A stretch of DNA of 64,000 nucleotides from a virus. The notes beneath the pieces were generated by a model that saw nothing but the letters and a program-made list of their open reading frames with translations, was not told the origin of the DNA and did not search any database. The stretch covers positions 31,033 to 95,032 of IMG/VR virus record IMGVR_UViG_3300045988_078724, one strand, 5' to 3'. The translations under genes were made by a program, and so were the position numbers. This document shows positions 1-64,000 of the stretch, in pieces (position 1 is the first letter of the stretch; every line of letters begins with the position of its first letter).

Positions 1-3000
1 GAGTCTGATTTCAAGGATTATTATCGTAAGATTTATGGTCGTGATCCCAATGCAGAGGAAATGGCTGTTTTTCGTAATTCTAATGCTGATGTAGGTAGTG
101 CTATATTTGCCGCCAATATGGGTATAGTAGGATTATCTAACTGGCTTCTTTTTGGTAAGTATATAGGGTTAGGAGGCAAGGCTATACCAGGGTTGGAAAA
201 GAAGCTCAACAAGCATTTATTTGGATTAGGGACGGAAGTTGCGAAGCCGGGAGAGATGGCTATTAAAATAACCAATCCCAATATAGGACAAAAGATAGCA
301 GGCAATGTTTTCAATATCATGAAAAGGCCGGTGTCCGAAGGCTTATGGGAAGAAGGATCTCAAGGTGCTGTTCAGAATACGGCTGAGGAATATGTTAAGT
401 CAAGATATGATAATGTAGCCATGAACGGAGCCGTTGATGTTCTTGATGCTATTTCTGAAGGATTTAAAAAGCAATATACGTCTAAAGAAGGATGGACTGA
501 AATAGGAATCGGTGCTATTATCGGTTCTTTGTTTGGTATGAGGGAAGGCTTCTTTGGGGTTAAAGAGTATAGCAATAGTCAGATCTTGCTGGAAAGGCAA
601 GTGAATGAATACAACAAAGCATCTTCTAATCTTAACACGGCGGCTTTGAATACGTTGAAAAAATCAATGAGTTTAGGGCCTCAAGTTCGTTCCGATGCCC
701 AGTCTATGACTGGCAAGGAGCTTGATGATGCTATGTTTGAAAAGATGTCTATTGACAACCAAATGGGAACCTTAGAGGATTCGGCTGAAAATTTTAGGCA
801 GATGATTGATATGATGCCTATTTCGGAAATAGCCGAAGCTAATGGAATGTCTTTGGAAGAGGCAAAGAAATACAAGGATTCTATTATTGATAATTATAAC
901 AATCGTCTTTCGGATTTCAGATCTGCCCAGAGTTTTGCCGAAGATCTTATAGGTGATGATTCTAAGATTGAGTTTAGGAAATACGTGGCTCGTAATGCCT
1001 TCCTTGGTCTTCAATCAGAATCAAGAATGAAAGACATAGCTTCTGTCATAGAAACGCTTTCGGGGCAGCCTCGCGTGGCGGATGCTCTAAGTACGTTCTC
1101 CCGGCTGTCGGACAGGGCAAGGGAGCGGGCGATGGCTATCCGTGGCATACGGTCAAGAATAGAAGAACTTGAATCCGAAATAGAAGATCTTGCTACCCGC
1201 CCTCGCAACGTAGAAGGGAAAGATCCACAAGCTGAATCCATACAACGAAAAACCAAAGAATTGGGAAGCCTTAGAACCAATTACAATAATTCGTTGTCTG
1301 AGTTATCAACGTTAATAGGAAAAGAGTTTTCGATAGAAGAGCTGGTAAGTAAAACCGAATCTGTTTTATCATCTCCTCTTTCTCCCATAAGTTCACAAGA
1401 TGTGATAGAAGCCTATGATACGCTTGTGGCTTTTGATGATTATTTTAATGTAAAATCAAGACAGGAAAAGAAGTTTACAGCCAAAGACAAAGCCATGAGA
1501 TCCTTGGTAAATGAATACCGAAGAAGTTTGATGGACTATAGGAATATGAATAACTTCTTGTCTAAGATGCTTGATAAAAGATTCTTAGCTGAGGAAAACA
1601 GGGGGTTTTCAAAAGCGCTGTCTTCTCTATGGTCTACTCCTTATAAAGGGGATGACAAGGTTCCTGATTTTGCAGAGTCTAATAAAGTTGGTGAATATGA
1701 CACTGATGAGGTAGTAGATCAAGCTGTGTCAGAAGGTAAGATTTCGGAAGACGAAGCTTGGACTATCAAGGCTTTTATGCATGCTCTTGATAAAGTAAGG
1801 GAAGATAGGATGAAGGAAGCAGAAGATGATATAAAAGAGTCACCGCTTACGGAGTCTGTATCGGATGAAGATTATGAGGCTGCTATGGATAATCCTATTA
1901 TGGTTCCGGCCGTAAGGCAGTCTATAATTGATAAACTATATACAGGTAATGCCGATCTTCTTACTGAGAGAGAAAAAGATGTGTATGATAAATACAAACA
2001 AGATTTTGATGATTATGTATCGTCTTTGGGTGACAGTCCCGTTAATCTCATAAAATCATTATCTGAAAAGGCTGATAGGCTTACAAGTCCGAGATCTGTG
2101 TATGAGGATAATAAAGCTATTATTGATATGGCTAAATCCAATTTGGAACCAGATCAAAGGAAGGAACTTGATGATGCTATTTCTTCGTATGTTGATATAA
2201 TGAACAGACGGGACAAAGGGGAGAAAGTTGACGAAGATAAGCTTGCCGATTCGGTATTTACCATAGAAGATCTTGGCCAGGTTGGAAACATCACGGATCT
2301 CCTTCCTTATATCGAACAAAACAGGATTATTGATAAAGGTCGTATTTCCGAATCTACGTTAAGTAATTTTGGGGAGGATGATGCTAATATAGATTCTCTT
2401 GTAAATGAATTAGACGAATCTGATAATACGCCGGGAGCCAATATAGATAGCGCCCAGAATCCAGAGACGTTGATGGTAAGAAGAATCTCCAATGACGGCA
2501 ATGAAAGGTATGAAATTGCAGGTCTTAGAGCCGATAAATTTATATCTTCTATAAAATCATTGGTTCCTATTCAAATAAGCTCTGAAACGAACGCTAATGG
2601 CACTAAAAGGTATTCTCTTAATATAGGTGGAGAAACGGCTACTATAATTGAATTGCCTTATCATGCGAGATGGTCTATAGACAAAGAATCGGCTCGTGTT
2701 CTTAACCGTTACACAGACGTGTCTATTCAGGACGTGGGTAATTCCTATTCTTTGGTTTATAAGCGTCTTGATTCAGATGAGTTGGTTCCGTACAGAACAG
2801 GTGTTGGATTCGGAGAGAATGAGGTAGATAAAATAGATCAGGAAGCATTATCTTCTTTGAAAAAAGGAGATAAGGTTAATCTCGAAATAGATGTAAATGA
2901 TACCTATAATCAGTCTCTTTTTGCCGAATACAATGATGCTGTTCAGTCCGGCGATAAAAAAAGAATAGAATCTGCTGAGAATAAACTGGTGTCCAATATG

Positions 3001-5622
3001 GTTATCAAGGTCATGAGTGGGAACCGATTCGTTTCTGTTGTAAAAGCTGATACAGGAGGCATAGATGGTATAAGTAAAATAAGAAGAACGGCTTTCAACA
3101 AGTGGAAGAAGGATGCCGGCCGGTCGGCTACCATCGGCGTCGGCACGCATGTTGTTGCCCAGACCCTTCCCGGAAGACCGGTGTTTAACATGAAGGTGAA
3201 CGGTCAAGGATATGGCCAGGTAGAAAATCTCCCCATTACCGAAAAAGGTGCTGAAAAAATATCTGATGTAGGATATGTATTAAATGGCAAAGTCGTGCTT
3301 AAGAACGGATCTAAATACACAGGCTTCCCATTTGCTTATTCTATATTAAATGACAAGGGGAATAATTACAAAAATGTAAGAGTTCCGGTAGTCGTCATCA
3401 AAGGTAAAAACGGTCTTAATTATCTTTTCCCAGTTAGCCTACGTTCTGTAGAATCAGAGGAAGGGCAGAAATGGATGTCTTTTATAGATATGCTGCTTGA
3501 ATCTGGTGATTCTGAATTGCTACAGATGGGTCAAGATGACATACAAGATCTTAATGCGTATCTAACCAAGTTAGGTCTTGATCCGGCTTCGTATCAAGTA
3601 TCGTATTTGAATCCTATTTCAGGGCTTAGAAAAGCTCGTGAGGCTATAGAAAAATTATCTACGGTTCCTGATGTTGTTAAGTGGGTAGAAGATGGAAGTA
3701 GGAGCGTGAAAGACATTGTGACGTCTGAAGTAGAATCTGGAATAGATTTCGAAGGTGAGATGTTTGTCGCTCCTAAGATCAGGATTCAGTTTGGTAAATC
3801 ATCTTCCAGCCCTAAGTCGCTTATAGAGGATGATCTTCCTTTCTCTGATGAGGGTAAGACCGTTACTTCTAAAGAAGACGTGGATGTTTATGAAGAGGAA
3901 ATGCCAGAGGAAGGGGCTGTCTGGGAGACTCAGCCGGCGCCATTAGCTCAGCCGGCTCCTGCGGCACAAGCTGCGCAGTCTTTACCTGGCAAGAAGCGTA
4001 CCTCCAGGAAAAACTTCTCTCTTATGTTAAACGAAATAGAATCTCATATAGAAAAAGAAGGATTGCCGTCTTATGCTAATATTTTTGATTTTATAGCAAG
4101 GAAGATTGTAGGAGGTGATTTGAGGTTTCTTCGTGAGAGAGGTAATCCTAAAAGCCTTAAGGAAGAAATGGGATTAGAACCTAAAGGAACAGTAGGTGAT
4201 AAAATATCCACTCCTTCCAGTAAAGGTGGTAAGACCTTAGAAGAATACGTTTCTTGGCTTCGTTCTCAAACAGATCAGGTGGTGGTTGATTATGTTGGGC
4301 CAAGATCTGACGAACAAATTATATCAGAGTTGAAAAACTTTTTGAAATATATTAATTTTGTTCCAAGCAAGGCTTTGAATTATTCTCTTAGAGTCAATGG
4401 CATGGATACCCTAAAAGAATATGGCACAAAAGAGGAAGTAGAAAAAATGGAATCTGATATCAATAGTTTGGTTTCTAAAGTTTTGCCTACGGTGGATAAT
4501 AAAACTGTAGAAGATGTTTCTACTGCAATAAAATCAAACAACTTGCCTGCCATATGGGAGCCCGTGGAAAGCCTTGATATGACAAACGAGGAAAAAATAG
4601 AGTTTTTGAATAACGTAGCAGATTTCCTTAGCGGCATACCAGAGTATGATGCTGTAGTGGAGTCTATAGAGTCAGAATCAGATAATATTTTAAATGATGG
4701 AAAAGAAGGAAGTGCAGAAGGCGGTGCAGTACGCACTGAGGAAGATGGCGATAAAAAGGGAGATGGAGAAGGCAAAGGACAATCCAGAACAAATGTCGAA
4801 GTTAAAGGAAATGTCGAATTACCTGGATCTGAAGAAGGAAGAGTAGATAACTATAGGAAGAACGGAGATAAGTTCTCTGACATTGCTGAAGTTACTTTAT
4901 GGCTACTTAGAAGGGCTGCCGGCATAACCTCTATCCCGGAAGGAGAAGAGGTTTATGTAGAGGGGGATGAGGTTAATAGTATTATGACCGATATGGAATC
5001 AAAGTATGGTATAGACACCATCAATCACTCGCATACGACTAAGGCTATAAGGGATCTTAACGGCGTATCAGGTTATAAAGTAGAATACGGTTTAACCTTT
5101 TTGACATACGATCCTTTTATTAGAATATCCAATCCAAGGAAAGGATCTAAGGCTGCGAAAGACGAACCTCGTATATCCGAAGAGTCGCTTACTCACATAT
5201 CAAGGGTGACAACCCCTTATTTCCTGTACGGCGGTGATGAAGCATATACATCTGTTCCGGCTAAGGTAGAACCTATACCGGAGAAGATAATGGGTCGTAA
5301 TGGCATTAAATTTGGTATGAGTGTAGTCGAGCTAACCAAATTAGGATACAAAAAAGCTGGTGGAAACTGGATATATAAATTCTATATGAACTCAGGTGTG
5401 TATGATTTGTATAATATCAGTACCGGTGAAGCGTTTAGGGCAAAACCGGATCTTGGAGTTAAGATAAGTTCCAGTGCATTCATCCGCTCTTTATCTCAAT
5501 CTGGTAGAAAAATACAAAATATGATGAGTAATATGAGCCAGGAAGAGATAGATAGGAATAAGAATCTCGTAGAAGGTTCTGATAATTCGGATTCGATAAA
5601 TGAGTTAAATAAGGAGTGTTGA
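1..5622 (+). CDS. giant virion/ejected-type protein, 5' partial (frame open from base 1; >1870 aa), coiled-coil and low-complexity segments
   Basis: Uninterrupted frame-1 ORF from window start to 5622; no stop upstream of the first ATG at 61; Ser/Glu/Asp/Lys-rich with QPAPLAQPAPAAQAAQ stretch; no catalytic motif recognised. Confidence 0.7.
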   Translation, partial: ESDFKDYYRKIYGRDPNAEEMAVFRNSNADVGSAIFAANMGIVGLSNWLLFGKYIGLGGKAIPGLEKKLNKHLFGLGTEVAKPGEMAIKITNPNIGQKIAGNVFNIMKRPVSEGLWEEGSQGAVQNTAEEYVKSRYDNVAMNGAVDVLDAISEGFKKQYTSKEGWTEIGIGAIIGSLFGMREGFFGVKEYSNSQILLERQVNEYNKASSNLNTAALNTLKKSMSLGPQVRSDAQSMTGKELDDAMFEKMSIDNQMGTLEDSAENFRQMIDMMPISEIAEANGMSLEEAKKYKDSIIDNYNNRLSDFRSAQSFAEDLIGDDSKIEFRKYVARNAFLGLQSESRMKDIASVIETLSGQPRVADALSTFSRLSDRARERAMAIRGIRSRIEELESEIEDLATRPRNVEGKDPQAESIQRKTKELGSLRTNYNNSLSELSTLIGKEFSIEELVSKTESVLSSPLSPISSQDVIEAYDTLVAFDDYFNVKSRQEKKFTAKDKAMRSLVNEYRRSLMDYRNMNNFLSKMLDKRFLAEENRGFSKALSSLWSTPYKGDDKVPDFAESNKVGEYDTDEVVDQAVSEGKISEDEAWTIKAFMHALDKVREDRMKEAEDDIKESPLTESVSDEDYEAAMDNPIMVPAVRQSIIDKLYTGNADLLTEREKDVYDKYKQDFDDYVSSLGDSPVNLIKSLSEKADRLTSPRSVYEDNKAIIDMAKSNLEPDQRKELDDAISSYVDIMNRRDKGEKVDEDKLADSVFTIEDLGQVGNITDLLPYIEQNRIIDKGRISESTLSNFGEDDANIDSLVNELDESDNTPGANIDSAQNPETLMVRRISNDGNERYEIAGLRADKFISSIKSLVPIQISSETNANGTKRYSLNIGGETATIIELPYHARWSIDKESARVLNRYTDVSIQDVGNSYSLVYKRLDSDELVPYRTGVGFGENEVDKIDQEALSSLKKGDKVNLEIDVNDTYNQSLFAEYNDAVQSGDKKRIESAENKLVSNMVIKVMSGNRFVSVVKADTGGIDGISKIRRTAFNKWKKDAGRSATIGVGTHVVAQTLPGRPVFNMKVNGQGYGQVENLPITEKGAEKISDVGYVLNGKVVLKNGSKYTGFPFAYSILNDKGNNYKNVRVPVVVIKGKNGLNYLFPVSLRSVESEEGQKWMSFIDMLLESGDSELLQMGQDDIQDLNAYLTKLGLDPASYQVSYLNPISGLRKAREAIEKLSTVPDVVKWVEDGSRSVKDIVTSEVESGIDFEGEMFVAPKIRIQFGKSSSSPKSLIEDDLPFSDEGKTVTSKEDVDVYEEEMPEEGAVWETQPAPLAQPAPAAQAAQSLPGKKRTSRKNFSLMLNEIESHIEKEGLPSYANIFDFIARKIVGGDLRFLRERGNPKSLKEEMGLEPKGTVGDKISTPSSKGGKTLEEYVSWLRSQTDQVVVDYVGPRSDEQIISELKNFLKYINFVPSKALNYSLRVNGMDTLKEYGTKEEVEKMESDINSLVSKVLPTVDNKTVEDVSTAIKSNNLPAIWEPVESLDMTNEEKIEFLNNVADFLSGIPEYDAVVESIESESDNILNDGKEGSAEGGAVRTEEDGDKKGDGEGKGQSRTNVEVKGNVELPGSEEGRVDNYRKNGDKFSDIAEVTLWLLRRAAGITSIPEGEEVYVEGDEVNSIMTDMESKYGIDTINHSHTTKAIRDLNGVSGYKVEYGLTFLTYDPFIRISNPRKGSKAAKDEPRISEESLTHISRVTTPYFLYGGDEAYTSVPAKVEPIPEKIMGRNGIKFGMSVVELTKLGYKKAGGNWIYKFYMNSGVYDLYNISTGEAFRAKPDLGVKISSSAFIRSLSQSGRKIQNMMSNMSQEEIDRNKNLVEGSDNSDSINELNKEC

Positions 5623-5978
5623 GTATGAGAAGGAGATTTTTTAATGCTGCGGATAATTTCGTGGGAGGATGTTATAATAAGTTATCCAATGAAGATATAA
5701 AAAGGCTTGGAGGAAAAAGACCTTATGTATGTCAGTTTAATAAAATTCATATACATATAGGACCTGTATTAAAAGATCATGATTCTGATGTTAGTTACAT
5801 AATGTTTAATAGTAATTGGAATTATGGTGGTTATGAATCTATGGTTTATAATCATAGCAATAATGGTATTTTTATATTAGGTGAAAACAAAATTGGTAAC
5901 ATAGAAGATCATATACAAGATCTAACATATTGGTACGAATATGATCCAAGCATTAATGAAAATTATTGTTATTTTTAG
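5616..5978 (+). CDS. hypothetical protein (120 aa)
   Basis: ORF overlapping the giant ORF stop by 7 nt; its TAG stop directly abuts the right-end hairpin of TnpB element 1. Confidence 0.4.
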   Translation: MLSMRRRFFNAADNFVGGCYNKLSNEDIKRLGGKRPYVCQFNKIHIHIGPVLKDHDSDVSYIMFNSNWNYGGYESMVYNHSNNGIFILGENKIGNIEDHIQDLTYWYEYDPSINENYCYF

Positions 5979-5984
5979 GTGATT

Positions 5985-6021
5985 ATGTATTACTTTACAC
6001 CAAAAGCGTAAAGTAATACAT
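5985..6021 (-). repeat. subterminal hairpin (RE / omegaRNA 3' stem candidate) of TnpB element 1
   Basis: atgtattactttac-accaaaagc-gtaaagtaatacat: 14-bp perfect stem, 9-nt loop, immediately downstream of tnpB stop. Confidence 0.55.
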
Positions 6022-6023
6022 AT

Positions 6024-7286
6024 TTATACGGAAATCCGTACCGGGTTCCACCAAAACCCTCTACCTTTTGGTAACATCGTTACATCAAAGGATTCTTTTT
6101 CCGATTTACGGATGATGTTAAAAGCACCATTGATATCAGCATTAATAATACTACCAGAAGAAGTTTTAAACAATCCTCGTTTAATCCTTCTTCCTTTGTA
6201 AGATTCATGTTTACAAATCCGTTCATTATCCAAAAAGCTACATTTTGAAGTATAAGATTCTTCAACGATCTTAACATTAATACCTTCTAATGTCGCTTTA
6301 TACGATACCATACTGATAAACATATTAAAAGGAATAGATACAAAGTTTTGATTATTTCGTTTTCCGATATTGATCTCTTGTTTCCAGCATTTGTTATGAC
6401 CGATTATGATCGTATTAATACCATTGGAAACTACGTGATTAATCAATATCCTACTTGCCTTATGAAGATAATCCTTGATCTTGTTATTTCTTTTGTTGGT
6501 TAATGACCTGATTTGTTTTGAAATTTGTTTGTTATCTTTTAACTTAGATTTTAAGTATGCTAATTTCTTATTATAATACTGGTTGATAGACTTCAGTGGT
6601 CTACCATTGATGATAAAACAAGAACCGGTGTTTGAAACACAAGAGGCTAAATTATCTAATCCTATGTCGATACCAAGGTAGTTTCCATTATCTGACATAA
6701 GATTCTTTTCCTTCTTATTGTAAACTATTTCAAGAACAATATACCCATTCTTAGGAATGAATCTAAGTTGTTGAATATTTTGTTTATTGGTTCTTGTCGT
6801 GAAAGAGAATTGCTTAGGTAACTTAACAACACCTTGTTTTATCCATTTTTGAGAAAAAGCTATGGTTGTAAAAACAGCAGGAAACAAACCATCTTTGTTA
6901 AGATACTTAGGTATTCTAACAAATTCGGAATACTCACCTCTATTCCTTTTATTTAGAAGATTGAAGAAAGATTTGAAGTTTCTATCAACCATCATCAACA
7001 CTTGTTGAGCAACAGGTGTTGGTAAAGCACGATAGTCAACATCATTTTCTGCTCTTAGTTTCTTTTCAAGAGAATAGTAGTTGAGATATTTGTACTTTAC
7101 AGTATTATCATCCTTGTATTGAAAATAGTGTTGTCTAACAACATACAATCCTTTATTGTATAAGTTTTTACACTTATGCAATAGGTCATAAAGTTCATTA
7201 TAATAAACAGAACTTGGCTTGATTGTATGTTGTTCGACTAATCTCATGACACAAATGTAGGAATTATTATCTATATATAAAAACAA
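6024..7286 (-). CDS. tnpB: TnpB-like RNA-guided nuclease (IS200/IS605 OrfB family), 420 aa
   Basis: C-terminal RuvC-III-like motif [21 protein letters not shown] motif, [10 protein letters not shown] RuvC-I-like motif; paralogous to ORF 17149..18339. Confidence 0.85.
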   Translation of the reverse strand: [420 protein letters not shown]

Positions 7287-7337
7287 TTTCTTATATTTGT
7301 GGTGTAAAGTTGTATATAATCACCAAAGTTAATTATT

Positions 7338-9596
7338 ATGGGTGTCAAATGTCAGATAGAAAAGAAGGAAAATAAAATAAAACGGGTTAAGGCTCCTAAC
7401 GGGGAGCCTTCCGTTCTTTACGAAAGTGCTTTAAAAGTATTAGGAAACAGCGAGCGGGCTCTTCAGGTATGGGCTAAGGCTTACACTCCTGGTTTTTTGT
7501 CGTATTACGGTCATTGGAATAACCCGGCTCCAGGAGAGATGTTTAATACCGATCCCAATGGTGAACCTCTTTTAGAAGACGTGCTGTCGTATATGAAGCG
7601 TCAGACTTATTTTGCTGATCCTTTAACGGCTCAGGATGTTAAGGATGTAAGGGATTTCCTTTTGTCTACTCATTATTTTTTCAATGCGTCTTCATTGTCT
7701 AATGCTATTCTCTTCGATTTTTATGTAGATGGCAGTTTGATACTGAATGAGCAGAAATTAAGGAGATCCGGTTTGTATGATGAAACAGAAATAAGTCGTA
7801 TTTTATCCGATCCTTCTGTTTTAAACGAGGTTTCGACTTCCATGAGAAAGTTAATAGATTCTTCTATTAACGAACATGATAGGGAAAAAGATAATTATTT
7901 TATGTCTATTGACTATCAGTATGGTCCTATTGTTTACAAGGAGGGAGTGTTTAACCAATTTGGTAAAAAGGTACCATATAATCCTTCTGAGCTTTATTAT
8001 GCTATGCGTAAAACAGTAGCCGGCATAAAAAACTTTTCTGAATTTTCATCTGCTTTTGAATCGTTGAGAAACTCATACCCTGAACTGGTTGAGAAATTCG
8101 TTTCTGATAAAGAATTTGCCGAATCTATGTTTGATGAGTTCTCATCTACGAATAAGATTCCGGTAATAAACATAGAAGGGGATGATGTGGTAGAAGGCAA
8201 GAGAAGATCCTTGTCTAAGCTACAAGATCTGTCTTATTACAATCCTGGCAAAATAGAGTTCCTAAGAGCTCGTATATCAGCTTATTTACATAGGGCTAAT
8301 GCCGACACCGAATCCGACTTAAGAAGCATGATATGGGATATAGAAGAGGCTTGTACGTGGTTTGGCATAGATATAATAGGGACATCGGAAACTTATGATG
8401 GCACAGAAGAATCTTTGAATAAGATAGATAATTTGATGCTGGATCTTGATATTTATGTGGCCAGGCATAATGATGTAAATTATGCTCCAACGCTGGCATC
8501 TTCTATAGATGATATTCTTGGTGATAGCACAGATTATTATTTTGGATTATTACCGGAGTATATGGATAATTTGAATATCGTTTATTCTGAATCCGATATA
8601 GACCCAGTAGAGGCATTTGAGAAACATTCATTGCTTAAGGTAGGAGATAATCTATATCAAAGGATCAGCAAAGATGATCTTAACGAGATGTATCAAATAT
8701 CAACAGTATTAGCCAAGCACAACCTAACTCATTTTTCTACTAAAATATATCCTGAATCTTGTTTTAAGAACGGCGTTTTGGATAAAGAGAAAGTACGGAA
8801 CGTAGATAATAATACGCTCATGGATTCCATTAAAAAATACGTCAGATCGTTCATGGATTCTCAAAACACAGAGGACATGATAATGACCAGGATGGCGTTT
8901 GGGCACCCGGCGGTACTTGACATTTCTTACGCGGATATGGATCGGGAGTATAGTCGATACATGAACAAAAAACAAGATAGCGAAAACCCATTATCCTTAT
9001 TCGATTTATACCAATCTTACCTTGACAACAAACTCCATAAAACAAAATTATATGATAATGCCTATAAGTATCTTGACTTCAAACCTGGTCCATCTTTGGG
9101 CCTTATTTCTGATGATCCTGATATTTTGAAATCAATAGAATTATCTTTATCTGGAAAAGACAGGTTGATGTTGTTTGATTATAGCATGACCAGTACCGAC
9201 CCTTCTTTATCAGAATTGTTTTATTTGGAGAAGTATGACCCTTCGTATGCCGGGAATGATTTTGAACACTATTTTTACACCAGGCACCCGTATTTGTTAA
9301 AAGAAAAATCGGGCCCTAATATCGTAGAGCAAGATGGTGTTATAACAGCCGAAGGTATTTATGATAATTTTATAAGAGTAGGTAATAAGATATGGTCTAA
9401 AGTAAGCGAGAGTAGTTCCGGCTCTATCTACCAAAATCTGACAGGAACCGAATCAGAGGTGAAATACGATTCTACTCAGAAGGCTAAGACGGTAGAAACC
9501 GATTACGCTCCATACCAAAACAGATCTGGCTTGACGCAAGATATGATCGTAAGCAAGTCTGAATTGGATGATCTTAACAAATTAGAATGCAGGTAA
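7338..9596 (+). CDS. hypothetical protein (752 aa)
   Basis: Long uninterrupted ORF with protein-like composition; followed by hairpin+T-run terminator. Confidence 0.6.
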   Translation: MGVKCQIEKKENKIKRVKAPNGEPSVLYESALKVLGNSERALQVWAKAYTPGFLSYYGHWNNPAPGEMFNTDPNGEPLLEDVLSYMKRQTYFADPLTAQDVKDVRDFLLSTHYFFNASSLSNAILFDFYVDGSLILNEQKLRRSGLYDETEISRILSDPSVLNEVSTSMRKLIDSSINEHDREKDNYFMSIDYQYGPIVYKEGVFNQFGKKVPYNPSELYYAMRKTVAGIKNFSEFSSAFESLRNSYPELVEKFVSDKEFAESMFDEFSSTNKIPVINIEGDDVVEGKRRSLSKLQDLSYYNPGKIEFLRARISAYLHRANADTESDLRSMIWDIEEACTWFGIDIIGTSETYDGTEESLNKIDNLMLDLDIYVARHNDVNYAPTLASSIDDILGDSTDYYFGLLPEYMDNLNIVYSESDIDPVEAFEKHSLLKVGDNLYQRISKDDLNEMYQISTVLAKHNLTHFSTKIYPESCFKNGVLDKEKVRNVDNNTLMDSIKKYVRSFMDSQNTEDMIMTRMAFGHPAVLDISYADMDREYSRYMNKKQDSENPLSLFDLYQSYLDNKLHKTKLYDNAYKYLDFKPGPSLGLISDDPDILKSIELSLSGKDRLMLFDYSMTSTDPSLSELFYLEKYDPSYAGNDFEHYFYTRHPYLLKEKSGPNIVEQDGVITAEGIYDNFIRVGNKIWSKVSESSSGSIYQNLTGTESEVKYDSTQKAKTVETDYAPYQNRSGLTQDMIVSKSELDDLNKLECR

Positions 9597-9644
9597 TTTT
9601 TGTACATATATATAGTTTTTTCGTAGTTATAATTTGGGAAGTGA

Positions 9645-9682
9645 GGCTTGTGAAAGTCTCACTTTTCTCATATATGTACGTA
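9645..9682 (+). terminator. rho-independent terminator candidate
   Basis: aagtgag-gcttgtgaaagt-ctcactt stem followed by ttctc/T-rich tract, just after the 752-aa ORF. Confidence 0.45.
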
Positions 9683-9818
9683 TATCAATAACATACAAGA
9701 AAAGTTAGATTTTCATTGTTTATGAATTATTTTTATTAAGTTTGCAATATTAGTTTCAGGAAGGGATTATGGAAATAAGGAAAAAGTAAGAACCGAACGT
9801 AACTAATAACAGTAGGAA

Positions 9819-10016
9819 ATGAGAATCAGTACCATCAAACGTAACAACAGCATTCATCTTATGCATAAAAACATTATGAATGATTTAGGTCAATTAAGAA
9901 CTGTAGTTTCAAAATCCTATATTTATAATCTGATACAAAATCAAACCGGATTAAGTATCAGAACTATATCCCATGTCTTGAATCACACAAAAGAACAGGA
10001 TACAGATTCTTTGTGA
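9819..10016 (+). CDS. small HTH protein (LacI-type helix-turn-helix-like motif), 65 aa
   Basis: TGLSIRTISHVLNH resembles the LacI/GalR HTH signature (GVSxxTVSRVLN); sits in a 700-bp otherwise non-coding regulatory region. Confidence 0.35.
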   Translation: MRISTIKRNNSIHLMHKNIMNDLGQLRTVVSKSYIYNLIQNQTGLSIRTISHVLNHTKEQDTDSL

Positions 10017-10094
10017 AAAGCATACATTTTCATACATTTGTGTGTTCTTTAGTTTTTAGATTTAAGTTTTTCATGGTATTAGTTTAGATTAGTG

Positions 10095-10121
10095 TAGATC
10101 AGGGTTCGCAGTGATGCGGGC
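10095..10121 (+). other. strand-specific RNA hairpin with GUGA tetraloop
   Basis: cagggttcgca-gtga-tgcgggccctg: 11-bp stem incl. two G-U wobbles (only pairs on + strand RNA), GNRA-type loop. Confidence 0.35.
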
Positions 10122-10303
10122 CCTGGTTTGATTTAAAAAGTATTAAAATATTTGCTATTTAAGATCCTGTTCCTATCTTTGTTTCAGAAACAATGAACAA
10201 CGAGATCCCACCTCTGGTTGTTTGATGTTGAAAGATATTTTTGGCTCATTAGGGTTTGTCATAGTGGGATCTGACATTCTCTTTTGGGCCTATTTTTTTT
10301 ATC

Positions 10304-11188
10304 ATGGATAAAGTTTCTGTTTTTGAAAGTTCGGATTTTGGAGAGCTTAGAATTATTGTAGATCCAAAAGGAGATGTTTGGTTTGTGGCGTCAGATGTGG
10401 CTAAATCTCTTGGATATATAAATGCTAAAGATGCGGTAAAAAGACATGTAGATGATGATGATTCTATGCTTTTGCAAGTATCTGATAATCAATGGGGCGT
10501 AAAACGATCTATATTGAAAACCAGATATATAGATAGTATAAGAATAATTAATGAATCTGGTTTATATTCTCTTATATTATCTTCAAAATTAGAGTCTGCT
10601 AAGAGATTTAAGAAATGGGTAACATCTGAGGTTCTTCCTTCTATTCGTAAAACAGGAGAATATAAAACAAGTTCCGGTGGAAAGGGAATTTTGGTCCCTG
10701 ACTTTTCTAATCCGGCAGATGCAGCAAGAGCCTGGGCTGATCAATATGAAGCTGCTCAAAAAGCTATAGCCGAAAAGTCGCAGGCAGAGGCAGAGAAGCA
10801 ACAAGCTTTGAAAACAATAGAAGAACACAAGCCCGATGTAGAATTTGCCGAGTCTTTTAGGAAAGTAGACCATAACAATATGTGGCTGATTCGTGATATT
10901 GCAAAGAAGTTAGAGCAAAATGGTGTTATTATTGCTGAAAAGAATCTTCGCTCATTCCTTGAAGAAGCTAAATTCATGTTTAGGAACGGTCTTGGCAAAT
11001 GGGAGCTATATAGCAATGTTGTAGTTAAAGGGTATGGAGTGTATAGGTCTTATTTCATAGATAAGTATTCTGGTGATAGAATCAATCAACAAACCATATA
11101 CATGACAGGCTCCGGATATGAAGTGACCTTAAATGGTATAAAAGGAAAACTCAAAAATGTGTTTCTAAAATATGGCAAGTTTGCTTAA
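10304..11188 (+). CDS. Bro-N domain protein / phage antirepressor-like
   Basis: N-terminus FGELRIIVDPKGDVWFVASDVAKSLGY matches the Bro-N (phage antirepressor N-terminal) signature. Confidence 0.65.
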   Translation: MDKVSVFESSDFGELRIIVDPKGDVWFVASDVAKSLGYINAKDAVKRHVDDDDSMLLQVSDNQWGVKRSILKTRYIDSIRIINESGLYSLILSSKLESAKRFKKWVTSEVLPSIRKTGEYKTSSGGKGILVPDFSNPADAARAWADQYEAAQKAIAEKSQAEAEKQQALKTIEEHKPDVEFAESFRKVDHNNMWLIRDIAKKLEQNGVIIAEKNLRSFLEEAKFMFRNGLGKWELYSNVVVKGYGVYRSYFIDKYSGDRINQQTIYMTGSGYEVTLNGIKGKLKNVFLKYGKFA

Positions 11189-11196
11189 GTTTATTT

Positions 11197-11240
11197 ACAG
11201 GTGGTGTTTTGAAAGAATAAAAAACACTACCTTTTTTTGT
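11197..11240 (+). terminator. rho-independent terminator
   Basis: ggtggtgtttt-gaaagaata-aaaacactacc stem followed by ttttttt. Confidence 0.55.
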
Positions 11241-11363
11241 TTCTGTTTTTGCTGAAAATATTTCTCTTCTATAAGAAATAAACACACCTATATTCCACCT
11301 TACAATCATGAACTTTGTTACGTGCTTCATGCACGTATGTTTAACAATTAAATACTATAAATT

Positions 11364-12095
11364 ATGGGTGGTGATAAAATCGTCCTTTTAGATGGAGCCG
11401 GGGCTAACGGCGGTGGTGCAGCAGCTACCAACGGTCTTCTTTCAATGATTCCCGGCATGTTTGCTAATTTGATAGGTGGTAATAAAATGGATCCTAATCT
11501 GGTGGCGGCTTTGATGAACGGTCGTAACAACCAGGACGGTTTCGGCGGGGCTAACGGTTGGTGGCTCTGGATAATTGTTTTGTTCTGGCTGTGGGGTGGA
11601 CGCGGCTTCGGTAACGGTTTTGGAAATGGCGGTGATTGTTGTGCCAATGGTTTGCCGGCTCAGTTGAATAACGATTACGGTCGTGAACTTTTGATGCAGG
11701 CAATTCAAGGTAATCGTAGCGCCATAGATCAGATTGCTTCTGCTTTGAACTGTTCTACTACTCAACTTCAAAACGCTATCTGCAACGTACAGGGTGCTAT
11801 TGATAAAGTAGCTGGTCAGGTAGGTATGACTTCTCAGGCTGTTATCAACGCAGTTCAACAACAAGGTTGTGAAATAGGAAATCAAATCAGCTCTTGCTGC
11901 TGCAATTTGAGTTCGTTGATCAATCAAAGCACTTGCCAGACTCAGGGAATGATTACTCAGCAAGGTTTTGATAACCAGCTTCGCACGTTGGAACAAACCA
12001 ATATCTTGCAGAACGGTCTCAACCAAGGTCTGGCTAACAATCGAGAGCAAGCTACAAGCCAATTCAATATCTTGTCTGCGAAACTTGACGCCTAA
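11364..12095 (+). CDS. Gly-rich membrane protein with Trp-rich TM segment and Q/N-rich, Cys-containing C-terminal half
   Basis: GAGANGGGAAATNG..GWWLWIIVLFWLWGGRGFGNGFGNGGDCC then QQQGCEIGNQISSCCCNLSSLINQSTCQTQ; antisense ORF 11442..12161 looks spurious. Confidence 0.5.
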   Translation: MGGDKIVLLDGAGANGGGAAATNGLLSMIPGMFANLIGGNKMDPNLVAALMNGRNNQDGFGGANGWWLWIIVLFWLWGGRGFGNGFGNGGDCCANGLPAQLNNDYGRELLMQAIQGNRSAIDQIASALNCSTTQLQNAICNVQGAIDKVAGQVGMTSQAVINAVQQQGCEIGNQISSCCCNLSSLINQSTCQTQGMITQQGFDNQLRTLEQTNILQNGLNQGLANNREQATSQFNILSAKLDA

Positions 12096-12101
12096 ACCGT
12101 T

Positions 12102-12374
12102 ATGATCAACGACAAATTCTGTCAGTTGGAAATGAGGGAAATGCAGAACACTATTGCTCAACTTCGTGAAGAAAAAGCGGCTTTGACAGCTTCGGCATTA
12201 TCTCAGCAACAAACCCAGAATATCGTTGGTCAATTACGTCCGACGGCCGTCCCGGCCTACCCCTCTTGTTCTCCTTACCAGGCTTATACTTGGGGACAGG
12301 TATTCGGAGGAGGTTGCTGCAATAACGGATGTGGATGTAACAACGGATGTTGCAATAACAACGCTGCTGTCTGA
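12102..12374 (+). CDS. small Q-rich protein with C-terminal Cys-Asn-Gly repeats
   Basis: ends GGGCCNNGCGCNNGCCNNNAAV; starts 6 nt after previous gene. Confidence 0.45.
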   Translation: MINDKFCQLEMREMQNTIAQLREEKAALTASALSQQQTQNIVGQLRPTAVPAYPSCSPYQAYTWGQVFGGGCCNNGCGCNNGCCNNNAAV

Positions 12375-12397
12375 TTTTATTAAGAAAGGAGGCTAAT

Positions 12398-12811
12398 ATG
12401 GCTTGTGTTTCTAAAATAGGATCGTTGTATGAGATGGTTACGAAGAATGTTATTGTCAGTACGACAAATACAGTCTTCGGTATTAACCCACGGGCTTGGA
12501 TCGCCCTTCCGTGTGAGGGTCTTATCCTTCTTAAGATAAGGCAAGTAGTCCCCACAGCCGGAAGTGCTCTACCGGTACAGATTGCGGTCCCGGCAAACAG
12601 CACAGTTTCAACAGTAGGAGCCGACACCTGTTGCCCGGTTACGGGAGTGAATGTCGTGAACCCTATTAACGTAGCTGTCACGGGTGCTGCTATGGTAAAT
12701 GGCACAGAACGCCTTCTGTACTTCAATAAAGTTCGTGGCGTGTTAAGATTAATGGATTGTTGTGTTCCGACAACAACAGCCCAGGCATCTGAAGTTAAAG
12801 CAGGTAAATGA
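12398..12811 (+). CDS. hypothetical protein (137 aa), Val/Thr-rich, Cys pairs
   Basis: ORF with plausible start context after aaggagg; followed by strong terminator. Confidence 0.5.
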   Translation: MACVSKIGSLYEMVTKNVIVSTTNTVFGINPRAWIALPCEGLILLKIRQVVPTAGSALPVQIAVPANSTVSTVGADTCCPVTGVNVVNPINVAVTGAAMVNGTERLLYFNKVRGVLRLMDCCVPTTTAQASEVKAGK

Positions 12812-12817
12812 TTTCAG

Positions 12818-12852
12818 TAGGGTGATGAAGATCATCACCCTATTTTCACCTA
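12818..12852 (+). terminator. rho-independent terminator
   Basis: agggtgatga-aga-tcatcaccct perfect 10-bp stem then attttcacc. Confidence 0.55.
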
Positions 12853-12861
12853 ACTAATATT

Positions 12862-13356
12862 TTGATCATGTTTTCAGATTTGAAGAAAGGGTTTCAGGTA
12901 CATACCCTTGATACTAATACAGTACCTAAATACGAATTGGGAAAGGTAGTAGCCGTATCCGAACCCAGGTATCTTCCTCCTCAGCCAGGTCAGTATCAGG
13001 CGATGCAGACCCGCGTGGTGGATCTGACGGTAGAGCTCACTGGCGAAACCAAGACCTATACGGTCCCGGAATCCCAGAATGTGGCTAAGGCTATGGGCAT
13101 AACATTATCTACCAGCATAGATCCGATTATGAACGAACTGAATGCTATAAAAAACACCAGTCAAGACATAATAAACAGCGTAGATGCCCATCGTGCCAAG
13201 ATAGAGGCTTGTGAATCTATATTAGAAGATATCAATCCGGCATTCAAGCAAACGAGAGAGCAGGATCGTAAAATAGCTGGTATAGAAAATAAGGTGAATG
13301 ACCTTACTGATTCATTCGAAGATTTAAAGAAGTTAATTGTAGAACGTTTGAAATAA
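12862..13356 (+). CDS. hypothetical protein (164 aa) with C-terminal coiled coil
   Basis: ORF; C-terminal heptad-like NELNAIKNTSQDIINSVDAHRAKIEACESILEDIN. Confidence 0.5.
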   Translation: MIMFSDLKKGFQVHTLDTNTVPKYELGKVVAVSEPRYLPPQPGQYQAMQTRVVDLTVELTGETKTYTVPESQNVAKAMGITLSTSIDPIMNELNAIKNTSQDIINSVDAHRAKIEACESILEDINPAFKQTREQDRKIAGIENKVNDLTDSFEDLKKLIVERLK

Positions 13357-13363
13357 GTATAAT

Positions 13364-13732
13364 ATGATAGTATATGATTTAAATTCAGGACACAGAGAAT
13401 ATCCTGGATATGACGAGATAGAAGACAGACGAGGTGGAGGCAGAGGCAGAAGCCGGCGTTCTGATGGGACGTACATGGGGTATGGTGGTGGTATTTACGA
13501 CCATTACGGTATGCATGAGAAGATGAAGGAAATGGAAGAGCGCGAAAACGAGCTGGAAGAAAGGGAAAGAAGGCTCGAAGAGCGCGAACGTCGTCATGAA
13601 ATGGAGGACCGGGAATACCGGAGGATGGGTTACGAATCCTACCCGACCGATTACTATGGAGACGACAGATACTACGGTGACGGACCTCAGATGCGTAGAG
13701 GTCGCGGACGTGGCAGAGGTCGTTCTTATTGA
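13364..13732 (+). CDS. RGG/RG-rich low-complexity protein with central ER-repeat helix
   Basis: RRGGGRGRSRR ... ERENELEERERRLEERERRHEMEDREYRR ... RRGRGRGRGRSY; ends in TGA that is in frame with the next ORF. Confidence 0.5.
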   Translation: MIVYDLNSGHREYPGYDEIEDRRGGGRGRSRRSDGTYMGYGGGIYDHYGMHEKMKEMEERENELEERERRLEERERRHEMEDREYRRMGYESYPTDYYGDDRYYGDGPQMRRGRGRGRGRSY

Positions 13733-13825
13733 GGAGCAGACGCAGAGGATCCAGCTTATCAGAAATATGTAGATACTTACGGCTACCATTTTTCTAATGC
13801 TCTCGCTGATGAGGCGGTAAAGAAG

Positions 13826-14119
13826 ATGGTCAACGTCGATGGATCCAAGAGGATCTGGAAGCAGCCGGAAATAAAAGATATTTTTGAAAAGTGCGGAGCG
13901 AAGAAGCCGGATAAAGCGACATGGGGCGATGTCCAATATGTCTTTGCAATGTACTATTCGGATGGTTTTCCGAAGGTCTTCAAATGTGAGAACGAGTTGG
14001 TGAAAGCTACGTTAATGTATTTGGATGATCCGGATGCTCCCGAAGGAGTAGCCTTTATAAGATGGCTTGCCGTGCAAGATTACCTCGGCGAAAAAATAAA
14101 CTGGAAGGATCTGACCTGA
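13826..14119 (+). CDS. hypothetical protein (97 aa); same frame as preceding gene across a single TGA
   Basis: ORF; the 31 codons between TGA (13730-13732) and this ATG are stop-free and protein-like. Confidence 0.4.
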   Translation: MVNVDGSKRIWKQPEIKDIFEKCGAKKPDKATWGDVQYVFAMYYSDGFPKVFKCENELVKATLMYLDDPDAPEGVAFIRWLAVQDYLGEKINWKDLT

Positions 14120-14277
14120 GATCCAGATCCAGGTCCTTCCGGTGGTGCGGGAGCCATAGTAAAAAATATGATTCCCGCATTCCCGTTTTTCCCGTTTGGA
14201 AAAAAAGGAATAAAAATATTATACCGGTCGGCGGGCAATAGAATACCCGTGGCCGGTTTGTTTCACAGAACTTTTTT

Positions 14278-14460
14278 TTGGATATGAATATAGCACACGA
14301 ATCTAAATCGAATAAAACCCCATTGTATTTAATAGGAGAGTTGATTGGCGTACCGAATACGGTTATGGACTCAGCATTGCATGAACTGAAAGATAGAATA
14401 GACAAAGACCCTAAATATAAAGATGTTAAAAATTGGCTCGAATCTTTACCCAAGATCTGA
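14278..14460 (+). CDS. hypothetical small protein (60 aa)
   Basis: ORF followed by strong terminator. Confidence 0.35.
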   Translation: MDMNIAHESKSNKTPLYLIGELIGVPNTVMDSALHELKDRIDKDPKYKDVKNWLESLPKI

Positions 14461-14489
14461 ACCTATTTTTTTTCAATACCAGGCCCGAT

Positions 14490-14525
14490 GCGATTTTAAC
14501 GTATCGGGTTTTTATTTTAAATCTA
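14490..14525 (+). terminator. rho-independent terminator
   Basis: cccgatgcg-attttaa-cgtatcggg 9-bp stem followed by tttttatttt. Confidence 0.6.
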
Positions 14526-14568
14526 ATTAATTCATGAATGTCGTACTTTTGTTGAAAAAGTATTCTAT

Positions 14569-14796
14569 ATGGAAAATAAGGAAGATTACGTTGGTTACGA
14601 AGATCAAGAACTGTGTAACCGGTATTACAAAGAGGCTGAAGCCATGAGGCAAAAGCAGGACTGGTCTCGGCTTAGGGCTGTCCCTGCTCCGGCCAAGGGA
14701 ACGCCATCGCCCGGCTGGGGTCAGCTTGGACGTGGAAATGATGTCCGTGTTAAGTACGTTAGCATCAATTCAGGATTAGGAGGGGACAGATTATGA
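14569..14796 (+). CDS. hypothetical small protein (75 aa)
   Basis: ORF; stop overlaps next start (ATGA). Confidence 0.35.
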   Translation: MENKEDYVGYEDQELCNRYYKEAEAMRQKQDWSRLRAVPAPAKGTPSPGWGQLGRGNDVRVKYVSINSGLGGDRL

Positions 14797-15008
14797 CTGT
14801 AGAAGAATTGGCTAATAAAAGATACAGTGGCGAATTTGTTTTCATGCTTGGTCATTTGGAAGGTATAACAAGATTCGTTTTTGAATGTTTTGATCCCAGA
14901 CCTGATCACGAAGGTAAAAATACTTATATGGTTTCCTATTTTGATAAGGGACTTCGTAGAAGAGATGTGGTAGATGTGCCATGTTATATGAATGTTTTAG
15001 CAAAATAA
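14793..15008 (+). CDS. hypothetical small protein (71 aa)
   Basis: ORF translationally coupled to previous. Confidence 0.4.
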   Translation: MTVEELANKRYSGEFVFMLGHLEGITRFVFECFDPRPDHEGKNTYMVSYFDKGLRRRDVVDVPCYMNVLAK

Positions 15009-15028
15009 ATTAAAATATTGTAAATATC

Positions 15029-15664
15029 GTGGTTAGAATCGCATATTTCGGAACCGATGGCTGCCCTGGTCATTACGCTATTCCGATACGAGGTAAATTC
15101 ACAGAAGAGGATATTAAGGTAATAGAATCTGTAGATTGTGATGATTTCTATAAGGTATTTGACGTCATGCGTTTTAAGATAGCTGAGTTTAAAGGATGGA
15201 CGATATTGGGGATCCCGGCAAGCTTAGACGATCATAGACCTGGAAGCAAAACCGTTATCTTCATAGAGGGTGAAGCTAACGAAGCTGATTTTATAGAAGT
15301 CACACAAGAGTATTCTTTTCTTAAAAATAAGGTAAAGAAACTTGCCGAATTGTATCATGATGGAGAATGGCTTGCGACTGGTAAATTGAATCAAGATCCG
15401 CCTACTAACAAGGAGCGGTTTCAATTTACGTTAGACAAGGATGATATTATTAACATGATTAGGGGAGTCGATTTAGATCCTTATTCTGATGTGGCGAATG
15501 AAATGGAGAAAATCGGATTGGGATCATCATCTGATTCTTCATATGAGGGTCCCACATGGTCTTGGTTTGTTAACAAAGTAGAACTTTGGCAGAAGAATAA
15601 TGTATGGGATAGTTTCTCCGCTGAGTTTTTGTGGGGTTTGTATTGTAGGATAAAGAAAGTATAG
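15029..15664 (+). CDS. hypothetical protein (211 aa), GTG start
   Basis: ORF; preceded by gtggttaga motif also found before 15711. Confidence 0.45.
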   Translation: MVRIAYFGTDGCPGHYAIPIRGKFTEEDIKVIESVDCDDFYKVFDVMRFKIAEFKGWTILGIPASLDDHRPGSKTVIFIEGEANEADFIEVTQEYSFLKNKVKKLAELYHDGEWLATGKLNQDPPTNKERFQFTLDKDDIINMIRGVDLDPYSDVANEMEKIGLGSSSDSSYEGPTWSWFVNKVELWQKNNVWDSFSAEFLWGLYCRIKKV

Positions 15665-15722
15665 TAACAATTAATTTAAAACAAATCATGGAATTAAAAG
15701 ATTTTAAAATGTGGTTAGAGTA

Positions 15723-16550
15723 ATGACAAAAGAAGAGTTCGAATCAACAATCGAAGAAGATATTAAATTCGTTGAGGGATTCAAGAATTTCTTAAAACAT
15801 GATGATGCCACGAGGATAGTAGAGCATATCAAGTCTGTGTTAGAAGCATCAGTAGATTACTACTATCCTAATCATCCTGAAGTAGAATTTGAAAAAGATT
15901 TTAATATACAATACGATGTCAATAATATCTTGAACAAATACGGCCACACCGAAATGGGTATGTATAAAATACAGCTCTATATAGAGAATATTTTGGGTAG
16001 TATTCAAAACAAGAAGCCTGTAGACGTGGGAGAAGTCTCTGACGGATACCACACTTTCAATGAATTGTATCGGTATCGCATGTTGTATAACGCTGCCTTC
16101 TTTAATCTATTAGCCAGAAGCGGACAGGTTGAAGTTTGCAAATCAAGGAGACACAGCGACGGAGAAAAATGCTTCGGTTCTGATGATTGGTTTATTGTGA
16201 TGGCGATCCTACCTACCGGTCAGGTATCTAATCACTATGAAAGCAAATACTGGGATTTGTTTGATGTTCCTGAAAGAGAAACCGCTTTCGAATACGATGG
16301 CCATACACCAAATGAAGCCTCCGACAGACTTGAAAAGTATCTCAAACTGCCTCGTCATGGCATGACATTCGAACAGGCTTTAGAACGGCTTAAATTAGGT
16401 CGTAAGATAAAAAGAATCGATTGGGGTAAAAAGTATATCTGTATGTTTGACGTAAATATATTGATGATAGATACAGGTCAAAAAGTAGCATCAAATTGGA
16501 ATCCAACCGAACATGATATTATGTCTAATGACTGGGAGATTGCGGGATGA
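15723..16550 (+). CDS. two-domain protein: unknown N-terminal domain fused to C-terminal DUF2829 / Tad2-like (Thoeris anti-defense 2-like) domain
   Basis: C-terminal ~80 aa MTFEQALERLKLGRKIKRIDWGKKYICMFD...ASNWNPTEHDIMSNDWEIAG matches the DUF2829 pattern (M.F.EAL..LK.GKK..R..W ... AS...D.LA.DWEI) as I recall it; ATG at 15723 preferred over listed GTG 15711. Confidence 0.5.
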   Translation: MTKEEFESTIEEDIKFVEGFKNFLKHDDATRIVEHIKSVLEASVDYYYPNHPEVEFEKDFNIQYDVNNILNKYGHTEMGMYKIQLYIENILGSIQNKKPVDVGEVSDGYHTFNELYRYRMLYNAAFFNLLARSGQVEVCKSRRHSDGEKCFGSDDWFIVMAILPTGQVSNHYESKYWDLFDVPERETAFEYDGHTPNEASDRLEKYLKLPRHGMTFEQALERLKLGRKIKRIDWGKKYICMFDVNILMIDTGQKVASNWNPTEHDIMSNDWEIAG

Positions 16551-16822
16551 GTTTGTTTGTATGTTCAAAGTGTGGCTGTATAGATAATACAGCCACATCA
16601 TGTTACTGGGCTATTATAAGACCTTGTAAGAATCGTATTTACGATAAGTCGCTAAAGGGATATGAAGGCAAGCCTCTTTGTTCTGAATGCGCCGCTATTG
16701 AATATGATAAGGATGATAAACTGGTGGTAGTTCCTGGAACGTGGCATGGTAAGTTCAAGAAAGAATGGCCTACTGAAGAAGAAAAGAAGCATATTGGTAA
16801 AAACGGTATTTTAAATATGTAA
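16547..16822 (+). CDS. zinc-ribbon protein (91 aa)
   Basis: CSKCGC ... CSEC cysteine pairs; start overlaps previous stop. Confidence 0.45.
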   Translation: MSLFVCSKCGCIDNTATSCYWAIIRPCKNRIYDKSLKGYEGKPLCSECAAIEYDKDDKLVVVPGTWHGKFKKEWPTEEEKKHIGKNGILNM

Positions 16823-16825
16823 ATT

Positions 16826-17131
16826 ATGTGTGATAAGGAAATTGTTGTATGCGCAGCTATATGGGTTCAAGATCACAAGAACAAGCCTCACGGTCCAGTA
16901 AATATACCATCCGGAACCGTATTTTGTGGATTGAGGCATTGTTCCATAATATCGCAACTTGCGGCATACGGTATAGCCCATAAAAACCGCAGTGTTCAAG
17001 GATTTTTGACAAGCAAGAACCGGTTTTTAACAAGAGAGGAAGCGTCTGAACTTGTTAGAAACAATAATCAGGAAATGGTAGTAGATAGGAGTGCCATTAG
17101 AGAACAGTTGTATTCAGAAGATTTGTATTAG
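16826..17131 (+). CDS. hypothetical protein (101 aa)
   Basis: ORF, conserved-looking core IVVCAAIW..GLRH..QGFLTS..RFLTREEA. Confidence 0.45.
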   Translation: MCDKEIVVCAAIWVQDHKNKPHGPVNIPSGTVFCGLRHCSIISQLAAYGIAHKNRSVQGFLTSKNRFLTREEASELVRNNNQEMVVDRSAIREQLYSEDLY

Positions 17132-17148
17132 TGTATTAAAATGTTTAA

Positions 17149-18339
17149 ATGAAACTTGTTGAAAGACATATAGTTAAAGACAACTGGTTTGAGGATATAT
17201 GCCTCAAATCTGGTTTGTTGTACAATTATGTTCTTTACAACATTCGTCAAGGAGTCTTTTCTGGTAACTACTTAAAGGAGTTTGATTTATCAAACAAACT
17301 TTGCAAAGAAAACCAATTTGATTTCAGGAATTTACCTAATCATGTTTCACAGCAGGTGATTAAACAGGTATTTAAAAACATAAAATCCTGGATGAGATTA
17401 AAGAAAGATTTTGAAAAGAATCCTTCGAAATACGGTAATCATCGTCCTCATCTTCCTTCGTATAAGAAGGGCAAGAAACAAAACATGGTTGTTTTTACTA
17501 ACTGTGATTGTAGGATAAAGGATGATGGTTATATCCATTTTGTCAAAAACACAATTAAACCGATCAAAACAAATGTAAAGAAAGATGAATTAAAACAAGT
17601 TAGAATCATACCTCAAGCCACCTGTTATGTAGTAGAGGTAGTTTATGAAAGAAAGGAAATTGATCTTGGTTTAGATAAAGACAATTTTCTTTCGATTGAT
17701 TTAGGATTGAATAATTTATGTTCATGTATTAGCAATGTAGGATTAATTCCTTTCATTGTAAACGGACGGATTATGAAATCATTTAATCAATGGTACAATA
17801 AGAAGAAAGCTAAGTTGATGTCTTTTGTTGGTGATAGAGGATCTTCAAATAGGATAAGAAGAATCACTTTGTTTAGAAATTGTTGGATAGAAGACAAGTT
17901 GCATAAGATAAGCAGATATATTGTCAACTTCTGTAGATCAAACAACATAGGAACAATCATCATCGGATTAAATAAGGAATGGAAACAGGAAATCAATATT
18001 GGTAGGCGAAATAACCAACATTTTGTTTCTATTCCTCATTCAAAGTTAATAGATAAGATTGTTTACAAAGCAAAGTTATTAGGAATCAATGTTGTTATTC
18101 ATGAAGAATCCTATACATCAAAGATAGATCATCTTGCTTTTGAACCTCTAAAGAAACAGGAATCCTACTTAGGAAAAAGAAAGAAACGTGGATTGTTTCA
18201 AAGTTCAATTGGAAAACTGATCAATGCAGATATTAATGGATCAATTGGAATAGCAAGAAAAGTAATTGGTGATTCTTTTATTGGAAAGATAATCGATAGT
18301 GGATTTGTGTTTAATCCAATTAGAGTAAATACTTTGTGA
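17149..18339 (+). CDS. tnpB: TnpB-like RNA-guided nuclease (IS200/IS605 OrfB family), 396 aa, diverged paralog of 6024..7286
   Basis: [10 protein letters not shown] (RuvC-I), [49 protein letters not shown] (RuvC-III); ~50% identity by eye to TnpB-1. Confidence 0.85.
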   Translation: [396 protein letters not shown]

Positions 18340-18412
18340 TACAAGGTTGAATCTAATAAATAAAATGAGTAATTTTAATAACATTTGTATTAACTAAAAA
18401 AAATAAAACAAT

Positions 18413-18763
18413 ATGGGATTTATAATCAGAAAGTCAATATTTTATGATATGATGGACGGCAATCAGTTAGAGTATGAATTTGACAACATAAATTTAGATC
18501 ATATCACATTTAAAGGTAATGGTAAAGAACCTTTTTCATTTAACAGAGTCCTTGTTGAAAATTTAATTGAGACATTTGAGACTATGCAAGATATATACTC
18601 TGATAATTACGGAATTAAGGTTTATACCGGTAATTGCATAATTCAACTGAATGTAAATCCAAAGAACTTAAGTGAATCCTTTTTTGACGTATATGATAGA
18701 GATGGGATGAAATTGATATATAGCATACAAAATAGTATCTTGAAAGAAATGTTTGTCATATGA
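18413..18763 (+). CDS. hypothetical protein (116 aa)
   Basis: ORF. Confidence 0.45.
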   Translation: MGFIIRKSIFYDMMDGNQLEYEFDNINLDHITFKGNGKEPFSFNRVLVENLIETFETMQDIYSDNYGIKVYTGNCIIQLNVNPKNLSESFFDVYDRDGMKLIYSIQNSILKEMFVI

Positions 18764-19077
18764 TTACTAAACAAGATATACAAGCAGCAGCATCGTATAT
18801 TTTCCGAAGCAGTTTTGTCTCGGAGGACCAGGCAAGGAAAGCAATGGTAAAAGCCGGCAATAACGCTACCAAGATCCTCGTCAAGACCTTTAGAGGCAAG
18901 TTGTTCAAGAAAGCTTTTGAAAGAGCCCGTAGAGGAAAGGATATCAGTTCTTTTGAAAGACAGGAAAAAGAAAGTGGTTTCAATTTTCTACATAATCCTA
19001 ATAATGGTCGTATGCAAAGCGGTCATATTATAATAGATGGAATTGGTCTGTTTAAACAAATAATTCATGAAAGGTAA
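18760..19077 (+). CDS. hypothetical basic protein (105 aa)
   Basis: ORF overlapping previous stop. Confidence 0.45.
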   Translation: MITKQDIQAAASYIFRSSFVSEDQARKAMVKAGNNATKILVKTFRGKLFKKAFERARRGKDISSFERQEKESGFNFLHNPNNGRMQSGHIIIDGIGLFKQIIHER

Positions 19078-19240
19078 AAAAGTTGATATTCGTTTAGGCA
19101 GAGGTCTGGCGAATCAGATTAAGATAAACAAAACCATTCCAGTGTCTCATAAACCAAAAGAAGAACGTCGAATGATGTTTATTTGTGGTGATGATATTGC
19201 TTCTCTTATAAAGCGGTTTGAAAACGAATCAAAGTAATAT

Positions 19241-19278
19241 AAAGTCGGACATGTGTCTTGTCCGACTTTTTTTATATA
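19241..19278 (+). terminator. rho-independent terminator
   Basis: agtcggaca-tgtgtct-tgtccgact 9-bp stem followed by ttttttt. Confidence 0.65.
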
Positions 19279-19286
19279 TTTGTGGC

Positions 19287-19610
19287 ATGGCAAGAGGTTA
19301 TTATTGGATACCACAAACAGATGAAACGTTAAATGGCAGAAGCTATTACGTGGCTAAGATAGTAGGAGATATCACGTTTGATACTAAACGAAAAAGAATC
19401 GTATTTCAAGCTGATAGGTATTTCCCTGTAGGATCTGTTTTCCATTTTACGCACAATTGCTTCAATTATATCATAACTTGCCGACTTCGTAAGCCGGGGC
19501 TTTGGTTTGAAGCCAGGAGAGAGGATTCGGGCCCTATTTGCCCTGAAGATATTGAGCGCTTTGAATCGGGAAGGTTTATACACCGAGATGGGTACATGCA
19601 TTACATATAA
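19287..19610 (+). CDS. hypothetical protein (108 aa; listed ORF trimmed to ATG after terminator)
   Basis: Listed start 19218 would include the terminator hairpin; in-frame ATG at 19287 (MARGYYW...). Confidence 0.4.
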   Translation: MARGYYWIPQTDETLNGRSYYVAKIVGDITFDTKRKRIVFQADRYFPVGSVFHFTHNCFNYIITCRLRKPGLWFEARREDSGPICPEDIERFESGRFIHRDGYMHYI

Positions 19611-19694
19611 GCTGAACTTGACGATTTTTCGTCAGATTATAATTTTTTTTTTCATATTATTTTTAAGCCATCAGACTGAGAAGTTAGGTGGCTT

Positions 19695-19735
19695 TATTTT
19701 TTATGATATGCTTTATTTTTAACTACCTTTGTCTC
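19695..19735 (+). promoter_or_regulatory. Bacteroidetes-type promoter candidate for giant ORF 2
   Basis: TACCTTTG (TAnnTTTG -7 consensus) at 19724-19731, 24 nt upstream of ATG; -33 region TTTA rather than TTTG. Confidence 0.35.
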
Positions 19736-19754
19736 ATAACAAAAATGTTTTATC

Positions 19755-22700
19755 ATGGTATCAACGTGTATTATTAAAAGAGATAATAAAAAGAAAGTTG
19801 TTTCTGTCTCTACCAGATCAGGGGACAGGTCTATGTTGTTTGATAAGATAGCATCTATTCCTCTTATGGAGAACAGGGAACGGGCTACTACTGTTTTTAA
19901 AACCGTATTTTCTAATAAGTTCTTAAAGGATTTTGGCGACTGGAGAAAGAGAGTGCCTATCAACAAACCGGCTTATAATAAGGTTAAATCCAACATTGAT
20001 CTTATTCCGGAAGCTTATAGAGAAAGGGTACTGGATAAGGCTTCTAAGATGAGTAATCCTGTTCTTGTATCAAAATCAGATGCAACTTATGGGATTCAAG
20101 AATCAGGCTTCGGATTCTATAGCCAAGATCTGGGTGATAATATTATGTTGGTGGATGCTATGATCCCATCAAGTATTTCCGTACCGGAAGAACCAGGAAT
20201 AGACGCCGGGCAGTATTTACAAGATGCTATATCTTCGGACTTCACTCCCGTATCTGTGGTACAGGATAAGGGTGTTAATTATATGGTTATAAAAGACGGT
20301 CTTAAGATATTTAGCCCAGAAGAGCTACCAGAAACAGATTCTAATCCTGTGGGTGTAACGTATCAGACTGGAGAGCCTCGTTTGTTTTTCATGAACGATC
20401 GTAGTCAATTATTTGAAGATTACGGAGAAGCTCTTCGCTCTGGCGGGAATGATATTAGAATAGGATTCTTATCAGGAACCGTTCAAGAATCTACCGTGGA
20501 TGGCGTGGAAGACATTACTTACAAAGCTGGAAAGTATGTTCTTAATAATCCCAAGTCTTTTATACCGGTCATGACCGCTTCTGCTTCTACTTCTTTATCA
20601 ACAAAAGGCGGGATAATTAACTACCTTATAAAGAAAGGTCTTTTGTCAGGATCTAAGATATTCGATTCTGAAACAAGAAGCTATTATCTTACAGGAGAAG
20701 GTTATACAGGACAAATTAGACTTTTCAATTCAGCCTTATCATACACCGAGCTCCGTAATCATTTTGGTTCCGATGTTTCCATGAACGACCAAGGTATGAT
20801 AACCATAAGCTCGTTGGATAACAGTAAGGTAACTATGAGACTCGCCACCGGAGGAACGGAAAGGGTTAGCAAGGAACAGATAAAGAACGATCTTAAGTCA
20901 GGAAGATACAATGAATTGGACGCCAAGTACGATCATTTTGATGCGCTTGTAGTTTCATTCATATTAGAAGACAACGATCTTTATGCTGATACTAAAGCTA
21001 AGATCGTATCAGATTATAGCAGGCAGGAACGTGACCAACGAAATTCTATTGTCGAGATACTGAAAACTCTTGGCGTTAGCGTCATAGGTATGACCGACTA
21101 TATAGAGAAGTACCAAACCAAATACGGGCACGAACCTTCTGCTAAGGCATTGGCGGATATTGCTAATAACGTAATAGCAGTTGGTGAAGATGCTACTTTA
21201 TCTGATTTAGTAGAAGAAACAGCCCACTTCCTTGTAGAGGCATACAGAGATCAGAATGCTGTTGAGGCTGTTCTGCAAGATGTAGAAGGTACGGAAGAGT
21301 GGAACCAGTATGCAGGTCAGTATTATAATACATACGGTAAGGTATATGAAGGAGCTGAGCTTGATAATGCGGTTAGGAGAGAAATTCTTGGAAAGATCCT
21401 CGCCAGGGAGATGCAGACCGGCACAGCACAGGCGCCGGTAGAGCCCACCTCCTTCCTGGGGCGCGTCCGGCAGCTTCTCTCTGGAATCGTGAGCTGGCTT
21501 AAATCAGCTTTATCAACCCAAAGACAAGATTTGAATAACGTTATTAAAAACATTCGTGATCTTGCCATTACTGACATAGATAAAGGATTTGACACTTCTC
21601 TGTTAAAGGATAATGACTTTACATTATACTCCCTTTCTTCTATGAACAAGAACAAGTTTCTTGAGTCTAAGATCCTGGCATTAAGGAAAACATTAAGAGA
21701 CTTACGTCAGATAAGCTCTGATAGGGCTGTAACTACGTCTATGACCCTTGCGCAGCTTAAGACCATAGAAGATAAGATAAATAAAGTAGAGACCGAAATA
21801 GACAAGAATGAGATGGCGGCTGCCATGAACAGCATGATCTCTACAGCCGAAGCTCAGGTCAGATACTTAAGCAATGTGGTGAACACCATCCTTCATGGTG
21901 ATACCAAAGACGGTAAGCTTCACTTCAATACCAATGATCGAAAGAACGTAGATATTATCAACAATCAGGTTCTTCCGATCATGAACGATCTTCGAGGATA
22001 TATCCGTAACAGAAGTACCGAATTTGATGAACGTGAAAAGCAGGATTATACAAATAGGATCAATACCGTCATTGCCGACATCAATGGTATTCAGTCTGAT
22101 ATTAAATCAGTACAAGACCTTGATGAAAGTACGTTGCTTGATAAGTTAATGAACGAACTTCATGTGCCGGCAGATAAGGTAAAGAGAGTAAAAGAATTTT
22201 TCGACAAGGTTCAACACGATGTTTCTTGGATAAGTAGGTGGTTTGGTATATTAGAGCATTCTTCCAGTCCGTTCAATAACGCTCTTGGAGCTATGATTGC
22301 CAAAGACAATTACAATGCGATGGTGAATGCCCAGCCCGCCATATCCGACTTCCTGGCATATGCTAAAAAGCATGGTTTTAACAAATCTGAATTTGAAAAA
22401 CTGCTTCAGAAAGTAGACGGCAAAACTTCTAATTACCTTCGTAGTGCTCTTGATATGGCTAAATACGATCGTAATAAGAAGCTGGCGCAGATGCGAGCGT
22501 TTGCGACTGCCATGAACATAGAGATATCAGAAGAAGAAATTGGTGATGTGGTTGACAATAACCGTAATTACGTATTTAAAAGAGAAGTAGTTGACAAGGA
22601 TGGAAATACGGTTACTGAAAACGCTAAATTCAAACCATCGTCTGATAGGGTTAATACCGATATTTTTACCATCGAGCAGGAAAAGATCTATACGGAACAG

Positions 22701-25700
22701 ATGGAAAAGTGGGATGCTGAAAATTCGGAACTGGAATTTAGCGAAAGTTATGCCACAAGAATGGAATCCATATACAAAAAGGCTGAAGAAGAATTAGGGC
22801 ATCCGGTTTCTCAAACAACCAAAGAATACCTTAATGCCCTATCCAGGCAAAAACGGATATTGAGGCAGCCTTTTATTGATAGCGGTGGTAATTTTGATGA
22901 GGTTGCCTATTTTAAAAGCAGCAATTACGAAGAAGAAGGACTGCTTCGTAAACAACGTAAGGAAGCAGCTTCAGAATACATATATGTAGGAACCAGGAGA
23001 GTGGAAAAAACCGGCGACCAACTTAAGATGGCCAAAGAAATACAAGCCATAAATGAAGTTTGGAGAAAAGAATCAAATAATGCCACTAATGCCGTATCAG
23101 AATCGTTTTTGCAAAAATTAAGAACGATTCAGAGCGAGTCGGGAGGAGAAGCTGCGCTGAAGACACTTATGTTGGGGGGTCACCTGTCATTCAACGATCG
23201 GTTTTGGAATGACGTAGAATCGGAACAGTCGGCGCGTACCGAATCAAATAACAAGGCTTCGTATCTTAAAATGGCGCATGATATCATTAGTTCTACGACA
23301 AGTGATAGAGATGCGACTGACGTGGACTCGATTGTAAAAGATATAGAAAAAAATAAGGCCATTATCAAGGAAATAATCGGAAACAATCGCGATGTGGCTG
23401 ATATCGGAGAAATTAACGAAGCGACATTTACCTTATCTGAAAGAGATGCTTTTAGGGCCGCATCTGAAGCTATTGAAGCCGATTACGCTATCTTAATAGA
23501 TTATGCTAAGATGGTGGGTCTTGAAGATATTGATAAGTACCTTACTAAAAGCAGTAAGGCTGAAAACGAAGTAAATCAGTCTTATTTAAATGCTCTTGCT
23601 GACTCCAAGGAAGTGGAATGGAAGTTCGTACAACGTCATACTACGGCGAAGAAAGCAAAAAGGATTCAGGCTTTAAGGGATAAGCTGTTTAAGGCTGCTG
23701 ATAACCGATATCTGTTTACCGTATCTGAAACCAACTACCTGTCAGAAAAGCTTGGTATAAGCAAAGAATTAGACGGTAGAGATTTTAGGAATGCTGTTAA
23801 TGCTAAGATGGCCAGCTTATTTTTAAATAATACAAGGGAAGAGGGCATAGAAGAGGCCAATGCTATTGTTAATGAATTTGCCAGGAGCCAGGTTTTTTCG
23901 TACTATAAACGCATGACTCCTACCGGATATGCGGCTATGATCGACAAAATCGGTCGAGGTGAGATAGATGTGGCGCAGATGGTTAAGGACGTACAAAACG
24001 GTACATCCACCCAAGATTATGGCATGGACATATCGTACCTGTCTTTCGATCCTGCAAGGGCATGGGTGGCTGAATCTGAAGCCGAAAATAGCGGCCGTAA
24101 TCCTGATTTTGTAAAAGATCATGGGTATGGTCATCGAATGCCTAAGAAAAGCCTGTATCGTGATGAATCGTATTTCAATGACTTTGGTATCAAGTATGAT
24201 GCTGGCGGTAATGAAGTTGCTACTAAAAACGTAGAGCAGTGGAATATGATTCAAAAACTCAAGGAAATAAAAAGACAATCCCTTGATCTATACAAAGAGC
24301 AGAGTCCGAACCTGTATGCTATTCCACAGATATCCAAACAAGACATAGAACGTGTAGAAGGATTGGGTATTAACTTCAAAAATACAGTTCGTAATTTTGT
24401 ATCAGATTTGTGCCTGGACAGAGTAGACGATTCTTTATACGGTAAAACCAGGCAAGGAGAAGTGTATGATCCGGAAGACAGACTTAGGTCTATACCTAAA
24501 TACTACATATATGAATTGGAGAACCAAGATGATGTATCTCACGATTTTGGCTACTCTTATTCGATGCTTATGATGCAGTCATCGTTATACAACGAAAAGC
24601 AGAAGTCTATAGAGCTTGCCCAAGGACTGGAACAGATGTTACTGAACAAGCAATTTGAAGGCGGTAAGAAGGCTGAAGCAACCCAAGCATATCAGATGTT
24701 CAGGGACTTCTTCAACGATCATTATTATGGCATTAGGATGAACACCAAAAAACTTACAGTGAACATCGGAGGATATACGGTAGACCTTACAAGAATTATG
24801 ATGGCTGTTGAAAGGTTTATGTCGGTCATGAACCTGGCACTGTCTCCGTTTGTGGCAGCTACCGGCGCCTTAACAGGTCATATCAACCTCATCATGGAAT
24901 CTGCCGTAGGACAGTATATAAGCAAAGACTCCCTTAAATACGCATCGGCTGAGTTTTCACGCCTTGCGCCATCTTGTATAGCAGAAACCGGAGACATAGA
25001 TAGGAAAAGCAAATTATATGTCATAGGTGAGAGAATGGGGATATTCAATATCCGAAATCGTATGTATGGTGCCGGATACAATAGAGCGGCCAGGACCTTA
25101 ATGCGTTCACCTATGTATGCTTTTATGGAAATCCTGAACTACCCTCTTGATCCGCAGGTTATGATTGCTACTATGGACAATGTTCGTTATTACAAAGGCC
25201 GGTTCTACACGTTCCAAGATTTCAAGATGGAAAAAGAACGCAATAAAGAACAGAGTACCATAAAAAGAGAATGGAACGCATTAAAAGATCGTACTTTATG
25301 GAGTATGGTAGATGTCGTGGATGGGAAGGTGGTTGTAAAGCCCGGATCGGGTGTTACTGTTGAGGAAGTTGAAACCCAGATGGCTATAACCAGGAATCAA
25401 GTCCGTAGCTTGTCGCAGATATGTAACGGATCTTTGAATGAAGAAAACCGAACTGCCGCATCGCGCAACTGGATAGCCAGGTTCATGACCGCCCACCGAG
25501 GATGGTTGGTGCTGGCGGCTCAACGTCTGTGGAAAAGACGTGGCTTCAATTTCCAGACAATGCAAGAAGAGGAAGGACTGTCAATTACGTTAAAGAATAT
25601 GATAGCCAAAACATTTAGCCTGGCTTCCGAGTCTGGTATGAAAAACATCATAGATGCCTGGAACGAAAATAAAGACAATATGAATGAGGTAGAGAAAACC

Positions 25701-26177
25701 AATCTCAAACGCCTCAGTGTCTATGCCGGCACGTTCCTTATCATGCAAGCCGTATCTATGCTTCTTGCCGGATGGCGTGATGATGATGAAAACGAAGAAA
25801 GCTGGCTTACTCAATTTGGATCCTATGTCGGATTCAGAACCATAAACGAAATAGCTTCACAGATGCCGTTTATTATGGAGCTTAACGTTGTAGATATCAT
25901 TAACGACCCGTTTGTTATGGGAAGGAAGCTGAAGGATCTTACCGATCTTAGGAATTATTCACTTGATAAAGTAACATCCGGCACATACAAAGGAGAGTCT
26001 AAGCTATTTAGGCAACTCGCCAAACAGACGTTTATCAAACAATGGTATAATATCAAGACGCCGGAAGACATAGCGCGCGCCTATAATTGGTGGCAGCAGA
26101 CGAACAACAAGTCAATGATGTTCTTCATTGGCGCCACTCCTGATTCGGAAGGAGACGATGATGTTAGTTACAAATAG
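19755..26177 (+). CDS. giant protein (2140 aa), likely virion/ejected or tail-associated; no catalytic motif recognised
   Basis: 6.4-kb uninterrupted ORF; searched for DxDGD-type RNAP motifs, none seen. Confidence 0.75.
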   Translation: MVSTCIIKRDNKKKVVSVSTRSGDRSMLFDKIASIPLMENRERATTVFKTVFSNKFLKDFGDWRKRVPINKPAYNKVKSNIDLIPEAYRERVLDKASKMSNPVLVSKSDATYGIQESGFGFYSQDLGDNIMLVDAMIPSSISVPEEPGIDAGQYLQDAISSDFTPVSVVQDKGVNYMVIKDGLKIFSPEELPETDSNPVGVTYQTGEPRLFFMNDRSQLFEDYGEALRSGGNDIRIGFLSGTVQESTVDGVEDITYKAGKYVLNNPKSFIPVMTASASTSLSTKGGIINYLIKKGLLSGSKIFDSETRSYYLTGEGYTGQIRLFNSALSYTELRNHFGSDVSMNDQGMITISSLDNSKVTMRLATGGTERVSKEQIKNDLKSGRYNELDAKYDHFDALVVSFILEDNDLYADTKAKIVSDYSRQERDQRNSIVEILKTLGVSVIGMTDYIEKYQTKYGHEPSAKALADIANNVIAVGEDATLSDLVEETAHFLVEAYRDQNAVEAVLQDVEGTEEWNQYAGQYYNTYGKVYEGAELDNAVRREILGKILAREMQTGTAQAPVEPTSFLGRVRQLLSGIVSWLKSALSTQRQDLNNVIKNIRDLAITDIDKGFDTSLLKDNDFTLYSLSSMNKNKFLESKILALRKTLRDLRQISSDRAVTTSMTLAQLKTIEDKINKVETEIDKNEMAAAMNSMISTAEAQVRYLSNVVNTILHGDTKDGKLHFNTNDRKNVDIINNQVLPIMNDLRGYIRNRSTEFDEREKQDYTNRINTVIADINGIQSDIKSVQDLDESTLLDKLMNELHVPADKVKRVKEFFDKVQHDVSWISRWFGILEHSSSPFNNALGAMIAKDNYNAMVNAQPAISDFLAYAKKHGFNKSEFEKLLQKVDGKTSNYLRSALDMAKYDRNKKLAQMRAFATAMNIEISEEEIGDVVDNNRNYVFKREVVDKDGNTVTENAKFKPSSDRVNTDIFTIEQEKIYTEQMEKWDAENSELEFSESYATRMESIYKKAEEELGHPVSQTTKEYLNALSRQKRILRQPFIDSGGNFDEVAYFKSSNYEEEGLLRKQRKEAASEYIYVGTRRVEKTGDQLKMAKEIQAINEVWRKESNNATNAVSESFLQKLRTIQSESGGEAALKTLMLGGHLSFNDRFWNDVESEQSARTESNNKASYLKMAHDIISSTTSDRDATDVDSIVKDIEKNKAIIKEIIGNNRDVADIGEINEATFTLSERDAFRAASEAIEADYAILIDYAKMVGLEDIDKYLTKSSKAENEVNQSYLNALADSKEVEWKFVQRHTTAKKAKRIQALRDKLFKAADNRYLFTVSETNYLSEKLGISKELDGRDFRNAVNAKMASLFLNNTREEGIEEANAIVNEFARSQVFSYYKRMTPTGYAAMIDKIGRGEIDVAQMVKDVQNGTSTQDYGMDISYLSFDPARAWVAESEAENSGRNPDFVKDHGYGHRMPKKSLYRDESYFNDFGIKYDAGGNEVATKNVEQWNMIQKLKEIKRQSLDLYKEQSPNLYAIPQISKQDIERVEGLGINFKNTVRNFVSDLCLDRVDDSLYGKTRQGEVYDPEDRLRSIPKYYIYELENQDDVSHDFGYSYSMLMMQSSLYNEKQKSIELAQGLEQMLLNKQFEGGKKAEATQAYQMFRDFFNDHYYGIRMNTKKLTVNIGGYTVDLTRIMMAVERFMSVMNLALSPFVAATGALTGHINLIMESAVGQYISKDSLKYASAEFSRLAPSCIAETGDIDRKSKLYVIGERMGIFNIRNRMYGAGYNRAARTLMRSPMYAFMEILNYPLDPQVMIATMDNVRYYKGRFYTFQDFKMEKERNKEQSTIKREWNALKDRTLWSMVDVVDGKVVVKPGSGVTVEEVETQMAITRNQVRSLSQICNGSLNEENRTAASRNWIARFMTAHRGWLVLAAQRLWKRRGFNFQTMQEEEGLSITLKNMIAKTFSLASESGMKNIIDAWNENKDNMNEVEKTNLKRLSVYAGTFLIMQAVSMLLAGWRDDDENEESWLTQFGSYVGFRTINEIASQMPFIMELNVVDIINDPFVMGRKLKDLTDLRNYSLDKVTSGTYKGESKLFRQLAKQTFIKQWYNIKTPEDIARAYNWWQQTNNKSMMFFIGATPDSEGDDDVSYK

Positions 26178-26305
26178 ACGAAGAATATCGGACTTGAATT
26201 GTTTTTGTATGATTCCAATATGTTATATTAGCATCGTCAAAGAGTAGATTGTACGTTTTTTGTTCTTACTTGAAAGATTATGTAGGTTAAATTTTTTCTG
26301 AAATT

Positions 26306-26352
26306 GTTTTCTTACCGGTTCTCAGTCAGAGATGATAGGGAACCGGTTTCTT
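26306..26352 (+). terminator. terminator candidate
   Basis: accggttc-tcagtcagagatgatagg-gaaccggt 8-bp stem followed by ttcttttgtt. Confidence 0.35.
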
Positions 26353-26444
26353 TTGTTATGAAAAAAAATAGTATCTTGCAAAAAAAAAATGAGAAGAAGA
26401 TATCAAAATAATGCTAAACTATATGAGTATAAGATAGTTAGCAA

Positions 26445-27125
26445 TTGTATAGGGGGGGGGTAATCGTAGAAGGAAAGAAAGTAGGCACCATTCCACAGGG
26501 CGGGCAATTTATCTTTCTGTCTAAAAAAGAACGGCTGGATTCCATAAGTGTCCAAGGCGGTGTTCCAATGGAAGATAGGCAAGAGATCGATAGTCAGGTT
26601 GATACGACAGAGGAATTGCTTGAACAGGATTCGGTGGTTCTTGCTATTGCTTTAACAACCTCTCCTTATTATGGATTTAGAGTAAGTGTGATAGCACCTG
26701 ATGAGTTTACGCTAAGAACAACCAATAGGATTAATAGAACCTTTTTAATAACAAGCTTTACTCCACCTGCTGCTATATACGGTGTAAACTTTGGTGATCC
26801 TATTGTCCTTAATTATGATAGTTACCAATATGAGATGCCAGATCTTGTAATTGATGGACCTCATGATAGAATAGTTAGGGCAGATCCTAATCTTACTTGG
26901 GTTGTAAGATGTACAGACGCCGACTTTAAACCTTTGCCATATCCAGAATCATGGTCTGGCCAAGGTTTAAATTCTATGTTCTTATCAGATATGAAACGTC
27001 TTGCTCCTGGTGATCATCATGTATCATATACAGCTTATATTAATTTGGACTTGATAAATGATGGCGGAAGTAAAGTTCATACTGAATATCTGATATTAGA
27101 AAAAACACTTAATTTTACGATATGA
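26445..27125 (+). CDS. hypothetical protein (226 aa), candidate phase-variable (G9 tract at 5' end; +1 G fuses it to upstream ATG 26389)
   Basis: Listed with TTG start; with G10 the ATG at 26389 (MRRRYQNNAKLYEYKIVSNCIGGG) reads through into this frame. Confidence 0.5.
   Translation: MYRGGVIVEGKKVGTIPQGGQFIFLSKKERLDSISVQGGVPMEDRQEIDSQVDTTEELLEQDSVVLAIALTTSPYYGFRVSVIAPDEFTLRTTNRINRTFLITSFTPPAAIYGVNFGDPIVLNYDSYQYEMPDLVIDGPHDRIVRADPNLTWVVRCTDADFKPLPYPESWSGQGLNSMFLSDMKRLAPGDHHVSYTAYINLDLINDGGSKVHTEYLILEKTLNFTI
26452..26460 (+). repeat. G9 homopolymeric tract (candidate slipped-strand phase-variation site)
   Basis: aggggggggg in a genome otherwise poor in G runs; sits at junction of a 24-codon ATG-initiated leader ORF and the TTG-initiated 226-aa ORF. 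Confidence 0.7.
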
Positions 27126-27126
27126 C

Positions 27127-27171
27127 AACAATCCCCAACCGTACGCCTATTGTATGGTTGGGGATTGTTGT
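27127..27171. terminator. bidirectional terminator hairpin between convergent gene blocks
   Basis: caacaatccccaacc-gtacgcctattgtat-ggttggggattgttg, 15-bp perfect inverted repeat between + ORF end 27125 and - ORF end 27215. Confidence 0.55.
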
Positions 27172-27214
27172 AGTTACCATCTTTTCTTGTATAAGCAGAA
27201 CATGAAATAAGTTT

Positions 27215-27703
27215 CTAAGCATTAACTTCATGACCTCCCCTATCTGTGAAAACTAAACCAATACCTTCTATGATATGTCCTACTACAGGAGCTTTGTCAA
27301 ATTCCTCCTTCGTAGCCCAAGTAGCATTATCAGGCATAAGATCCTTGAATGCGTCCGAAACATCACCTTGACACCAGCAGTTATTTGATGTAACAATGCC
27401 TTTCCCTTCGATATTGATATACATTTTTCTTCCACCACATCCAAGGCTGTTCCATCCGCTCGGTACGTTTTCCACCATAGGCTTAAGCACCCAGCTTACA
27501 CCGTCTATCCTAACCCATCCAGGATCGTCTTTGTGCTTGTCGTACAAGTTTTGCCAAAAAGAGCATTCGTAGCACCATCCCCTGTCTTCCATGACAGTTC
27601 TTATCTCACTCCTTTCAAATCCATCTGCATCCATCGTGTGCGGAGAATGAGGCTGGTGAGGGGTGCCACATTTTGGACATATGAGTTTTAAATTCTTTTC
27701 CAT
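27215..27703 (-). CDS. Cys/His-rich hypothetical protein (162 aa)
   Basis: CPKCGTPHQPHSPH zinc-ribbon-like N-terminus. Confidence 0.5.
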   Translation of the reverse strand: MEKNLKLICPKCGTPHQPHSPHTMDADGFERSEIRTVMEDRGWCYECSFWQNLYDKHKDDPGWVRIDGVSWVLKPMVENVPSGWNSLGCGGRKMYINIEGKGIVTSNNCWCQGDVSDAFKDLMPDNATWATKEEFDKAPVVGHIIEGIGLVFTDRGGHEVNA

Positions 27704-27704
27704 A

Positions 27705-27941
27705 TTATTTAACTTTTACGATCTTAATAGAATCTCCGATATTGTATTCCCCTTGGTATCCAACGAATTTTATAAGCCTATTATTATAAAATATTGAAAT
27801 TCTTTCGTCTTCACCATAATACATTATACATCCATCTTCTAAAGGAAGTAGATCATATATAACCCATCCGTTATTAACCTGACTATCATCATGCGAACAT
27901 GATGATAACACAAGTGCCATCAATAAAATAAAATACCTCAT
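27705..27941 (-). CDS. putative lipoprotein (78 aa)
   Basis: MRYFILLMALVLSSCSHDD: signal peptide with lipobox LSSC. Confidence 0.55.
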   Translation of the reverse strand: MRYFILLMALVLSSCSHDDSQVNNGWVIYDLLPLEDGCIMYYGEDERISIFYNNRLIKFVGYQGEYNIGDSIKIVKVK

Positions 27942-27948
27942 ATTATTT

Positions 27949-28140
27949 TCAACATAAAAATTTATAACCTGTTTTTACAGCTTCCGCTTCTTCTCTCGTA
28001 TCAAACATTAAGGTAGTGACAGCTCCTATTCCTTCACAAACGTAAGACACTTTCACCCACCACCTAAAAACCCCAGAGCCATAATCGTCATAGTACGGCT
28101 CAGAAAGAACTTCTTCTACATACCCATCCAAATAATTCAC
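27949..28140 (-). CDS. hypothetical small protein (63 aa)
   Basis: ORF. Confidence 0.35.
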   Translation of the reverse strand: MNYLDGYVEEVLSEPYYDDYGSGVFRWWVKVSYVCEGIGAVTTLMFDTREEAEAVKTGYKFLC

Positions 28141-28850
28141 GATTGCTCCTCCTTATTTTTAGATTCTGCCTCTTCGAGTATGTTGATCACCTTATCGACA
28201 ATATCCGAATCAGACATTTTCTCAATAAAAACATCCATTGCCTTAGTTATGTCATTGGCTTCTTTTTCTTCAAGAGCTATTTCTCCACCGGTAATAGCAT
28301 CAGATAATGATGTAGATAAGTGTCTTATCTTATCAATGCTCATAAACGTAAATGGATTACCACCCCATCCACCACCCATTTCTTTCATGATCTGATATCC
28401 ACCTGAAATAAGTCTGCCTGATGTCGTGGCCAAGGAGGATACGATTAGGGACAGTACCGCCACCTCCGTCCGCTCCTCGGATACACCCCTCGACCACACG
28501 GCTGCCCTTATAGCGCCGGCCAGGTCGTCTATGTATGGCATGAGGTAATCTTCCATCGCTTGTGTTATATCAGCTATAACCTCACTATGCTCTTTATTTA
28601 TGTAGTAGATAGAAGCATTGTACCTCTTTATCTCTTTGTCCATGTCATTTAAAAGACGCTTGATATTGTGCTTATACATAGGACTGGTTTTAATTACCTC
28701 CTTTAGCTTAAGAATGTAATTATAAGCCTGGTCGTTTACGAACAACGTCATGGTCTCAACCGTTGAATGAAGCGTGTTAAGACTGTTAAGAATCTTATCG
28801 AAATTGTTTATCAAATAAGCTTTTCTGGCTTTTGCTGCGTAATTTATCAT
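28137..28850 (-). CDS. hypothetical protein (237 aa)
   Basis: ORF with start overlapping next gene stop. Confidence 0.5.
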   Translation of the reverse strand: MINYAAKARKAYLINNFDKILNSLNTLHSTVETMTLFVNDQAYNYILKLKEVIKTSPMYKHNIKRLLNDMDKEIKRYNASIYYINKEHSEVIADITQAMEDYLMPYIDDLAGAIRAAVWSRGVSEERTEVAVLSLIVSSLATTSGRLISGGYQIMKEMGGGWGGNPFTFMSIDKIRHLSTSLSDAITGGEIALEEKEANDITKAMDVFIEKMSDSDIVDKVINILEEAESKNKEEQS

Positions 28851-28852
28851 GA

Positions 28853-29161
28853 TTATTCTACTTTTTTTATCTCACTTAAATCGCCTTCATACACCAAATA
28901 AGATCCTCTTCCAGGTCTTCCTTCTTTATTAACTTCCTGGATTGTAAATATAACTGTTCCAGTATTCATGATTTGAACGCTCTTGAAGAAACCAACAAGA
29001 GGCTCTTTCGAACGTTTGTAAATAACGCTCACTTTATCTCCCTTCTTCAATCCATAAACAGAATCGAAATACTCTTTTTTAATTCTTTCAATATTACTTC
29101 TATGTTTGTTCATTGCATCAAGCTCTGTGTCTAACAGTTGAATCATTTGTTCTTTTGTCAT
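28853..29161 (-). CDS. hypothetical protein (102 aa)
   Basis: ORF. Confidence 0.45.
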   Translation of the reverse strand: MTKEQMIQLLDTELDAMNKHRSNIERIKKEYFDSVYGLKKGDKVSVIYKRSKEPLVGFFKSVQIMNTGTVIFTIQEVNKEGRPGRGSYLVYEGDLSEIKKVE

Positions 29162-29715
29162 TTCTTTTCCTCCTTATTTAATGATATTAATCCTTTCCCA
29201 TGCTTATCATACCACAGCATAGCTATACAATTCCATGCACATTGTGCAAGATGAAAAGCTCCTGTATCTGAGTCTATTCTTTCTCCTTTCATGTATTCCA
29301 TTAGGTGTCTAAACATCGCCGATCTATACCGTTCAAACCCATTGTCAAGATTCTGCCAATTGTTAGGTCCGTACTTCTTGGCTCCGGCATGATAGACTCT
29401 TACAATATCCTCAATCTCTTCCATCGGAAGCAAATCCCATCGTAGTTTATCATCAATGATGTCATTTTTCACCGATTTGTTTCCTATGGGGTCTTTGGTA
29501 AGAATAATATCCATAATATCCGTTTCTATGACGAACGTCTCCCCATTACAACAAACCTCAGCATATTTATCATTTACTTCTATGTCTGATACTGCCTCCG
29601 CTATAGCTCCTTTGGCTATTTTAAATTCGGCACTGATTATATCATCTTTTAATATGCGAAAAATAGATCCTTTTGGATAAAGGACGTTTTTAGTGTTATC
29701 ATCCATCTTTTCCAT
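29158..29715 (-). CDS. DUF5664-like / dATP-dGTP diphosphohydrolase N-terminal-like domain protein (tentative)
   Basis: LRWDLLPMEEIEDIVRVYHAGAKKYGPNNWQNL ... DTGAFHLAQCAWN resembles a phage-common domain family from memory; assignment uncertain. Confidence 0.35.
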   Translation of the reverse strand: MEKMDDNTKNVLYPKGSIFRILKDDIISAEFKIAKGAIAEAVSDIEVNDKYAEVCCNGETFVIETDIMDIILTKDPIGNKSVKNDIIDDKLRWDLLPMEEIEDIVRVYHAGAKKYGPNNWQNLDNGFERYRSAMFRHLMEYMKGERIDSDTGAFHLAQCAWNCIAMLWYDKHGKGLISLNKEEKK

Positions 29716-29767
29716 TGTTTTATCGTTGTTTTACCTCATTTCTATAGTAATATAATCCATCTTCGTC

Positions 29768-30055
29768 TTACACTCTATCATTCCTGTTATTCTCAAAATA
29801 TTGTCTTACGGCTTCAATCGCCTTATCGTCATCAAAAACCTCTACAAATTCCTCATAGAATCTATTTCGTTCCATAGAGAACGTGTTGCTTCCTTCCGGA
29901 ATGGTCCTGAATACAACTACCTTCTCTCCATCTACGTTCGTTCCTATGATGTTATTGTGAAGAATAATAGAATAGCGCCCAGAGCTTTTGTTCTGGACGA
30001 CACTATGTTCGAGATTGTAGAGTCTAAGTAGTTCTCTTATTTCTTTTACTCCCAT
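29768..30055 (-). CDS. hypothetical protein (95 aa)
   Basis: ORF. Confidence 0.4.
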   Translation of the reverse strand: MGVKEIRELLRLYNLEHSVVQNKSSGRYSIILHNNIIGTNVDGEKVVVFRTIPEGSNTFSMERNRFYEEFVEVFDDDKAIEAVRQYFENNRNDRV

Positions 30056-30056
30056 A

Positions 30057-30773
30057 TTATTTTACTTTTTTAGAGGTTACAGTCTCTTCTCCCCATTTCT
30101 TTACATATATAGATCTCATCATGTTCATTAAATCGGAAAAAGAGGATATGGTTCCCATTTCTATACAAAATGCAAGATTAGATTGAAGCGTTTCAAGTTC
30201 TTTTAACTGCTCTTGGGTTGCTCTGTTATCTAAAACATATTTATGTTTATTGAATACAATCCAGTTTAATTTATCAGCCATTTCTATGTAATCAACATCT
30301 TCAAATTTTGATACAGACCTTGAAAGAGTATTGTATTTATCTCCTATCTCTATTCTATCCAAAATAAGTTTATCATTTAACCATCCAGTAACTTCTGCAT
30401 ACAGCATAGGATTTAATTCTATAGCGACTAATACCCATATGTAGGGATCACACATGACATTCCTGTTTGTTCCTCTTCCTGTAGTCTTATAGGCATTATA
30501 CCACTTCATTACTTTTATCAAAGAGTTGTTTTCCACTATATCCATAAACTCTTTCAAGGTTTCACTTTTTATGTATTTCTGTTTTTTAAGAATATAAAAT
30601 ATCCTTTCTGCACTCTCCTTGTTCGAAAGAATATTTTCTATTCTCTTATCATTCCACCCCATCTCCACTCTTTTTCTTGTATATGCCTCTTGTAATCCAG
30701 TTAATGACATAAAGGAAGTTTTAATGTCCTGTCTGATTACCACTCCATACAATAACCTGTCTTTAGAAATCAT
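30057..30773 (-). CDS. KilA-N domain protein
   Basis: GRGTNRNVMCDPYIWVLVAIELNPMLYAEVTGWL matches KilA-N C-terminal core (G..GTWVHP.LAI.FA.WLSP.F..WV). Confidence 0.55.
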   Translation of the reverse strand: MISKDRLLYGVVIRQDIKTSFMSLTGLQEAYTRKRVEMGWNDKRIENILSNKESAERIFYILKKQKYIKSETLKEFMDIVENNSLIKVMKWYNAYKTTGRGTNRNVMCDPYIWVLVAIELNPMLYAEVTGWLNDKLILDRIEIGDKYNTLSRSVSKFEDVDYIEMADKLNWIVFNKHKYVLDNRATQEQLKELETLQSNLAFCIEMGTISSFSDLMNMMRSIYVKKWGEETVTSKKVK

Positions 30774-30893
30774 ACCTTTTAAATTATTTAATAAAATACG
30801 CTTGTATTAAAATTACACGACGTAAAAATATAGATTGTGCAACTTTAATACAAGCGCATTATGTTAAATTTTACTTATAGTGTTTTTATGTGT

Positions 30894-31250
30894 TCATATT
30901 ATTCCTTCCAAATTTACTTTAATAGAACCATTTATGGTTTTAATGCTCCCATCTATGGTTGAAATCACATCATCTATATCATTTATAATGCCTTCCATGT
31001 CATCAACCACCTCCTCCATATCAGTTACAGCCCGATCTGATTCCCAATATCTTTCTGAGTCTTGTAACGATTCCGGTATATTATCTCTCGCCTCCGTCTC
31101 TTCATCTAAAATCATATCAATATCATCTTTGGCTGAATTTATGTTGTGCTTTAACTCCGATAACTTTGATTTGATGTATTCAAAATCTGTTTTATACTTA
31201 TTTACATTGTTAATAACATCTAATATTCTTTTTCTTCTCTTGTTGTTCAT
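30894..31250 (-). CDS. acidic coiled-coil protein (118 aa)
   Basis: ORF, Asp/Glu/Ile-rich. Confidence 0.4.
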   Translation of the reverse strand: MNNKRRKRILDVINNVNKYKTDFEYIKSKLSELKHNINSAKDDIDMILDEETEARDNIPESLQDSERYWESDRAVTDMEEVVDDMEGIINDIDDVISTIDGSIKTINGSIKVNLEGII

Positions 31251-32671
31251 GCCTTTATCCTATTATAATATTCGATAATCTTTTCTTTCCTATCTCCCGG
31301 TTTTACTGTCATATTCTCAGCCAAGAACCTAAAATACGACACCGGTATGTCCTTGAATCTAATTCCTTCATATTTTCCAAACCACATTATTATACTGTCA
31401 AGATCGTCTTCTCTCCTACCATCTCCATTCACAGATTTAAGCGAGGCTGCCCGGCGAAGGATCTCGTCTTTGGTAATAATATCCCCCATCCTTATATTGG
31501 ATAGAAGCTGATTGCCGGCAAACATACACCAGCCCTTAGAAGGGAATTGCTCGATTGTCAGGTCTTCTATCCGACCGAAACGCCTCATGTTGTCGCAGCA
31601 ATCAACTATTAACGCCTCTTTCTTGTCAGGATGGATGCGGACGGCTCGGCCTAATATTTGGTAATATGTTGAATATGAGAACGTTGGGCGACCAAACATC
31701 ACACAATCAAGTTCAGGAAAGTCAAATCCGGTAGCAAGCGTTGAATAATTAAAAACCACCTTCAACTTACCTTCTTTGAAATCGGATATGATTTGCTCTC
31801 TTTTCTTTTTGGTTGTTAGCGATGTTACGACACCAGTTATGGCTCCCATCCTGGCATTCATAAACTCTGATATTCTATTACATGATTCGATAGAATCCAT
31901 GCATACTAAAATGGCCTTACGCTCGTTCATAAGCTGAAGAAGACGCTTATAGATAGAGTTGTTTAAGCCGTTTCGTACAATACTTTCTTTAATAGATTCG
32001 TTGGTGTATTCGGCTCCGGTACTGTTTAACATCAGAGCCGATTCATCAAACGACCATCGTTCGTACTTAAGTGGACACCAAAACCCTTGAGAAGTTAGTT
32101 CTTGTATTTGAGTCACATGAACTATTTTCTTGAAGAAGTTATGCTCGTCTTTCGTCAGCATATTGAGCTTGCTATAGTTCCCTTCCAGCATGGAACTGTA
32201 GGTTCGGAGGCGGCAGGGAGTGGCGGTGAAGCCCAGCACCTTCGCCTCTGGAAACCCGTTCATAAACTCCATAAATTCAGAACCTTCCTCCGGGGAATAC
32301 CCCGAGTGGCATTCGTCCACCAATAAGGTGTCTATCCCTATATCTTTCAACCTTGCTACGTCTTTCTTTATGCTCTTTAATGTTGCATAAGTCATAGCCG
32401 ACAGCTCCTTTATACCACATGAAGCAGAATATATAGTAGGTTTAGAACCGAATGATACGGCCTTTGCATAATTCTGCTCCAGAATCTCTTTTGAGGGCTG
32501 TAATACTAATGTCGGTCTATTTATTTCATGTGCTATCTTGGATATCAGAAGGCTCTTTCCACATCCGCATGGAGCTACGATTATGCCAGGCTTCTTAGAT
32601 CTTCCTGTAAGAAACTTAAGCCCGGCATCTACTGCCTCTTTCTGGTAAGGTCTAAGTTCAAAGCCCATCAC
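31247..32671 (-). CDS. SF2 DEAD/DEAH-box (DExH) helicase
   Basis: Walker A APCGCGKS, Walker B DECH, helicase C-terminal domain; C-terminal DUF3820-like tail MWFGKYEGIRFKDIP. Confidence 0.8.
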   Translation of the reverse strand: MMGFELRPYQKEAVDAGLKFLTGRSKKPGIIVAPCGCGKSLLISKIAHEINRPTLVLQPSKEILEQNYAKAVSFGSKPTIYSASCGIKELSAMTYATLKSIKKDVARLKDIGIDTLLVDECHSGYSPEEGSEFMEFMNGFPEAKVLGFTATPCRLRTYSSMLEGNYSKLNMLTKDEHNFFKKIVHVTQIQELTSQGFWCPLKYERWSFDESALMLNSTGAEYTNESIKESIVRNGLNNSIYKRLLQLMNERKAILVCMDSIESCNRISEFMNARMGAITGVVTSLTTKKKREQIISDFKEGKLKVVFNYSTLATGFDFPELDCVMFGRPTFSYSTYYQILGRAVRIHPDKKEALIVDCCDNMRRFGRIEDLTIEQFPSKGWCMFAGNQLLSNIRMGDIITKDEILRRAASLKSVNGDGRREDDLDSIIMWFGKYEGIRFKDIPVSYFRFLAENMTVKPGDRKEKIIEYYNRIKA

Positions 32672-33044
32672 AATCTATTATATTATTTTTTGAAAGTTCT
32701 ATTATCGCCTCTTTCAACATCTCCCTTGCTTTATTCTCATTATCTTCAAACAGGCATACACTGCATGTAGCACCTTTGGAGGGGTAGTCTCTGTAGGCTT
32801 CTGCTCTTTCTACAACGTACTCACAACAATAGTCGTGACTCATGTCTTTTGCTATACTTATAAAATGATCTTCTCCATCCATCAACACGCAATATTCAGC
32901 ATCGTTTTCGCATGCAATAACACCTTTGTTTTTTAAAATGGATAGCACTTTATTTCCAAAAAGTCCAATATAGACCCATATATCTTTCCCTGCATTTTTG
33001 TAAAAAATACCCATCCCTTCTTTGATTGTGACTTTCTTTTCCAT
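32658..33044 (-). CDS. hypothetical Cys-rich protein (128 aa)
   Basis: ORF. Confidence 0.45.
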   Translation of the reverse strand: MEKKVTIKEGMGIFYKNAGKDIWVYIGLFGNKVLSILKNKGVIACENDAEYCVLMDGEDHFISIAKDMSHDYCCEYVVERAEAYRDYPSKGATCSVCLFEDNENKAREMLKEAIIELSKNNIIDCDGL

Positions 33045-33050
33045 AACCCC

Positions 33051-33374
33051 TTATTTTATATCAGTAATTAAAATATATTTTTCAACAATATCTTCAAGCT
33101 CCATAGAAAATAATAAACTTGGGCTTTTTTCGTACTCGTACAGGGCGAACCCTTCCTTTATGCCTAATATCTTAATCACATGCTTGCCTCTTTCAAATGG
33201 ATCCATGAAGTAGCCTTCGTATTCGTATCTTTGACCGACTTTTATTTTGTCAGTTTTCTTCTTCATCTTATAACGATCTACTGCTCTACATGTTTTTATG
33301 AAAGTTGTCATGAGCAAGTATAATAAAACTAAATACAAAAGGAGCATCACTCCACATGTTAGATCTTCTTTCAT
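33051..33374 (-). CDS. small membrane-anchored protein (107 aa)
   Basis: N-terminal hydrophobic segment GVMLLLYLVLLYLLMTTFI. Confidence 0.45.
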   Translation of the reverse strand: MKEDLTCGVMLLLYLVLLYLLMTTFIKTCRAVDRYKMKKKTDKIKVGQRYEYEGYFMDPFERGKHVIKILGIKEGFALYEYEKSPSLLFSMELEDIVEKYILITDIK

Positions 33375-33540
33375 TGGACTCCCTTTAAGTAGTTAAACCA
33401 TATATCCTCCAGTCTTTCCTGAAGCTCAAATGCTTTCTTAAAATTCCCGCTTCTTACAGCAACGTCTCTCATGTATTCTACGTTTATAACTTCCGGATCT
33501 TGCCGGTATTTCGTTCTTAACTTTTGAACATCCTCGTATT

Positions 33541-34560
33541 TCATCGTTTTATCTTTTTAGACGGATCCCAATCTGAAGAGAAAGGGCATTCGTTTTTGTT
33601 ATGTAATCCAAAGTCACAATAATAACACAGCGCCGACGGGCAGGGTAGCTTGTTTTGCGAAACAGGCTGGCTTAGGGTGGCGCGCCGCTTGCTATACCTG
33701 GATCCTTCTGCTCCCTGGATGTACGCTTGAAATGATTTTACACTATTATCTTCAAAATCATACATTTTAGACAAAGTGTCATTTAGCATTTCTATAGATT
33801 TTGTTTTACGCTCTTCATCTACCTTAACCTTTTGGTACTGCCTGGTTCTGGTAAAGAAATAGATGTTCATATCTGGCAGAACTCCACCATATTTTCTATA
33901 GATGTAAAATGAATATATAGGATGCTGTAAATTCGTTTCCAACTTCTTAGAATCAAAAACCTTATTCCCTGATTTCCAATCTATGACATAATGGTGAACT
34001 ACGTTCTTGCTTTTTATAGCCAGATGAAGGTCTACCGATCCTACTATGTACACATGAGTATGAACGGTCCCATTTATATCAACAGGCTTAGGAAGACGGT
34101 ACGGCAGCACAAAATCTTCTTCGACTCCAACTATGGCGCCGTGTCTGATAAGTTTCTCGCAGGGATTAAGATCACTATCAGCTATCATAAACCTATTCCC
34201 GTCTTTTTTAAACAGATCCACAATCCAAGCAAGAAGTTCTCCAGATTGTTTCATGGCTATCATCATATTTTCCGGTGATTGCCAAGGTATGTCTTCTTGA
34301 TAGGAATAGTAACTTATCGCTTCTCCAAGGTCTTTACCAGAAGGCTGTCTTCCGTTCTTAAAGAAGTATTCCAGTGTTTTATGGATAACCGTACCATAAG
34401 ATGTAGCTTCTTGTTTTTCTGTAGACCTTTTACCCTCTACGTAAGTCTTATACCATTTCATTGGACAAGTAAGAAACGTATCTATCTGGGAATAAGATAT
34501 GGCAAGACGTTTCACACCATTAAACTCCTTATATAGCAAATGTGTTTCCGGGACCATCAT
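33541..34560 (-). CDS. Cas4-like / RecB-family PD-(D/E)xK exonuclease with 4Fe-4S cysteines
   Basis: N-terminal Cys in TFLTCPMKWYKTYV, motif II GSVDL, motif III VIDWKSG, C-terminal CPCPSALCYYCDF...ECP. Confidence 0.7.
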   Translation of the reverse strand: MMVPETHLLYKEFNGVKRLAISYSQIDTFLTCPMKWYKTYVEGKRSTEKQEATSYGTVIHKTLEYFFKNGRQPSGKDLGEAISYYSYQEDIPWQSPENMMIAMKQSGELLAWIVDLFKKDGNRFMIADSDLNPCEKLIRHGAIVGVEEDFVLPYRLPKPVDINGTVHTHVYIVGSVDLHLAIKSKNVVHHYVIDWKSGNKVFDSKKLETNLQHPIYSFYIYRKYGGVLPDMNIYFFTRTRQYQKVKVDEERKTKSIEMLNDTLSKMYDFEDNSVKSFQAYIQGAEGSRYSKRRATLSQPVSQNKLPCPSALCYYCDFGLHNKNECPFSSDWDPSKKIKR

Positions 34561-34916
34561 AAGTCATTGTCTTTAAATCCTTCCGGGTAATATACGACAT
34601 ACTTCTTACCGTCTTCTGGTGTCATGGCAAACTGCATGTAGTTATTACGATTACGATGCTTACCATCTAATCCTCGCTTCCAATACAGAATCCCGTCTAT
34701 ATCCACATAAGACCGTCCGCGTTCGGCTCTAACTACGTCCGTGTGCAGCAGATACCCGTCGGAAGACACAATCCATACTTTATCTCCTTTGTTTAAATAA
34801 GATATTCTTTTTCTTACAACAACCTTTTTCTTATTATCCAATACAAATTCCTCGTCAGTCATACTCTTCATCCTCCTCTTCTTCTGTTTCAAAATCAATT
34901 CCATAACACTGATCAT
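34557..34916 (-). CDS. hypothetical protein (119 aa)
   Basis: ORF. Confidence 0.45.
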   Translation of the reverse strand: MISVMELILKQKKRRMKSMTDEEFVLDNKKKVVVRKRISYLNKGDKVWIVSSDGYLLHTDVVRAERGRSYVDIDGILYWKRGLDGKHRNRNNYMQFAMTPEDGKKYVVYYPEGFKDNDL

Positions 34917-35079
34917 AATGCTTGTTCAGTTCTTCTGGTTCTAAATCTTGTCCAAAATCCATGTTAAAAATATCGTAATTAGTAAAGCACTTAAAATCAC
35001 TGTCCCTGCCGGCAGGAAATCTATGAATGCTGCTTTTATTTCTTCAATTAGGCCCAAGTGTAACCTTGGGCCATTGTAT

Positions 35080-36768
35080 TTATTTTTTGTCATCTCCTTT
35101 TAACTTCTTTAAAGTATCTGCAATCGGAAGCTGATCAATGACTCCCAATGCCGGAGCGACGGTCTTGACAACATTGTTAAGGAAATTACCGGTACTGTTC
35201 TGACCGCCGTCAAATACCGTGATATTTCCGAGGTTAATGTGCTCAAATGCTTTAACCTGTTCTCCAGCAATTTCTTTCCACTGATTAACCATCTTGTACT
35301 GGATGGCGATCTGAGGATTGGATTCTGCTGCTTCCACCATAGCCTTAAATCCGTCGGCTTCTGCCATTAACGACTTTTTCTTACCTTCGGCTTCTGCCTC
35401 CAGCTTCATCTGAATAGCTTTTGCCTCTGCCTCAGCTTTTGCCAAATGTGCTGCTGCCTCAGCCCGGCGTTTGATCTTCTCGGCCTCGGCATCAGCTTGC
35501 AAGATAGCCTCTTCCTTCTGGGTTTCAGCCGGCACAATCTTTTCAGCCTTAAGCGCAGCCTGAACTTTCTTAGCCTTAGCTTCTTCCACTTCTTTGTCGG
35601 CAAGCTCTTTTGCTGTTTTTACAGCCGCTTCCGATTTAACTTTTTCTTCTCCGGCCTTCTTCTCTGATTGAGCTTTGATGATCTGTAGTTCTGATACTGA
35701 CACAGCAACCTCCTTCTGGGCATTGTTGTATCCTATAGACGCATTTTTCTCAGCCTTCTTAATCTGAGCTTCAGAGTCTTGTATTGCTATAGCTGCTTCC
35801 TTGTCAGCTTCAGCCTTATTCTTTCCGACTTCTTCCATCCTTTCAGCCTCGGCTTTATTTACTTCAAGTTCTGCCTTAGATCTTACGATCGCCGATTCCT
35901 TGTCGGTTAAAGTTTTTGCGATAACCGCAGCCCTGTCTCTATCTGCTTGAGCTACACCGATCTGTTTCTCTTTATCGGTTAAAGCTAAAGCTATTTCTTT
36001 TTCTTTCTTCGTTTCAGCTACTATCGTTTCCTTTTCTTTTTCAGTACAAGCAATTTGAATCTCTTGTTCTTTTTTGGTATTAGCTACAGCCGTTTCTTTC
36101 TCCTTCTGCTGTACAGCAATCTTAATAGCACCCAGCTTCTCCTGTTCTTCGATATTAGCCTGTGCTTCGTTCAGAGCCCTACTTTCGGCTTCCTTACCAA
36201 GGTTCATAATATAACCGGCTTCGTCTCTAATGTCACTGATGTTGATGTTCAGGAGGTAAAGACCTAACTTATTAAGCTCGTTATCAATGTTCTTTCTTGC
36301 CTTATCTAAAAACTCATCCCTGTCAGAATTAAGTTTTTCGATCGTCATTTCGGCAATAATCAAACGCATTTGACCGTAAACGATGTCCGTAATAAGATTT
36401 TCAGTAGATTCGGTATCCATTCCCAAAAGTCTTTCTGCCGCATTTTGCATGATTTCGGGATTTGTACTGATAGCTACTGTAATGGTTGTAGGTACATCTA
36501 CTCTAATATTCTGAGATGACAAAGCACCGGTAAGCTTGCAATCTATTTGCATAGGCTCCATTGACAAAACATCATAGCTTTGAATAATAGGCAAGACAAA
36601 TGCCGCTCCACCATGATATAATTTCGCCGACTTCTTTTCCCCACCTGTCTTACCGTAAACAACCAAGACCTGATTAGGCTTACATCTACGATACCTTGAT
36701 AAGACTCCGATGATTGTTAAAATAATCACTACAGCTAAGATAGCTGACACGTACATGATTGTTGTCAT
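35080..36768 (-). CDS. flotillin-like SPFH/band-7 protein (FloT/YqiK-like)
   Basis: N-terminal TM, SPFH domain, long Glu/Ala/Lys repeat coiled coil, C-terminal NPQIAIQYKMVNQWKEIAGEQ flotillin tail. Confidence 0.8.
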   Translation of the reverse strand: MTTIMYVSAILAVVIILTIIGVLSRYRRCKPNQVLVVYGKTGGEKKSAKLYHGGAAFVLPIIQSYDVLSMEPMQIDCKLTGALSSQNIRVDVPTTITVAISTNPEIMQNAAERLLGMDTESTENLITDIVYGQMRLIIAEMTIEKLNSDRDEFLDKARKNIDNELNKLGLYLLNINISDIRDEAGYIMNLGKEAESRALNEAQANIEEQEKLGAIKIAVQQKEKETAVANTKKEQEIQIACTEKEKETIVAETKKEKEIALALTDKEKQIGVAQADRDRAAVIAKTLTDKESAIVRSKAELEVNKAEAERMEEVGKNKAEADKEAAIAIQDSEAQIKKAEKNASIGYNNAQKEVAVSVSELQIIKAQSEKKAGEEKVKSEAAVKTAKELADKEVEEAKAKKVQAALKAEKIVPAETQKEEAILQADAEAEKIKRRAEAAAHLAKAEAEAKAIQMKLEAEAEGKKKSLMAEADGFKAMVEAAESNPQIAIQYKMVNQWKEIAGEQVKAFEHINLGNITVFDGGQNSTGNFLNNVVKTVAPALGVIDQLPIADTLKKLKGDDKK

Positions 36769-36801
36769 AACTTTTAAAATTTAATTGTTGATATAAAAAA
36801 A

Positions 36802-37296
36802 TTAGATACTTAATCCTCCTTCTTCGTATTTTATGTTCACCTTGTCACCATTTTTGTAATTTTTCCCAGACAAGCACCTTACTCTCATCTGTTCCTGTCT
36901 CTCGTTTTTCACAATATTTACCATATAATGGTTCTTTCCTGATCTAAATACTATCTCCACCTCTCTGCCATTTAAATTTTCTGGACATTCGTACACCATT
37001 TCTTGTTTTAACTTAAGAAGTAACTTATATACGTAAAACAAAACGATAAAGAAAAACGACCCTATCACAACCCCTACTAAATGAGAACCCGAAAAGTAGG
37101 TAGTCCAGCTATATCCAAGGATGAAATGTGTTATGCCCTTGAATGATATGATGTCCGACAAAGACATACTTAAATCAGAAGCACTGTCAATGTCAATATC
37201 CGTATCCAGATCAGATCCTAATATCGACAACAAAAACTGTATAACAAAAGCAAATGACGCTATTAAAGCCATGCATAAAATTATGTCACTTCCCAT
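36802..37296 (-). CDS. NfeD-like membrane protein (YuaF/YqiJ-like) with C-terminal OB-fold
   Basis: Membrane N-half plus C-terminal beta-rich GREVEIVFRSGKNHYMVNIV...KNGDKVNIKYEEGGLSI; immediately upstream of SPFH gene as in floT/yqiK operons. Confidence 0.55.
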   Translation of the reverse strand: MGSDIILCMALIASFAFVIQFLLSILGSDLDTDIDIDSASDLSMSLSDIISFKGITHFILGYSWTTYFSGSHLVGVVIGSFFFIVLFYVYKLLLKLKQEMVYECPENLNGREVEIVFRSGKNHYMVNIVKNERQEQMRVRCLSGKNYKNGDKVNIKYEEGGLSI

Positions 37297-37329
37297 ATCC
37301 TTCTGTTATTATTTTGTAAACAAGATCAG

Positions 37330-37536
37330 TCATATCTTTGATGGTCTCCATATCATAATCAATAATAACAATATTGAATTTTTGTCCACCATCACATCAA
37401 GCTCAATCCGATCAACAGAATCTAATCCAAGTTCTTTAAACGACACATCTTCTTCATGAACTATATCTATTTCCGAATTAAGAAACTGAGTAATAATTAT
37501 ATCCTCTATTATCTTTCTGATTCTTACTTTTTCCAT
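37330..37536 (-). CDS. hypothetical small acidic protein (68 aa)
   Basis: ORF. Confidence 0.3.
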   Translation of the reverse strand: MEKVRIRKIIEDIIITQFLNSEIDIVHEEDVSFKELGLDSVDRIELDVMVDKNSILLLLIMIWRPSKI

Positions 37537-38237
37537 TGCTTTCTAATTTTGTTAAATAAATACGTTTTTATGTTTTTCAATCGCTCTTTATCTGTCTCCG
37601 AGCTTCCGGTAAACAAATAATCCGGATTGCCTTTAGCCGGCGGCGTAGGCAATTTAGATACGGCAAACAACCAATCCATTTCCTTATTCTTCTTAGACTC
37701 CAAATAAGGCTCGGTAGCGATCTTAAATTTTTCAGCTATTAAGTCAAAGAGCTTTGAATTTTTAAGGTTCATATGGACTGAAAAAGCCTGAGAAGGCGGT
37801 TTCCATATGAAGTTACATAAGCTCATTGTATAATCTCCTGACTCTGCTATATAAGATTCCGTTACCTGAAGTATGACCTCTTTCTTGAATGAGGTGTTAC
37901 CCATAAACCAACACAATCTGGATTCCGCTTCTTTTCTGCTGACACCTATGTCTTTTGAATATGATTCGTACATTCCTATCATAATCTTCAACGTTTCCAG
38001 AACCTCGTCTGTCATCTCCGGTGTCTCTATATAATTCACAAAAGACGTTCCTTTGTTGGTCAATCTCATCACGCCTGATTTTAATTTCTCAACCAGGCCA
38101 AGCTCTATATATCTACCAGCATCTTCTTCCGGCATGGCTTCGATCATAACCGAATCCTTCTGTCTTATGGCAAGAAGATTGGCAAGATCATTAGGAGTCA
38201 TGTCTGATGCTGCAAGTTGTCTGAAATTGATGTACAT
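37524..38237 (-). CDS. hypothetical protein (237 aa)
   Basis: ORF. Confidence 0.5.
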   Translation of the reverse strand: MYINFRQLAASDMTPNDLANLLAIRQKDSVMIEAMPEEDAGRYIELGLVEKLKSGVMRLTNKGTSFVNYIETPEMTDEVLETLKIMIGMYESYSKDIGVSRKEAESRLCWFMGNTSFKKEVILQVTESYIAESGDYTMSLCNFIWKPPSQAFSVHMNLKNSKLFDLIAEKFKIATEPYLESKKNKEMDWLFAVSKLPTPPAKGNPDYLFTGSSETDKERLKNIKTYLFNKIRKQWKK

Positions 38238-38452
38238 TCTTAATCAGCTTTAATGAAAATAACATTCTTGTTATCTTGTCTATCAATATGTTCACATGGA
38301 CCAATAATCATGTCTGTACATGAACAATAATTGTATTTTTCGAATATACACCTATCGCATGTATCACCTTCCACACATTTTAATCTTACAAGTCCGGCAG
38401 TAAATACTTCTCCTACTTTAAATTCCTTCTTTTCCCTATTCCCTCCTTGTTT

Positions 38453-39055
38453 TTAACTGTTGTACCCTTCTTTAATAATCGAATTTCTACCGGTAGATAC
38501 CGACTGGCGAAGATCGTCATGTACAGAATCTACCGTAGAATACTTGTTTCTGGTTGTAAAAATCACTTCCAGCATCTCCTTGTAATCACCTAAAGCTACT
38601 TCGTATCTCGGATCTACTTTGGCTTTTCTTTCAGCCTCAGCATTACTTTTAGCCAGCTCCCGGTCGAGGAGGTCTTCTTTGATTCGGTCAGCAATCATAT
38701 CAAGTTCTTTTTTAATAACTTCTCCTGCTGCCCGAAGTTGACCTTCTACGTCACCAAGCTGGTCTTGGACGGTTCCTATTTCTTTCTTTAGGCGATCGTA
38801 TTCGTTAATCATACCCATATCACCTGCATAGCCGGAAAAGTCCTTGATTATTCTGGTTCCTTCTTTAAGGAGTTCAATAACTCGTCTTTTACGTTCTCTG
38901 CTTATTAAAGACGGAAGACGATAATTCATATCCGCCACCGCCTTATCATGTATGGAGTTGATTAAAAACATCTCTCTTTCATCCCCTGCAAACTCAGTAA
39001 GAACCAAAAGGAACTTACTTATCAGGTATTCGTTTTCTTCTACTGTTAGTCTCAT
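38453..39055 (-). CDS. hypothetical coiled-coil protein (200 aa)
   Basis: ORF. Confidence 0.5.
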   Translation of the reverse strand: MRLTVEENEYLISKFLLVLTEFAGDEREMFLINSIHDKAVADMNYRLPSLISRERKRRVIELLKEGTRIIKDFSGYAGDMGMINEYDRLKKEIGTVQDQLGDVEGQLRAAGEVIKKELDMIADRIKEDLLDRELAKSNAEAERKAKVDPRYEVALGDYKEMLEVIFTTRNKYSTVDSVHDDLRQSVSTGRNSIIKEGYNS

Positions 39056-39070
39056 GGTTCTTATTTTTTT

Positions 39071-40204
39071 TTAATACAATGACTGTTCTTCTTTTGTCTC
39101 TTGTTCTTGTTCCTGATTGTCCGTAACGTCTTCCACAGTATAGAGCTTGGGCGGCGTCGGCGGCTGGTTGGGGTTCACGAACTTCGTCCCGCCCTCCCCG
39201 TACATCCATCCATGCCCCGGCAGAATCTCTGGGTGGATTGTATTAGTAAGCTCTTCCATACTAACTTGCCTTACCTTCAGTATATGATGAAACACCAGTC
39301 CGGCTGTCCTGAATGATGTTTTGTTTTCAGTTTTAAACCTATCAAGAGTCTGATACCAATCTTTCCCAAATATCATATACTTATCCAGCCCGTACCTACG
39401 AGGATTGTGCAAACCTATCATTAACGTACATAACTGACCCAGCGTATCAGATTGGTAAAAATCAGAAAGACGCGGAGGCTGCTCTTGTGGGCTTTTTATC
39501 CTTCCTTCTATCTCTCTGTTGAATTGTGATATGATGAGGAAAAATATGTTTTTATATACTAATTTAGCTTCGTTCATAACCGCCACCAAATCATCTATAG
39601 CCGACTTAGGATCTAACCCCATTCTTTTTATCAAAGCAATATGATCGACTTTAAATATTATAAGACGTTTGTCTTTGTGTTTGGTAGCTATATGATACAC
39701 AGCCGCCTCAAACTCTTTTACCGTACACGGAGCATCGATGTATATTATATTATTCCTGATTTCACCTTGAAGGATTTCAAACATCCTCATCTCTTCCACT
39801 GTATTAGAATCTTGCCTTCTTAATATTTCAGGAGCCCGCTTTTTCATATCCTGGCTCATTCTACGAAGAAGAAGATCTTGAGGATTCATTTCGAACTCGC
39901 AATTAACAAGAAAATAATCTTCTGCTTGCGGGTTGATCATCGGATTCATCACATTTTCCAATATCTTTTGGGCCACATACGATTTACCTACAGATGGCCG
40001 GGCTCCTATGGCAATAGCATGCTGAGGGAAAATACCTCCAAGCAAAGCCTCATCAATATAATCGTATCCGGTTTTAGCGGGGATAAGCTCTCCCCGCCTG
40101 TATTTCAAGATATTCTCATACGCCTCTTCCATGACCTGTTTAGAGGTCTTGAATATTCTTCTTATATCTATCCTATTTGCTATCTCCTCGTGCATTTTTG
40201 TCAC
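39071..40204 (-). CDS. DnaB-like replicative helicase (C-terminal RecA-like domain)
   Basis: AIGARPSVGKS Walker A, IIFKVDHIALI Walker B, ISQFNREIEGR (DnaB SQLNR arginine-finger motif). Confidence 0.7.
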   Translation of the reverse strand: MTKMHEEIANRIDIRRIFKTSKQVMEEAYENILKYRRGELIPAKTGYDYIDEALLGGIFPQHAIAIGARPSVGKSYVAQKILENVMNPMINPQAEDYFLVNCEFEMNPQDLLLRRMSQDMKKRAPEILRRQDSNTVEEMRMFEILQGEIRNNIIYIDAPCTVKEFEAAVYHIATKHKDKRLIIFKVDHIALIKRMGLDPKSAIDDLVAVMNEAKLVYKNIFFLIISQFNREIEGRIKSPQEQPPRLSDFYQSDTLGQLCTLMIGLHNPRRYGLDKYMIFGKDWYQTLDRFKTENKTSFRTAGLVFHHILKVRQVSMEELTNTIHPEILPGHGWMYGEGGTKFVNPNQPPTPPKLYTVEDVTDNQEQEQETKEEQSLY

Positions 40205-40493
40205 CTTTTGTATCCGATTTGGATCCCCTATTAGCTTTTACTGATTTATACCTAAGACCGTTCTTGGTATGAGAACAATCCTTGCCTTTTCTCCAGCCCT
40301 TACCCTTCTTCTTGTCCGTTTCGTAGTTTTTACGACCAAGCTCCCGGCGTTTGGCTTTCTGTTCCGGTCTGGCATTTATCTCCTTGTCTTTTTTAGCCTT
40401 TTTCTTCCTGGCTTCGGGATGAGTCCTGTAGTACTCTGTTGATCTGCCCATCTTCTTACATTTTTTGATTGATAATAGCACAAAGATAGGCAA
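40173..40493 (-). CDS. Lys/Arg-rich basic protein (106 aa), possible DNA-binding
   Basis: ORF, ~35% K/R. Confidence 0.4.
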   Translation of the reverse strand: MPIFVLLSIKKCKKMGRSTEYYRTHPEARKKKAKKDKEINARPEQKAKRRELGRKNYETDKKKGKGWRKGKDCSHTKNGLRYKSVKANRGSKSDTKGDKNARGDSK

Positions 40494-40501
40494 TTCTCGC
40501 C

Positions 40502-41023
40502 CTATTTCAACCTGCCGTAACTCATATCAGGATCACACCAGACATACCCGTCTTTCTCATCATGAAGATACTCAGGACATCCTCTACATGCGCTACTTCC
40601 TGACACTATTTGATTGTTTTTATTAGGGCACTTATCTCCAGGTTTATGCCATTCTATTCTCGAACCTGATCGCTCTTTGTTTACATGACAGAACTGAAAG
40701 ATTTTCCCCATCGTCTTCTCGCCGAACATACCTATATGTGTGTACTCTTCCGGTATAGAGAGAAATTCAGATAAATCTTTATACATCCTTTCCCGTTCCT
40801 CTGGCGTAGACCATAGTCTATCAAGTTCGGCATGGACTCTTATCTTAAGAGACCTCAGTGATGGCCCCGCAAGCCGGCCTTTAGCTTTTCCCTTATTCGG
40901 CCCTGATTCATGAACACCGACATAAGCGTTGCATGGTTTGCACATCATAACCATCCCTAAGCCTTTTCTGCTATATATTTTTCGGCATTGACCAGCTCGG
41001 TTTCCCTTCCGCAATAAGGACAA
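40502..41023 (-). CDS. Cys-rich zinc-binding protein (173 aa)
   Basis: CKPCNAY, CPNK, CRGCPEY clusters. Confidence 0.45.
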   Translation of the reverse strand: MSLLRKGNRAGQCRKIYSRKGLGMVMMCKPCNAYVGVHESGPNKGKAKGRLAGPSLRSLKIRVHAELDRLWSTPEERERMYKDLSEFLSIPEEYTHIGMFGEKTMGKIFQFCHVNKERSGSRIEWHKPGDKCPNKNNQIVSGSSACRGCPEYLHDEKDGYVWCDPDMSYGRLK

Positions 41024-41033
41024 ATTTCGCCTC

Positions 41034-41309
41034 TTAAAACCCGTTGTTGGCGCTCATTAAGTTCCATACCCTATTCTTTTGTTTTTCTTTAAACTTTTCA
41101 TACAAACTGCTTTCAGTTTCCATTTCTGAGATCTCTACCTCTACGTCCTCTCTTTTGAAAATTACTTTCTTGGCTGTCGGATACGCACATTTAGAGATAC
41201 GAATAGCATTACGAATAGCGTAAACAAAATACGTTTCTGGCGACGATTCAATCACCACTACCTCGTTTAAAGTGTTTTTGTAATTTTCCATATTATCTAC
41301 TTGCTTCAA
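41034..41309 (-). CDS. hypothetical protein (91 aa)
   Basis: ORF. Confidence 0.4.
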   Translation of the reverse strand: MKQVDNMENYKNTLNEVVVIESSPETYFVYAIRNAIRISKCAYPTAKKVIFKREDVEVEISEMETESSLYEKFKEKQKNRVWNLMSANNGF

Positions 41310-41643
41310 TTATATAACCCGGATGATCTTCACACGCCTCTTTATATTCGATAAGAAACTTAAGAAATGAATCATAAGACCCCCATCCGTTTTCCGGCTC
41401 GTATCTCAAAAGACTTTTTCTCTTAGAGATCATAATACATATGCCTTTTGTAAGTACATTCTTCATCTCATCGGTATCTATTTCCCTACCCAATTCTTCT
41501 GGTCTCCAAACATAATCGTACAGCGTTTCTTTATTTTCTGATACGAATATTCTTTGTGCCATCTTGTTCATGTTGTGGGTGATGTTCGCAACCCATTCAC
41601 GATCTTCTTTCTTCTTGTTCTTAATATAAACATCCAGGCTCAT
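41293..41643 (-). CDS. hypothetical protein (116 aa)
   Basis: ORF. Confidence 0.4.
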   Translation of the reverse strand: MSLDVYIKNKKKEDREWVANITHNMNKMAQRIFVSENKETLYDYVWRPEELGREIDTDEMKNVLTKGICIMISKRKSLLRYEPENGWGSYDSFLKFLIEYKEACEDHPGYIIEASR

Positions 41644-42634
41644 GATATTTTTCTTTTATCTTGTTACTAATTATCAAATCTGCCACATCATCTCCGTCTC
41701 CTACATTTTCAACATTTTGAAGATAGTCCGATACTTTTATCCTTGACTTCATCATCATCCCATCTATCTTTTTACTCCATGTCTCAAATGCTTGTCCTTT
41801 GTCCGGAAAAGCTACGGTCTTTCTATCTTTTAAAACATCTATCACTTCCGGTCTTAGATTCTGCAACCCACCGGTAGCTACAAATAACTCATCCGGTTTA
41901 TTCACAGCGCATATAATAGCCGTCTTTTCTGATTCCACCAAATTAACCACCTTATCCGGATATTGGCTTAGAAGATGTTCTCCGAACAGGCATTGTCTAA
42001 ACAAGAAGTCTCTTGCATGCAACGAGTGATAAAACATAACATGAGGCCGCTCATTGTCACCGTCTTTTTCTTTCACTCTTTTTACATCAATCTCATTCCC
42101 CTGGCTGTCGGTCTTTATATAAAAGTCCATGATCTTGCCGGTTCTACATACAAAATCTTTGTCTATCTGCCAGAATATACAACACCCTTTCCATCCCCAT
42201 AAGTCCATTGTTCCGACATGATACCTTCTGAACACATCAGATACCCTTTCTTTTCCCCATAGAGACGATAAAAATCTAAATACGGTGTTTCTATCGTCTG
42301 GAACCACAGTCCTCTCAAACTCGCTAAAAGGTATGTAATTTACAACGTCAGGATTTACAGGAGGACGATAAGCTCTTATACACTTGTTTCCCGAGATCCA
42401 AAGATCTTTGTCACCTACATCCTTACCAGTAGGTCGTTTATCGTAACCGCAAGTCCGTTCATGATCGCATCTTCCGAACTCGTTGCCAACAACCTGGCCT
42501 GTTGCCACATCAATATAAGGGGTGAGACACCGGCTTTTCCCGCAAGCTGGGCAGGTTAGCTTCAGTCGGCTCCTTCCGGGCCTGCGGTCAAGTTGAAACC
42601 GGGGTACGTTTTCGTATCTTCTGAAATCAAGCAT
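41621..42634 (-). CDS. DnaG-like primase (zinc ribbon + TOPRIM)
   Basis: CPACGKSRC...C zinc ribbon near N-terminus; TOPRIM-like VNLVESEKTAI (Glu motif) and VAFPDKGQA (DxD-like). Confidence 0.55.
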   Translation of the reverse strand: MLDFRRYENVPRFQLDRRPGRSRLKLTCPACGKSRCLTPYIDVATGQVVGNEFGRCDHERTCGYDKRPTGKDVGDKDLWISGNKCIRAYRPPVNPDVVNYIPFSEFERTVVPDDRNTVFRFLSSLWGKERVSDVFRRYHVGTMDLWGWKGCCIFWQIDKDFVCRTGKIMDFYIKTDSQGNEIDVKRVKEKDGDNERPHVMFYHSLHARDFLFRQCLFGEHLLSQYPDKVVNLVESEKTAIICAVNKPDELFVATGGLQNLRPEVIDVLKDRKTVAFPDKGQAFETWSKKIDGMMMKSRIKVSDYLQNVENVGDGDDVADLIISNKIKEKYHEPGCLY

Positions 42635-42977
42635 TTTTAACTCCTCTCATTGCTTCTATGATTCTATCCGCTATAGTTATAGACCATGACACCACATCTG
42701 GTATATATACTCCGCAATCTATTTCTCCTTTTCTATCTTGCATTTTAATGAACTCAATAGAATAAGCCTTAACAAGATCGAATCTACGTTGTTCCCAGTC
42801 TACATCTTTGTTCTCATCATCCACAGGAAGGGTATCGAGATAATAATTTAAACTCTCATTTATCACACTTCCGTTGCTGTCATAGAATTGTATTTTGTCA
42901 TAGTCTCTTCTTATAGTTGAACCATTGAAGGTGATTACGTCTATTATCTCCCCGGTTCTTCTAATTTTTCTTTTCAT
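42627..42977 (-). CDS. hypothetical protein (116 aa)
   Basis: ORF. Confidence 0.4.
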   Translation of the reverse strand: MKRKIRRTGEIIDVITFNGSTIRRDYDKIQFYDSNGSVINESLNYYLDTLPVDDENKDVDWEQRRFDLVKAYSIEFIKMQDRKGEIDCGVYIPDVVSWSITIADRIIEAMRGVKNA

Positions 42978-43207
42978 ACTCTTCTTGTGTTTCTAACCAG
43001 TATAGGCATTGTCACATTAACAGTCTTGCCATATTTCTCGTAAGATGTGAGTATGCATATTGCATACTTATCCCCTATTTTCAAATCTTTCGATAATCTT
43101 AATCTTGAACCCCTTTTGATGTTAATAAAATAATCACCAAAAGGATTGATACATATCGGTTTTACGATTTCCACATAATCTCCTTTAGGAATAACAATAT
43201 CACTCAT
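42974..43207 (-). CDS. hypothetical protein (77 aa)
   Basis: ORF. Confidence 0.4.
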   Translation of the reverse strand: MSDIVIPKGDYVEIVKPICINPFGDYFINIKRGSRLRLSKDLKIGDKYAICILTSYEKYGKTVNVTMPILVRNTRRV

Positions 43208-44520
43208 ATTACGAATCTTTTAGACATTTCCTCAGCAATATCATATACGACAATATGATCCTCTTCATTGTACGGCTTATTGATATTCAGCACTCCTTTT
43301 CTCACTTTAAACCTCTTATCTTTTCTGATATGATTCAACATCCCTTGTTGGAACACACAGTCCGCTTTCTCCATAGCAGCATTTTTATCAGACCATTCTT
43401 TTAGCGTATAACCTTTACTGTTCGTGCTTTTTGGAGAAAAATTCATAATACGTGCATCAATTCCGTACCAGTTTTTAACCATTCTCCTTTCAGCCTCCAA
43501 TTGAAAAGCATGTTCATTTCGTATGTCACCTGATTTAAAATCTAAGATAACAATCTCTTCTTTCTCCACTTCTCTTACTTCCTTCTTCGGATCTCCTTTT
43601 TTGAACTGCCCCGTAGCCCTTTGATACACGGCTCCAAAATAACCTTCTTCTTTGTATTTGAATGTCATTTTAACCATCGCATCTATCGGCGTAGCTACCA
43701 AATAATCTTCTAATGACAATATTCTTTCAATCATCATCGGCTTAACCTTATACTCCGAACAAAACTTAGCAAACTTCATAACTCTGACAATCATATCGTC
43801 AAGATCATCTATGCTACCAAAGAATTTGTCAAGATTCTTTTTTGATATTTTAAGCTTGCCTTCTTGCACTGTCTTAACTATAAAACTTCGATTTAAGACC
43901 ATATCTCTACCTGTCAAGTATAATCCGTATAGGTAGTGCATGATCGTTCCTTTATCTGCATCATATTCTGATACTTCTTCCGGATTGCGACCAATCATCC
44001 TCATCTCCTGTCTCCATTCTTGAAGAGCCGTTTTGTCATCTACGAATCCGTCTCTTATCATGGTTGTTACCGAGGCGTATATCTTGGCTGTCCCATCGTC
44101 CATCTTTCTTACATAAAAACGATTACCGTCTAATGTCAATCTTACGAATTTGGGAGTCTCGATCTTCTTTAACTCATCACAGATATAAAACGGCTCTAAC
44201 GTTTCCTGATTTTCTGTAAACGGATTCGAATCTTCTTCTCCAGGGTTAGGAGCGGCTTCCTCCGCCGGAGCTTCCGGTTCCTCCTTCTGGGCCTGCTCTG
44301 TCTCAGGCGCCGGCTCTTCAACTACTGGAACCTGTCCGCCTCTTTCTGCTATGTCTCTGTTCTTTATTAAAGACATAACCTCCTTCTTCAACTGCTCTGG
44401 TGTTTGGTTAGGATCTGACACCGACATCACAACATCGTTCATTCTAAACAACGTATTTCCTTCTCCTTCCACCATAGGGACAAATCCTAAATCTGTCAAT
44501 ATTTTTATTTTCTCTTTCAT
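43204..44520 (-). CDS. hypothetical protein (438 aa), possible PD-(D/E)xK nuclease fold
   Basis: EEIVILDFKSGDIRNEH resembles hhDxK(S/T)G motif; acidic Pro-rich linker near N-terminus. Confidence 0.45.
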   Translation of the reverse strand: MKEKIKILTDLGFVPMVEGEGNTLFRMNDVVMSVSDPNQTPEQLKKEVMSLIKNRDIAERGGQVPVVEEPAPETEQAQKEEPEAPAEEAAPNPGEEDSNPFTENQETLEPFYICDELKKIETPKFVRLTLDGNRFYVRKMDDGTAKIYASVTTMIRDGFVDDKTALQEWRQEMRMIGRNPEEVSEYDADKGTIMHYLYGLYLTGRDMVLNRSFIVKTVQEGKLKISKKNLDKFFGSIDDLDDMIVRVMKFAKFCSEYKVKPMMIERILSLEDYLVATPIDAMVKMTFKYKEEGYFGAVYQRATGQFKKGDPKKEVREVEKEEIVILDFKSGDIRNEHAFQLEAERRMVKNWYGIDARIMNFSPKSTNSKGYTLKEWSDKNAAMEKADCVFQQGMLNHIRKDKRFKVRKGVLNINKPYNEEDHIVVYDIAEEMSKRFVI

Positions 44521-44702
44521 GATCTTCCTCTAATCAATTCTTCTTTAATACAATGTAACACTGTTTCCACTTCATCTTTATCTCTATCTTTCACTGCGAT
44601 AGCTATATCCTTACCATAACTCTCTCTCTGTATGTGAGCATAAAAGATAGTTTCATCGTCAGCTTCTATTCTTATTTTATAAAGTTTTCTCATATCTGTC
44701 AA
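44517..44702 (-). CDS. hypothetical small protein (61 aa)
   Basis: ORF. Confidence 0.35.
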   Translation of the reverse strand: MTDMRKLYKIRIEADDETIFYAHIQRESYGKDIAIAVKDRDKDEVETVLHCIKEELIRGRS

Positions 44703-45192
44703 TTATTTCAATAATTAATCTACCTCTTTCTTTAATCATTCCCCTGCTTTCCATATCCAGTACCTTCTTTACCGCATACTTCCATACAAAAGGAAATTCT
44801 GTTTCAAGTTTATCAAATTCCATCCGGTCAAGATACATGTCGAATACCGTATGCTCCGATTCATGAAGGAAAACTATATTATCCCTGCAAGTAGCAACCG
44901 ACTTATATATCCTTTTCGGAAGTATGTGACAGACGTTACATACTGTAGGAAAATGAATAGCCTTACCAGTCATAGATATTCGAATACTACCCAACTCCTC
45001 CAACATAAGACGAAAAAACCCGGATAAATCCGGGTTCTCTAACTTTTTCTTCTTGCTGCTGTTTTTAATGGATGTAATTCTGTCTTTTTTCTTCGGAGTC
45101 AACTCTTTGCTCCTGCAAGCCTGGCATAAGCCATGACTTCTTATCATTACTTTTCGTCCGCATCTTTCGCAGACGTACAATTTCTTTTCCAC
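44677..45192 (-). CDS. zinc-ribbon protein (171 aa)
   Basis: CERCGRK...CQAC N-terminal zinc ribbon. Confidence 0.45.
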   Translation of the reverse strand: MEKKLYVCERCGRKVMIRSHGLCQACRSKELTPKKKDRITSIKNSSKKKKLENPDLSGFFRLMLEELGSIRISMTGKAIHFPTVCNVCHILPKRIYKSVATCRDNIVFLHESEHTVFDMYLDRMEFDKLETEFPFVWKYAVKKVLDMESRGMIKERGRLIIEIIDRYEKTL

Positions 45193-45380
45193 TCTTTATA
45201 ATATCTCGATATAAGTGATATAGTTGAAAAGAATACCGCCGTTAAAGATAACGTATATGGTAAGTTCATCAACCATTTTGGCACCTCTTCTGTCTTAATC
45301 ACTATCAGCAAAGTAGCACCTGCCACTACCAATAATACAATTGCCGTCGCAAGTGCTACACGGGAAATAACATCACTCAT
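45147..45380 (-). CDS. small two-TM membrane protein (77 aa), holin-like topology
   Basis: two hydrophobic segments and charged C-terminus KEWKRNCTSAKDADEK; function not established. Confidence 0.35.
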   Translation of the reverse strand: MSDVISRVALATAIVLLVVAGATLLIVIKTEEVPKWLMNLPYTLSLTAVFFSTISLISRYYKEWKRNCTSAKDADEK

Positions 45381-45843
45381 CAGTTTTCTTTTCTCCCAAT
45401 TTTTCTACGCCTTTTTGCAGATCGTATTTAAACACTTCAATGATTTTCGTTTCCGCAATAGACTCGCAATTCCAGTCTCCTAACGTGCCCTGCATACCTT
45501 TAGTCAACACAGCTTCGGCATCCTTAGGATTGCCGGCCTGGACATACATATAGCATGGCGTTTTCCTTTCCTTACCTTTCTTTTCATCCAGTGTAATGTA
45601 ATTCACCTTACACTTATACCAGTACTCAGCTTCTCCGTTGAAGAAGATTTCCGACACTTTAATAGGATTTATTTTAACAATGTCGAACACTTGAAATAAA
45701 TCCTTGAAAATCTCTAAAGATCTTGATTCTGCCTCTGTATAAGACAAGGCATCTACCAAATACTTTTCAGTTACTTTCTTTTTTTTGCCGTTCTCGATAT
45801 TATCAATCTCGGCTTTTACCGTAATTTCAAACCATCTATTCAT
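45373..45843 (-). CDS. hypothetical protein (156 aa)
   Basis: ORF. Confidence 0.5.
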   Translation of the reverse strand: MNRWFEITVKAEIDNIENGKKKKVTEKYLVDALSYTEAESRSLEIFKDLFQVFDIVKINPIKVSEIFFNGEAEYWYKCKVNYITLDEKKGKERKTPCYMYVQAGNPKDAEAVLTKGMQGTLGDWNCESIAETKIIEVFKYDLQKGVEKLGEKKTDE

Positions 45844-45854
45844 TGTATTAATAT

Positions 45855-46109
45855 TTAATTAGTTGATTTCTTTCCTTTCTCTATACTATTTTTAAGTCTT
45901 TCAGAACACCACTGCAAAACGTCCATCATCATCATCTCATTATTAGATAAGATGCCTTTTATAACTAACGCCAATTGATACTGTGACATTCTTAGGCTCA
46001 TATCAAATCTTCTTTCCTCTTCATTTACTATCGTAGCCACGAAATACTTACACCCCTCTAAATGCGTCAGGGCTTCAATCATAGCTTCTTTTATCTCTTT
46101 TTCTTCCAT
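45855..46109 (-). CDS. hypothetical protein (84 aa)
   Basis: ORF; A9 tract in its 5' leader (46118-46126 on + strand as T9). Confidence 0.4.
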   Translation of the reverse strand: MEEKEIKEAMIEALTHLEGCKYFVATIVNEEERRFDMSLRMSQYQLALVIKGILSNNEMMMMDVLQWCSERLKNSIEKGKKSTN

Positions 46110-46184
46110 TCTGTTTGTTTTTTTTTGGACAAAGATATGTCTTTTGATAATAAAAAAGATTCAAAATGATTTAATTTAGCTTAA

Positions 46185-46853
46185 TTACTGCTCTTTTGAT
46201 TCGTCCGGTATAGGCATGTCAAACTTTTTTCTGATAAACGACTCTGTTTCTTCATTGAATGGATAGGCCTCCTTAATAAAATTCATAGCTACCTCCATAT
46301 CACCATCTGCTATATCTTTATACCTTTCAAAGATGCCAACCAGGTCATTGTTATATGAACGCTCTTGTTTTATGTTGTACACGTATTTCAACACCCTGTC
46401 TTTAATTTCATTGGCATTTTTCAAAGTGTTATTGAAGGAATTTATACTTTCCAATTCTGGATCTTTGTTTTCCTTGTTTACCTTATCAAACTCTTCCTTG
46501 CTATATCCTGCTTCTCCTGTAATGGCTGGGCAAACACTTCCATTTATGATCCAAAACTGTTCATACGATCCTATCAGAAACTTTGATTCCATTTTAAATG
46601 CATTATATTTAACAAGCAAATTAGCCACCTCAGTTGCACCTTCTACGGTTCTAAAACCGATGCCGATATCTTTTAACATAAATACTGGAACTCCAGTTCT
46701 TGGATACACGACTTCTTTTTTGTTCTTTATATTCCAGTTTTTAGCTTCAATTGGAATACCTTTACCAGCAAGCTCTTTGTCTATATACAGATATATCTCT
46801 TTGCATGTCAATGACACAATCTCATCTCTGCTTAAATCAAAAACTGTTTTCAT
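46185..46853 (-). CDS. hypothetical protein (222 aa)
   Basis: ORF. Confidence 0.5.
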   Translation of the reverse strand: MKTVFDLSRDEIVSLTCKEIYLYIDKELAGKGIPIEAKNWNIKNKKEVVYPRTGVPVFMLKDIGIGFRTVEGATEVANLLVKYNAFKMESKFLIGSYEQFWIINGSVCPAITGEAGYSKEEFDKVNKENKDPELESINSFNNTLKNANEIKDRVLKYVYNIKQERSYNNDLVGIFERYKDIADGDMEVAMNFIKEAYPFNEETESFIRKKFDMPIPDESKEQ

Positions 46854-47053
46854 TTCTTTTTATTTATTAAATTAAACAATCTACCTCTTTGTTCAGGCTC
46901 CGTATATTCCACCCATATATCGGCTGCCACATTTCTAAGAAATTCCATAAAGTCTTGATGATCCCTGTATTCAACAGAGTCAACTTTTCTCACAAAACTT
47001 AGAATTTCCTTTAACATCTTATTGTTTTCTTCAAGAAGTTCTCTGTCGGTCAT
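46850..47053 (-). CDS. hypothetical protein (67 aa)
   Basis: ORF. Confidence 0.4.
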   Translation of the reverse strand: MTDRELLEENNKMLKEILSFVRKVDSVEYRDHQDFMEFLRNVAADIWVEYTEPEQRGRLFNLINKKK

Positions 47054-47267
47054 AACCTTTCAAATTTTCTTCTTAGTTCATTAGACCATTGATGATCATA
47101 ATCTGCCAATAATGATCCCATTTCCATTATTAAGGAATAAACTTCTTCTTTTCTTGCTAAAAAAGATTGTTTGTCTTTTTCTTTTAATGTTTTCATGACT
47201 GTAACTTAAAAATGAATAATTAATTGATTTATAAAAAATGTGTTAAAATGACATATAAATGCCTTGA

Positions 47268-48065
47268 TCAATTGGACACAAATGTACAAGTTTTATTAAG
47301 ATACCCTTCTGTCATCTCTATGAAATTCACACAATCTAATTTGCTTAACTTGTAAATCAATGCCGGATTGTGTACTATGGCTATAATTTGTGTTTGTGGT
47401 TTATGGAATGACAATACATTATAAATTTGCATTATGTTGTCAATGTCAAGATTCCTATCTGGCTCATCCATGAGAACCGTGTATTCAAAACTGCTTTCTG
47501 TTAATGTTATGCGGTTTCTTTCATAATACTTCAACAGGTTATCAATTCTTTTAATCCAAAACGCATTTGATTTTTTCTTGTATTCTACAAGATCTTGTAT
47601 TGGAAATGTATAATCCTTTTGACCGAACATTAAATTGAAAAGTGATTCCAATGATAACACCACTTTCTCTCCATAAGATCTTCGAATATTATTCACATAC
47701 AAATCTAAGTTGCTGATGTTTTTTAATACACTATCTCGATTCATCTCCGCCGATGGCAATAAACGGAATACCTTTCCTGCATAATCGGATAATATGTCAA
47801 TCCCATCAAGAACCTTGTCATCATCATCAAATATAGGTGGAAAATCCAGTGCCTCGATTGGTATTTCAGAGCACATGGACTTCTCGCATAACGCATACAT
47901 TGATATGATGTTAAGCAAGGTTGATTTTCCACTACCGTTTTTCCCTATAATCACATTCACTCCTGGCTTGAAAATAAATTCTCTGCCATTTTCAAATGCT
48001 TCTATATCCGAAACATATTCAAATGGAGTTTTCGTATTGTCTTTTATTTTTACTGATGTTATCAT
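47268..48065 (-). CDS. compact ABC-type (OLD/RecF/SMC-like) ATPase, 265 aa
   Basis: Walker A IIGKNGSGKSTLLN, signature-like RRSYGEKVVLSL, Walker B/D-loop LMDEPDRNLD, H-loop IAIVHN. Confidence 0.7.
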   Translation of the reverse strand: MITSVKIKDNTKTPFEYVSDIEAFENGREFIFKPGVNVIIGKNGSGKSTLLNIISMYALCEKSMCSEIPIEALDFPPIFDDDDKVLDGIDILSDYAGKVFRLLPSAEMNRDSVLKNISNLDLYVNNIRRSYGEKVVLSLESLFNLMFGQKDYTFPIQDLVEYKKKSNAFWIKRIDNLLKYYERNRITLTESSFEYTVLMDEPDRNLDIDNIMQIYNVLSFHKPQTQIIAIVHNPALIYKLSKLDCVNFIEMTEGYLNKTCTFVSN

Positions 48066-48076
48066 TGTAATCCTTT

Positions 48077-48916
48077 TTAAAAATCAATTACCGCCCGAAC
48101 CCTGCTACTGTTGTACTTGTCACTGTAGTACGCGCTACCAATGGAGAAGTCCACGTACCACGCGACGCTCGGGCTGCTCTCGGTACTGGACCTATACCAC
48201 GTCGAGGAGAGGGGAGATGCCGAAACATAAGCTAATGCTTTGTTTAGTTCGTCCATATAATGGGCCATTAAATTTAATTGACCAAGAGATGGTATATACT
48301 CGCCATCTTTCAGCAAATTTTTCAACTTTGGATTTCTGGCCACAAGGCGTTCCGTATTGCCGCGTCCGTCAATGTCAAACAGCGCATCACATTTACGTTC
48401 GTAATATGTCTCACTTCCGGATTTTTCACGGCTATCATCGTCAAGCAATTGTACGCTATCATGCTCCGTCAGTGAGATAGCAAACGATACGTCTTTGTGC
48501 TTTAATCCGATATAACGCACATTCTTTTTGAAATTCTCTCCAGCAAACGGCTCAGCGTGTCCGTTTCCGTAGATTAGATACAAACCATCTTTTCTTGATG
48601 GTACTCTATTTTCACATACGCATCTTTCATTTTTTGGTCTTACAATTATGTTCAACTCATTCAACACATGATCTTTTATAACCTCCCCACATATTTTCCT
48701 TACAAAACCATAGCCTTCTTTTTGTTTAAGTTCGTCATTTACCATACATCTGATCCAATTTTCTATCTGATTGTTTCCTCCGTATGTATTATGCATGCAC
48801 CTTTTTACAAGCTTTTCCAATAATGGTTCTATGTTTTTGATTATATCTTCTTTGGTAAGGTGAAGTTCATTTAGTATGCAGTTTCTTACCGCCTTGTATT
48901 CTTTACTTGTGCTCAT
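48077..48916 (-). CDS. partner protein of ABC ATPase (279 aa), Cys/His motifs, function unknown
   Basis: 12-nt gap to ATPase gene; RCMHNTYGGNNQIENWIRC and ERCVCENR motifs; GC-rich 3' end. Confidence 0.5.
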   Translation of the reverse strand: MSTSKEYKAVRNCILNELHLTKEDIIKNIEPLLEKLVKRCMHNTYGGNNQIENWIRCMVNDELKQKEGYGFVRKICGEVIKDHVLNELNIIVRPKNERCVCENRVPSRKDGLYLIYGNGHAEPFAGENFKKNVRYIGLKHKDVSFAISLTEHDSVQLLDDDSREKSGSETYYERKCDALFDIDGRGNTERLVARNPKLKNLLKDGEYIPSLGQLNLMAHYMDELNKALAYVSASPLSSTWYRSSTESSPSVAWYVDFSIGSAYYSDKYNSSRVRAVIDF

Positions 48917-49071
48917 AATATATCTACTTAATACTGTGAATTATATTTTTTTCTCTCTCCCACTATCTTCCCCTATAGGATTATTCCATCCGTATTTTAC
49001 AGCCGTAGCTCTAAATAGAGGAAGTCTATAAAATCTATAATCATTCTCAAGATGAGCATATACTGTTGATT

Positions 49072-49734
49072 TCATTTCAGTTCTTTAACTAAAGCATCCG
49101 CATATATTACAGCTAATTCAGCCGCCTTATCACACGCTTCCAATATTAATTCACCGTGAGGTCCACGTCCTGATACGGATGTGATCGGAAGCATGGTTTT
49201 TGCCATCTCGTATCTACGTTGTTCCCAATCTACATGGGTGTTACACGGTTCTTGATTGACCTGTATATATCTTCCTTCAATATTAGAAGATCTTAATGTT
49301 TCCGCATTCTCTTCGCCGAATGCAACCAGAATAGACCCACATCCTGGACTTTCACCTATTGTTCCATCTTCTCTGTGGAATTTTATCCTTCCTTTCATGA
49401 ACAATATACCTTTTGCTTTCGGGAATACAACATCCTGAAACATCTTATTGTCAAGACGATTAAAAAGAAGAGCTATTCCGTTATTGTGCTCTACCATACG
49501 AGTAATAAAATGCTCTATAGTCGGTCTTGAATAAGGTGGGTTTAACCATACCCTTCCTTCCCATTTTTGTTTTAATCCATCTTGCTCTTTGTTATACATA
49601 ACCCTGGCTGTCCTCCATAACGGACGCATAGGCGCACATGGATCTAAATCAAATTCCCCTAAAGCGTCTATAATTTCTTTAGGTGTGTACCATTCATCTG
49701 TACTGTTTTTAGATTTCTCAAATGATGTATTCAT
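49072..49734 (-). CDS. dam: DNA N6-adenine methyltransferase (phage Dam family)
   Basis: DEWYTPKEIIDALGEFDLDPCAP ... GRVWLNPPYS: DPCA and NPPY motifs. Confidence 0.85.
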   Translation of the reverse strand: MNTSFEKSKNSTDEWYTPKEIIDALGEFDLDPCAPMRPLWRTARVMYNKEQDGLKQKWEGRVWLNPPYSRPTIEHFITRMVEHNNGIALLFNRLDNKMFQDVVFPKAKGILFMKGRIKFHREDGTIGESPGCGSILVAFGEENAETLRSSNIEGRYIQVNQEPCNTHVDWEQRRYEMAKTMLPITSVSGRGPHGELILEACDKAAELAVIYADALVKELK

Positions 49735-49752
49735 ATATCTATGTTTTATAAG

Positions 49753-50415
49753 TTAATCCCATCCTCTAGTAGTGTACAAAGATACATCTTCCTCCTCTAC
49801 GTTTACACCTTTAATAGCCTGTAGAAGTTTTTTCTTTGTCTCCCGGCACATATTGTAACCATATCCTTTATACCGATATGAGCGCTCCCATGTGCTTACT
49901 GGAAAAGGAATATTTTCGTCAATGACCAGCCTCTTCATATGAAGATGTTCGAAGAATTTCTCATGATAGAGTAGTTTGTACTCGTATGCTACTATACTTG
50001 CAGATGAGAATGGAAAATAATCATCTTCTTTTTCTTCGTATTTGGGCTCCTTGTAGTAGGCCATTTTTGCCACAGTAAAATCGAAGCTCCTAAGAATCTC
50101 TTCTGGCTTTCCAAACTCTGACTCTATGAACTCTATCCATACCTTTTCTCCCTCTTTCTGGAACGCACATACCTTCTCATTTCTGTACTTAAATTTCCAT
50201 CCTTCTTTCTGATGTTTTTCATCATTGAACAAATCAATAGCTTCCTGAAAATTGCTTTCGCTTTCAAAGAAAATATCAATGTCTTTTACTTTTTCTCCGG
50301 AAAGAATATTCTTAAAACATCCACCAGCTATGAATCCTTTGTGGCCTTCCATATACTTGTCAAGCCATCTTATTTGCCAGAAATTATCTGGAGTATCTAT
50401 TACAAAATTATTCAT
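49753..50415 (-). CDS. minimal pol-beta-superfamily nucleotidyltransferase, CCA-adding/poly(A) polymerase head-like
   Basis: GGCFKNILSGEKVKDIDIFF matches GGxVRDxLLGxxxxDxDI head motif of CCA-adding enzymes; only 220 aa. Confidence 0.5.
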   Translation of the reverse strand: MNNFVIDTPDNFWQIRWLDKYMEGHKGFIAGGCFKNILSGEKVKDIDIFFESESNFQEAIDLFNDEKHQKEGWKFKYRNEKVCAFQKEGEKVWIEFIESEFGKPEEILRSFDFTVAKMAYYKEPKYEEKEDDYFPFSSASIVAYEYKLLYHEKFFEHLHMKRLVIDENIPFPVSTWERSYRYKGYGYNMCRETKKKLLQAIKGVNVEEEDVSLYTTRGWD

Positions 50416-50433
50416 ATTGTTTATGTTTTGCCG

Positions 50434-50688
50434 TTACCAAGCGAGATAAAAATTCCGCTTCACAATAATACAGTGAGTGTAATTGCTCAGGTTGATTCCG
50501 TTGTCCGTAAATGTATCCAGGACTCGTTTTTCCACGTATTTGAGTTTTACCATTATCCCCTTCTTAAACACTTCTATTAACTTCTCATTGCACTCAATAG
50601 GCCCAATAAGACAGTATCTATTCGAAGGACTGTCTGATATACAATATGTCTGACATCCTAACATGTTGCTTAAAATATTCTCATACAT
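50434..50688 (-). CDS. hypothetical protein (84 aa)
   Basis: ORF. Confidence 0.4.
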   Translation of the reverse strand: MYENILSNMLGCQTYCISDSPSNRYCLIGPIECNEKLIEVFKKGIMVKLKYVEKRVLDTFTDNGINLSNYTHCIIVKRNFYLAW

Positions 50689-50783
50689 GTTTTTATGATT
50701 TTAATATGATATTTACAAACGTCGAAACTGATAGTGATTCGCCGTATTTGCATTGCTGATTTTGCTCCTTGATTTACCCGTTT

Positions 50784-51521
50784 TCATTCTTCTGAATTTT
50801 CAGCAGTTCCTAAAAGATATTCATTGCCCTCAAAAGGAATGCAACAATCCCATAATGTTCCATTGGAACATTCATGCTTATAAGACAATCCATCAGAATC
50901 GTCCACAATTTCCCTTGCAAACAAGCTGATATGCCATTCTTTATCGTCCTCGTCTCTTACCAGCACTTTGTCAAACGGCTTAAAATCATATTTCGGCTCT
51001 TCTTTAATCCCGAAGAAGCGTTTCAGATATTCTTTTGCTTTAGGATTTTCGCTTTTCTTTAACGCTTTAATCATCTTCTGTTTTTCCGAATCTGTTGCAA
51101 GTCTATAACATTCTATGTGGTTTTCGTGTGCAGCCAAATCATCCAATATATTAAGACTTGTTCCCGCTGCAAGACTCGCATACAAAGATGTTAAATATTT
51201 CCCATGCATATTTAAAATAAAAATATAACTTCCATCTTTGTTGCTTAACACATCTCCATCTTTAAATGTAGTATATTCCGGGACTTCAAGAAGGAGGCGA
51301 TTTTCGCTGCTAAATGCTTTTCCTGTAGCAGAAAACCAATCTGCCGATACAGAAATAGAATGAATTACAACCAATAACGGACAAATTGACGAATTGTCTT
51401 CATATACTATTTCTGCTCTATTTCGTCCTTTCTCTGTCACAATACGACCTGCTATTTCCCCTATGTTTATTTTTTTCGCCGTTTCTAAATCAAACGGGAT
51501 TGTTACCATTTTATATTCCAT
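50784..51521 (-). CDS. hypothetical protein, paralog A of tandem pair
   Basis: Shares PKYDFKPF(D/E)(K/R)VLVR ... CIP(F/Y)EGNE(Y/H)LLGT and N-terminal motifs with 51871..52662. Confidence 0.55.
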   Translation of the reverse strand: MEYKMVTIPFDLETAKKINIGEIAGRIVTEKGRNRAEIVYEDNSSICPLLVVIHSISVSADWFSATGKAFSSENRLLLEVPEYTTFKDGDVLSNKDGSYIFILNMHGKYLTSLYASLAAGTSLNILDDLAAHENHIECYRLATDSEKQKMIKALKKSENPKAKEYLKRFFGIKEEPKYDFKPFDKVLVRDEDDKEWHISLFAREIVDDSDGLSYKHECSNGTLWDCCIPFEGNEYLLGTAENSEE

Positions 51522-51870
51522 AATCTTATTTGTTTTAGTAATTATATACTATTTTACGACATCTATGTTATAAAACATACAGATGTTATTTAATTTCATA
51601 TTCTTCTTTTCTAACTTTGTTTTACTCAATCGAATCACTCAGTCCCTTGTTTCGGACAAGACGGTTGAGTAAAAGAGGTCTTTGATATAAGGTTCCGTCT
51701 TGAAAACGTAAGATGGGTAAAATCAAAAACGTTTTATTCAGTAAAAGAATCCGGTGATCTCACTTTCGAGCAACCGGTAGAGGGTATTGGTGATACCCAG
51801 TATGATACTTCGTACAAATGTATATTGTTTTTCATCTTTGATATAAAATGGTGTATAATCACCTTAGTTC

Positions 51871-52662
51871 CTAAAAATGTTTGTTAGTTCCTAAAAGATG
51901 TTCGTTCCCTTCGTATGGGATACATTGACTAAATCCTACCCCTCCTAAGCATTCGTATTTATTATCTCCTCCTGATTCTCTGGAAAATAGATGCAATTTC
52001 CACCTCTCTTGGTTAGTTCTTCTTACCAGCACCCGTTCAAATGGTTTGAAGTCATATTTCGGCATCTCATCTAATAGATACTCATATTCACTTAAATATC
52101 GTTTTATTATATCTATTTTTCTACTGTCTTCGGCTTTTATAATCTTTTCTGCTAAAAATTTCTTCTCTTCTTCTATAGCCTTTCTTACATACCGATTTTT
52201 ATCTCCGTTATACACATTAGTCCATGTTTTGATATAATCAAACACAATATCTCCAGATGTTACCATTCCACATATACTTCCCATTACCCCTTTGGTAATA
52301 AGTCCATCATATATGAATTGATATCCATTAGCGCTTGTTAATACATCTCCTTTCTTGAAATACGCTCCAGCCTCTACCCTCAATTCCAGAGTGGTGCCGC
52401 CAATAATACAACCTTCCGTGTTGGCATATATAGCACTTATCCCATATCCATCTTTTTTTACAAAAAGCAAATTATAAGGACCTGCACAGTCTTTCGACTC
52501 ATATACAAATTCTATTTCAATATTATCAATTAATACCGAACCTTCTATTTCTCCGCTTTTAATTTTTCTCGCCGTATTTAAATCAAACGGAACAATAATT
52601 GCATTTTCCATATTTTTCTTGTTTTTAGTTGTTATAAAATAAGATGGGTTACTTAAACCCAT
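51871..52662 (-). CDS. hypothetical protein, paralog B of tandem pair
   Basis: see paralog A; 3' end carries a 21-bp tandem duplication. Confidence 0.55.
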   Translation of the reverse strand: MGLSNPSYFITTKNKKNMENAIIVPFDLNTARKIKSGEIEGSVLIDNIEIEFVYESKDCAGPYNLLFVKKDGYGISAIYANTEGCIIGGTTLELRVEAGAYFKKGDVLTSANGYQFIYDGLITKGVMGSICGMVTSGDIVFDYIKTWTNVYNGDKNRYVRKAIEEEKKFLAEKIIKAEDSRKIDIIKRYLSEYEYLLDEMPKYDFKPFERVLVRRTNQERWKLHLFSRESGGDNKYECLGGVGFSQCIPYEGNEHLLGTNKHF

Positions 52663-53714
52663 CCCAGTTGTTTTGCTATTCTCTCCATTTCGTTATATGC
52701 TATCCTATGACATCCAGCGGTTAGCAAATCGTTTTCGTACCGATTTAGACTCCACTGGTGACCGGTGATGTCCTCCACCAGACCGTGCCGAAACTCGGCG
52801 CCCCGGTGCATTGCCGACACAGCCCGCCACAGTTTTCTGGCTTCTGCTATTCCAATCTTTATCTGTTTACTTGTCTCAATAATATTTCCTTTTATACGAA
52901 TCCAGGCGTTAGGTTTTTCACCAGGAATATAGAAAGGTGTATTCAAGAAATTGATTTCTCCTGACTTCCACTCTTCCAGTTTTTCATCAAAATCCTTGTA
53001 ACGGGCTTCTTCTTCCTTTCTTAATCTCTCTAATTTTATTCTTTCTCTTTCTTCCTCACCCTTTCTCCATCTTTCAGATCTTTCTGAATACTTAATCCAT
53101 GTACCTTCCCCGCAAACTTCATCAACAATCACATTTACGGTCCCTAACACTTTTAATCCTTGATGATCTAATAAAATTTGAAAGATGCGTTTTAATTCAT
53201 GTACGTGCTTACGCTTGATACTATCTCCGCTCTTGGATAATTCATGATTGGTTCCAAGCCAATCATTAGCACTCTTTTTAAGGATACTCTTAGCAGTCCC
53301 CATGTTAAAGAACTGAATGTAATCCATCATATTCCCAAAAGCGCCCCAAATATCTGTATAAGATAATTCTGTTTTAGCTCTTTTGTATTTTTCAATAGAC
53401 TTCTTAATTGATTCCAGTTTGCTGGCAACAAACCTCATATTACCAGTATCCGATATATTATCCCCTACACTGAAAACCATTGCCCAAGTTGGTATCGCAT
53501 TACGAACATAGCATTGATGTTTGCTCGTGGTAGCAGAATAATAATCTTCATTTATCAGGTATGCTTTCTTCCCTTGTTTGTTTTTTACTATTCTCCCGAC
53601 TTCAAAGTGATGCCCATAAGAATAAATACTTGTACCTTCAAAGAAGAAATTGCTCCCTGATGCTGATTCTTCTTGTTCATGAGCCCACAAGTGAGCGACC
53701 ATTGAATTGTTCAT
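52653..53714 (-). CDS. hypothetical protein (353 aa) with conserved-looking N-terminus and ER-rich central helix
   Basis: MVAHLWAHEQE...NFFFEGTSIYSYGHHFEVGRI ... GCHRIAYNEMERI. Confidence 0.55.
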   Translation of the reverse strand: MNNSMVAHLWAHEQEESASGSNFFFEGTSIYSYGHHFEVGRIVKNKQGKKAYLINEDYYSATTSKHQCYVRNAIPTWAMVFSVGDNISDTGNMRFVASKLESIKKSIEKYKRAKTELSYTDIWGAFGNMMDYIQFFNMGTAKSILKKSANDWLGTNHELSKSGDSIKRKHVHELKRIFQILLDHQGLKVLGTVNVIVDEVCGEGTWIKYSERSERWRKGEEERERIKLERLRKEEEARYKDFDEKLEEWKSGEINFLNTPFYIPGEKPNAWIRIKGNIIETSKQIKIGIAEARKLWRAVSAMHRGAEFRHGLVEDITGHQWSLNRYENDLLTAGCHRIAYNEMERIAKQLGWV

Positions 53715-53726
53715 ATAAATATCTTT

Positions 53727-54134
53727 TTAATTGTTTAACTTACCTTTATCATATGACATTCTCTTTTCGTATTTTTCAATACGTTCGGTTATCATATCGC
53801 AGAAGACTTGCCCCTCTTTTTCGGAACCTCTGAAGTAACCAACCATCTTCAGAATATTTCCGTCAAATTCATGGACAAACTTGTTATAATAATGTTCACC
53901 CATTACCCGTCCGTATTTTTCTACGAACAAATCCTTGTCCAGTGATTCATCCTTAAAGCAACGGTTGTAATCCCATCTTACGATACGAAACAATGTTTCA
54001 AAATTCAATCTTTCCATATCTTGTATTTTATGGATTTCCTCACATTCTTCATCCGTTAATCCAGTGTAATCATCATTGATTAACGGACAAGCCCAACAAG
54101 ATGGCAACCTGTATCTTATTACTTTTATGCTCAT
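53727..54134 (-). CDS. hypothetical protein (listed ORF trimmed to internal ATG MSIKVIRYRL; upstream extension overlaps TnpB-3 insertion)
   Basis: First ~50 codons of the listed ORF overlap the LE/5' end of TnpB element 3 on the other strand. Confidence 0.45.
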   Translation of the reverse strand: MSIKVIRYRLPSCWACPLINDDYTGLTDEECEEIHKIQDMERLNFETLFRIVRWDYNRCFKDESLDKDLFVEKYGRVMGEHYYNKFVHEFDGNILKMVGYFRGSEKEGQVFCDMITERIEKYEKRMSYDKGKLNN

Positions 54135-54149
54135 AGTTTTATGATTATT

Positions 54150-55385
54150 TAACCAACAAAACCACCATACTTTAGAAGGTAGATGAATTGGTTTGATTAA
54201 TTTTGAATCAAAATTACAGATAAAAAAAATGATTTCATACAAATACAACATATACCATTCCAGGAAAACGAAGTATCTTGTCAAGATGCTTCGTGAATGT
54301 TGTTTTGTATGGAATCATGCGTTAGCTCTACAACGTAGGTATCACAAACTGTTTGGGAAATATATCTCAGTTGGCAAAATGAAGAAGTATTTTGCCAAAA
54401 GAATTAAAAGAAATCTTCTTCATTCTCAAACAACACAAGAAATACTTGAACGTCTTGATGAATCTTATAATCGTTTCTTTAAGAAGTTAGCTAAACGACC
54501 TCCTAAGTTTAAATCACCGGAGAAATTCAACTCTTTTGTTTTCAAACAAGGTGGGTTTACCCTAAATGGTAATAGTCTAACAATTAACAAAGGAAAGAAA
54601 CGATTTAGATTTTCATACAGTAGAGTCTACGAAGGTAATGTTAAACAAATTAGAATAGTTAGAGAAACCTGTTCACGTTTTAGTTTGATTGTAGTTACAG
54701 ATCATAATCCTATAAGCTCTTATAGAAAGACACATGATGGTGCATCTATCGGATTGGATTTTGGACTAAAAACTTATTTAACTAAAAGCGATGGTAGCAA
54801 AATTGATTCTCCTCTATTCTTCAAACAATATCAAAATAAGATTAGAAAACTAAACAAACGGTTTTCTAATACAAAGAAAGGATCCAATAATAGAAGAAGA
54901 AAACTGTTTGAACTCCAACAAACGTATCGTAAAATAAACGATCTTCGATCGGATTTTCAATGGGGATTAGCACACCAGTTATGCAAACAGTATGATTATA
55001 TTTTTATTGAAGATCTAAACATTGAAGGAATGAAACGTTTGTGGGGAAAGAAAGTTTCCGATCTTAGTCATTCTTCTTTTATTGATAAACTAATGTATGT
55101 TTCTTCAAAGTATGGAGTAACGATACACAAGATTGACAAATGGTATCCTTCTTCCAAAACTTGCGAATGTGGCTGCATTAATAAAGGTCTGTCGTTACGC
55201 GACCGCACGTGGGTGTGCCCAGCGTGCGGCGCAATTAACGACCGTGATGCTCTTGCAGCCCGTAATATACTTCGGAAGGGCATTTCCGAATTGGAGAGCA
55301 AGAGTAATTCCAGCGATAGCAACATCGGGGTTTCTTGCGCTTGTATCCAAGAATCCCATTTGCTTTAGCGATGGGAGTATGTCAA
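54150..55385 (+). mobile_element. IS200/IS605-family TnpB-only element 3 (no tnpA)
   Basis: LE-side hairpin ggtttgattaattttgaatcaaaatt (contains TTGAT); right end defined by loss of similarity to the orphan copy after ...gagtatgtcaa (55385). Confidence 0.5.
54229..55368 (+). CDS. tnpB: TnpB-like RNA-guided nuclease with C-terminal zinc finger
   Basis: CECGCINKG...WVCPACGAINDRDALAARNILRKG (zinc finger + RuvC-III); ATG 54229 preferred over listed TTG 54193. Confidence 0.85.
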   Translation: MISYKYNIYHSRKTKYLVKMLRECCFVWNHALALQRRYHKLFGKYISVGKMKKYFAKRIKRNLLHSQTTQEILERLDESYNRFFKKLAKRPPKFKSPEKFNSFVFKQGGFTLNGNSLTINKGKKRFRFSYSRVYEGNVKQIRIVRETCSRFSLIVVTDHNPISSYRKTHDGASIGLDFGLKTYLTKSDGSKIDSPLFFKQYQNKIRKLNKRFSNTKKGSNNRRRKLFELQQTYRKINDLRSDFQWGLAHQLCKQYDYIFIEDLNIEGMKRLWGKKVSDLSHSSFIDKLMYVSSKYGVTIHKIDKWYPSSKTCECGCINKGLSLRDRTWVCPACGAINDRDALAARNILRKGISELESKSNSSDSNIGVSCACIQESHLL

Positions 55386-55405
55386 TAATCTACAGTTACT
55401 ATCTT
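55244..55405 (+). ncRNA. omegaRNA (reRNA) scaffold of TnpB-3 plus candidate guide
   Basis: 3' end of tnpB through right end; ~130 nt repeated with compensatory changes at 61837-61967; guide candidate taatctacagttactatctt (55386-55405). Confidence 0.45.
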
Positions 55406-55766
55406 CAAATACCGGAACCTTCCCTTGTTCTCTAAAATAAGCAGTGGCCACCTTGAAAGCATAAAGCGGATTTACTTTCTGGATTTCTTGTTGTGATTTA
55501 TAGAAAGATAGCGGCTTACATACATAGAAATTTTCATTGCCAAGACTTCCAAAAAGCCAATCCATACCACCTTCATCACAATTAGTGCCACCCAGTATTA
55601 TTAAATCACATCCGGTCTTCCGGGTTCCCAAAATAAATGCCTTGTTCTTATTCTCTGGCTGCATAAATATCTCCTTGTCGATTTTAAACCAGTCGCTCTG
55701 GCGACTCTCCACATCCCGGCGAACTATTTCGTCAATTTCAAGTGCATATTCTTCTTGTGTTTTCAT
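55365..55766 (-). CDS. hypothetical protein (133 aa); last 6 codons encoded by the IS right end
   Basis: C-terminal LTYSHR* is read from 55368-55385, which is part of the repeat shared with the orphan omegaRNA copy. Confidence 0.5.
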   Translation of the reverse strand: MKTQEEYALEIDEIVRRDVESRQSDWFKIDKEIFMQPENKNKAFILGTRKTGCDLIILGGTNCDEGGMDWLFGSLGNENFYVCKPLSFYKSQQEIQKVNPLYAFKVATAYFREQGKVPVFEDSNCRLLTYSHR

Positions 55767-55834
55767 AAGATATGTTATTAAATGTAGTTATATAATTTCT
55801 GGATAAAATCACTCATGGCATCAGCATACACAAC

Positions 55835-56644
55835 CTATTCTTCTAAGCCATTCTCTATCATGACTTCCTTTATCAATTCATCTGTCTCCTCGTAACATCC
55901 CCAGCAAGAATCAACCTCTTCCCATTCTTCGCAATCTTCATCCTCTCTTGATTCGTCTTTGTATTTCTTGGTAAATGCTACCTTCTTTTCAAGAACGTAC
56001 CCTTTTACATCTCCCCACATCCACATACCTATGGACTTTACCTCATTATCTATAATCTTGGCACAATCTTCTTTCCAGTTCTCTTTTTCATTATATATTT
56101 TTTCATATCTATCTTTTGTGACATACGCTATCCCCTCCACATAATCTCCTTGACTATGACCCCTTGTTGACCACTCTTTTACTAATACGTCTTTTTCGTA
56201 TTCGTTTATGATTTTTAATAGATCTTCGTCATCTAAGCATTCTATTAATTCCGTCTTATAATCCAAATCCTCCAAATCTTCTGGAAGAAATTCTTCTTGC
56301 ACGTATGAAAAGCTCTCATGCCTCAATTCCCACAAATGAGTACTTCCATTGTATATAAATGAAACATTATTTGCTTTTCCTTCTTTTAGGTATTTTATAA
56401 TATCTTCCTGCTTTACATGCTCCACCACAATAGCTTCAAGCACATCTCTTAATCTATGATTATTATTGTAGAAGAAAGTTTTCCAATTGCATTCATCATG
56501 TAATCTACTGGTATCGGAATATTCAAAAAAATACAATCCGCACATATCCCAATTAATTATAGGACTTTCACCGCTATAATCGTCATAATAGATCTTAATG
56601 CGATAATTGCCTACTTCTTTTGTTGTAATAATTCTGTCTTCCAT
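55835..56644 (-). CDS. hypothetical acidic protein (269 aa)
   Basis: ORF. Confidence 0.5.
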   Translation of the reverse strand: MEDRIITTKEVGNYRIKIYYDDYSGESPIINWDMCGLYFFEYSDTSRLHDECNWKTFFYNNNHRLRDVLEAIVVEHVKQEDIIKYLKEGKANNVSFIYNGSTHLWELRHESFSYVQEEFLPEDLEDLDYKTELIECLDDEDLLKIINEYEKDVLVKEWSTRGHSQGDYVEGIAYVTKDRYEKIYNEKENWKEDCAKIIDNEVKSIGMWMWGDVKGYVLEKKVAFTKKYKDESREDEDCEEWEEVDSCWGCYEETDELIKEVMIENGLEE

Positions 56645-56650
56645 GTCTTT

Positions 56651-56903
56651 ATGTTTTAAATAGTTCCTAACTTTTTATCAATAAATTCATCTATTGCATC
56701 ATAGTATGAGCCATCACAATTTCCATATTTTTCTGTAAACTCTTTAGCCCACTCTCGAATGATGTTAAACGCCTGTTCCCTGCTATACCTCCTATCCTTC
56801 CAATAATGGTATCATCTCCGTACTTTGTGCTAATTTTATCAGGCATTTCGTCGAAGACAAGGAACTTCGATTCTCCTGACTCTACTAAATATAATAGCTT
56901 CAT
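56651..56903 (-). pseudogene. small gene with apparent frameshift (or sequencing error) near 56815
   Basis: Listed frame ends MAHTMMQ*; alternative frame gives clean helical ...REQAFNIIREWAKEFTEKYGNCDGSYYDAIDEFIDKKLGTI* through 56651. Confidence 0.3.
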
Positions 56904-57024
56904 GATTTATCTCTTTAGATGTGAGTTATGCTGATTTGTATTGTTTTCGTCGTTCACTATCTGACTAATATACGACCCTGGCCACAAACAGGCGGACCGA
57001 CCTCATGGCAGGGCAGGCGCCGCC

Positions 57025-57213
57025 TTACTCTGGCTGTTCTACCCACTCCCTGTATCCTACATTAAAACCAATAGGATCATACCTTTTGATCATAGTGCCA
57101 TAATTCTCTCTACCGCAATACCTGTCCTTTCCTCCAATGATCCATGCCTCATCGTCTCTATCTGGAGATATTGAGTTAAGATACTTCTCATAATCTTTTC
57201 TACTCTTTCCCAT
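57025..57213 (-). CDS. hypothetical protein (62 aa)
   Basis: ORF; GC-rich motif GGCGGCGCCT right after stop. Confidence 0.4.
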   Translation of the reverse strand: MGKSRKDYEKYLNSISPDRDDEAWIIGGKDRYCGRENYGTMIKRYDPIGFNVGYREWVEQPE

Positions 57214-57553
57214 CTTTGTCTTGATTTAAGCAATAGTTAATAAAATAAGCAACCTGTTCATTTTCCCCTGGATTGCTATAATCATAAAAAGTCATATCAG
57301 TATAATCCAGCATGACTACACGAAAATCGTTTTTTTTGGCATACACTTCCGTTAAATACATAGGATTTTCATCAATTTCTATTACCACCGGAAACTGATC
57401 ATCAAAGTCAAATACATCATTAGTTTCTTTAAATTCTTTAAACTCTTTAAATTTTAGCTTTATAATTCCATTGTTTTCTGCTAATGCTTCTTTGATGTAC
57501 TTTAATCTTTTTGCATTCAGACTGGCCTCTGCTTCTTCTATTTCTTTATACAA
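57200..57553 (-). CDS. hypothetical protein (117 aa)
   Basis: ORF. Confidence 0.45.
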   Translation of the reverse strand: MYKEIEEAEASLNAKRLKYIKEALAENNGIIKLKFKEFKEFKETNDVFDFDDQFPVVIEIDENPMYLTEVYAKKNDFRVVMLDYTDMTFYDYSNPGENEQVAYFINYCLNQDKDGKE

Positions 57554-57562
57554 TTTAAGATG

Positions 57563-57907
57563 TTAAAACTCTTGCAGGTTACACTTTACAAGCCGCTTCC
57601 CGTCGTGGAAAAAGTAAGAGTGGTTGCCAAAAGAAAGGAAAATAAGTTCTTTAATACAAGCTTTTGGTATGGTCATTATACCAGAAGCTTGTTCTAATGT
57701 ATTGGAATTACCAACAGCATAATGACCAGCTACAGATATAGATCTCTCATTTTCATGTACAACAATACCATAGCTCTCTATTTCTGATATATCTGTTTCG
57801 TAATCCTCCAGATCTACCCATGTTCTTTCTGATAGGTTGGAATCTATCCACTTAACTAATACCCGCTTGTTTAAAAGCGATTCTTTTTTATGTCTATTCT
57901 TTTTCAT
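57563..57907 (-). CDS. hypothetical protein (114 aa)
   Basis: ORF. Confidence 0.45.
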   Translation of the reverse strand: MKKNRHKKESLLNKRVLVKWIDSNLSERTWVDLEDYETDISEIESYGIVVHENERSISVAGHYAVGNSNTLEQASGIMTIPKACIKELIFLSFGNHSYFFHDGKRLVKCNLQEF

Positions 57908-57943
57908 AACTTGTTATATTGATTTTTTAGTAAACGAAAAGAG

Positions 57944-57975
57944 ATTGTGCCAGCATTTTGACACAATCTCAATTA
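57944..57975 (-). terminator. rho-independent terminator (minus strand)
   Basis: gagattgtg-ccagcattttga-cacaatctc 9-bp stem; on minus strand followed by ttttcgttt. Confidence 0.5.
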
Positions 57976-58030
57976 TATGGGAATAATACTAAGGAAAAGT
58001 GTAAAGTGGTATATAATTACCACAATTTAT

Positions 58031-58558
58031 TTAGAACCATATTCCACTATATTCCACTATATTTATGTTATCGAATTTTTCTTTTATAATATCCAAGACT
58101 CCGTACTCGTTTGTTATCATAACATGCTTCCCTGGCTTCATTCTCCACAGATTAAAATACCTTGTCACATTCATAGTGGCATTAAATAATGATATTTCAT
58201 ATCTTGTGTTTCCATTTTTATCACGCCCTATGTTTTTAATATAACATATGTCTGGCTTGTATTTGAAATAATTAAAAAGCCTATACCATCCCTTCCCGTT
58301 ACATGTTTCACGATTCCATATTCCAGCAAGCTTCCTATATCCCCTTACCGGTATTTTCTCTATTTCTTTTGGTACGATCTTGACATACTCTCCTTCTCCG
58401 ATTGGTATGGTCATATTACCTGCCTCTTCCGTGCAAAAGTATTCTATTTCAGATGCCATTCCTTTATACACATAGAACCGGTATAGGTTCCCGTCAGGGT
58501 CTACCCGATCCATATAGTATAATATCACTTTGTCTACTTCTATTCTTATTTTCTCCAT
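58031..58558 (-). CDS. hypothetical protein (175 aa)
   Basis: ORF. Confidence 0.5.
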   Translation of the reverse strand: MEKIRIEVDKVILYYMDRVDPDGNLYRFYVYKGMASEIEYFCTEEAGNMTIPIGEGEYVKIVPKEIEKIPVRGYRKLAGIWNRETCNGKGWYRLFNYFKYKPDICYIKNIGRDKNGNTRYEISLFNATMNVTRYFNLWRMKPGKHVMITNEYGVLDIIKEKFDNINIVEYSGIWF

Positions 58559-58635
58559 CTTTGTCCTCCTTTCTTGAATAAAAAAACGGCACCTATCTTC
58601 GCAGACCAGTGCCGGTAACTAACTTACATGGAAAA

Positions 58636-59040
58636 CTACTTAACCTCAACTAATTCTACAGAGTTGTAGAATTTAGTGAAGCTACCAACAAATTCTCTTA
58701 TATTTTTATATTCTTCTGGTCGTTTTCTGTTACCATCTTTTATGTAATTAACCCACAGTCTATCCCCTATGTTCTTAATCGCATTTTCTATAGTAAATTC
58801 GTCGCTGACACACATTAAACACGAAGATCCGGTTTTCTTATGTGGTTTATATATCCTTGAAAAAGACCACATCTTTATCCTGTCGTATATATATCCGTTG
58901 TTGGGATAAACGAATCCTATCCGGCTGTCACCTTCTTTGGCGTAAAACACACCTGGTTCCTTTCCGCCTTTCTTATACACAATAAATCCTTTTTCTTTTA
59001 AGATCTTAGCTATCTTATTTATCTTGTTCTCTACGTTCAT
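58636..59040 (-). CDS. hypothetical protein (134 aa)
   Basis: ORF. Confidence 0.5.
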   Translation of the reverse strand: MNVENKINKIAKILKEKGFIVYKKGGKEPGVFYAKEGDSRIGFVYPNNGYIYDRIKMWSFSRIYKPHKKTGSSCLMCVSDEFTIENAIKNIGDRLWVNYIKDGNRKRPEEYKNIREFVGSFTKFYNSVELVEVK

Positions 59041-59497
59041 TGTAATGCAAGTATTTAAAAACGACCCTCATTATAGTTGCGAAGTTCTCCACCTTAACCC
59101 ACTCATGAGCTACTGCTCTAAGTACGGATGTTTCGTATGTCGGAATATCGTCTTCTTCAATCACCTTACAAGAAGCCAGAACTCCTTCAGTCGGCTTTAG
59201 TCCACGGTCATGCAGCTCGCAGAGACCGTCCGGCTGGCGGAATGCGCACCACCCGTCTTTCTCTGTTGGCTGGATCATCGCTATTGGTTTTTCTTTCACT
59301 GCAAGATACCCTACCATCCACATCGTTTCTTTTAACCTGTCAGCGTATCCGGCATCTATGATAGCCTCTATGTCTTTTGGCGTACCAATACAAGGAACCT
59401 TACACATATTCTTACATTTATCACATGTACAAGGTTGCTCCCATTTGTTATGATCTATGCCTACCAACTTCTTTATCCGTTCTACTTCTTCTTTCAT
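59015..59497 (-). CDS. YkgJ/CxxCxxCC-family-like zinc/iron-chelating domain protein (tentative)
   Basis: CTCDKCKNMCKVPC cluster and DGWCAFRQPDGLCELHDRGLKP...C second cluster. Confidence 0.4.
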   Translation of the reverse strand: MKEEVERIKKLVGIDHNKWEQPCTCDKCKNMCKVPCIGTPKDIEAIIDAGYADRLKETMWMVGYLAVKEKPIAMIQPTEKDGWCAFRQPDGLCELHDRGLKPTEGVLASCKVIEEDDIPTYETSVLRAVAHEWVKVENFATIMRVVFKYLHYNERREQDK

Positions 59498-59498
59498 A

Positions 59499-59783
59499 TT
59501 ATACTATTTCTGTTAGTTTTTCATAATACAACTTCATTTCCGGTGAAGCGTATTCCATGAATGCTTCGAATAAGTAGGGTACCTCTATTATCATATTCAC
59601 ATTGCAACCTTCTGCCTGTGAAAGCGATTCAAGATCATTGCTGTACGAACACGTTACATAAGCTCCTACATTAAACACATGCAAATCTAATCTTGCATAT
59701 TCCATACATAAATCTAACGCCTTAAACAAGTTCTCTACCTCAATCTCCTGAAATAGGTTTATAAACATTCTTAAATCCATCAT
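59499..59783 (-). CDS. hypothetical protein (94 aa)
   Basis: ORF. Confidence 0.45.
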   Translation of the reverse strand: MMDLRMFINLFQEIEVENLFKALDLCMEYARLDLHVFNVGAYVTCSYSNDLESLSQAEGCNVNMIIEVPYLFEAFMEYASPEMKLYYEKLTEIV

Positions 59784-60163
59784 TTTATCACCCTTTCTAC
59801 GTGTTTAATTAATACTGCCGCCATTCCATTGCCGGTTTTTATCGCACATTCCGACCCTTTTATCCATTCTACACATCCTACATACGTTTCCGTAGCATGA
59901 AATCCGGGATTATATTTTCCAGATGTAGTGAACTCTACTGTATCCCCCACCTTCAGATCATCAAAAGCAATAGACCACGTGGTCCAAATTCTGTCATGTC
60001 TCCCAGGCTGAATGGCCCCGATTACGCCTTTTTTACGACCGTTTTTTATTGCCCTTAGTATTATCTTCCTATCACCTTCGATAAGGCTGCAAAAGCGCCC
60101 GTAAAAGGTTAAATCAACCTGTTTTCCTCCTATTTCTTCTCTTATTTTTGTTATTCTGTTCAT
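59780..60163 (-). CDS. hypothetical protein (127 aa)
   Basis: ORF. Confidence 0.45.
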   Translation of the reverse strand: MNRITKIREEIGGKQVDLTFYGRFCSLIEGDRKIILRAIKNGRKKGVIGAIQPGRHDRIWTTWSIAFDDLKVGDTVEFTTSGKYNPGFHATETYVGCVEWIKGSECAIKTGNGMAAVLIKHVERVIK

Positions 60164-60407
60164 TTTCTGATTTTGTTTTATTTTTTTCTTTGTTTTTTCT
60201 ATCTTCTATAGAAGATGATAATAACATTATCTTTTCTATGTTACTTTTTGACTGTAAAAAAGAATCGCATTTCATTACTACTACCACCTTCTTAAGTTTC
60301 CCATTATCGTATAGCGATACACGCATCATGTTTTGCACCTCGTCCACTATCAGACCTGGAGTAGTCTTAGCCATTTTGCGTAGTTTATTATACTCCGGTC
60401 TTTCCAT
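60114..60407 (-). CDS. hypothetical protein with K/N-rich low-complexity tail (97 aa)
   Basis: ORF overlapping both neighbours; doubtful. Confidence 0.3.
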   Translation of the reverse strand: MERPEYNKLRKMAKTTPGLIVDEVQNMMRVSLYDNGKLKKVVVVMKCDSFLQSKSNIEKIMLLSSSIEDRKNKEKNKTKSENEQNNKNKRRNRRKTG

Positions 60408-60699
60408 TTCCTCTGTTTATTACTCTATAGTATTTATCCTTATCCCCTTCTTCCAACTTCTCCAAGTAGAAAATTCCATCATGCAAATGAGACAAACAAA
60501 ATCTGTATCCGTATTTCTGCGTTCTTCTTACATGATCCCGCAATCTTATCTCTTCACTTTTGTCTTGTACTTTGATTTTAATACTGTCTCCTTCTTTGAT
60601 TGTGTATAAAATAGTTTGAATCTCTTCTTTTTTCATCTTATAAAATATTTTAACGGCAGCACCTATGCTCACGCACCAATACTGCCTTATGTTTAACAA
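60388..60699 (-). CDS. hypothetical protein (103 aa)
   Basis: ORF. Confidence 0.45.
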   Translation of the reverse strand: MLNIRQYWCVSIGAAVKIFYKMKKEEIQTILYTIKEGDSIKIKVQDKSEEIRLRDHVRRTQKYGYRFCLSHLHDGIFYLEKLEEGDKDKYYRVINRGNGKTGV

Positions 60700-61509
60700 T
60701 TAAATACTTAACTCTTCAATGGTCAAGCCTTTTTCTTTTGCCCATTTTAACATTGCGCATAATTCTGTTTCTGACTTATATTTCGGATCACGCCACGCCC
60801 ATCCGTATTTATCCAGAACATGGTGATATAATTCGTCGGCTTCTGCTGTATGCACGTCATTGAATAAATACTCCGAACCTTCTGGTATAAGCGTTTCTGT
60901 TGTTGCGAAATCATGATATTGTAGATAATGGAAGGCGTTCAATACTACACCATGCCACGCATCTTCAGCTACGAACCCAAATTCTTTTACAAAAGCCAAA
61001 GATAGATACATATTTAATAGCACTGCCGGATCATATCCTGAATTTGGATTCTTTTCTATTATCTCTTTCTCAAATTCCTTTAGATTTTCAGGCCCGAAAA
61101 ATATGTAACCCTGAACTGATTTATAATTTACCTCAGCATATTTTTTACACCTATCATCATCAATGATCTTACCAATGTTGGATAACATCGCCTGTCGCCA
61201 CCCATCACAGAACTCCACCTCTACCTCCATCCAATCAGTACCATAGTTATACTCTCTTGGGTGTCCGACTGATGTTACCTTTATATCTTTTACACCATAT
61301 ACTAAAAGACGTTTTTTAACCTCGTCCGCCCATTCTTGCACATAAGGCATGAACGCATTACAATAAGAATCAAAATCAAAATCCGATTCCTCTTCATATT
61401 CCGGCATCTCATCATATTTCTGTGAAAAGAAATGACGCGGGTCTGCTACTGTTTCATAAAAACTTACGTTAATGAAACAAAATTCGTTGGTTGTCGTTTT
61501 TAATATCAT
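60700..61509 (-). CDS. hypothetical protein (269 aa)
   Basis: ORF. Confidence 0.5.
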   Translation of the reverse strand: MILKTTTNEFCFINVSFYETVADPRHFFSQKYDEMPEYEEESDFDFDSYCNAFMPYVQEWADEVKKRLLVYGVKDIKVTSVGHPREYNYGTDWMEVEVEFCDGWRQAMLSNIGKIIDDDRCKKYAEVNYKSVQGYIFFGPENLKEFEKEIIEKNPNSGYDPAVLLNMYLSLAFVKEFGFVAEDAWHGVVLNAFHYLQYHDFATTETLIPEGSEYLFNDVHTAEADELYHHVLDKYGWAWRDPKYKSETELCAMLKWAKEKGLTIEELSI

Positions 61510-61760
61510 AACTTTTTGTATTTACGTACATTTTTCTTGCCATAGAATCTACACATGGCACGAATCTGACTATAAAATACTTTTGTCCTCCTGGCCTCAA
61601 AGTATTTAAACATTTCTTCATTCTTTGTTTCCCACACGTAATCCGTTTGAGAACTCATATGATTTTTATCCTTGCGTGAATAATGGTAATATGATACCAC
61701 AACTCGTTTCGCACCATTCCTTACAGGTACGATATTCACATCTATGTTATTATCTGTCAT
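61506..61760 (-). CDS. hypothetical protein (84 aa)
   Basis: ORF. Confidence 0.45.
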   Translation of the reverse strand: MTDNNIDVNIVPVRNGAKRVVVSYYHYSRKDKNHMSSQTDYVWETKNEEMFKYFEARRTKVFYSQIRAMCRFYGKKNVRKYKKL

Positions 61761-61836
61761 CTTATTATTGTTTTATGTTATTTAATGGTAATACTGATCC
61801 CATTTATGTGTCAGATGATAATTAAACATTATATTT

Positions 61837-61987
61837 GCCCTGTCTTGCGACCTCGGAAGGGCATTTCCGAGTTGGAAAGTACGGGTGATTCCAACGATTG
61901 TAAAACCGGGGGTTCCGTACGTTTGTATCCAAGAATCCCGTTTGCTTTAGCGATGGGAGTATGTCAAGCATTATACAAATACAAAGA
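61837..61987 (+). ncRNA. orphan omegaRNA-like element (TnpB-3 right-end/omegaRNA scaffold copy without nuclease gene) plus distinct candidate guide
   Basis: ~130 nt alignable to 55258-55385 incl. cggaagggcatttccga, tttgtatccaagaatccc, tttgctttagcgatgggagtatgtcaa; stem halves gcaaga/tcttgc replaced by gtacgg/ccgtac; downstream 20 nt differ. Confidence 0.5.
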
Positions 61988-62070
61988 GCGCATACCTTCA
62001 CAGGCCGGCGCTCCTTTCAATAAAAATGAAAAAACTAACATTACATAAACATATTGTTTTCTGCTCTTTA

Positions 62071-62304
62071 TTACAATACTTTTGTCCCACAATTGTTATA
62101 TCGTCCGTACTCTTTTTTCGTATCATTCAAGATTTCAAACACCATCTTCTTATGATCTTTGTTTGGTAACTTGTCTTTAACAGCCGATATCACGCTCGCT
62201 ATAGACGTAAAGCCTGAATCTGTTATTGAACACAACAACAAACCTCTGTCGTCGTCTGTGCTTATCGCTGACGCCTTTATAATATCATTCTTATATATTC
62301 TCAT
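62071..62304 (-). CDS. hypothetical protein (77 aa)
   Basis: ORF. Confidence 0.45.
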   Translation of the reverse strand: MRIYKNDIIKASAISTDDDRGLLLCSITDSGFTSIASVISAVKDKLPNKDHKKMVFEILNDTKKEYGRYNNCGTKVL

Positions 62305-62327
62305 AACTCTTTTATTTTATTGTTTGT

Positions 62328-62422
62328 GAGATACCCAGAATCGAACCAGGACCGGCACATACATACCGGCACGCCGCGTCATCCCCTCTATGATACAGAA
62401 ATAGGCATGTCTATCCTCACGA
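62328..62422 (-). tRNA. tRNA-like element (T-arm GGTTCGATTC, acceptor-like pairing, long GC hairpin resembling a type II variable arm); cloverleaf not completed by eye
   Basis: minus strand ...gccggtatgtatgtgccggtCCTGGTTCGATTCTGGGtatctcac; 5' tgaggat pairs with 3' atctca; ~93 nt; D-arm unclear. Confidence 0.3.
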
Positions 62423-62479
62423 ACCGACATGCCAAAACCCAAACTTAATTTGATGAATAAAATAGATTAACAAAAAATA

Positions 62480-62794
62480 CTATTCTAACTCTTTTATAAT
62501 ATCTTTCACAATATTCAGCCGCACCTCCTTCGTTTCTGGACTAAGACAACCAAACCACCCATAAAACGTTCTTGTTTCCTCTGGTTCTGTGGCCATACTT
62601 ATCTTCTCCTCCAATTCCGGGAAATATATTCTCACCATTTCGTCTGAACGAAACCCATAGATATTTTTATGTTTTTTGAAATACATAAACACTACATTTC
62701 TTAACGCAACACATATGTATTCCCCATCCTCTTGCCTATCAATCATCTCATATACCTTTTTCCATATGAATAATCGCTCTTCTTTTGTAAACAT
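62480..62794 (-). CDS. hypothetical protein (104 aa)
   Basis: ORF. Confidence 0.45.
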   Translation of the reverse strand: MFTKEERLFIWKKVYEMIDRQEDGEYICVALRNVVFMYFKKHKNIYGFRSDEMVRIYFPELEEKISMATEPEETRTFYGWFGCLSPETKEVRLNIVKDIIKELE

Positions 62795-62809
62795 GTCTCT
62801 CTTCGTTTT

Positions 62810-63152
62810 TTATAGTATTATTAGACTGTATGCAGACTTTTCCATGTACACAATATTATGCTCCTGTCCAAATAGCTTCTTCGCTGCCTCTTTCTTTATC
62901 GCACAATATCTCCCTGTACGATACGGATTCTTTTGATCTGATCCATCCTCGACTTCGATAATAAAACAACCTCCATCATCTATTATCTTTTTGCAATTGT
63001 CACATACTTCGCCCGTGCATATATGATGCGGCGCCTGCCCTTTAATCCCATTTCCTAATAAAGCAATCCCCATCTCTTCACCGCATACTATACATATTTC
63101 TATGGATGGATTAACTCCATACTCTGGGTGTAATACAATTCCGTCTTTCATT
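62810..63152 (-). CDS. zinc-ribbon protein (listed ORF trimmed to MKDGIVLH... after ggagg RBS-like motif)
   Basis: CIVCGEE...CTGEVCDNC; listed longer ORF would overlap the tRNA-like element. Confidence 0.45.
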
Positions 63153-63181
63153 TTTCTTTCCTCCTTTATTTTTAATATTGT

Positions 63182-63270
63182 GTGAGATCGTCGGAATCGA
63201 ACCGACCTGTTGCACCATGAATCCCATAAAGCAAATGCTCCGATCTTCGCAGACGGGAGCATTCTGTCTA
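63182..63270 (-). tRNA. tRNA-like element (perfect T-arm GTCGG-TTCGATT-CCGAC + 7-bp hairpin); non-canonical
   Basis: minus strand ...atgctcc-cgtctgcgaagatc-ggagcat...caacagGTCGGTTCGATTCCGACgatctcaca; no matching 5' acceptor strand found. Confidence 0.25.
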
Positions 63271-63485
63271 AAGCATAAGAAAATTAATGAAGAAAATTCT
63301 TCTCACGCCATAGCGTCTAAAATAGATATCAATACCATTTCAATAACGAGCATGATAGAAAATATCTTAAATGCCTTTTTCATGTTATTTCCTCCTTTTT
63401 ATTTTTACATTCCACAATAAACTGTCCTGGCTCTGCTCCGACCTACGCTCTACCTACGACCGCAGGCCTTAGCCCAAGGCGCCGC

Positions 63486-63746
63486 CTACTCCCCCTCTAT
63501 GGCAGCCTGTTCGTACCTACAACACCAGTCTCTATCTATACAACTATCACTACGCGATAACAAACATTTATCCTTATAACAATCATAAAAAATACACCTA
63601 TCACAACTGTAATCCTTAACTTCTGCACAGCTAACTACCTTAGCATATACTATACCATCACTACCTTCTATTCCTTTCACCCCAAAAATAGAACCTTCTC
63701 CCTCCTTACTCAAATCTAAGTCAGGTGCAAAATCATATACGTTCAT
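63486..63746 (-). CDS. Cys-rich small protein (86 aa)
   Basis: ORF; GGCGGCGCCT motif right after stop. Confidence 0.45.
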   Translation of the reverse strand: MNVYDFAPDLDLSKEGEGSIFGVKGIEGSDGIVYAKVVSCAEVKDYSCDRCIFYDCYKDKCLLSRSDSCIDRDWCCRYEQAAIEGE

Positions 63747-63817
63747 GTTGTTTATGTTTTAATTGTTATACATTCCGATTACTACTAATCTATAGAATAT
63801 AGTTTTCAACTCCCAAC

Positions 63818-64000
63818 CTATTGAATTTTGTAGAATAAACTCACATTATGCTGTTTTAAAGCACTGTAAGTCTTAATTTTGTAGGAAAACCCTACATAAC
63901 GCTGTTTTAAAACGCTGATCTGTTGAATTTTGTTGGAAAACCCTACATAACGCTGTTTTAAAACGCTGATCTGTTGAATTTTGTTGGAAAACCCTACATA
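63818..64000. repeat. tandem direct repeat array, 51-bp unit, >=3 copies, truncated by window end
   Basis: unit ctgttgaattttgttggaaaaccctacataacgctgttttaaaacgctgat repeated exactly 63920-63970 and 63971-64000(partial), with degenerate copies upstream; each unit has palindrome gttttaaaac flanked by acgctg direct repeats. Confidence 0.7.

Follow-up and report, generated by a model that had tools for sequence, protein, structure and literature searches.

A TnpB-only IS200/IS605-family insertion 3′ of TTTAT that rewrites the tail of a neighbouring gene in an epsilon crAss-like phage

Main finding

The gene tnpB of TnpB-3 belongs to a TnpB-only insertion sequence (IS) of the IS200/IS605 family, which has entered the genome of an epsilon crAss-like phage directly 3′ of TTTAT and from whose right end the neighbouring gene A has captured its final codons. 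These events, taken together with an ωRNA-guided targeting that we infer from the organization of the element, form an explanation to which we assign a probability of about 0.9. For the window, that is, the whole stretch of 64,000 nucleotides that was analyzed, the annotation is thereby settled as regards the limits of the element, the starts of tnpB and gene B, the TAM, and the transposon origin of the last six residues of gene A (Table 1).

Table 1. Features of the insertion, its neighbouring genes and the 191-bp derivative (positions in the window)
Feature	Position	Strand	Remarks
TnpB-only IS200/IS605-family insertion sequence	54143..55385	+	1,243 bp; vacant alleles and megablast breakpoints
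TAM TTTAT (core TTAT)	54138..54142	+	directly 5′ of left end; vacant allele compared with window
Left-end subterminal hairpin CCACC-atactttagaa-GGTAG	54162..54182	+	conserved across copies
Internal hairpin TTTGATT-aattttg-AATCAAA	54192..54212	+	inside element
tnpB (TnpB-3)	54229..55368	+	379 aa; Pfam, NCBIfam, alignment to ISDra2 TnpB
ωRNA (reRNA) scaffold-like region	55267..55385	+	five helices, conserved end AGTATGTCAA; RNAalifold covariation
Predicted ωRNA guide TAATCTACAGTTACTATCTT	55386..55405	+	first 20 nt past right end
Gene A	55365..55766	-	133 aa; residues 1-127 native, 128-133 (LTYSHR) and stop from IS
Gene B	53727..54134	-	135 aa; ORF intact, ATG 54134; weak DUF6926 N-terminus
191-bp internally deleted (PATE-like) derivative, same IS family	61777..61967	+	keeps ωRNA scaffold
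TAM TTTAT of 191-bp element	61772..61776	+	flank
Predicted guide GCATTATACAAATACAAAGA of 191-bp element	61968..61987	+	next to right end

Boundaries and insertion point

Related epsilon crAss-like phages carry vacant alleles in which the two flanks are contiguous, reading ...GCTCATAGTTTTAT/TAATCTACAG... (the slash marks the junction) or, at greater length, ...GCTCATAGTTTTAT/TAATCTACAGTTACTATCTT, where the window has ...TTTTAT/GATTATTTAACC on the left and ...GTATGTCAA/TAATCTACAG on the right. The ends were set by comparison with five such alleles (L040, L047, L055, L011 and L002), and seven or more independent contigs from related phages show megablast alignments interrupted precisely at 54142 and 55386. 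The vacant junction CTCATAGTTTTAT/TAATCTACAG is present as an exact 23-mer in 46 contigs of IMG/VR, the filled left junction in 5, and none of those 46 fails to join 54142 to 55386; given these alignment breaks and this 46-contig junction, the boundary pattern is not due to chance. When vacant and filled alleles are compared, no target-site duplication is seen at either of two loci, that of TnpB-3 and that of the 191-bp element.

All the features listed in the preliminary description are present at the positions it gives. The right end that it had placed at 55385 is the true one, and the uninterrupted alleles which it had proposed to seek in related phages exist: they confirm the insertion point and correct the TAM to TTTAT. 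The IS separates codon 127 of gene A from codon 128 and stands 8 nt upstream of the gene B ATG. The target was not, as had been supposed, an intergenic or start region of 58 nt, since in the native arrangement these two co-oriented phage genes overlap by four bases (ATGA), which hold both the gene A stop and the gene B ATG, and it is in the region of this overlap that the element was inserted.

The rewritten tail of gene A and the uncoupling of gene B

In relatives free of the IS, gene A is usually 130 aa long and ends in IKL, MKI, MKL, IKP or VKL; the TAM itself, read on the minus strand, provides the codons I-K of this native tail. The native ending ...NCRL-IKL* has become ...NCRL-LTYSHR* in the window, the IS having replaced the last three residues with six of its own, and these codons with their stop occupy 55365..55385, the last 21 bases of the element, whose reverse complement reads TTG ACA TAC TCC CAT CGC TAA. 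The stop TAA falls within the loop of the right-end hairpin, a conserved CTTTAG whose other strand provides the TAG of tnpB. That the last six codons of this gene are encoded by the IS had already been proposed, with the condition that a relative lacking the IS and ending in LTYSHR* would speak against it, and no such relative is found among 80 gene A loci. A tail native to gene A, with the element ending upstream of 55365, has a probability close to nil and is refuted on several sides: the LTYSH tail is missing in 78 of the 80 relatives of the first 80-locus set, 55386 is precisely where homology to IS-free genomes breaks off, and the same 21 bases are common to IS copies at unrelated sites and to the 191-bp element. 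The sole other tail of this kind in that set, the LTYSHS* of L012, is attached to the same IS at the same site, and its change from R to S tracks a change in the right-end hairpin. Searches of Pfam, PHROGs and NCBIfam gave no match for gene A.

For gene B, the listed ORF (53727..54284) had been trimmed to ATG 54134, and rightly so, since the L040 protein shows 100% identity across aa 1-135 and begins at an ATG overlapping the gene A stop. The idea that the insertion had disrupted its start region goes too far: the ORF, the ATG and the 8 native bases upstream are untouched, and what has been lost is the stop/start overlap with gene A. For gene B and its neighbours, Pfam, PHROGs and NCBIfam gave no indication of function except a DUF6926 match of gene B that falls below threshold.

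The TnpB protein

tnpB is contained in ORF 54193..55368, with its real start at ATG 54229, which is conserved in relatives, and is the only long plus-strand ORF within a minus-strand block that spans ~27-63 kb; its earlier description as a zinc-finger TnpB so placed proves accurate, the finger (CxC...CxxC, aa 312-334) being formed by CECGC (aa 312) and CPACG (aa 330). The product matches OrfB_IS605 (PF01385, 65 bits, cut-off 30.5), Cas12f1-like_TNB (PF07282, 64 bits, cut-off 26.3), the NCBIfam model guided_TnpB (NF040570, 231 bits, cut-off 100) and PHROG 506 (E = 2e-88). Its RuvC residues are D177 (GLDFG), E261 (FIEDL) and D338/D340 (NDRD), motifs which align on D191, E278 and D361 of ISDra2 TnpB. 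A compact protein of 379 aa, with a TTTAT/TTAT TAM and a defined scaffold of ~119 nt, would make a candidate nuclease.

Among 185,579 species genomes there is no close copy of the IS, the best matches, at 56% aa identity, being in Prevotella and Cryptobacteroides MAGs, both of which look TnpB-only as judged by the position of the left-end hairpin; with relatives this distant, no host copy and no TnpA partner were found in those genomes.

Terminal hairpins, TAM and family membership

Insertions of this IS family are found at ~14 other distinct sites, and TTAT precedes every one of them, mostly as TTTAT and also as ATTAT and GTTAT; the copies at these sites measure 1,240-1,243 bp, encode TnpBs of 87-96% aa identity and end in GTATGTCAA. 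The TTGAT of the left part, which had been put forward as the TAM, lies 50 nt inside the element, within the internal hairpin. The loop and stem of this hairpin contain TAATTTTG (54198..54205). The -7 promoter consensus of Bacteroidota is TAnnTTTG, which TAATTTTG matches, and on account of this match the hairpin is probably part of the tnpB promoter and not a TAM; equivalents of the motif, TATATTTG and TAAATTTG, stand upstream of tnpB in the distant relatives L242 and L243. A sigma-70 promoter scan across the IS, run alongside an intrinsic terminator scan, remained at or below shuffle expectation, the model not being applicable to Bacteroidota.

The ends, GATTATTT... and ...GTATGTCAA, form no terminal inverted repeats. 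Each bears instead a subterminal imperfect hairpin, CCACC..GGTGG on the left and CCCAT..ATGGG on the right, with CTTTAG-type loops that resemble one another, and the two covary in L082, L242 and L243. The left hairpin is likely the one that TnpA would recognize; against the family consensus GGTGG, the window copy has GGTAG, that is, one stem mismatch, given which this copy may no longer be mobilizable. Such hairpins at both ends, and a fixed 5′ motif of 4-5 nt without duplication, are those of IS200/IS605. The left end is separated from the tnpB ATG by 86 nt, which leaves no room in the element for a Y1 HUH transposase TnpA, and no match to TnpA (PF01797) occurs among 45 window ORFs of 100-240 aa; having no tnpA of its own, the element belongs to the non-autonomous TnpB-only (IS1341-type) subgroup and not to autonomous IS605. 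TnpB-1 (6024..7286, ~21% identical to TnpB-3) and TnpB-2 (17149..18339, no significant alignment to it) were considered as sources of the end sequences and rejected, their flanks being unrelated.

A putative ωRNA and its guide

The scaffold-like region takes in the final 34 tnpB codons; its opposite strand carries the IS-encoded tail of gene A. In an RNAalifold analysis of 10 diverse copies, 32 pairs were obtained, 20 of them with compensatory changes; 95.6% of the alignment cells are paired, none of 500 shuffles reaches the observed covariation, slid controls give 0-6 covarying pairs, and the helices are intact in the window copy. An Rfam E-value scan of 53800..62300 returned no ωRNA-type family and only a weak sRNA chance match. 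We regard a structured ωRNA/reRNA at the 3′ end of tnpB, followed by a guide, as predicted from the conserved fold.

The guide candidate that had been proposed next to the right end, TAATCTACAGTTACTATCTT, does lie immediately 3′ of 55385; it is phage DNA, antisense to codons ~121-127 of gene A. In vacant alleles TTTAT and the guide are contiguous, the first 16 nt being perfect in 33 of 62 anchored relatives and all 20 in 32 of those 33. The predicted nuclease target formed by TTTAT plus guide is split by the IS in carriers, and contiguous only in relatives free of the element.

The 191-bp derivative

The segment 55269..55385 is repeated at 61850..61967 with 80-92% identity, both copies ending in ...GGGAGTATGTCAA. 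What the preliminary description had called an orphan copy does share the right end, terminating in GTATGTCAA, but is a complete deleted element of 191 bp with a TTTAT flank and a vacant allele of its own, ...CATCTTATTATTGTTTTAT/GCATTATA..., present in L176, L206, L184 and L235. It sits 6.5 kb from TnpB-3, encodes no protein and has a different guide. All 23 IMG/VR contigs that carry it do so at one and the same site, no copy at a different site having been found among these occurrences, and the canonical left-end hairpin is missing from its left ~70 nt; because of this single site and this altered left end, it is best read as a single insertion that underwent an internal deletion in situ. ARAGORN found no tRNA in the whole window, and a stretch near 62320 that resembled a tRNA was set aside.

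Proposed mechanism

The element was inserted, without duplication, directly 3′ of TTTAT; gene A now reads into its right end, gains LTYSHR and stops at TAA, while gene B is left uncoupled. By analogy with ISDra2 and ISGst2, the last ~119 nt and the next 16-20 nt of phage DNA would be transcribed as an ωRNA, with which TnpB would cut DNA where TTTAT is directly followed by TAATCTACAG... Such a target would be available only in element-free genomes, whether those from which the element had been excised or those of co-infecting relatives. The element would then be restored or spread through recombination with a copy that bears the IS, while its moves to new TTAT sites would require a Y1 TnpA acting in trans.

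Distribution, age and alternative explanations

The same insertion is found in contig ORRL01000036 / IMG/VR 110030, which is only ~95% identical; the insertion is therefore an old polymorphism, the spread of which could be due to linkage and recombination and not to homing, and the flank identities, in ~5 carriers, fit homing and linkage alike. Derivatives by deletion of this same insertion exist in L251, L250 and L252, the last two being scars which keep only 54143..54221. Five deletions start exactly at the right end of the IS, among them one of 3.25 kb beside the TnpB-3 insertion in L082/L251, which ends ...AAAACTAC/TTAACC, with a motif that is TTAC-like, not TTAT. A second copy followed by recombination was considered as the origin of this deletion and is not established, the endpoint being only TTAC-like.

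These facts allow other histories. Excision in the IS200/IS605 family is seamless, and a vacant allele is therefore indistinguishable from one that was never occupied; the IS-bearing state could then be ancestral at the locus, the vacant alleles being precise products of TnpA excision, a history to which the difference of ~5% between two carriers and the scars, which place the IS in further genomes in the past, lend some age and extent. We consider it very improbable, however, as vacant alleles are far commoner (the 46 exact junctions against 5 filled left ones) and are found across divergent backgrounds, including some, such as that of crAssE-Sib (TTCAT/TAGTCTGCAA), in which TAM and guide have diverged and which are therefore not excision products of the TnpB-3 element, and as the ATGA-coupled junction is typical of phage genes. 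An immobile relic, inserted once and now decaying, with TnpB and ωRNA no longer functional, would agree with the mismatch in the left-end stem, the failure to find TnpA and the deletion derivatives, and is nonetheless unlikely for an ORF that retains its full 379 aa with all catalytic and zinc residues, that is 87-96% identical to ~290 other phage copies without frameshifts, and whose RNA helices are preserved.

Of similarly low probability is the view that TnpB-3 has ceased to be part of a selfish transposon and is kept by the phage as an RNA-guided weapon against co-infecting relatives with the vacant allele, or as a system that excludes them, the 191-bp element supplying a second guide. The intact catalytic residues, the lack of TnpA among the 45 window ORFs, a lineage that is resident in phages and not seen in host genomes, a perfect target in half of the sampled relatives, and the protein-less copy bearing an ωRNA with another guide 6.5 kb away would all suit such a role, as would the concept of "non-restorative homing" (PMC13565253). 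Set against them is the full signature of recent transposition, with ~14 sites, TTAT flanks and intact ends; any given site, besides, is occupied in only a small share of genomes, a pattern more in keeping with a selfish IS than with a function fixed in the phage. Somewhat less doubtful, although still tentative, is the broader proposal that the TnpB-only family constitutes an RNA-guided homing/exclusion system among co-circulating epsilon crAss-like phages, whose guides would be re-programmed by right-end deletions stopping at the next TAM-like motif; if true, it would be a natural case of non-restorative homing, which for phages has so far existed in theory only. The reading we prefer, of a TnpB-only insertion with tail capture and probable ωRNA guidance, departs in nothing from the established IS200/IS605/TnpB model, of which it is an unremarkable, if clean, instance. 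Uncultured gut crAss-like phages harbour an intact TnpB/ωRNA element family that is actively polymorphic, and its filled, vacant, scarred and deletion-bearing alleles in public metagenomes are a natural data set on TnpB homing between viral genomes.

Comparison with known systems

With IS608 of Helicobacter pylori, the element shares insertion 3′ of a tetranucleotide (TTAC in IS608, TTAT here) without duplication, and subterminal hairpins in place of inverted repeats, whereas IS608 is autonomous (tnpA + tnpB) and the TnpB-3 IS is without tnpA. The right end of IS608 terminates, as does that of the TnpB-3 IS, in TCAA.

The element adds a member to the TnpB-only kind of IS200/IS605 and behaves most like ISGst2 of Geobacillus stearothermophilus (TnpB2; Meers et al., 2023), whose TAM, TTTAT, is at once transposase target and nuclease motif (PMC10055086). 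Most ISGst copies are without tnpA, PATE-like copies that lack the protein carry ωRNAs that would be used in trans, and in ISGst2 the guide is the DNA just past the right end, homing restoring the element at the vacant site (PMC10055086). The likeness, one of features, extends to the TTTAT TAM, the lack of tnpA, the PATE-like copy and the predicted guide beyond the right end; unlike ISGst2, which resides in a bacterial chromosome, the TnpB-3 IS inhabits a virulent-type epsilon crAss-like phage of Bacteroidota.

TnpB-3 also aligns over nearly its full length (aa 11-352, E = 3e-27, against 8bf8/8exa) with the TnpB/reRNA system of ISDra2 from Deinococcus radiodurans (Karvelis et al., 2021, PMC8612924; 8bf8, 8exa, 8h1j), the alignment suggesting an identity of ~25-30%. 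Conserved between them are the RuvC D/E/D positions and the zinc finger, and each scaffold, a predicted one in TnpB-3, runs over the 3′ end of tnpB to finish at the right end; unlike the TnpB-3 IS, ISDra2 has tnpA and uses TTGAT as its TAM, where ours is flanked by TTAT/TTTAT and has its TTGAT inside. In combining a TnpB-only organization with a predicted structured RNA at the 3′ end of tnpB, the element likewise recalls the IS1341-type tnpB elements with sense-overlapping 3′ ncRNAs, which were described in archaea and bacteria before their guide function was known (PMC4615843), although similarity to those ncRNAs at the level of RNA sequence is absent (no Rfam match).

Two TnpB "transposases" have been reported in crAssE-Sib and in some Epsilonunovirus phages, TnpB being present in only some members, and the passages on TnpB in that work include no ends, TAM, ωRNA or insertion polymorphisms (PMC11054128). 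Unlike the window, crAssE-Sib has no IS at this locus. It was rejected as a vacant reference, having extra genes (101 aa, DUF6926 of 84 aa, and 298 aa) between the homologues of A and B in addition to the diverged TAM and guide, and the true vacant allele was taken from IMG/VR relatives instead. The window and crAssE-Sib (OR575929.1) are 75-90% identical across parts of the region and belong to the same phage group.

Limits of the insertion

The window belongs to an epsilon crAss-like phage; its closest match in GenBank is a human gut phage, crAssE-Sib (listed as phage csAssE-Sib; OR575929.1). Within a long minus-strand gene block, the plus-strand ORF 54193..55368 stands alone, and it matches Pfam OrfB_IS605 and Cas12f1-like TNB, that is, TnpB (here TnpB-3). 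It scores 231 bits against NCBIfam guided_TnpB (cut-off 100); residues 11-352 align nearly full length with ISDra2 TnpB (8bf8/8exa; E = 3e-27), with the RuvC Asp/Glu/Asp positions kept (GLDFG, FIEDL, NDRD), and the zinc-finger cysteines lie in CECGC at aa 312 and CPACG at aa 330. The true start of tnpB is ATG 54229: all the relatives, including the 56%-identical bacterial ones, start with MISYKY there and diverge upstream. The window holds two more TnpB-family genes (Table); in their C-terminal regions, as aligned and read, no CxxC zinc-finger cysteines are seen. The crAssE-Sib paper reports two TnpB-family “transposases” in some Epsilonunovirus genomes, and its passages on those genes say nothing of element ends or targets (PMC11054128).

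An IMG/VR scan gave 258 relatives of gene A, the minus-strand gene at the right of the insertion, and the best 80 of these were examined. Their commonest form has 130 aa and ends in NCRL followed by IKL, MKI, MKL, IKP or VKL; four end in IILRYG/RVG, because deletions run into a neighbouring gene. The crAssE-Sib homologue, of 130 aa, ends NCRLMKI-stop, although this phage was rejected as a clean uninterrupted reference, since extra genes lie between its homologues of gene A and of gene B, the gene at the left. Gene B directly follows gene A in the related loci L040, L047, L055, L011, L015, L037 and others. On the plus strand of the window, the vacant genomes read ...CTTTTATGCTCATAGTTTTAT/TAATCTACAGTTACTATCTTCAAATACC, and the window reads ...CATAGTTTTAT/GATTATTTAACC... 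at the left junction and ...GGGAGTATGTCAA/TAATCTACAG... at the right one, while the megablast alignments of at least seven relatives break off exactly at 54142 and restart exactly at 55386. From these junctions and breakpoints, the element is 54143..55385 (1,243 bp), with zero bases duplicated or lost, which corrects the left boundary of the preliminary description.

Effect on the flanking genes

The native minus-strand junction reads AGA TTA / ATA AAA CTA TGA, with the ATG of gene B set on the TGA of gene A (ATGA), and so the 58-nt intergenic or start region previously proposed as the landing site was mistaken. The IS entered after TTA (Leu127) of gene A, which now reads on TTG ACA TAC TCC CAT CGC TAA, six IS-encoded residues in place of three native ones (IKL); the reverse complement of 55365..55385 is LTYSHR-stop, in frame with the gene. 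The new stop falls within the right-end hairpin, in its conserved CTTTAG loop, which on the opposite strand also contains the TAG of tnpB. As the native tail varies between relatives, the change is probably tolerated. Gene B is left with its ATG, the eight native bases before it and an intact ORF, and the gap between the two genes is now 1.24 kb of antisense IS.

The preliminary description was accurate as to the TnpB ORF, the right-end repeat and the LTYSHR-stop frame, all present at their coordinates. Its claim of an IS-encoded C-terminus is borne out by the comparison it had proposed, with uninterrupted alleles in related phages: among the best 80 of the 258 gene A relatives, the only tail of this type is LTYSHS in L012, which has a 95%-identical TnpB directly downstream. 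Trimming the listed ORF to ATG 54134 was also right, the gene B of L040 being 100% identical over all 135 residues.

Gene B is itself an apparent in-frame fusion (compared with L001 7127..8588 and L002 4390..5833): the N-terminal ~36 aa correspond to the start of an 84-aa DUF6926 gene, and a separate gene of 97 aa corresponds to aa 34-135, the two halves lying ~1.03 kb apart, with a 298-aa ORF included, in crAssE-Sib and most relatives; fused and split arrangements are each common in the population. Just downstream of gene B's neighbour, the adjacent minus-strand genes 50784..51521 and 51871..52662 have several DNA segments in common (77-82% identity), spaced ~1.07-1.09 kb apart, which suggests a tandem gene duplication.

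Ends of the element and its TAM

About 290 IMG/VR relatives of TnpB-3 have 87-96% aa identity, and in the 80 examined the canonical left end (GATTATTTAACCAACAAAACCACC...) follows about 14 distinct flanks, all ending in TTAT (ten TTTAT, the others ATTAT or GTTAT); these copies measure 1,240-1,243 bp and have the right terminus GTATGTCAA. The TTGAT formerly taken for an ISDra2-type TAM is internal to the IS, the real flank being TTTAT (Table). The loop region of its hairpin is TAATTTTG, which fits TAnnTTTG, the Bacteroidota -7 promoter consensus, and equivalent boxes, TATATTTG and TAAATTTG, stand upstream of tnpB in Prevotella and Cryptobacteroides relatives, so that this region is probably promoter sequence. 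As the transposase-binding structure, a second hairpin closer to the end, CCACC-atactttagaa-GGTGG, is likelier; it resembles the right-end hairpin CCCAT(t)TGC-ttta-GCGATGGG, and in the window copy has a stem mismatch (GGTAG).

A second IMG/VR subfamily, with ~90%-identical TnpB genes (L085, L092, L101, L124, L127, L135 and others), has a wholly different upstream region (ATATTCATATATGTATTTTT...) replacing the canonical left end, and several different right flanks.

Predicted guide RNA, its target and proposed maintenance

Ten diverse right ends were aligned (the window IS, the protein-less 191-bp copy, three IMG/VR variants, a fecal phage scaffold, two Parabacteroides phages and two bacterial MAGs). 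Their common fold has five helices and 32 pairs, 20 of them with compensatory double changes, and 95.6% of the cells are paired; none of 500 shuffles reached the observed covariation, and sliding the partners by 1-3 columns, as a control, lowered the covarying pairs to 0-6. The right end (~55267..55385) carries the signature of an ωRNA/reRNA scaffold, the guide RNA of TnpB; Rfam has no model matching it. The predicted guide, identical to the candidate of the preliminary description, is the 16-20 nt right after the right end, TAATCTACAGTTACTATCTT. TTTAT with a perfect match to its first 16 nt occurs in 33 of 62 anchorable relatives (20/20 in 32 of these), the remainder having TTCAT or TTCAC, or at least three mismatches within the first 12 nt; the exact 23-base vacant junction is present in 46 IMG/VR contigs. 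Alleles with the cognate target are common in the population.

Because no Y1 transposase was found among 45 window ORFs of 100-240 aa, the IS has no room for one, and 185,579 species genomes yielded no close copy, the element is a TnpB-only, non-autonomous IS200/IS605 member. Likewise, the copies of ISGst2 in G. stearothermophilus mostly lack tnpA, their TAM is TTTAT, the guide lies immediately outside the right end, and PATE-like elements carry ωRNAs (PMC10055086). ISDra2 is an established case of RNA-guided cleavage (PMC8612924), and PMC13565253 discusses homing into the genomes of co-infecting phages as a theoretical possibility. Every feature of the IS has precedent; what is unusual is the host, a crAss-like phage. 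As the parts are intact and a target matches the guide, we infer that the IS would be maintained by ωRNA-guided cleavage of the vacant allele.

Two cultured Parabacteroides faecis phages may offer relatives suited to experiments: PF672P2 (OP172820.1 93..1237; L244) has a TnpB element 64% identical at the DNA level, and PF672P1 (OP172819.1 about 22912..23028; L245) has an apparent copy of the right end/ωRNA that lacks the protein and ends AGTATGTCAA.

The protein-less copy

The stretch 55269..55385 recurs at 61850..61967 with 80-92% identity and the common terminus ...GGGAGTATGTCAA. Against L176, L206, L184 and L235, which are vacant at this second site (CATCTTATTATTGTTTTAT/GCATTATATAAATACAAAGAGCGC), the window is longer by 191 bases, which form a complete protein-less derivative with a TTTAT flank and the whole scaffold kept, found at a single site in 23 contigs. 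We read it as a probable in-situ internal deletion and not as an independently mobile element; it would depend on TnpB-3 in trans. At 63821..64000, a 51-nt tandem repeat (3.5 copies, 87% match, consensus TTGAATTTTGTAGGAAAACCCTACATAACGCTGTTTTAAAACACTGATAAG) runs past the window end, each unit holding the short hairpin GTAGG-aaaac-CCTAC.

Filled, scarred and deleted alleles

The main gain is that the natural alleles form a series: filled, vacant, scarred and deleted. Five IMG/VR contigs have the filled left junction (Table), and over the IS and immediate flanks (54031..55782) 110030 and the window share about 95% identity. L250 and L252 retain no more than the initial 79 nt of the left end (54143..54221), joined to 56314, and have lost gene A, part of the gene after it and the remainder of the IS; the insertion was therefore formerly in more genomes, and gene A is dispensable. 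With five filled contigs and a sole complete carrier so diverged, the insertion is an old, low-frequency polymorphism.

Coordinates and allelic states at the TnpB-3 site and elsewhere in the window
Feature	Position or size	Strand	Detail
Gene A	55365..55766	-	right of IS
Gene B	53727..54134	-	left of IS
TAM TTTAT	54138..54142	+	window flank of IS left end
Hairpin containing TTGAT, 7-bp stem	54192..54212		50 nt inside IS
TnpB-family gene	6024..7286	-	~21% identity to TnpB-3
TnpB-family gene	17149..18339	+	no significant alignment with TnpB-3
191-bp copy	61777..61967
51-nt tandem repeat	63821..64000
Contig 110030			same genome as ENA ORRL01000036; IS complete
Contig 113417			filled left junction; cut at contig end
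Contig 116552			filled left junction; right-end-side deletion
Contigs 099418 and 118731 (L250/L252 pair)			left-end remnants only
Right-end deletion	296 bp		finishes ...TTTTTTAT
Right-end deletion	256 bp		finishes ...TTTTTAT
Right-end deletion	129 bp		finishes ...CTTTAC
Right-end deletion	12 bp		finishes ...AGATAT
Right-end deletion	3.25 kb		finishes ...AACTAC; L082/L251 vs window 55386..~58639

IS copies with a common left junction (L098/L100/L140, L088/L128, L089/L091, and L082/L251 against the window) differ by deletions that start exactly at the right end, and in five cases the deleted stretch finishes in a TAM-like motif; in three derived junctions the last right-end base is altered (GTCAT or GTCAC). 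Each such deletion gives the predicted ωRNA a new guide, and they could have come from a nearby second insertion followed by recombination, or from aberrant joining by TnpA.

Follow-up and report, generated by a model that had tools for sequence, protein, structure and literature searches.

Positions 61777-61967 of the window (the whole 64-kb stretch of viral DNA analysed here) very probably form a non-autonomous, PATE-like derivative of the IS200/IS605 family (TnpB/omegaRNA) in a gut epsilon crAss-like phage. The inserted unit lies on the + strand, is 191 bp long, carries no protein gene and occupies the gap between two minus-strand genes. Our preferred account, to which we assign a probability of about 0.55, is that this unit is a PATE-like mini insertion sequence whose omegaRNA would guide a TnpB supplied in trans to the element's own empty site. 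Guide-only elements are a kind already known from bacteria; the literature that we searched contains no description of such elements in phages. The window is ~90% identical to phage csAssE-Sib (OR575929), which appears in the literature under the name CrAssE-Sib, an epsilon crAss-like phage with two TnpB genes (PMC11054128).

Boundaries and anatomy of the inserted unit

The inserted unit measures 191 bp because related phages show a seamless empty site, TTTTAT/GCATTATA, in which the slash marks the junction. The empty allele, TTGTTTTAT/GCATTATA, is present in csAssE-Sib and in 102 IMG/VR contigs. The sequence of csAssE-Sib reads ...TTGTTTTAT/GCATTATACAAATAC..., with the 191 extra bases of the window located exactly at the slash, and the two flanking genes are spaced 119 nt apart in csAssE-Sib compared to 310 nt in the window. 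No target duplication is seen at the mini element, nor at the tnpB-3 element described below. The locus comprises the following features.

61506..61760, minus strand: flanking phage gene of 84 aa (from the ORF list; homologue annotated in csAssE-Sib)
61773..61776, plus strand: transposon-adjacent motif (TAM) TTAT (TTTAT at 61772-61776), immediately 5' of the insertion and seen in empty alleles
61777..61848, plus strand: left-end-derived segment, missing from empty alleles and 100% identical across all copies at this site (site 1)
61830..61837, plus strand: promoter-like box TATATTTG, 15 nt upstream of helix 1, putatively inherited from the tnpB promoter
61849..61967, plus strand: complete omegaRNA scaffold, equal to the transposon right end and ending ...GTCAA (131 bits with the covariance model, 34/35 pairs)
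61968..61987, plus strand: guide region GCATTATACAAATACAAAGA, which is flanking DNA and equals the target sequence of the empty allele, where it follows TTTTAT in csAssE-Sib and the 102 contigs
62071..62304, minus strand: flanking phage gene of 77 aa on the guide side (from the ORF list; homologue annotated in csAssE-Sib)

The mini element is composed of a 72-bp left-end remnant fused to a complete 119-nt omegaRNA scaffold and right end. A preliminary description of this DNA had located the scaffold, and that part stands at 61849-61967, but the unit extends over 61777-61967 and its left end had gone unrecognized. The element starts right after TTTAT with GTTATTTAATGG, while the type-A left ends of the family start with GATTATTTAACC; its left terminus, directly 3' of the TAM, is identical to the type-A terminus at 9 of 12 positions. 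Folded as DNA, the left end reaches –2.3 kcal/mol (z=+0.3), with no convincing subterminal hairpin. The deletion junction between the left end and the 3' end of tnpB falls at ~61838-61848. We take TATATTTG to be a Bacteroidota-type –7 promoter-like box (consensus TAnnTTTG), a function that is predicted only; in several left-end types the TTATATTTG motif also precedes the tnpB ATG, at a distance of ~24-33 nt. A generic scan for sigma-70 promoters and terminators gave a background level of matches and no + strand terminator. Upstream of the orphan scaffold no TnpB was found by tblastn, in agreement with the earlier statement that the nuclease ORF is absent, and two overlapping ORFs of 87 and 59 aa have no Pfam match.

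The scaffold, its candidate nuclease and the wider family

The orphan scaffold (61849-61967, + strand) aligns end to end with 55268-55385 (+ strand), a segment made up of the last ~100 nt of tnpB-3 and its right end. The two scaffolds differ in 19 of ~120 columns (~84% identity), and they share the 27-mer TTTGCTTTAGCGATGGGAGTATGTCAA, which occurs exactly twice in the window where none is expected (100 shuffles). A covariance model (R1) was built from 62 distinct family scaffolds. It finds only two matches in the 64 kb, both spanning model positions 1-118, with scores of 141.6 bits for tnpB-3 and 131.0 bits for the orphan; the next match scores 13 bits. A covariance model had been suggested as a check in the preliminary description, and the outcome here bears out the claim made there of a gene-less second omegaRNA scaffold with a guide of its own. 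Reading and aligning the sequences likewise confirms that similarity stops exactly at the right end, ...GTCAA, and that the next 20 nt differ; the peptide strings quoted at the time are correct.

Three tnpB genes are present in the window, at 6024-7286 (minus strand), 17149-18339 (plus strand) and 54229-55368 (plus strand). The 3' ends of tnpB-1 and tnpB-2 show no relation to the orphan, and tnpB-3 alone resembles it. The tnpB-3 element can be delimited to 54143-55385, beginning with GATTATTTAACC, because other phages have a seamless empty site, CATAGTTTTAT/TAATCTACAG, at this position (L011 and 10 other loci).

54143..55385, plus strand: full-length tnpB-3 element (TAM TTAT at 54139-54142; CDS 54229-55368; scaffold 55268-55385)
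55386..55405, plus strand: tnpB-3 guide region TAATCTACAGTTACTATCTT, directly after the right end; it follows TTTTAT in empty alleles

TnpB-3 matches Pfam OrfB_IS605 and a Cas12f1-like TNB domain. In an alignment to ISDra2-type TnpB structures the RuvC D/E/D triad and the zinc finger are kept, and the motifs GLDFG, IEDLN and NDRD are conserved. To judge from its sequence, TnpB-3 is an apparently intact candidate partner nuclease for the mini element, and the two elements use the same TTAT motif. The orphan had been described as a copy of the tnpB-3 right end. We reject a duplication of that end as its origin: the 191-bp unit is a separate insertion that has a left end and a TAM site to itself, and its scaffold belongs to another lineage, with 84% identity to tnpB-3 and no more than 88% to the full-length scaffolds sampled. 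Local BLAST and an IMG/VR scan with the left-end 20-mer, used to look for a full-length parent sharing the left end of the mini element, returned only copies at site 1.

The secondary structure of the family RNA was derived with RNAalifold from the alignment of the 62 distinct scaffolds. The consensus has 35 pairs in five helices. Compensatory double changes are seen at 15 of these pairs, and 98.4% of cells are paired. None of 500 shuffles reaches the observed values, and slid alignments give at most 5 compensated pairs. Single-sequence MFE folds are not significant alone (z –0.8 to –2.4); it is the alignment that carries the structure. The invariance of helix 1 in this alignment is an artefact, helix 1 having served as the search pattern, and a control scan with a 3' pattern reveals that helix-1 variants and truncated right ends exist. 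Helix 5 (CCCnnnnGCTTTAGCnnnGGG) shows covariation in 5/8 pairs. Nearly all family copies terminate in GTATGTCAA, and the right ends finish in ...TCAA. Neither the whole window, searched at the Rfam gathering thresholds, nor 61500-62300, searched at E≤1, matched any Rfam family.

The orphan forms 34 of the 35 consensus pairs. Compared to tnpB-3 it has four fully compensated pairs (4:23, 32:72, 34:70 and 36:68), and the remaining differences are one G.U pair, changes at sites outside the pairs and a single mismatch, which is in the distal hairpin. Pair 4:23, at the base of helix 1, changes from U-A to C-G. The three others represent the change from GCAAGA..TCTTGC to GTACGG..CCGTAC in helix 3, so that the stem change reported earlier is real and complementary in the folded family alignment. 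The conclusion drawn from it, that covariation speaks against decay, does not hold. The GTACGG/CCGTAC form of helix 3 is also found in full-length tnpA+tnpB elements (L003 and others) and is therefore inherited, so that it does not demonstrate selection on this locus. What the covariation does prove is a structured RNA in the family as a whole, not that selection acts at this particular locus. Two-copy covariation is thus uninformative about selection on a locus until the variants have been placed in their family. The mismatch in the distal hairpin (helix 4) is an uncompensated A.C, present in most copies of the mini element; the copy in L236 has G-C there.

An exact IMG/VR search with the 18-mer of helix 1 identified at least 120 loci. 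Full-length relatives of TnpB-3, 69-94% identical, occur at no fewer than 45 different sites (tblastn), and the 20-nt flank that corresponds to the guide is different at each of these sites. An IS605-like family has colonized epsilon crAss-like phages at at least 45 sites, which is unusual for phage genomes. Among the matches listed, 11 loci have a Y1 TnpA gene divergently upstream of tnpB (PF01797, E=1.3e-39 for L003), and no tnpA was found in the window. Left ends of tnpA-bearing elements start after TTAC and contain a clear hairpin, AGCCCCTCTTTTTAAAGAGGGG. Type-A left ends, that of tnpB-3 included, follow WTTAT at 12 distinct sites, and the motif of the family is therefore TTAY. Within exact-match scans the family is seen only in crAss-like phage contigs. 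An exact search with the 18-mer across the species genomes of bacteria and archaea (185,579 in all), which is insensitive to diverged copies, found no genuine copy, and its 24 matches are all due to chance and lack the rest of the scaffold.

Loss of the gene has occurred repeatedly in this family, with at least five independent gene-less derivatives in which the scaffold is intact. The gene-less element of site 2 (the L015 group) combines a TTAC motif with a left end that contains a hairpin. At site 3 (the L039 group) a type-A left end is joined, just before the position of the ATG, to helix 1, and L265 is another independent case. The derivative in L115 stems from a full-length copy, which L030 and L036 retain at that site; a 1,374-bp deletion took the left end together with 250 nt of flank, and the scaffold was kept while the promoter was lost. 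In each of the five independent cases the right-hand junction falls ~2-25 nt ahead of helix 1, out of ~1,040 nt possible. Its recurrence there is suggestive of selection for a minimal omegaRNA gene. Since L115 has no promoter-bearing left end, the GC-rich hairpin could instead be a hotspot for deletion. Some breakpoints fall within the scaffold itself, as seen for L267/L269/L270 and L268 in the control scan with the 3' pattern. Scaffold diversity is 0-0.5% among gene-less elements and 0-1.2% among full-length elements, and the tnpB bodies of the latter differ by 2-4%. The 62-variant alignment provides a covariation map, and the family offers naturally minimized promoter–omegaRNA cassettes of ~140 nt that are possibly useful for TnpB engineering.

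Population pattern at the insertion site and competing explanations

Filled alleles were collected by scanning IMG/VR with the left-end 20-mer and empty alleles by scanning with the empty junction. The 20-mer occurs in 23 contigs, always at the same site as the window copy, and the empty junction in 102 contigs, so ~18% of the sampled alleles are filled. Including the window there are 24 filled copies, 21 of them intact and three with the scaffold lost by further deletion; in L225/L226 the left end alone remains, and in L227 the deletion reaches the neighboring gene. In L059 a deletion begins 10 nt past the right end. Every one of these 24 copies occupies the same site, which gives no indication that the unit has transposed in its mini form. 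With ~20 filled, 3 decayed and 102 empty alleles, this single site constitutes a ready dataset on TnpB homing between co-infecting phages.

Twenty copies have adequate flanks for comparison. Over 193 nt they show 3 variable columns and a pairwise diversity of 0.34% (~99.7% identical), whereas the 200-nt flanks diverge by 3.6% on the upstream side and by ~20% on the downstream side. In a subset of eight phages, divergence is 1-16% in adjacent 50-nt windows, as opposed to 0.2% within the element. Good conservation also extends over the first ~100 nt on its downstream side, which we count against an active role. The upstream flanks of filled alleles fall into at least six haplotypes, and empty alleles share four of these; for the nearest polymorphisms, at –15 and +9, both alleles occur with and without the mini element. 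This haplotype pattern needs either recurrent precise gain or loss or recombination within ~15 nt, and it is what a homing or a precisely excising element would produce. An A/G variant of the mini element is incongruent with flank similarity. A full-length family tnpB is present on 3 of 23 mini-bearing contigs and on 13 of 80 empty-site contigs, which is no enrichment in a scan that recovered ~40% of known copies. In L011 and L236 the mini element is present although the tnpB-3 site is empty, and this counts against our preferred reading. The tnpB-3 site was considered as a linkage marker and discarded, as the region is too variable, only 12 loci are available and the csAssE-Sib genes differ there.

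The population data have to be weighed against the possibility that the element is an inert relic. Here a single full-length IS insertion would have had its tnpB deleted, and the remnant would since have been inherited and shuffled by phage recombination without any functional RNA. We consider this explanation possible, though on balance doubtful. The restriction to one site, the decay products in L225/L226 and L227, and the A.C mismatch left uncompensated in most copies are all as expected of a relic, and so are the lack of association with tnpB on the same contig (in the scan covering ~40% of known copies), the truncated right ends elsewhere in the family (L267/L269/L270 and L268) and the conservation of the intergenic DNA next to the element on its downstream side. 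A deletion hotspot at helix 1 could also explain the recurrent junctions. A relic does not readily account for a diversity of 0.34% over 193 nt within flanks that diverge by 3.6-20%, nor for presence and absence being uncoupled from polymorphisms 9 and 15 nt away, for which recurrent precise gain or loss is needed. Moreover, 34/35 pairs are intact despite at least 12% divergence from every sampled full-length relative, and the conservation of the scaffold equals that of functional full-length elements.

The same haplotypes, common to filled and empty alleles, are compatible with excision in place of homing. The element would then be ancestral, the 102 empty alleles would be the products of repeated precise excision by a Y1 TnpA acting in trans, and the guide RNA would have no role. 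The seamlessness of the empty sites agrees with this, as does the presence of autonomous tnpA+tnpB relatives among the same phages. We nevertheless regard excision as improbable: the left end of the mini element shows no convincing counterpart to the hairpin of tnpA-associated left ends, tnpA is absent from the window, and copies of an old element could remain 99.7% identical only under purifying selection.

The strong conservation would also be expected of a co-opted cis element or regulatory RNA, for example if the insertion acted on the adjacent minus-strand genes as promoter, terminator or antisense regulator, or if it served as a decoy titrating TnpB-3. The insertion point is 16 nt from the start codon of the 84-aa gene, upstream of it, and the predicted RNA is antisense to the surrounding minus-strand operon, an orientation that at the same time counts against an active role of the element as a guide. 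Co-option is nonetheless very improbable, given that ~80% of related phages do without the insertion, that the scaffold is retained in the form of TnpB-bound omegaRNAs and that the generic promoter and terminator scan found no specific regulatory signal. Least credible of all is the earlier proposal that the orphan retargets TnpB-3 by adding a guide against some host or foreign sequence that has nothing to do with its own site, since its guide does differ from that of tnpB-3 but is simply flanking DNA, identical to the TAM-adjacent (TTAT) sequence of the empty allele in 102 contigs, and has no other match in the window at ≤3 mismatches.

Proposed mode of action and comparison with known systems

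We propose that a full-length copy at this site lost its interior by deletion, and that the resulting mini element has persisted since as a guide-only element. A short + strand transcript would start near 61845-61852 from the retained TATATTTG box, fold into the family scaffold and run into the flank, which would provide a guide of ~16-20 nt; a guide length of 16-20 nt is assumed after known TnpB systems. The RNA would be loaded in trans by a family TnpB, either TnpB-3 in this phage or one from a co-infecting phage. The resulting complex would cut genomes with the empty allele, TTAT followed by GCATTATACAAATACAAAGA, either in related phages or in a copy from which the element had been excised by TnpA. 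Recombinational repair from a filled allele would restore the mini element or spread it. By using a nuclease in trans and being copied during repair, the mini element would behave as a parasite of the nuclease of the full-length elements.

For the trans-guide function of the RNA taken by itself, predicted from sequence features, we see slightly less than an even chance. The trans-acting guide of the preliminary description survives in part: the shared TTAT motif and the intact triad of TnpB-3 make action in trans the most plausible mode, and retargeting elsewhere falls away because the guide is the element's own flank. If the RNA is active in trans, RNA-guided nuclease and guide would exist as separate selfish elements in a virus population. 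A bolder and rather unlikely extension is that guide-only mini elements in crAss-like phages are natural "split" RNA-guided gene drives, in which a promoter and an omegaRNA would hijack TnpB, produced by full-length elements of the same or a co-infecting phage, to cut rival insertion-free genomes, so that the rival is converted or eliminated. Selection for hyperparasitic guides would then explain why precisely the tnpB ORF was lost time and again at several sites, and the target-site polymorphisms that correspond to positions 9 and 15 of the guide would represent alleles resistant to the drive.

The closest known counterparts are PATE-like elements, which in Geobacillus stearothermophilus encode omegaRNAs that need TnpB in trans (Meers et al. 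2023, PMC10055086). The mini element resembles them in having transposon ends and a complete omegaRNA with a guide in the right flank but no protein gene, and in that it must use a TnpB encoded elsewhere. It differs in being located in a phage genome at a single site (24 copies, no dispersal), in having apparently been made by deletion in place, in having a left end without a clear hairpin, and in a population pattern that suggests homology-based copying and not TnpA transposition. Dispersal of the PATE or MITE kind would leave multiple dispersed copies, and none were found, the 23 IMG/VR matches and the window all being at one site.

IS608 and IS605 of Helicobacter pylori insert 3' of a 4-nt motif, TTAC in IS608, to which the left end is directly joined, and their right end finishes in TCAA. 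They make no target duplication, excise seamlessly, have a Y1 TnpA in autonomous members and a TnpB that overlaps the right end. The TTAY motif, the TCAA right end, insertion without target duplication, the seamless sites, the Y1 TnpA of autonomous relatives and the overlap of TnpB with the right end are common to the phage family; unlike IS608 and IS605, the mini element in the window is without both genes and the tnpB-3 element is without tnpA.

Altae-Tran et al. reportedly described, in 2021, standalone omegaRNA loci used in trans by IscB, IsrB or TnpB, in multiple copies on a bacterial chromosome. The mini element is similar to these in that the guide-RNA gene is apart from the nuclease gene, and it is different in being a single polymorphic locus in a virus.

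An analogy in the way of working is offered by ORF-less group I introns, for which "collaborative homing" with free-standing homing endonucleases in T-even phages has been reviewed (PMC13565253); the same review describes "non-restorative homing" into co-infecting phages or plasmids. Like such introns, the mini element would be an insertion without a nuclease of its own that is copied into the empty alleles of co-infecting phages by means of a nuclease encoded elsewhere. Unlike the introns, the mini element would recognize its target by an RNA guide and a TAM and not by a protein, and no splicing is involved.

The guide RNAs of TldR, a nuclease-dead TnpB, are likewise TnpB-family guide RNAs away from active transposition (PMC10705468). 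Unlike TldR, TnpB-3 keeps its catalytic triad, and the guide of the mini element matches the element's own insertion site, not a promoter elsewhere.

A further parallel is in conflicts between viruses, in which virus-borne mini-CRISPR arrays are said to be used (work attributed to Medvedeva and colleagues, 2019). There too a virus carries the guide part only of an RNA-guided nuclease system, and the predicted targets are related viruses. The mini element has no repeats or spacers, and its guide is fixed by the insertion site.

Spread of the TnpB-3 family and its autonomous relatives

The TnpB-3 family, which includes the full-length tnpB-3 element (54143-55385, plus strand) and the 191-bp gene-less, guide-only copy (61777-61967, plus strand), occupies at least 45 distinct insertion sites in contigs of epsilon crAss-like phages (IMG/VR loci L004-L123). 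A single contig carries as many as three copies among the matches listed, for example L067, L084 and L102. An exact-match search of 185,579 bacterial and archaeal genomes with the 18-mer of helix 1, the stem at the 5' end of the omegaRNA scaffold, returned no genuine copy. The family looks like an IS family resident in phages.

Autonomous relatives, in which a Y1 tnpA gene is divergent from tnpB, are found among the matches listed at L003, L012, L025, L063, L065, L066, L072, L081, L085, L105 and L119. The left ends of these tnpA-bearing relatives begin after TTAC and have the hairpin AGCCCCTCTTTTTAAAGAGGGG, whereas the tnpB-only relatives have a left end of a different type and are preceded by WTTAT. 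Thus, TnpBs that are 73-94% identical adjoin either TTAC or TTAT. Two tnpB genes of other lineages also lie in the window:

6024-7286, minus strand: tnpB gene, Pfam OrfB_IS605 and TNB domain
17149-18339, plus strand: tnpB gene, Pfam OrfB_IS605 and TNB domain

Comparison of the 3' ends of these two genes with the tnpB-3 scaffold (55268-55385) reveals no relation. The phage therefore has three different TnpB elements in addition to the guide-only copy.

Scaffold lineages and gene-less derivatives

At the site AGAGGATCTAAT, represented by L004, L016, L069, L109 and others, full-length elements of different scaffold lineages share one insertion site, with a helix 3 that reads, for example, GCAAGAG, GTAAGAG or GTATGGG. 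The elements at this site are more diverse than their flanks, a pattern that suggests repeated insertion or exchange between elements.

Gene-less derivatives have arisen independently at least five times, with the deletion junction about 2-25 nt 5' of helix 1:

L015, L020, L027 and L061
L039 group
L115
L265
window 61838-61852, in the guide-only copy

The recurrence of this junction could reflect selection for a minimal guide gene or mark a deletion hotspot at the hairpin. A separate rearrangement is seen in L268, where the 3' hairpin region of the right end is duplicated in inverted orientation at ~9050-9200, and TTGACATACTCCCATCACTAAAGCAAATGGGATTCTTG adjoins a right-end 3' fragment.

Variation at the guide-only copy and its target

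The guide (61968-61987), which directly follows the right end of the guide-only copy, corresponds to the target sequence of alleles that lack the insertion. Among these empty-site alleles (L125-L224), the target has either C or T at each of two guide positions, 9 and 15 (window positions 61976 and 61982). Five empty alleles, and none of the filled ones, have the double variant GCATTATATAAATATAAAGA. More speculatively, variants at these two positions might be cleavage-resistant alleles. In L059, which carries the insertion, a deletion starts within the guide/target region, exactly 10 nt beyond the right end, and extends into the gene homologous to that at 62480-62794 of the window.

Within the scaffold of the guide-only copy (61849-61967), helices 4 and 3 are separated by a run of G whose length differs across copies, from 4 to 7, a variation that could be due to slippage or assembly noise:

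61908-61912, and homologous positions in L010, L233, L236 and L237: variable G run

Elsewhere, a tandem array of period 51 nt, GTTTTAAAACGCTG...TTGAATTTTGTTGGAAAACCCTACATAACGCT (family D1), occupies 63802-64000 and continues past the window end; its possible functions are those of a genome-end, origin or regulatory repeat.
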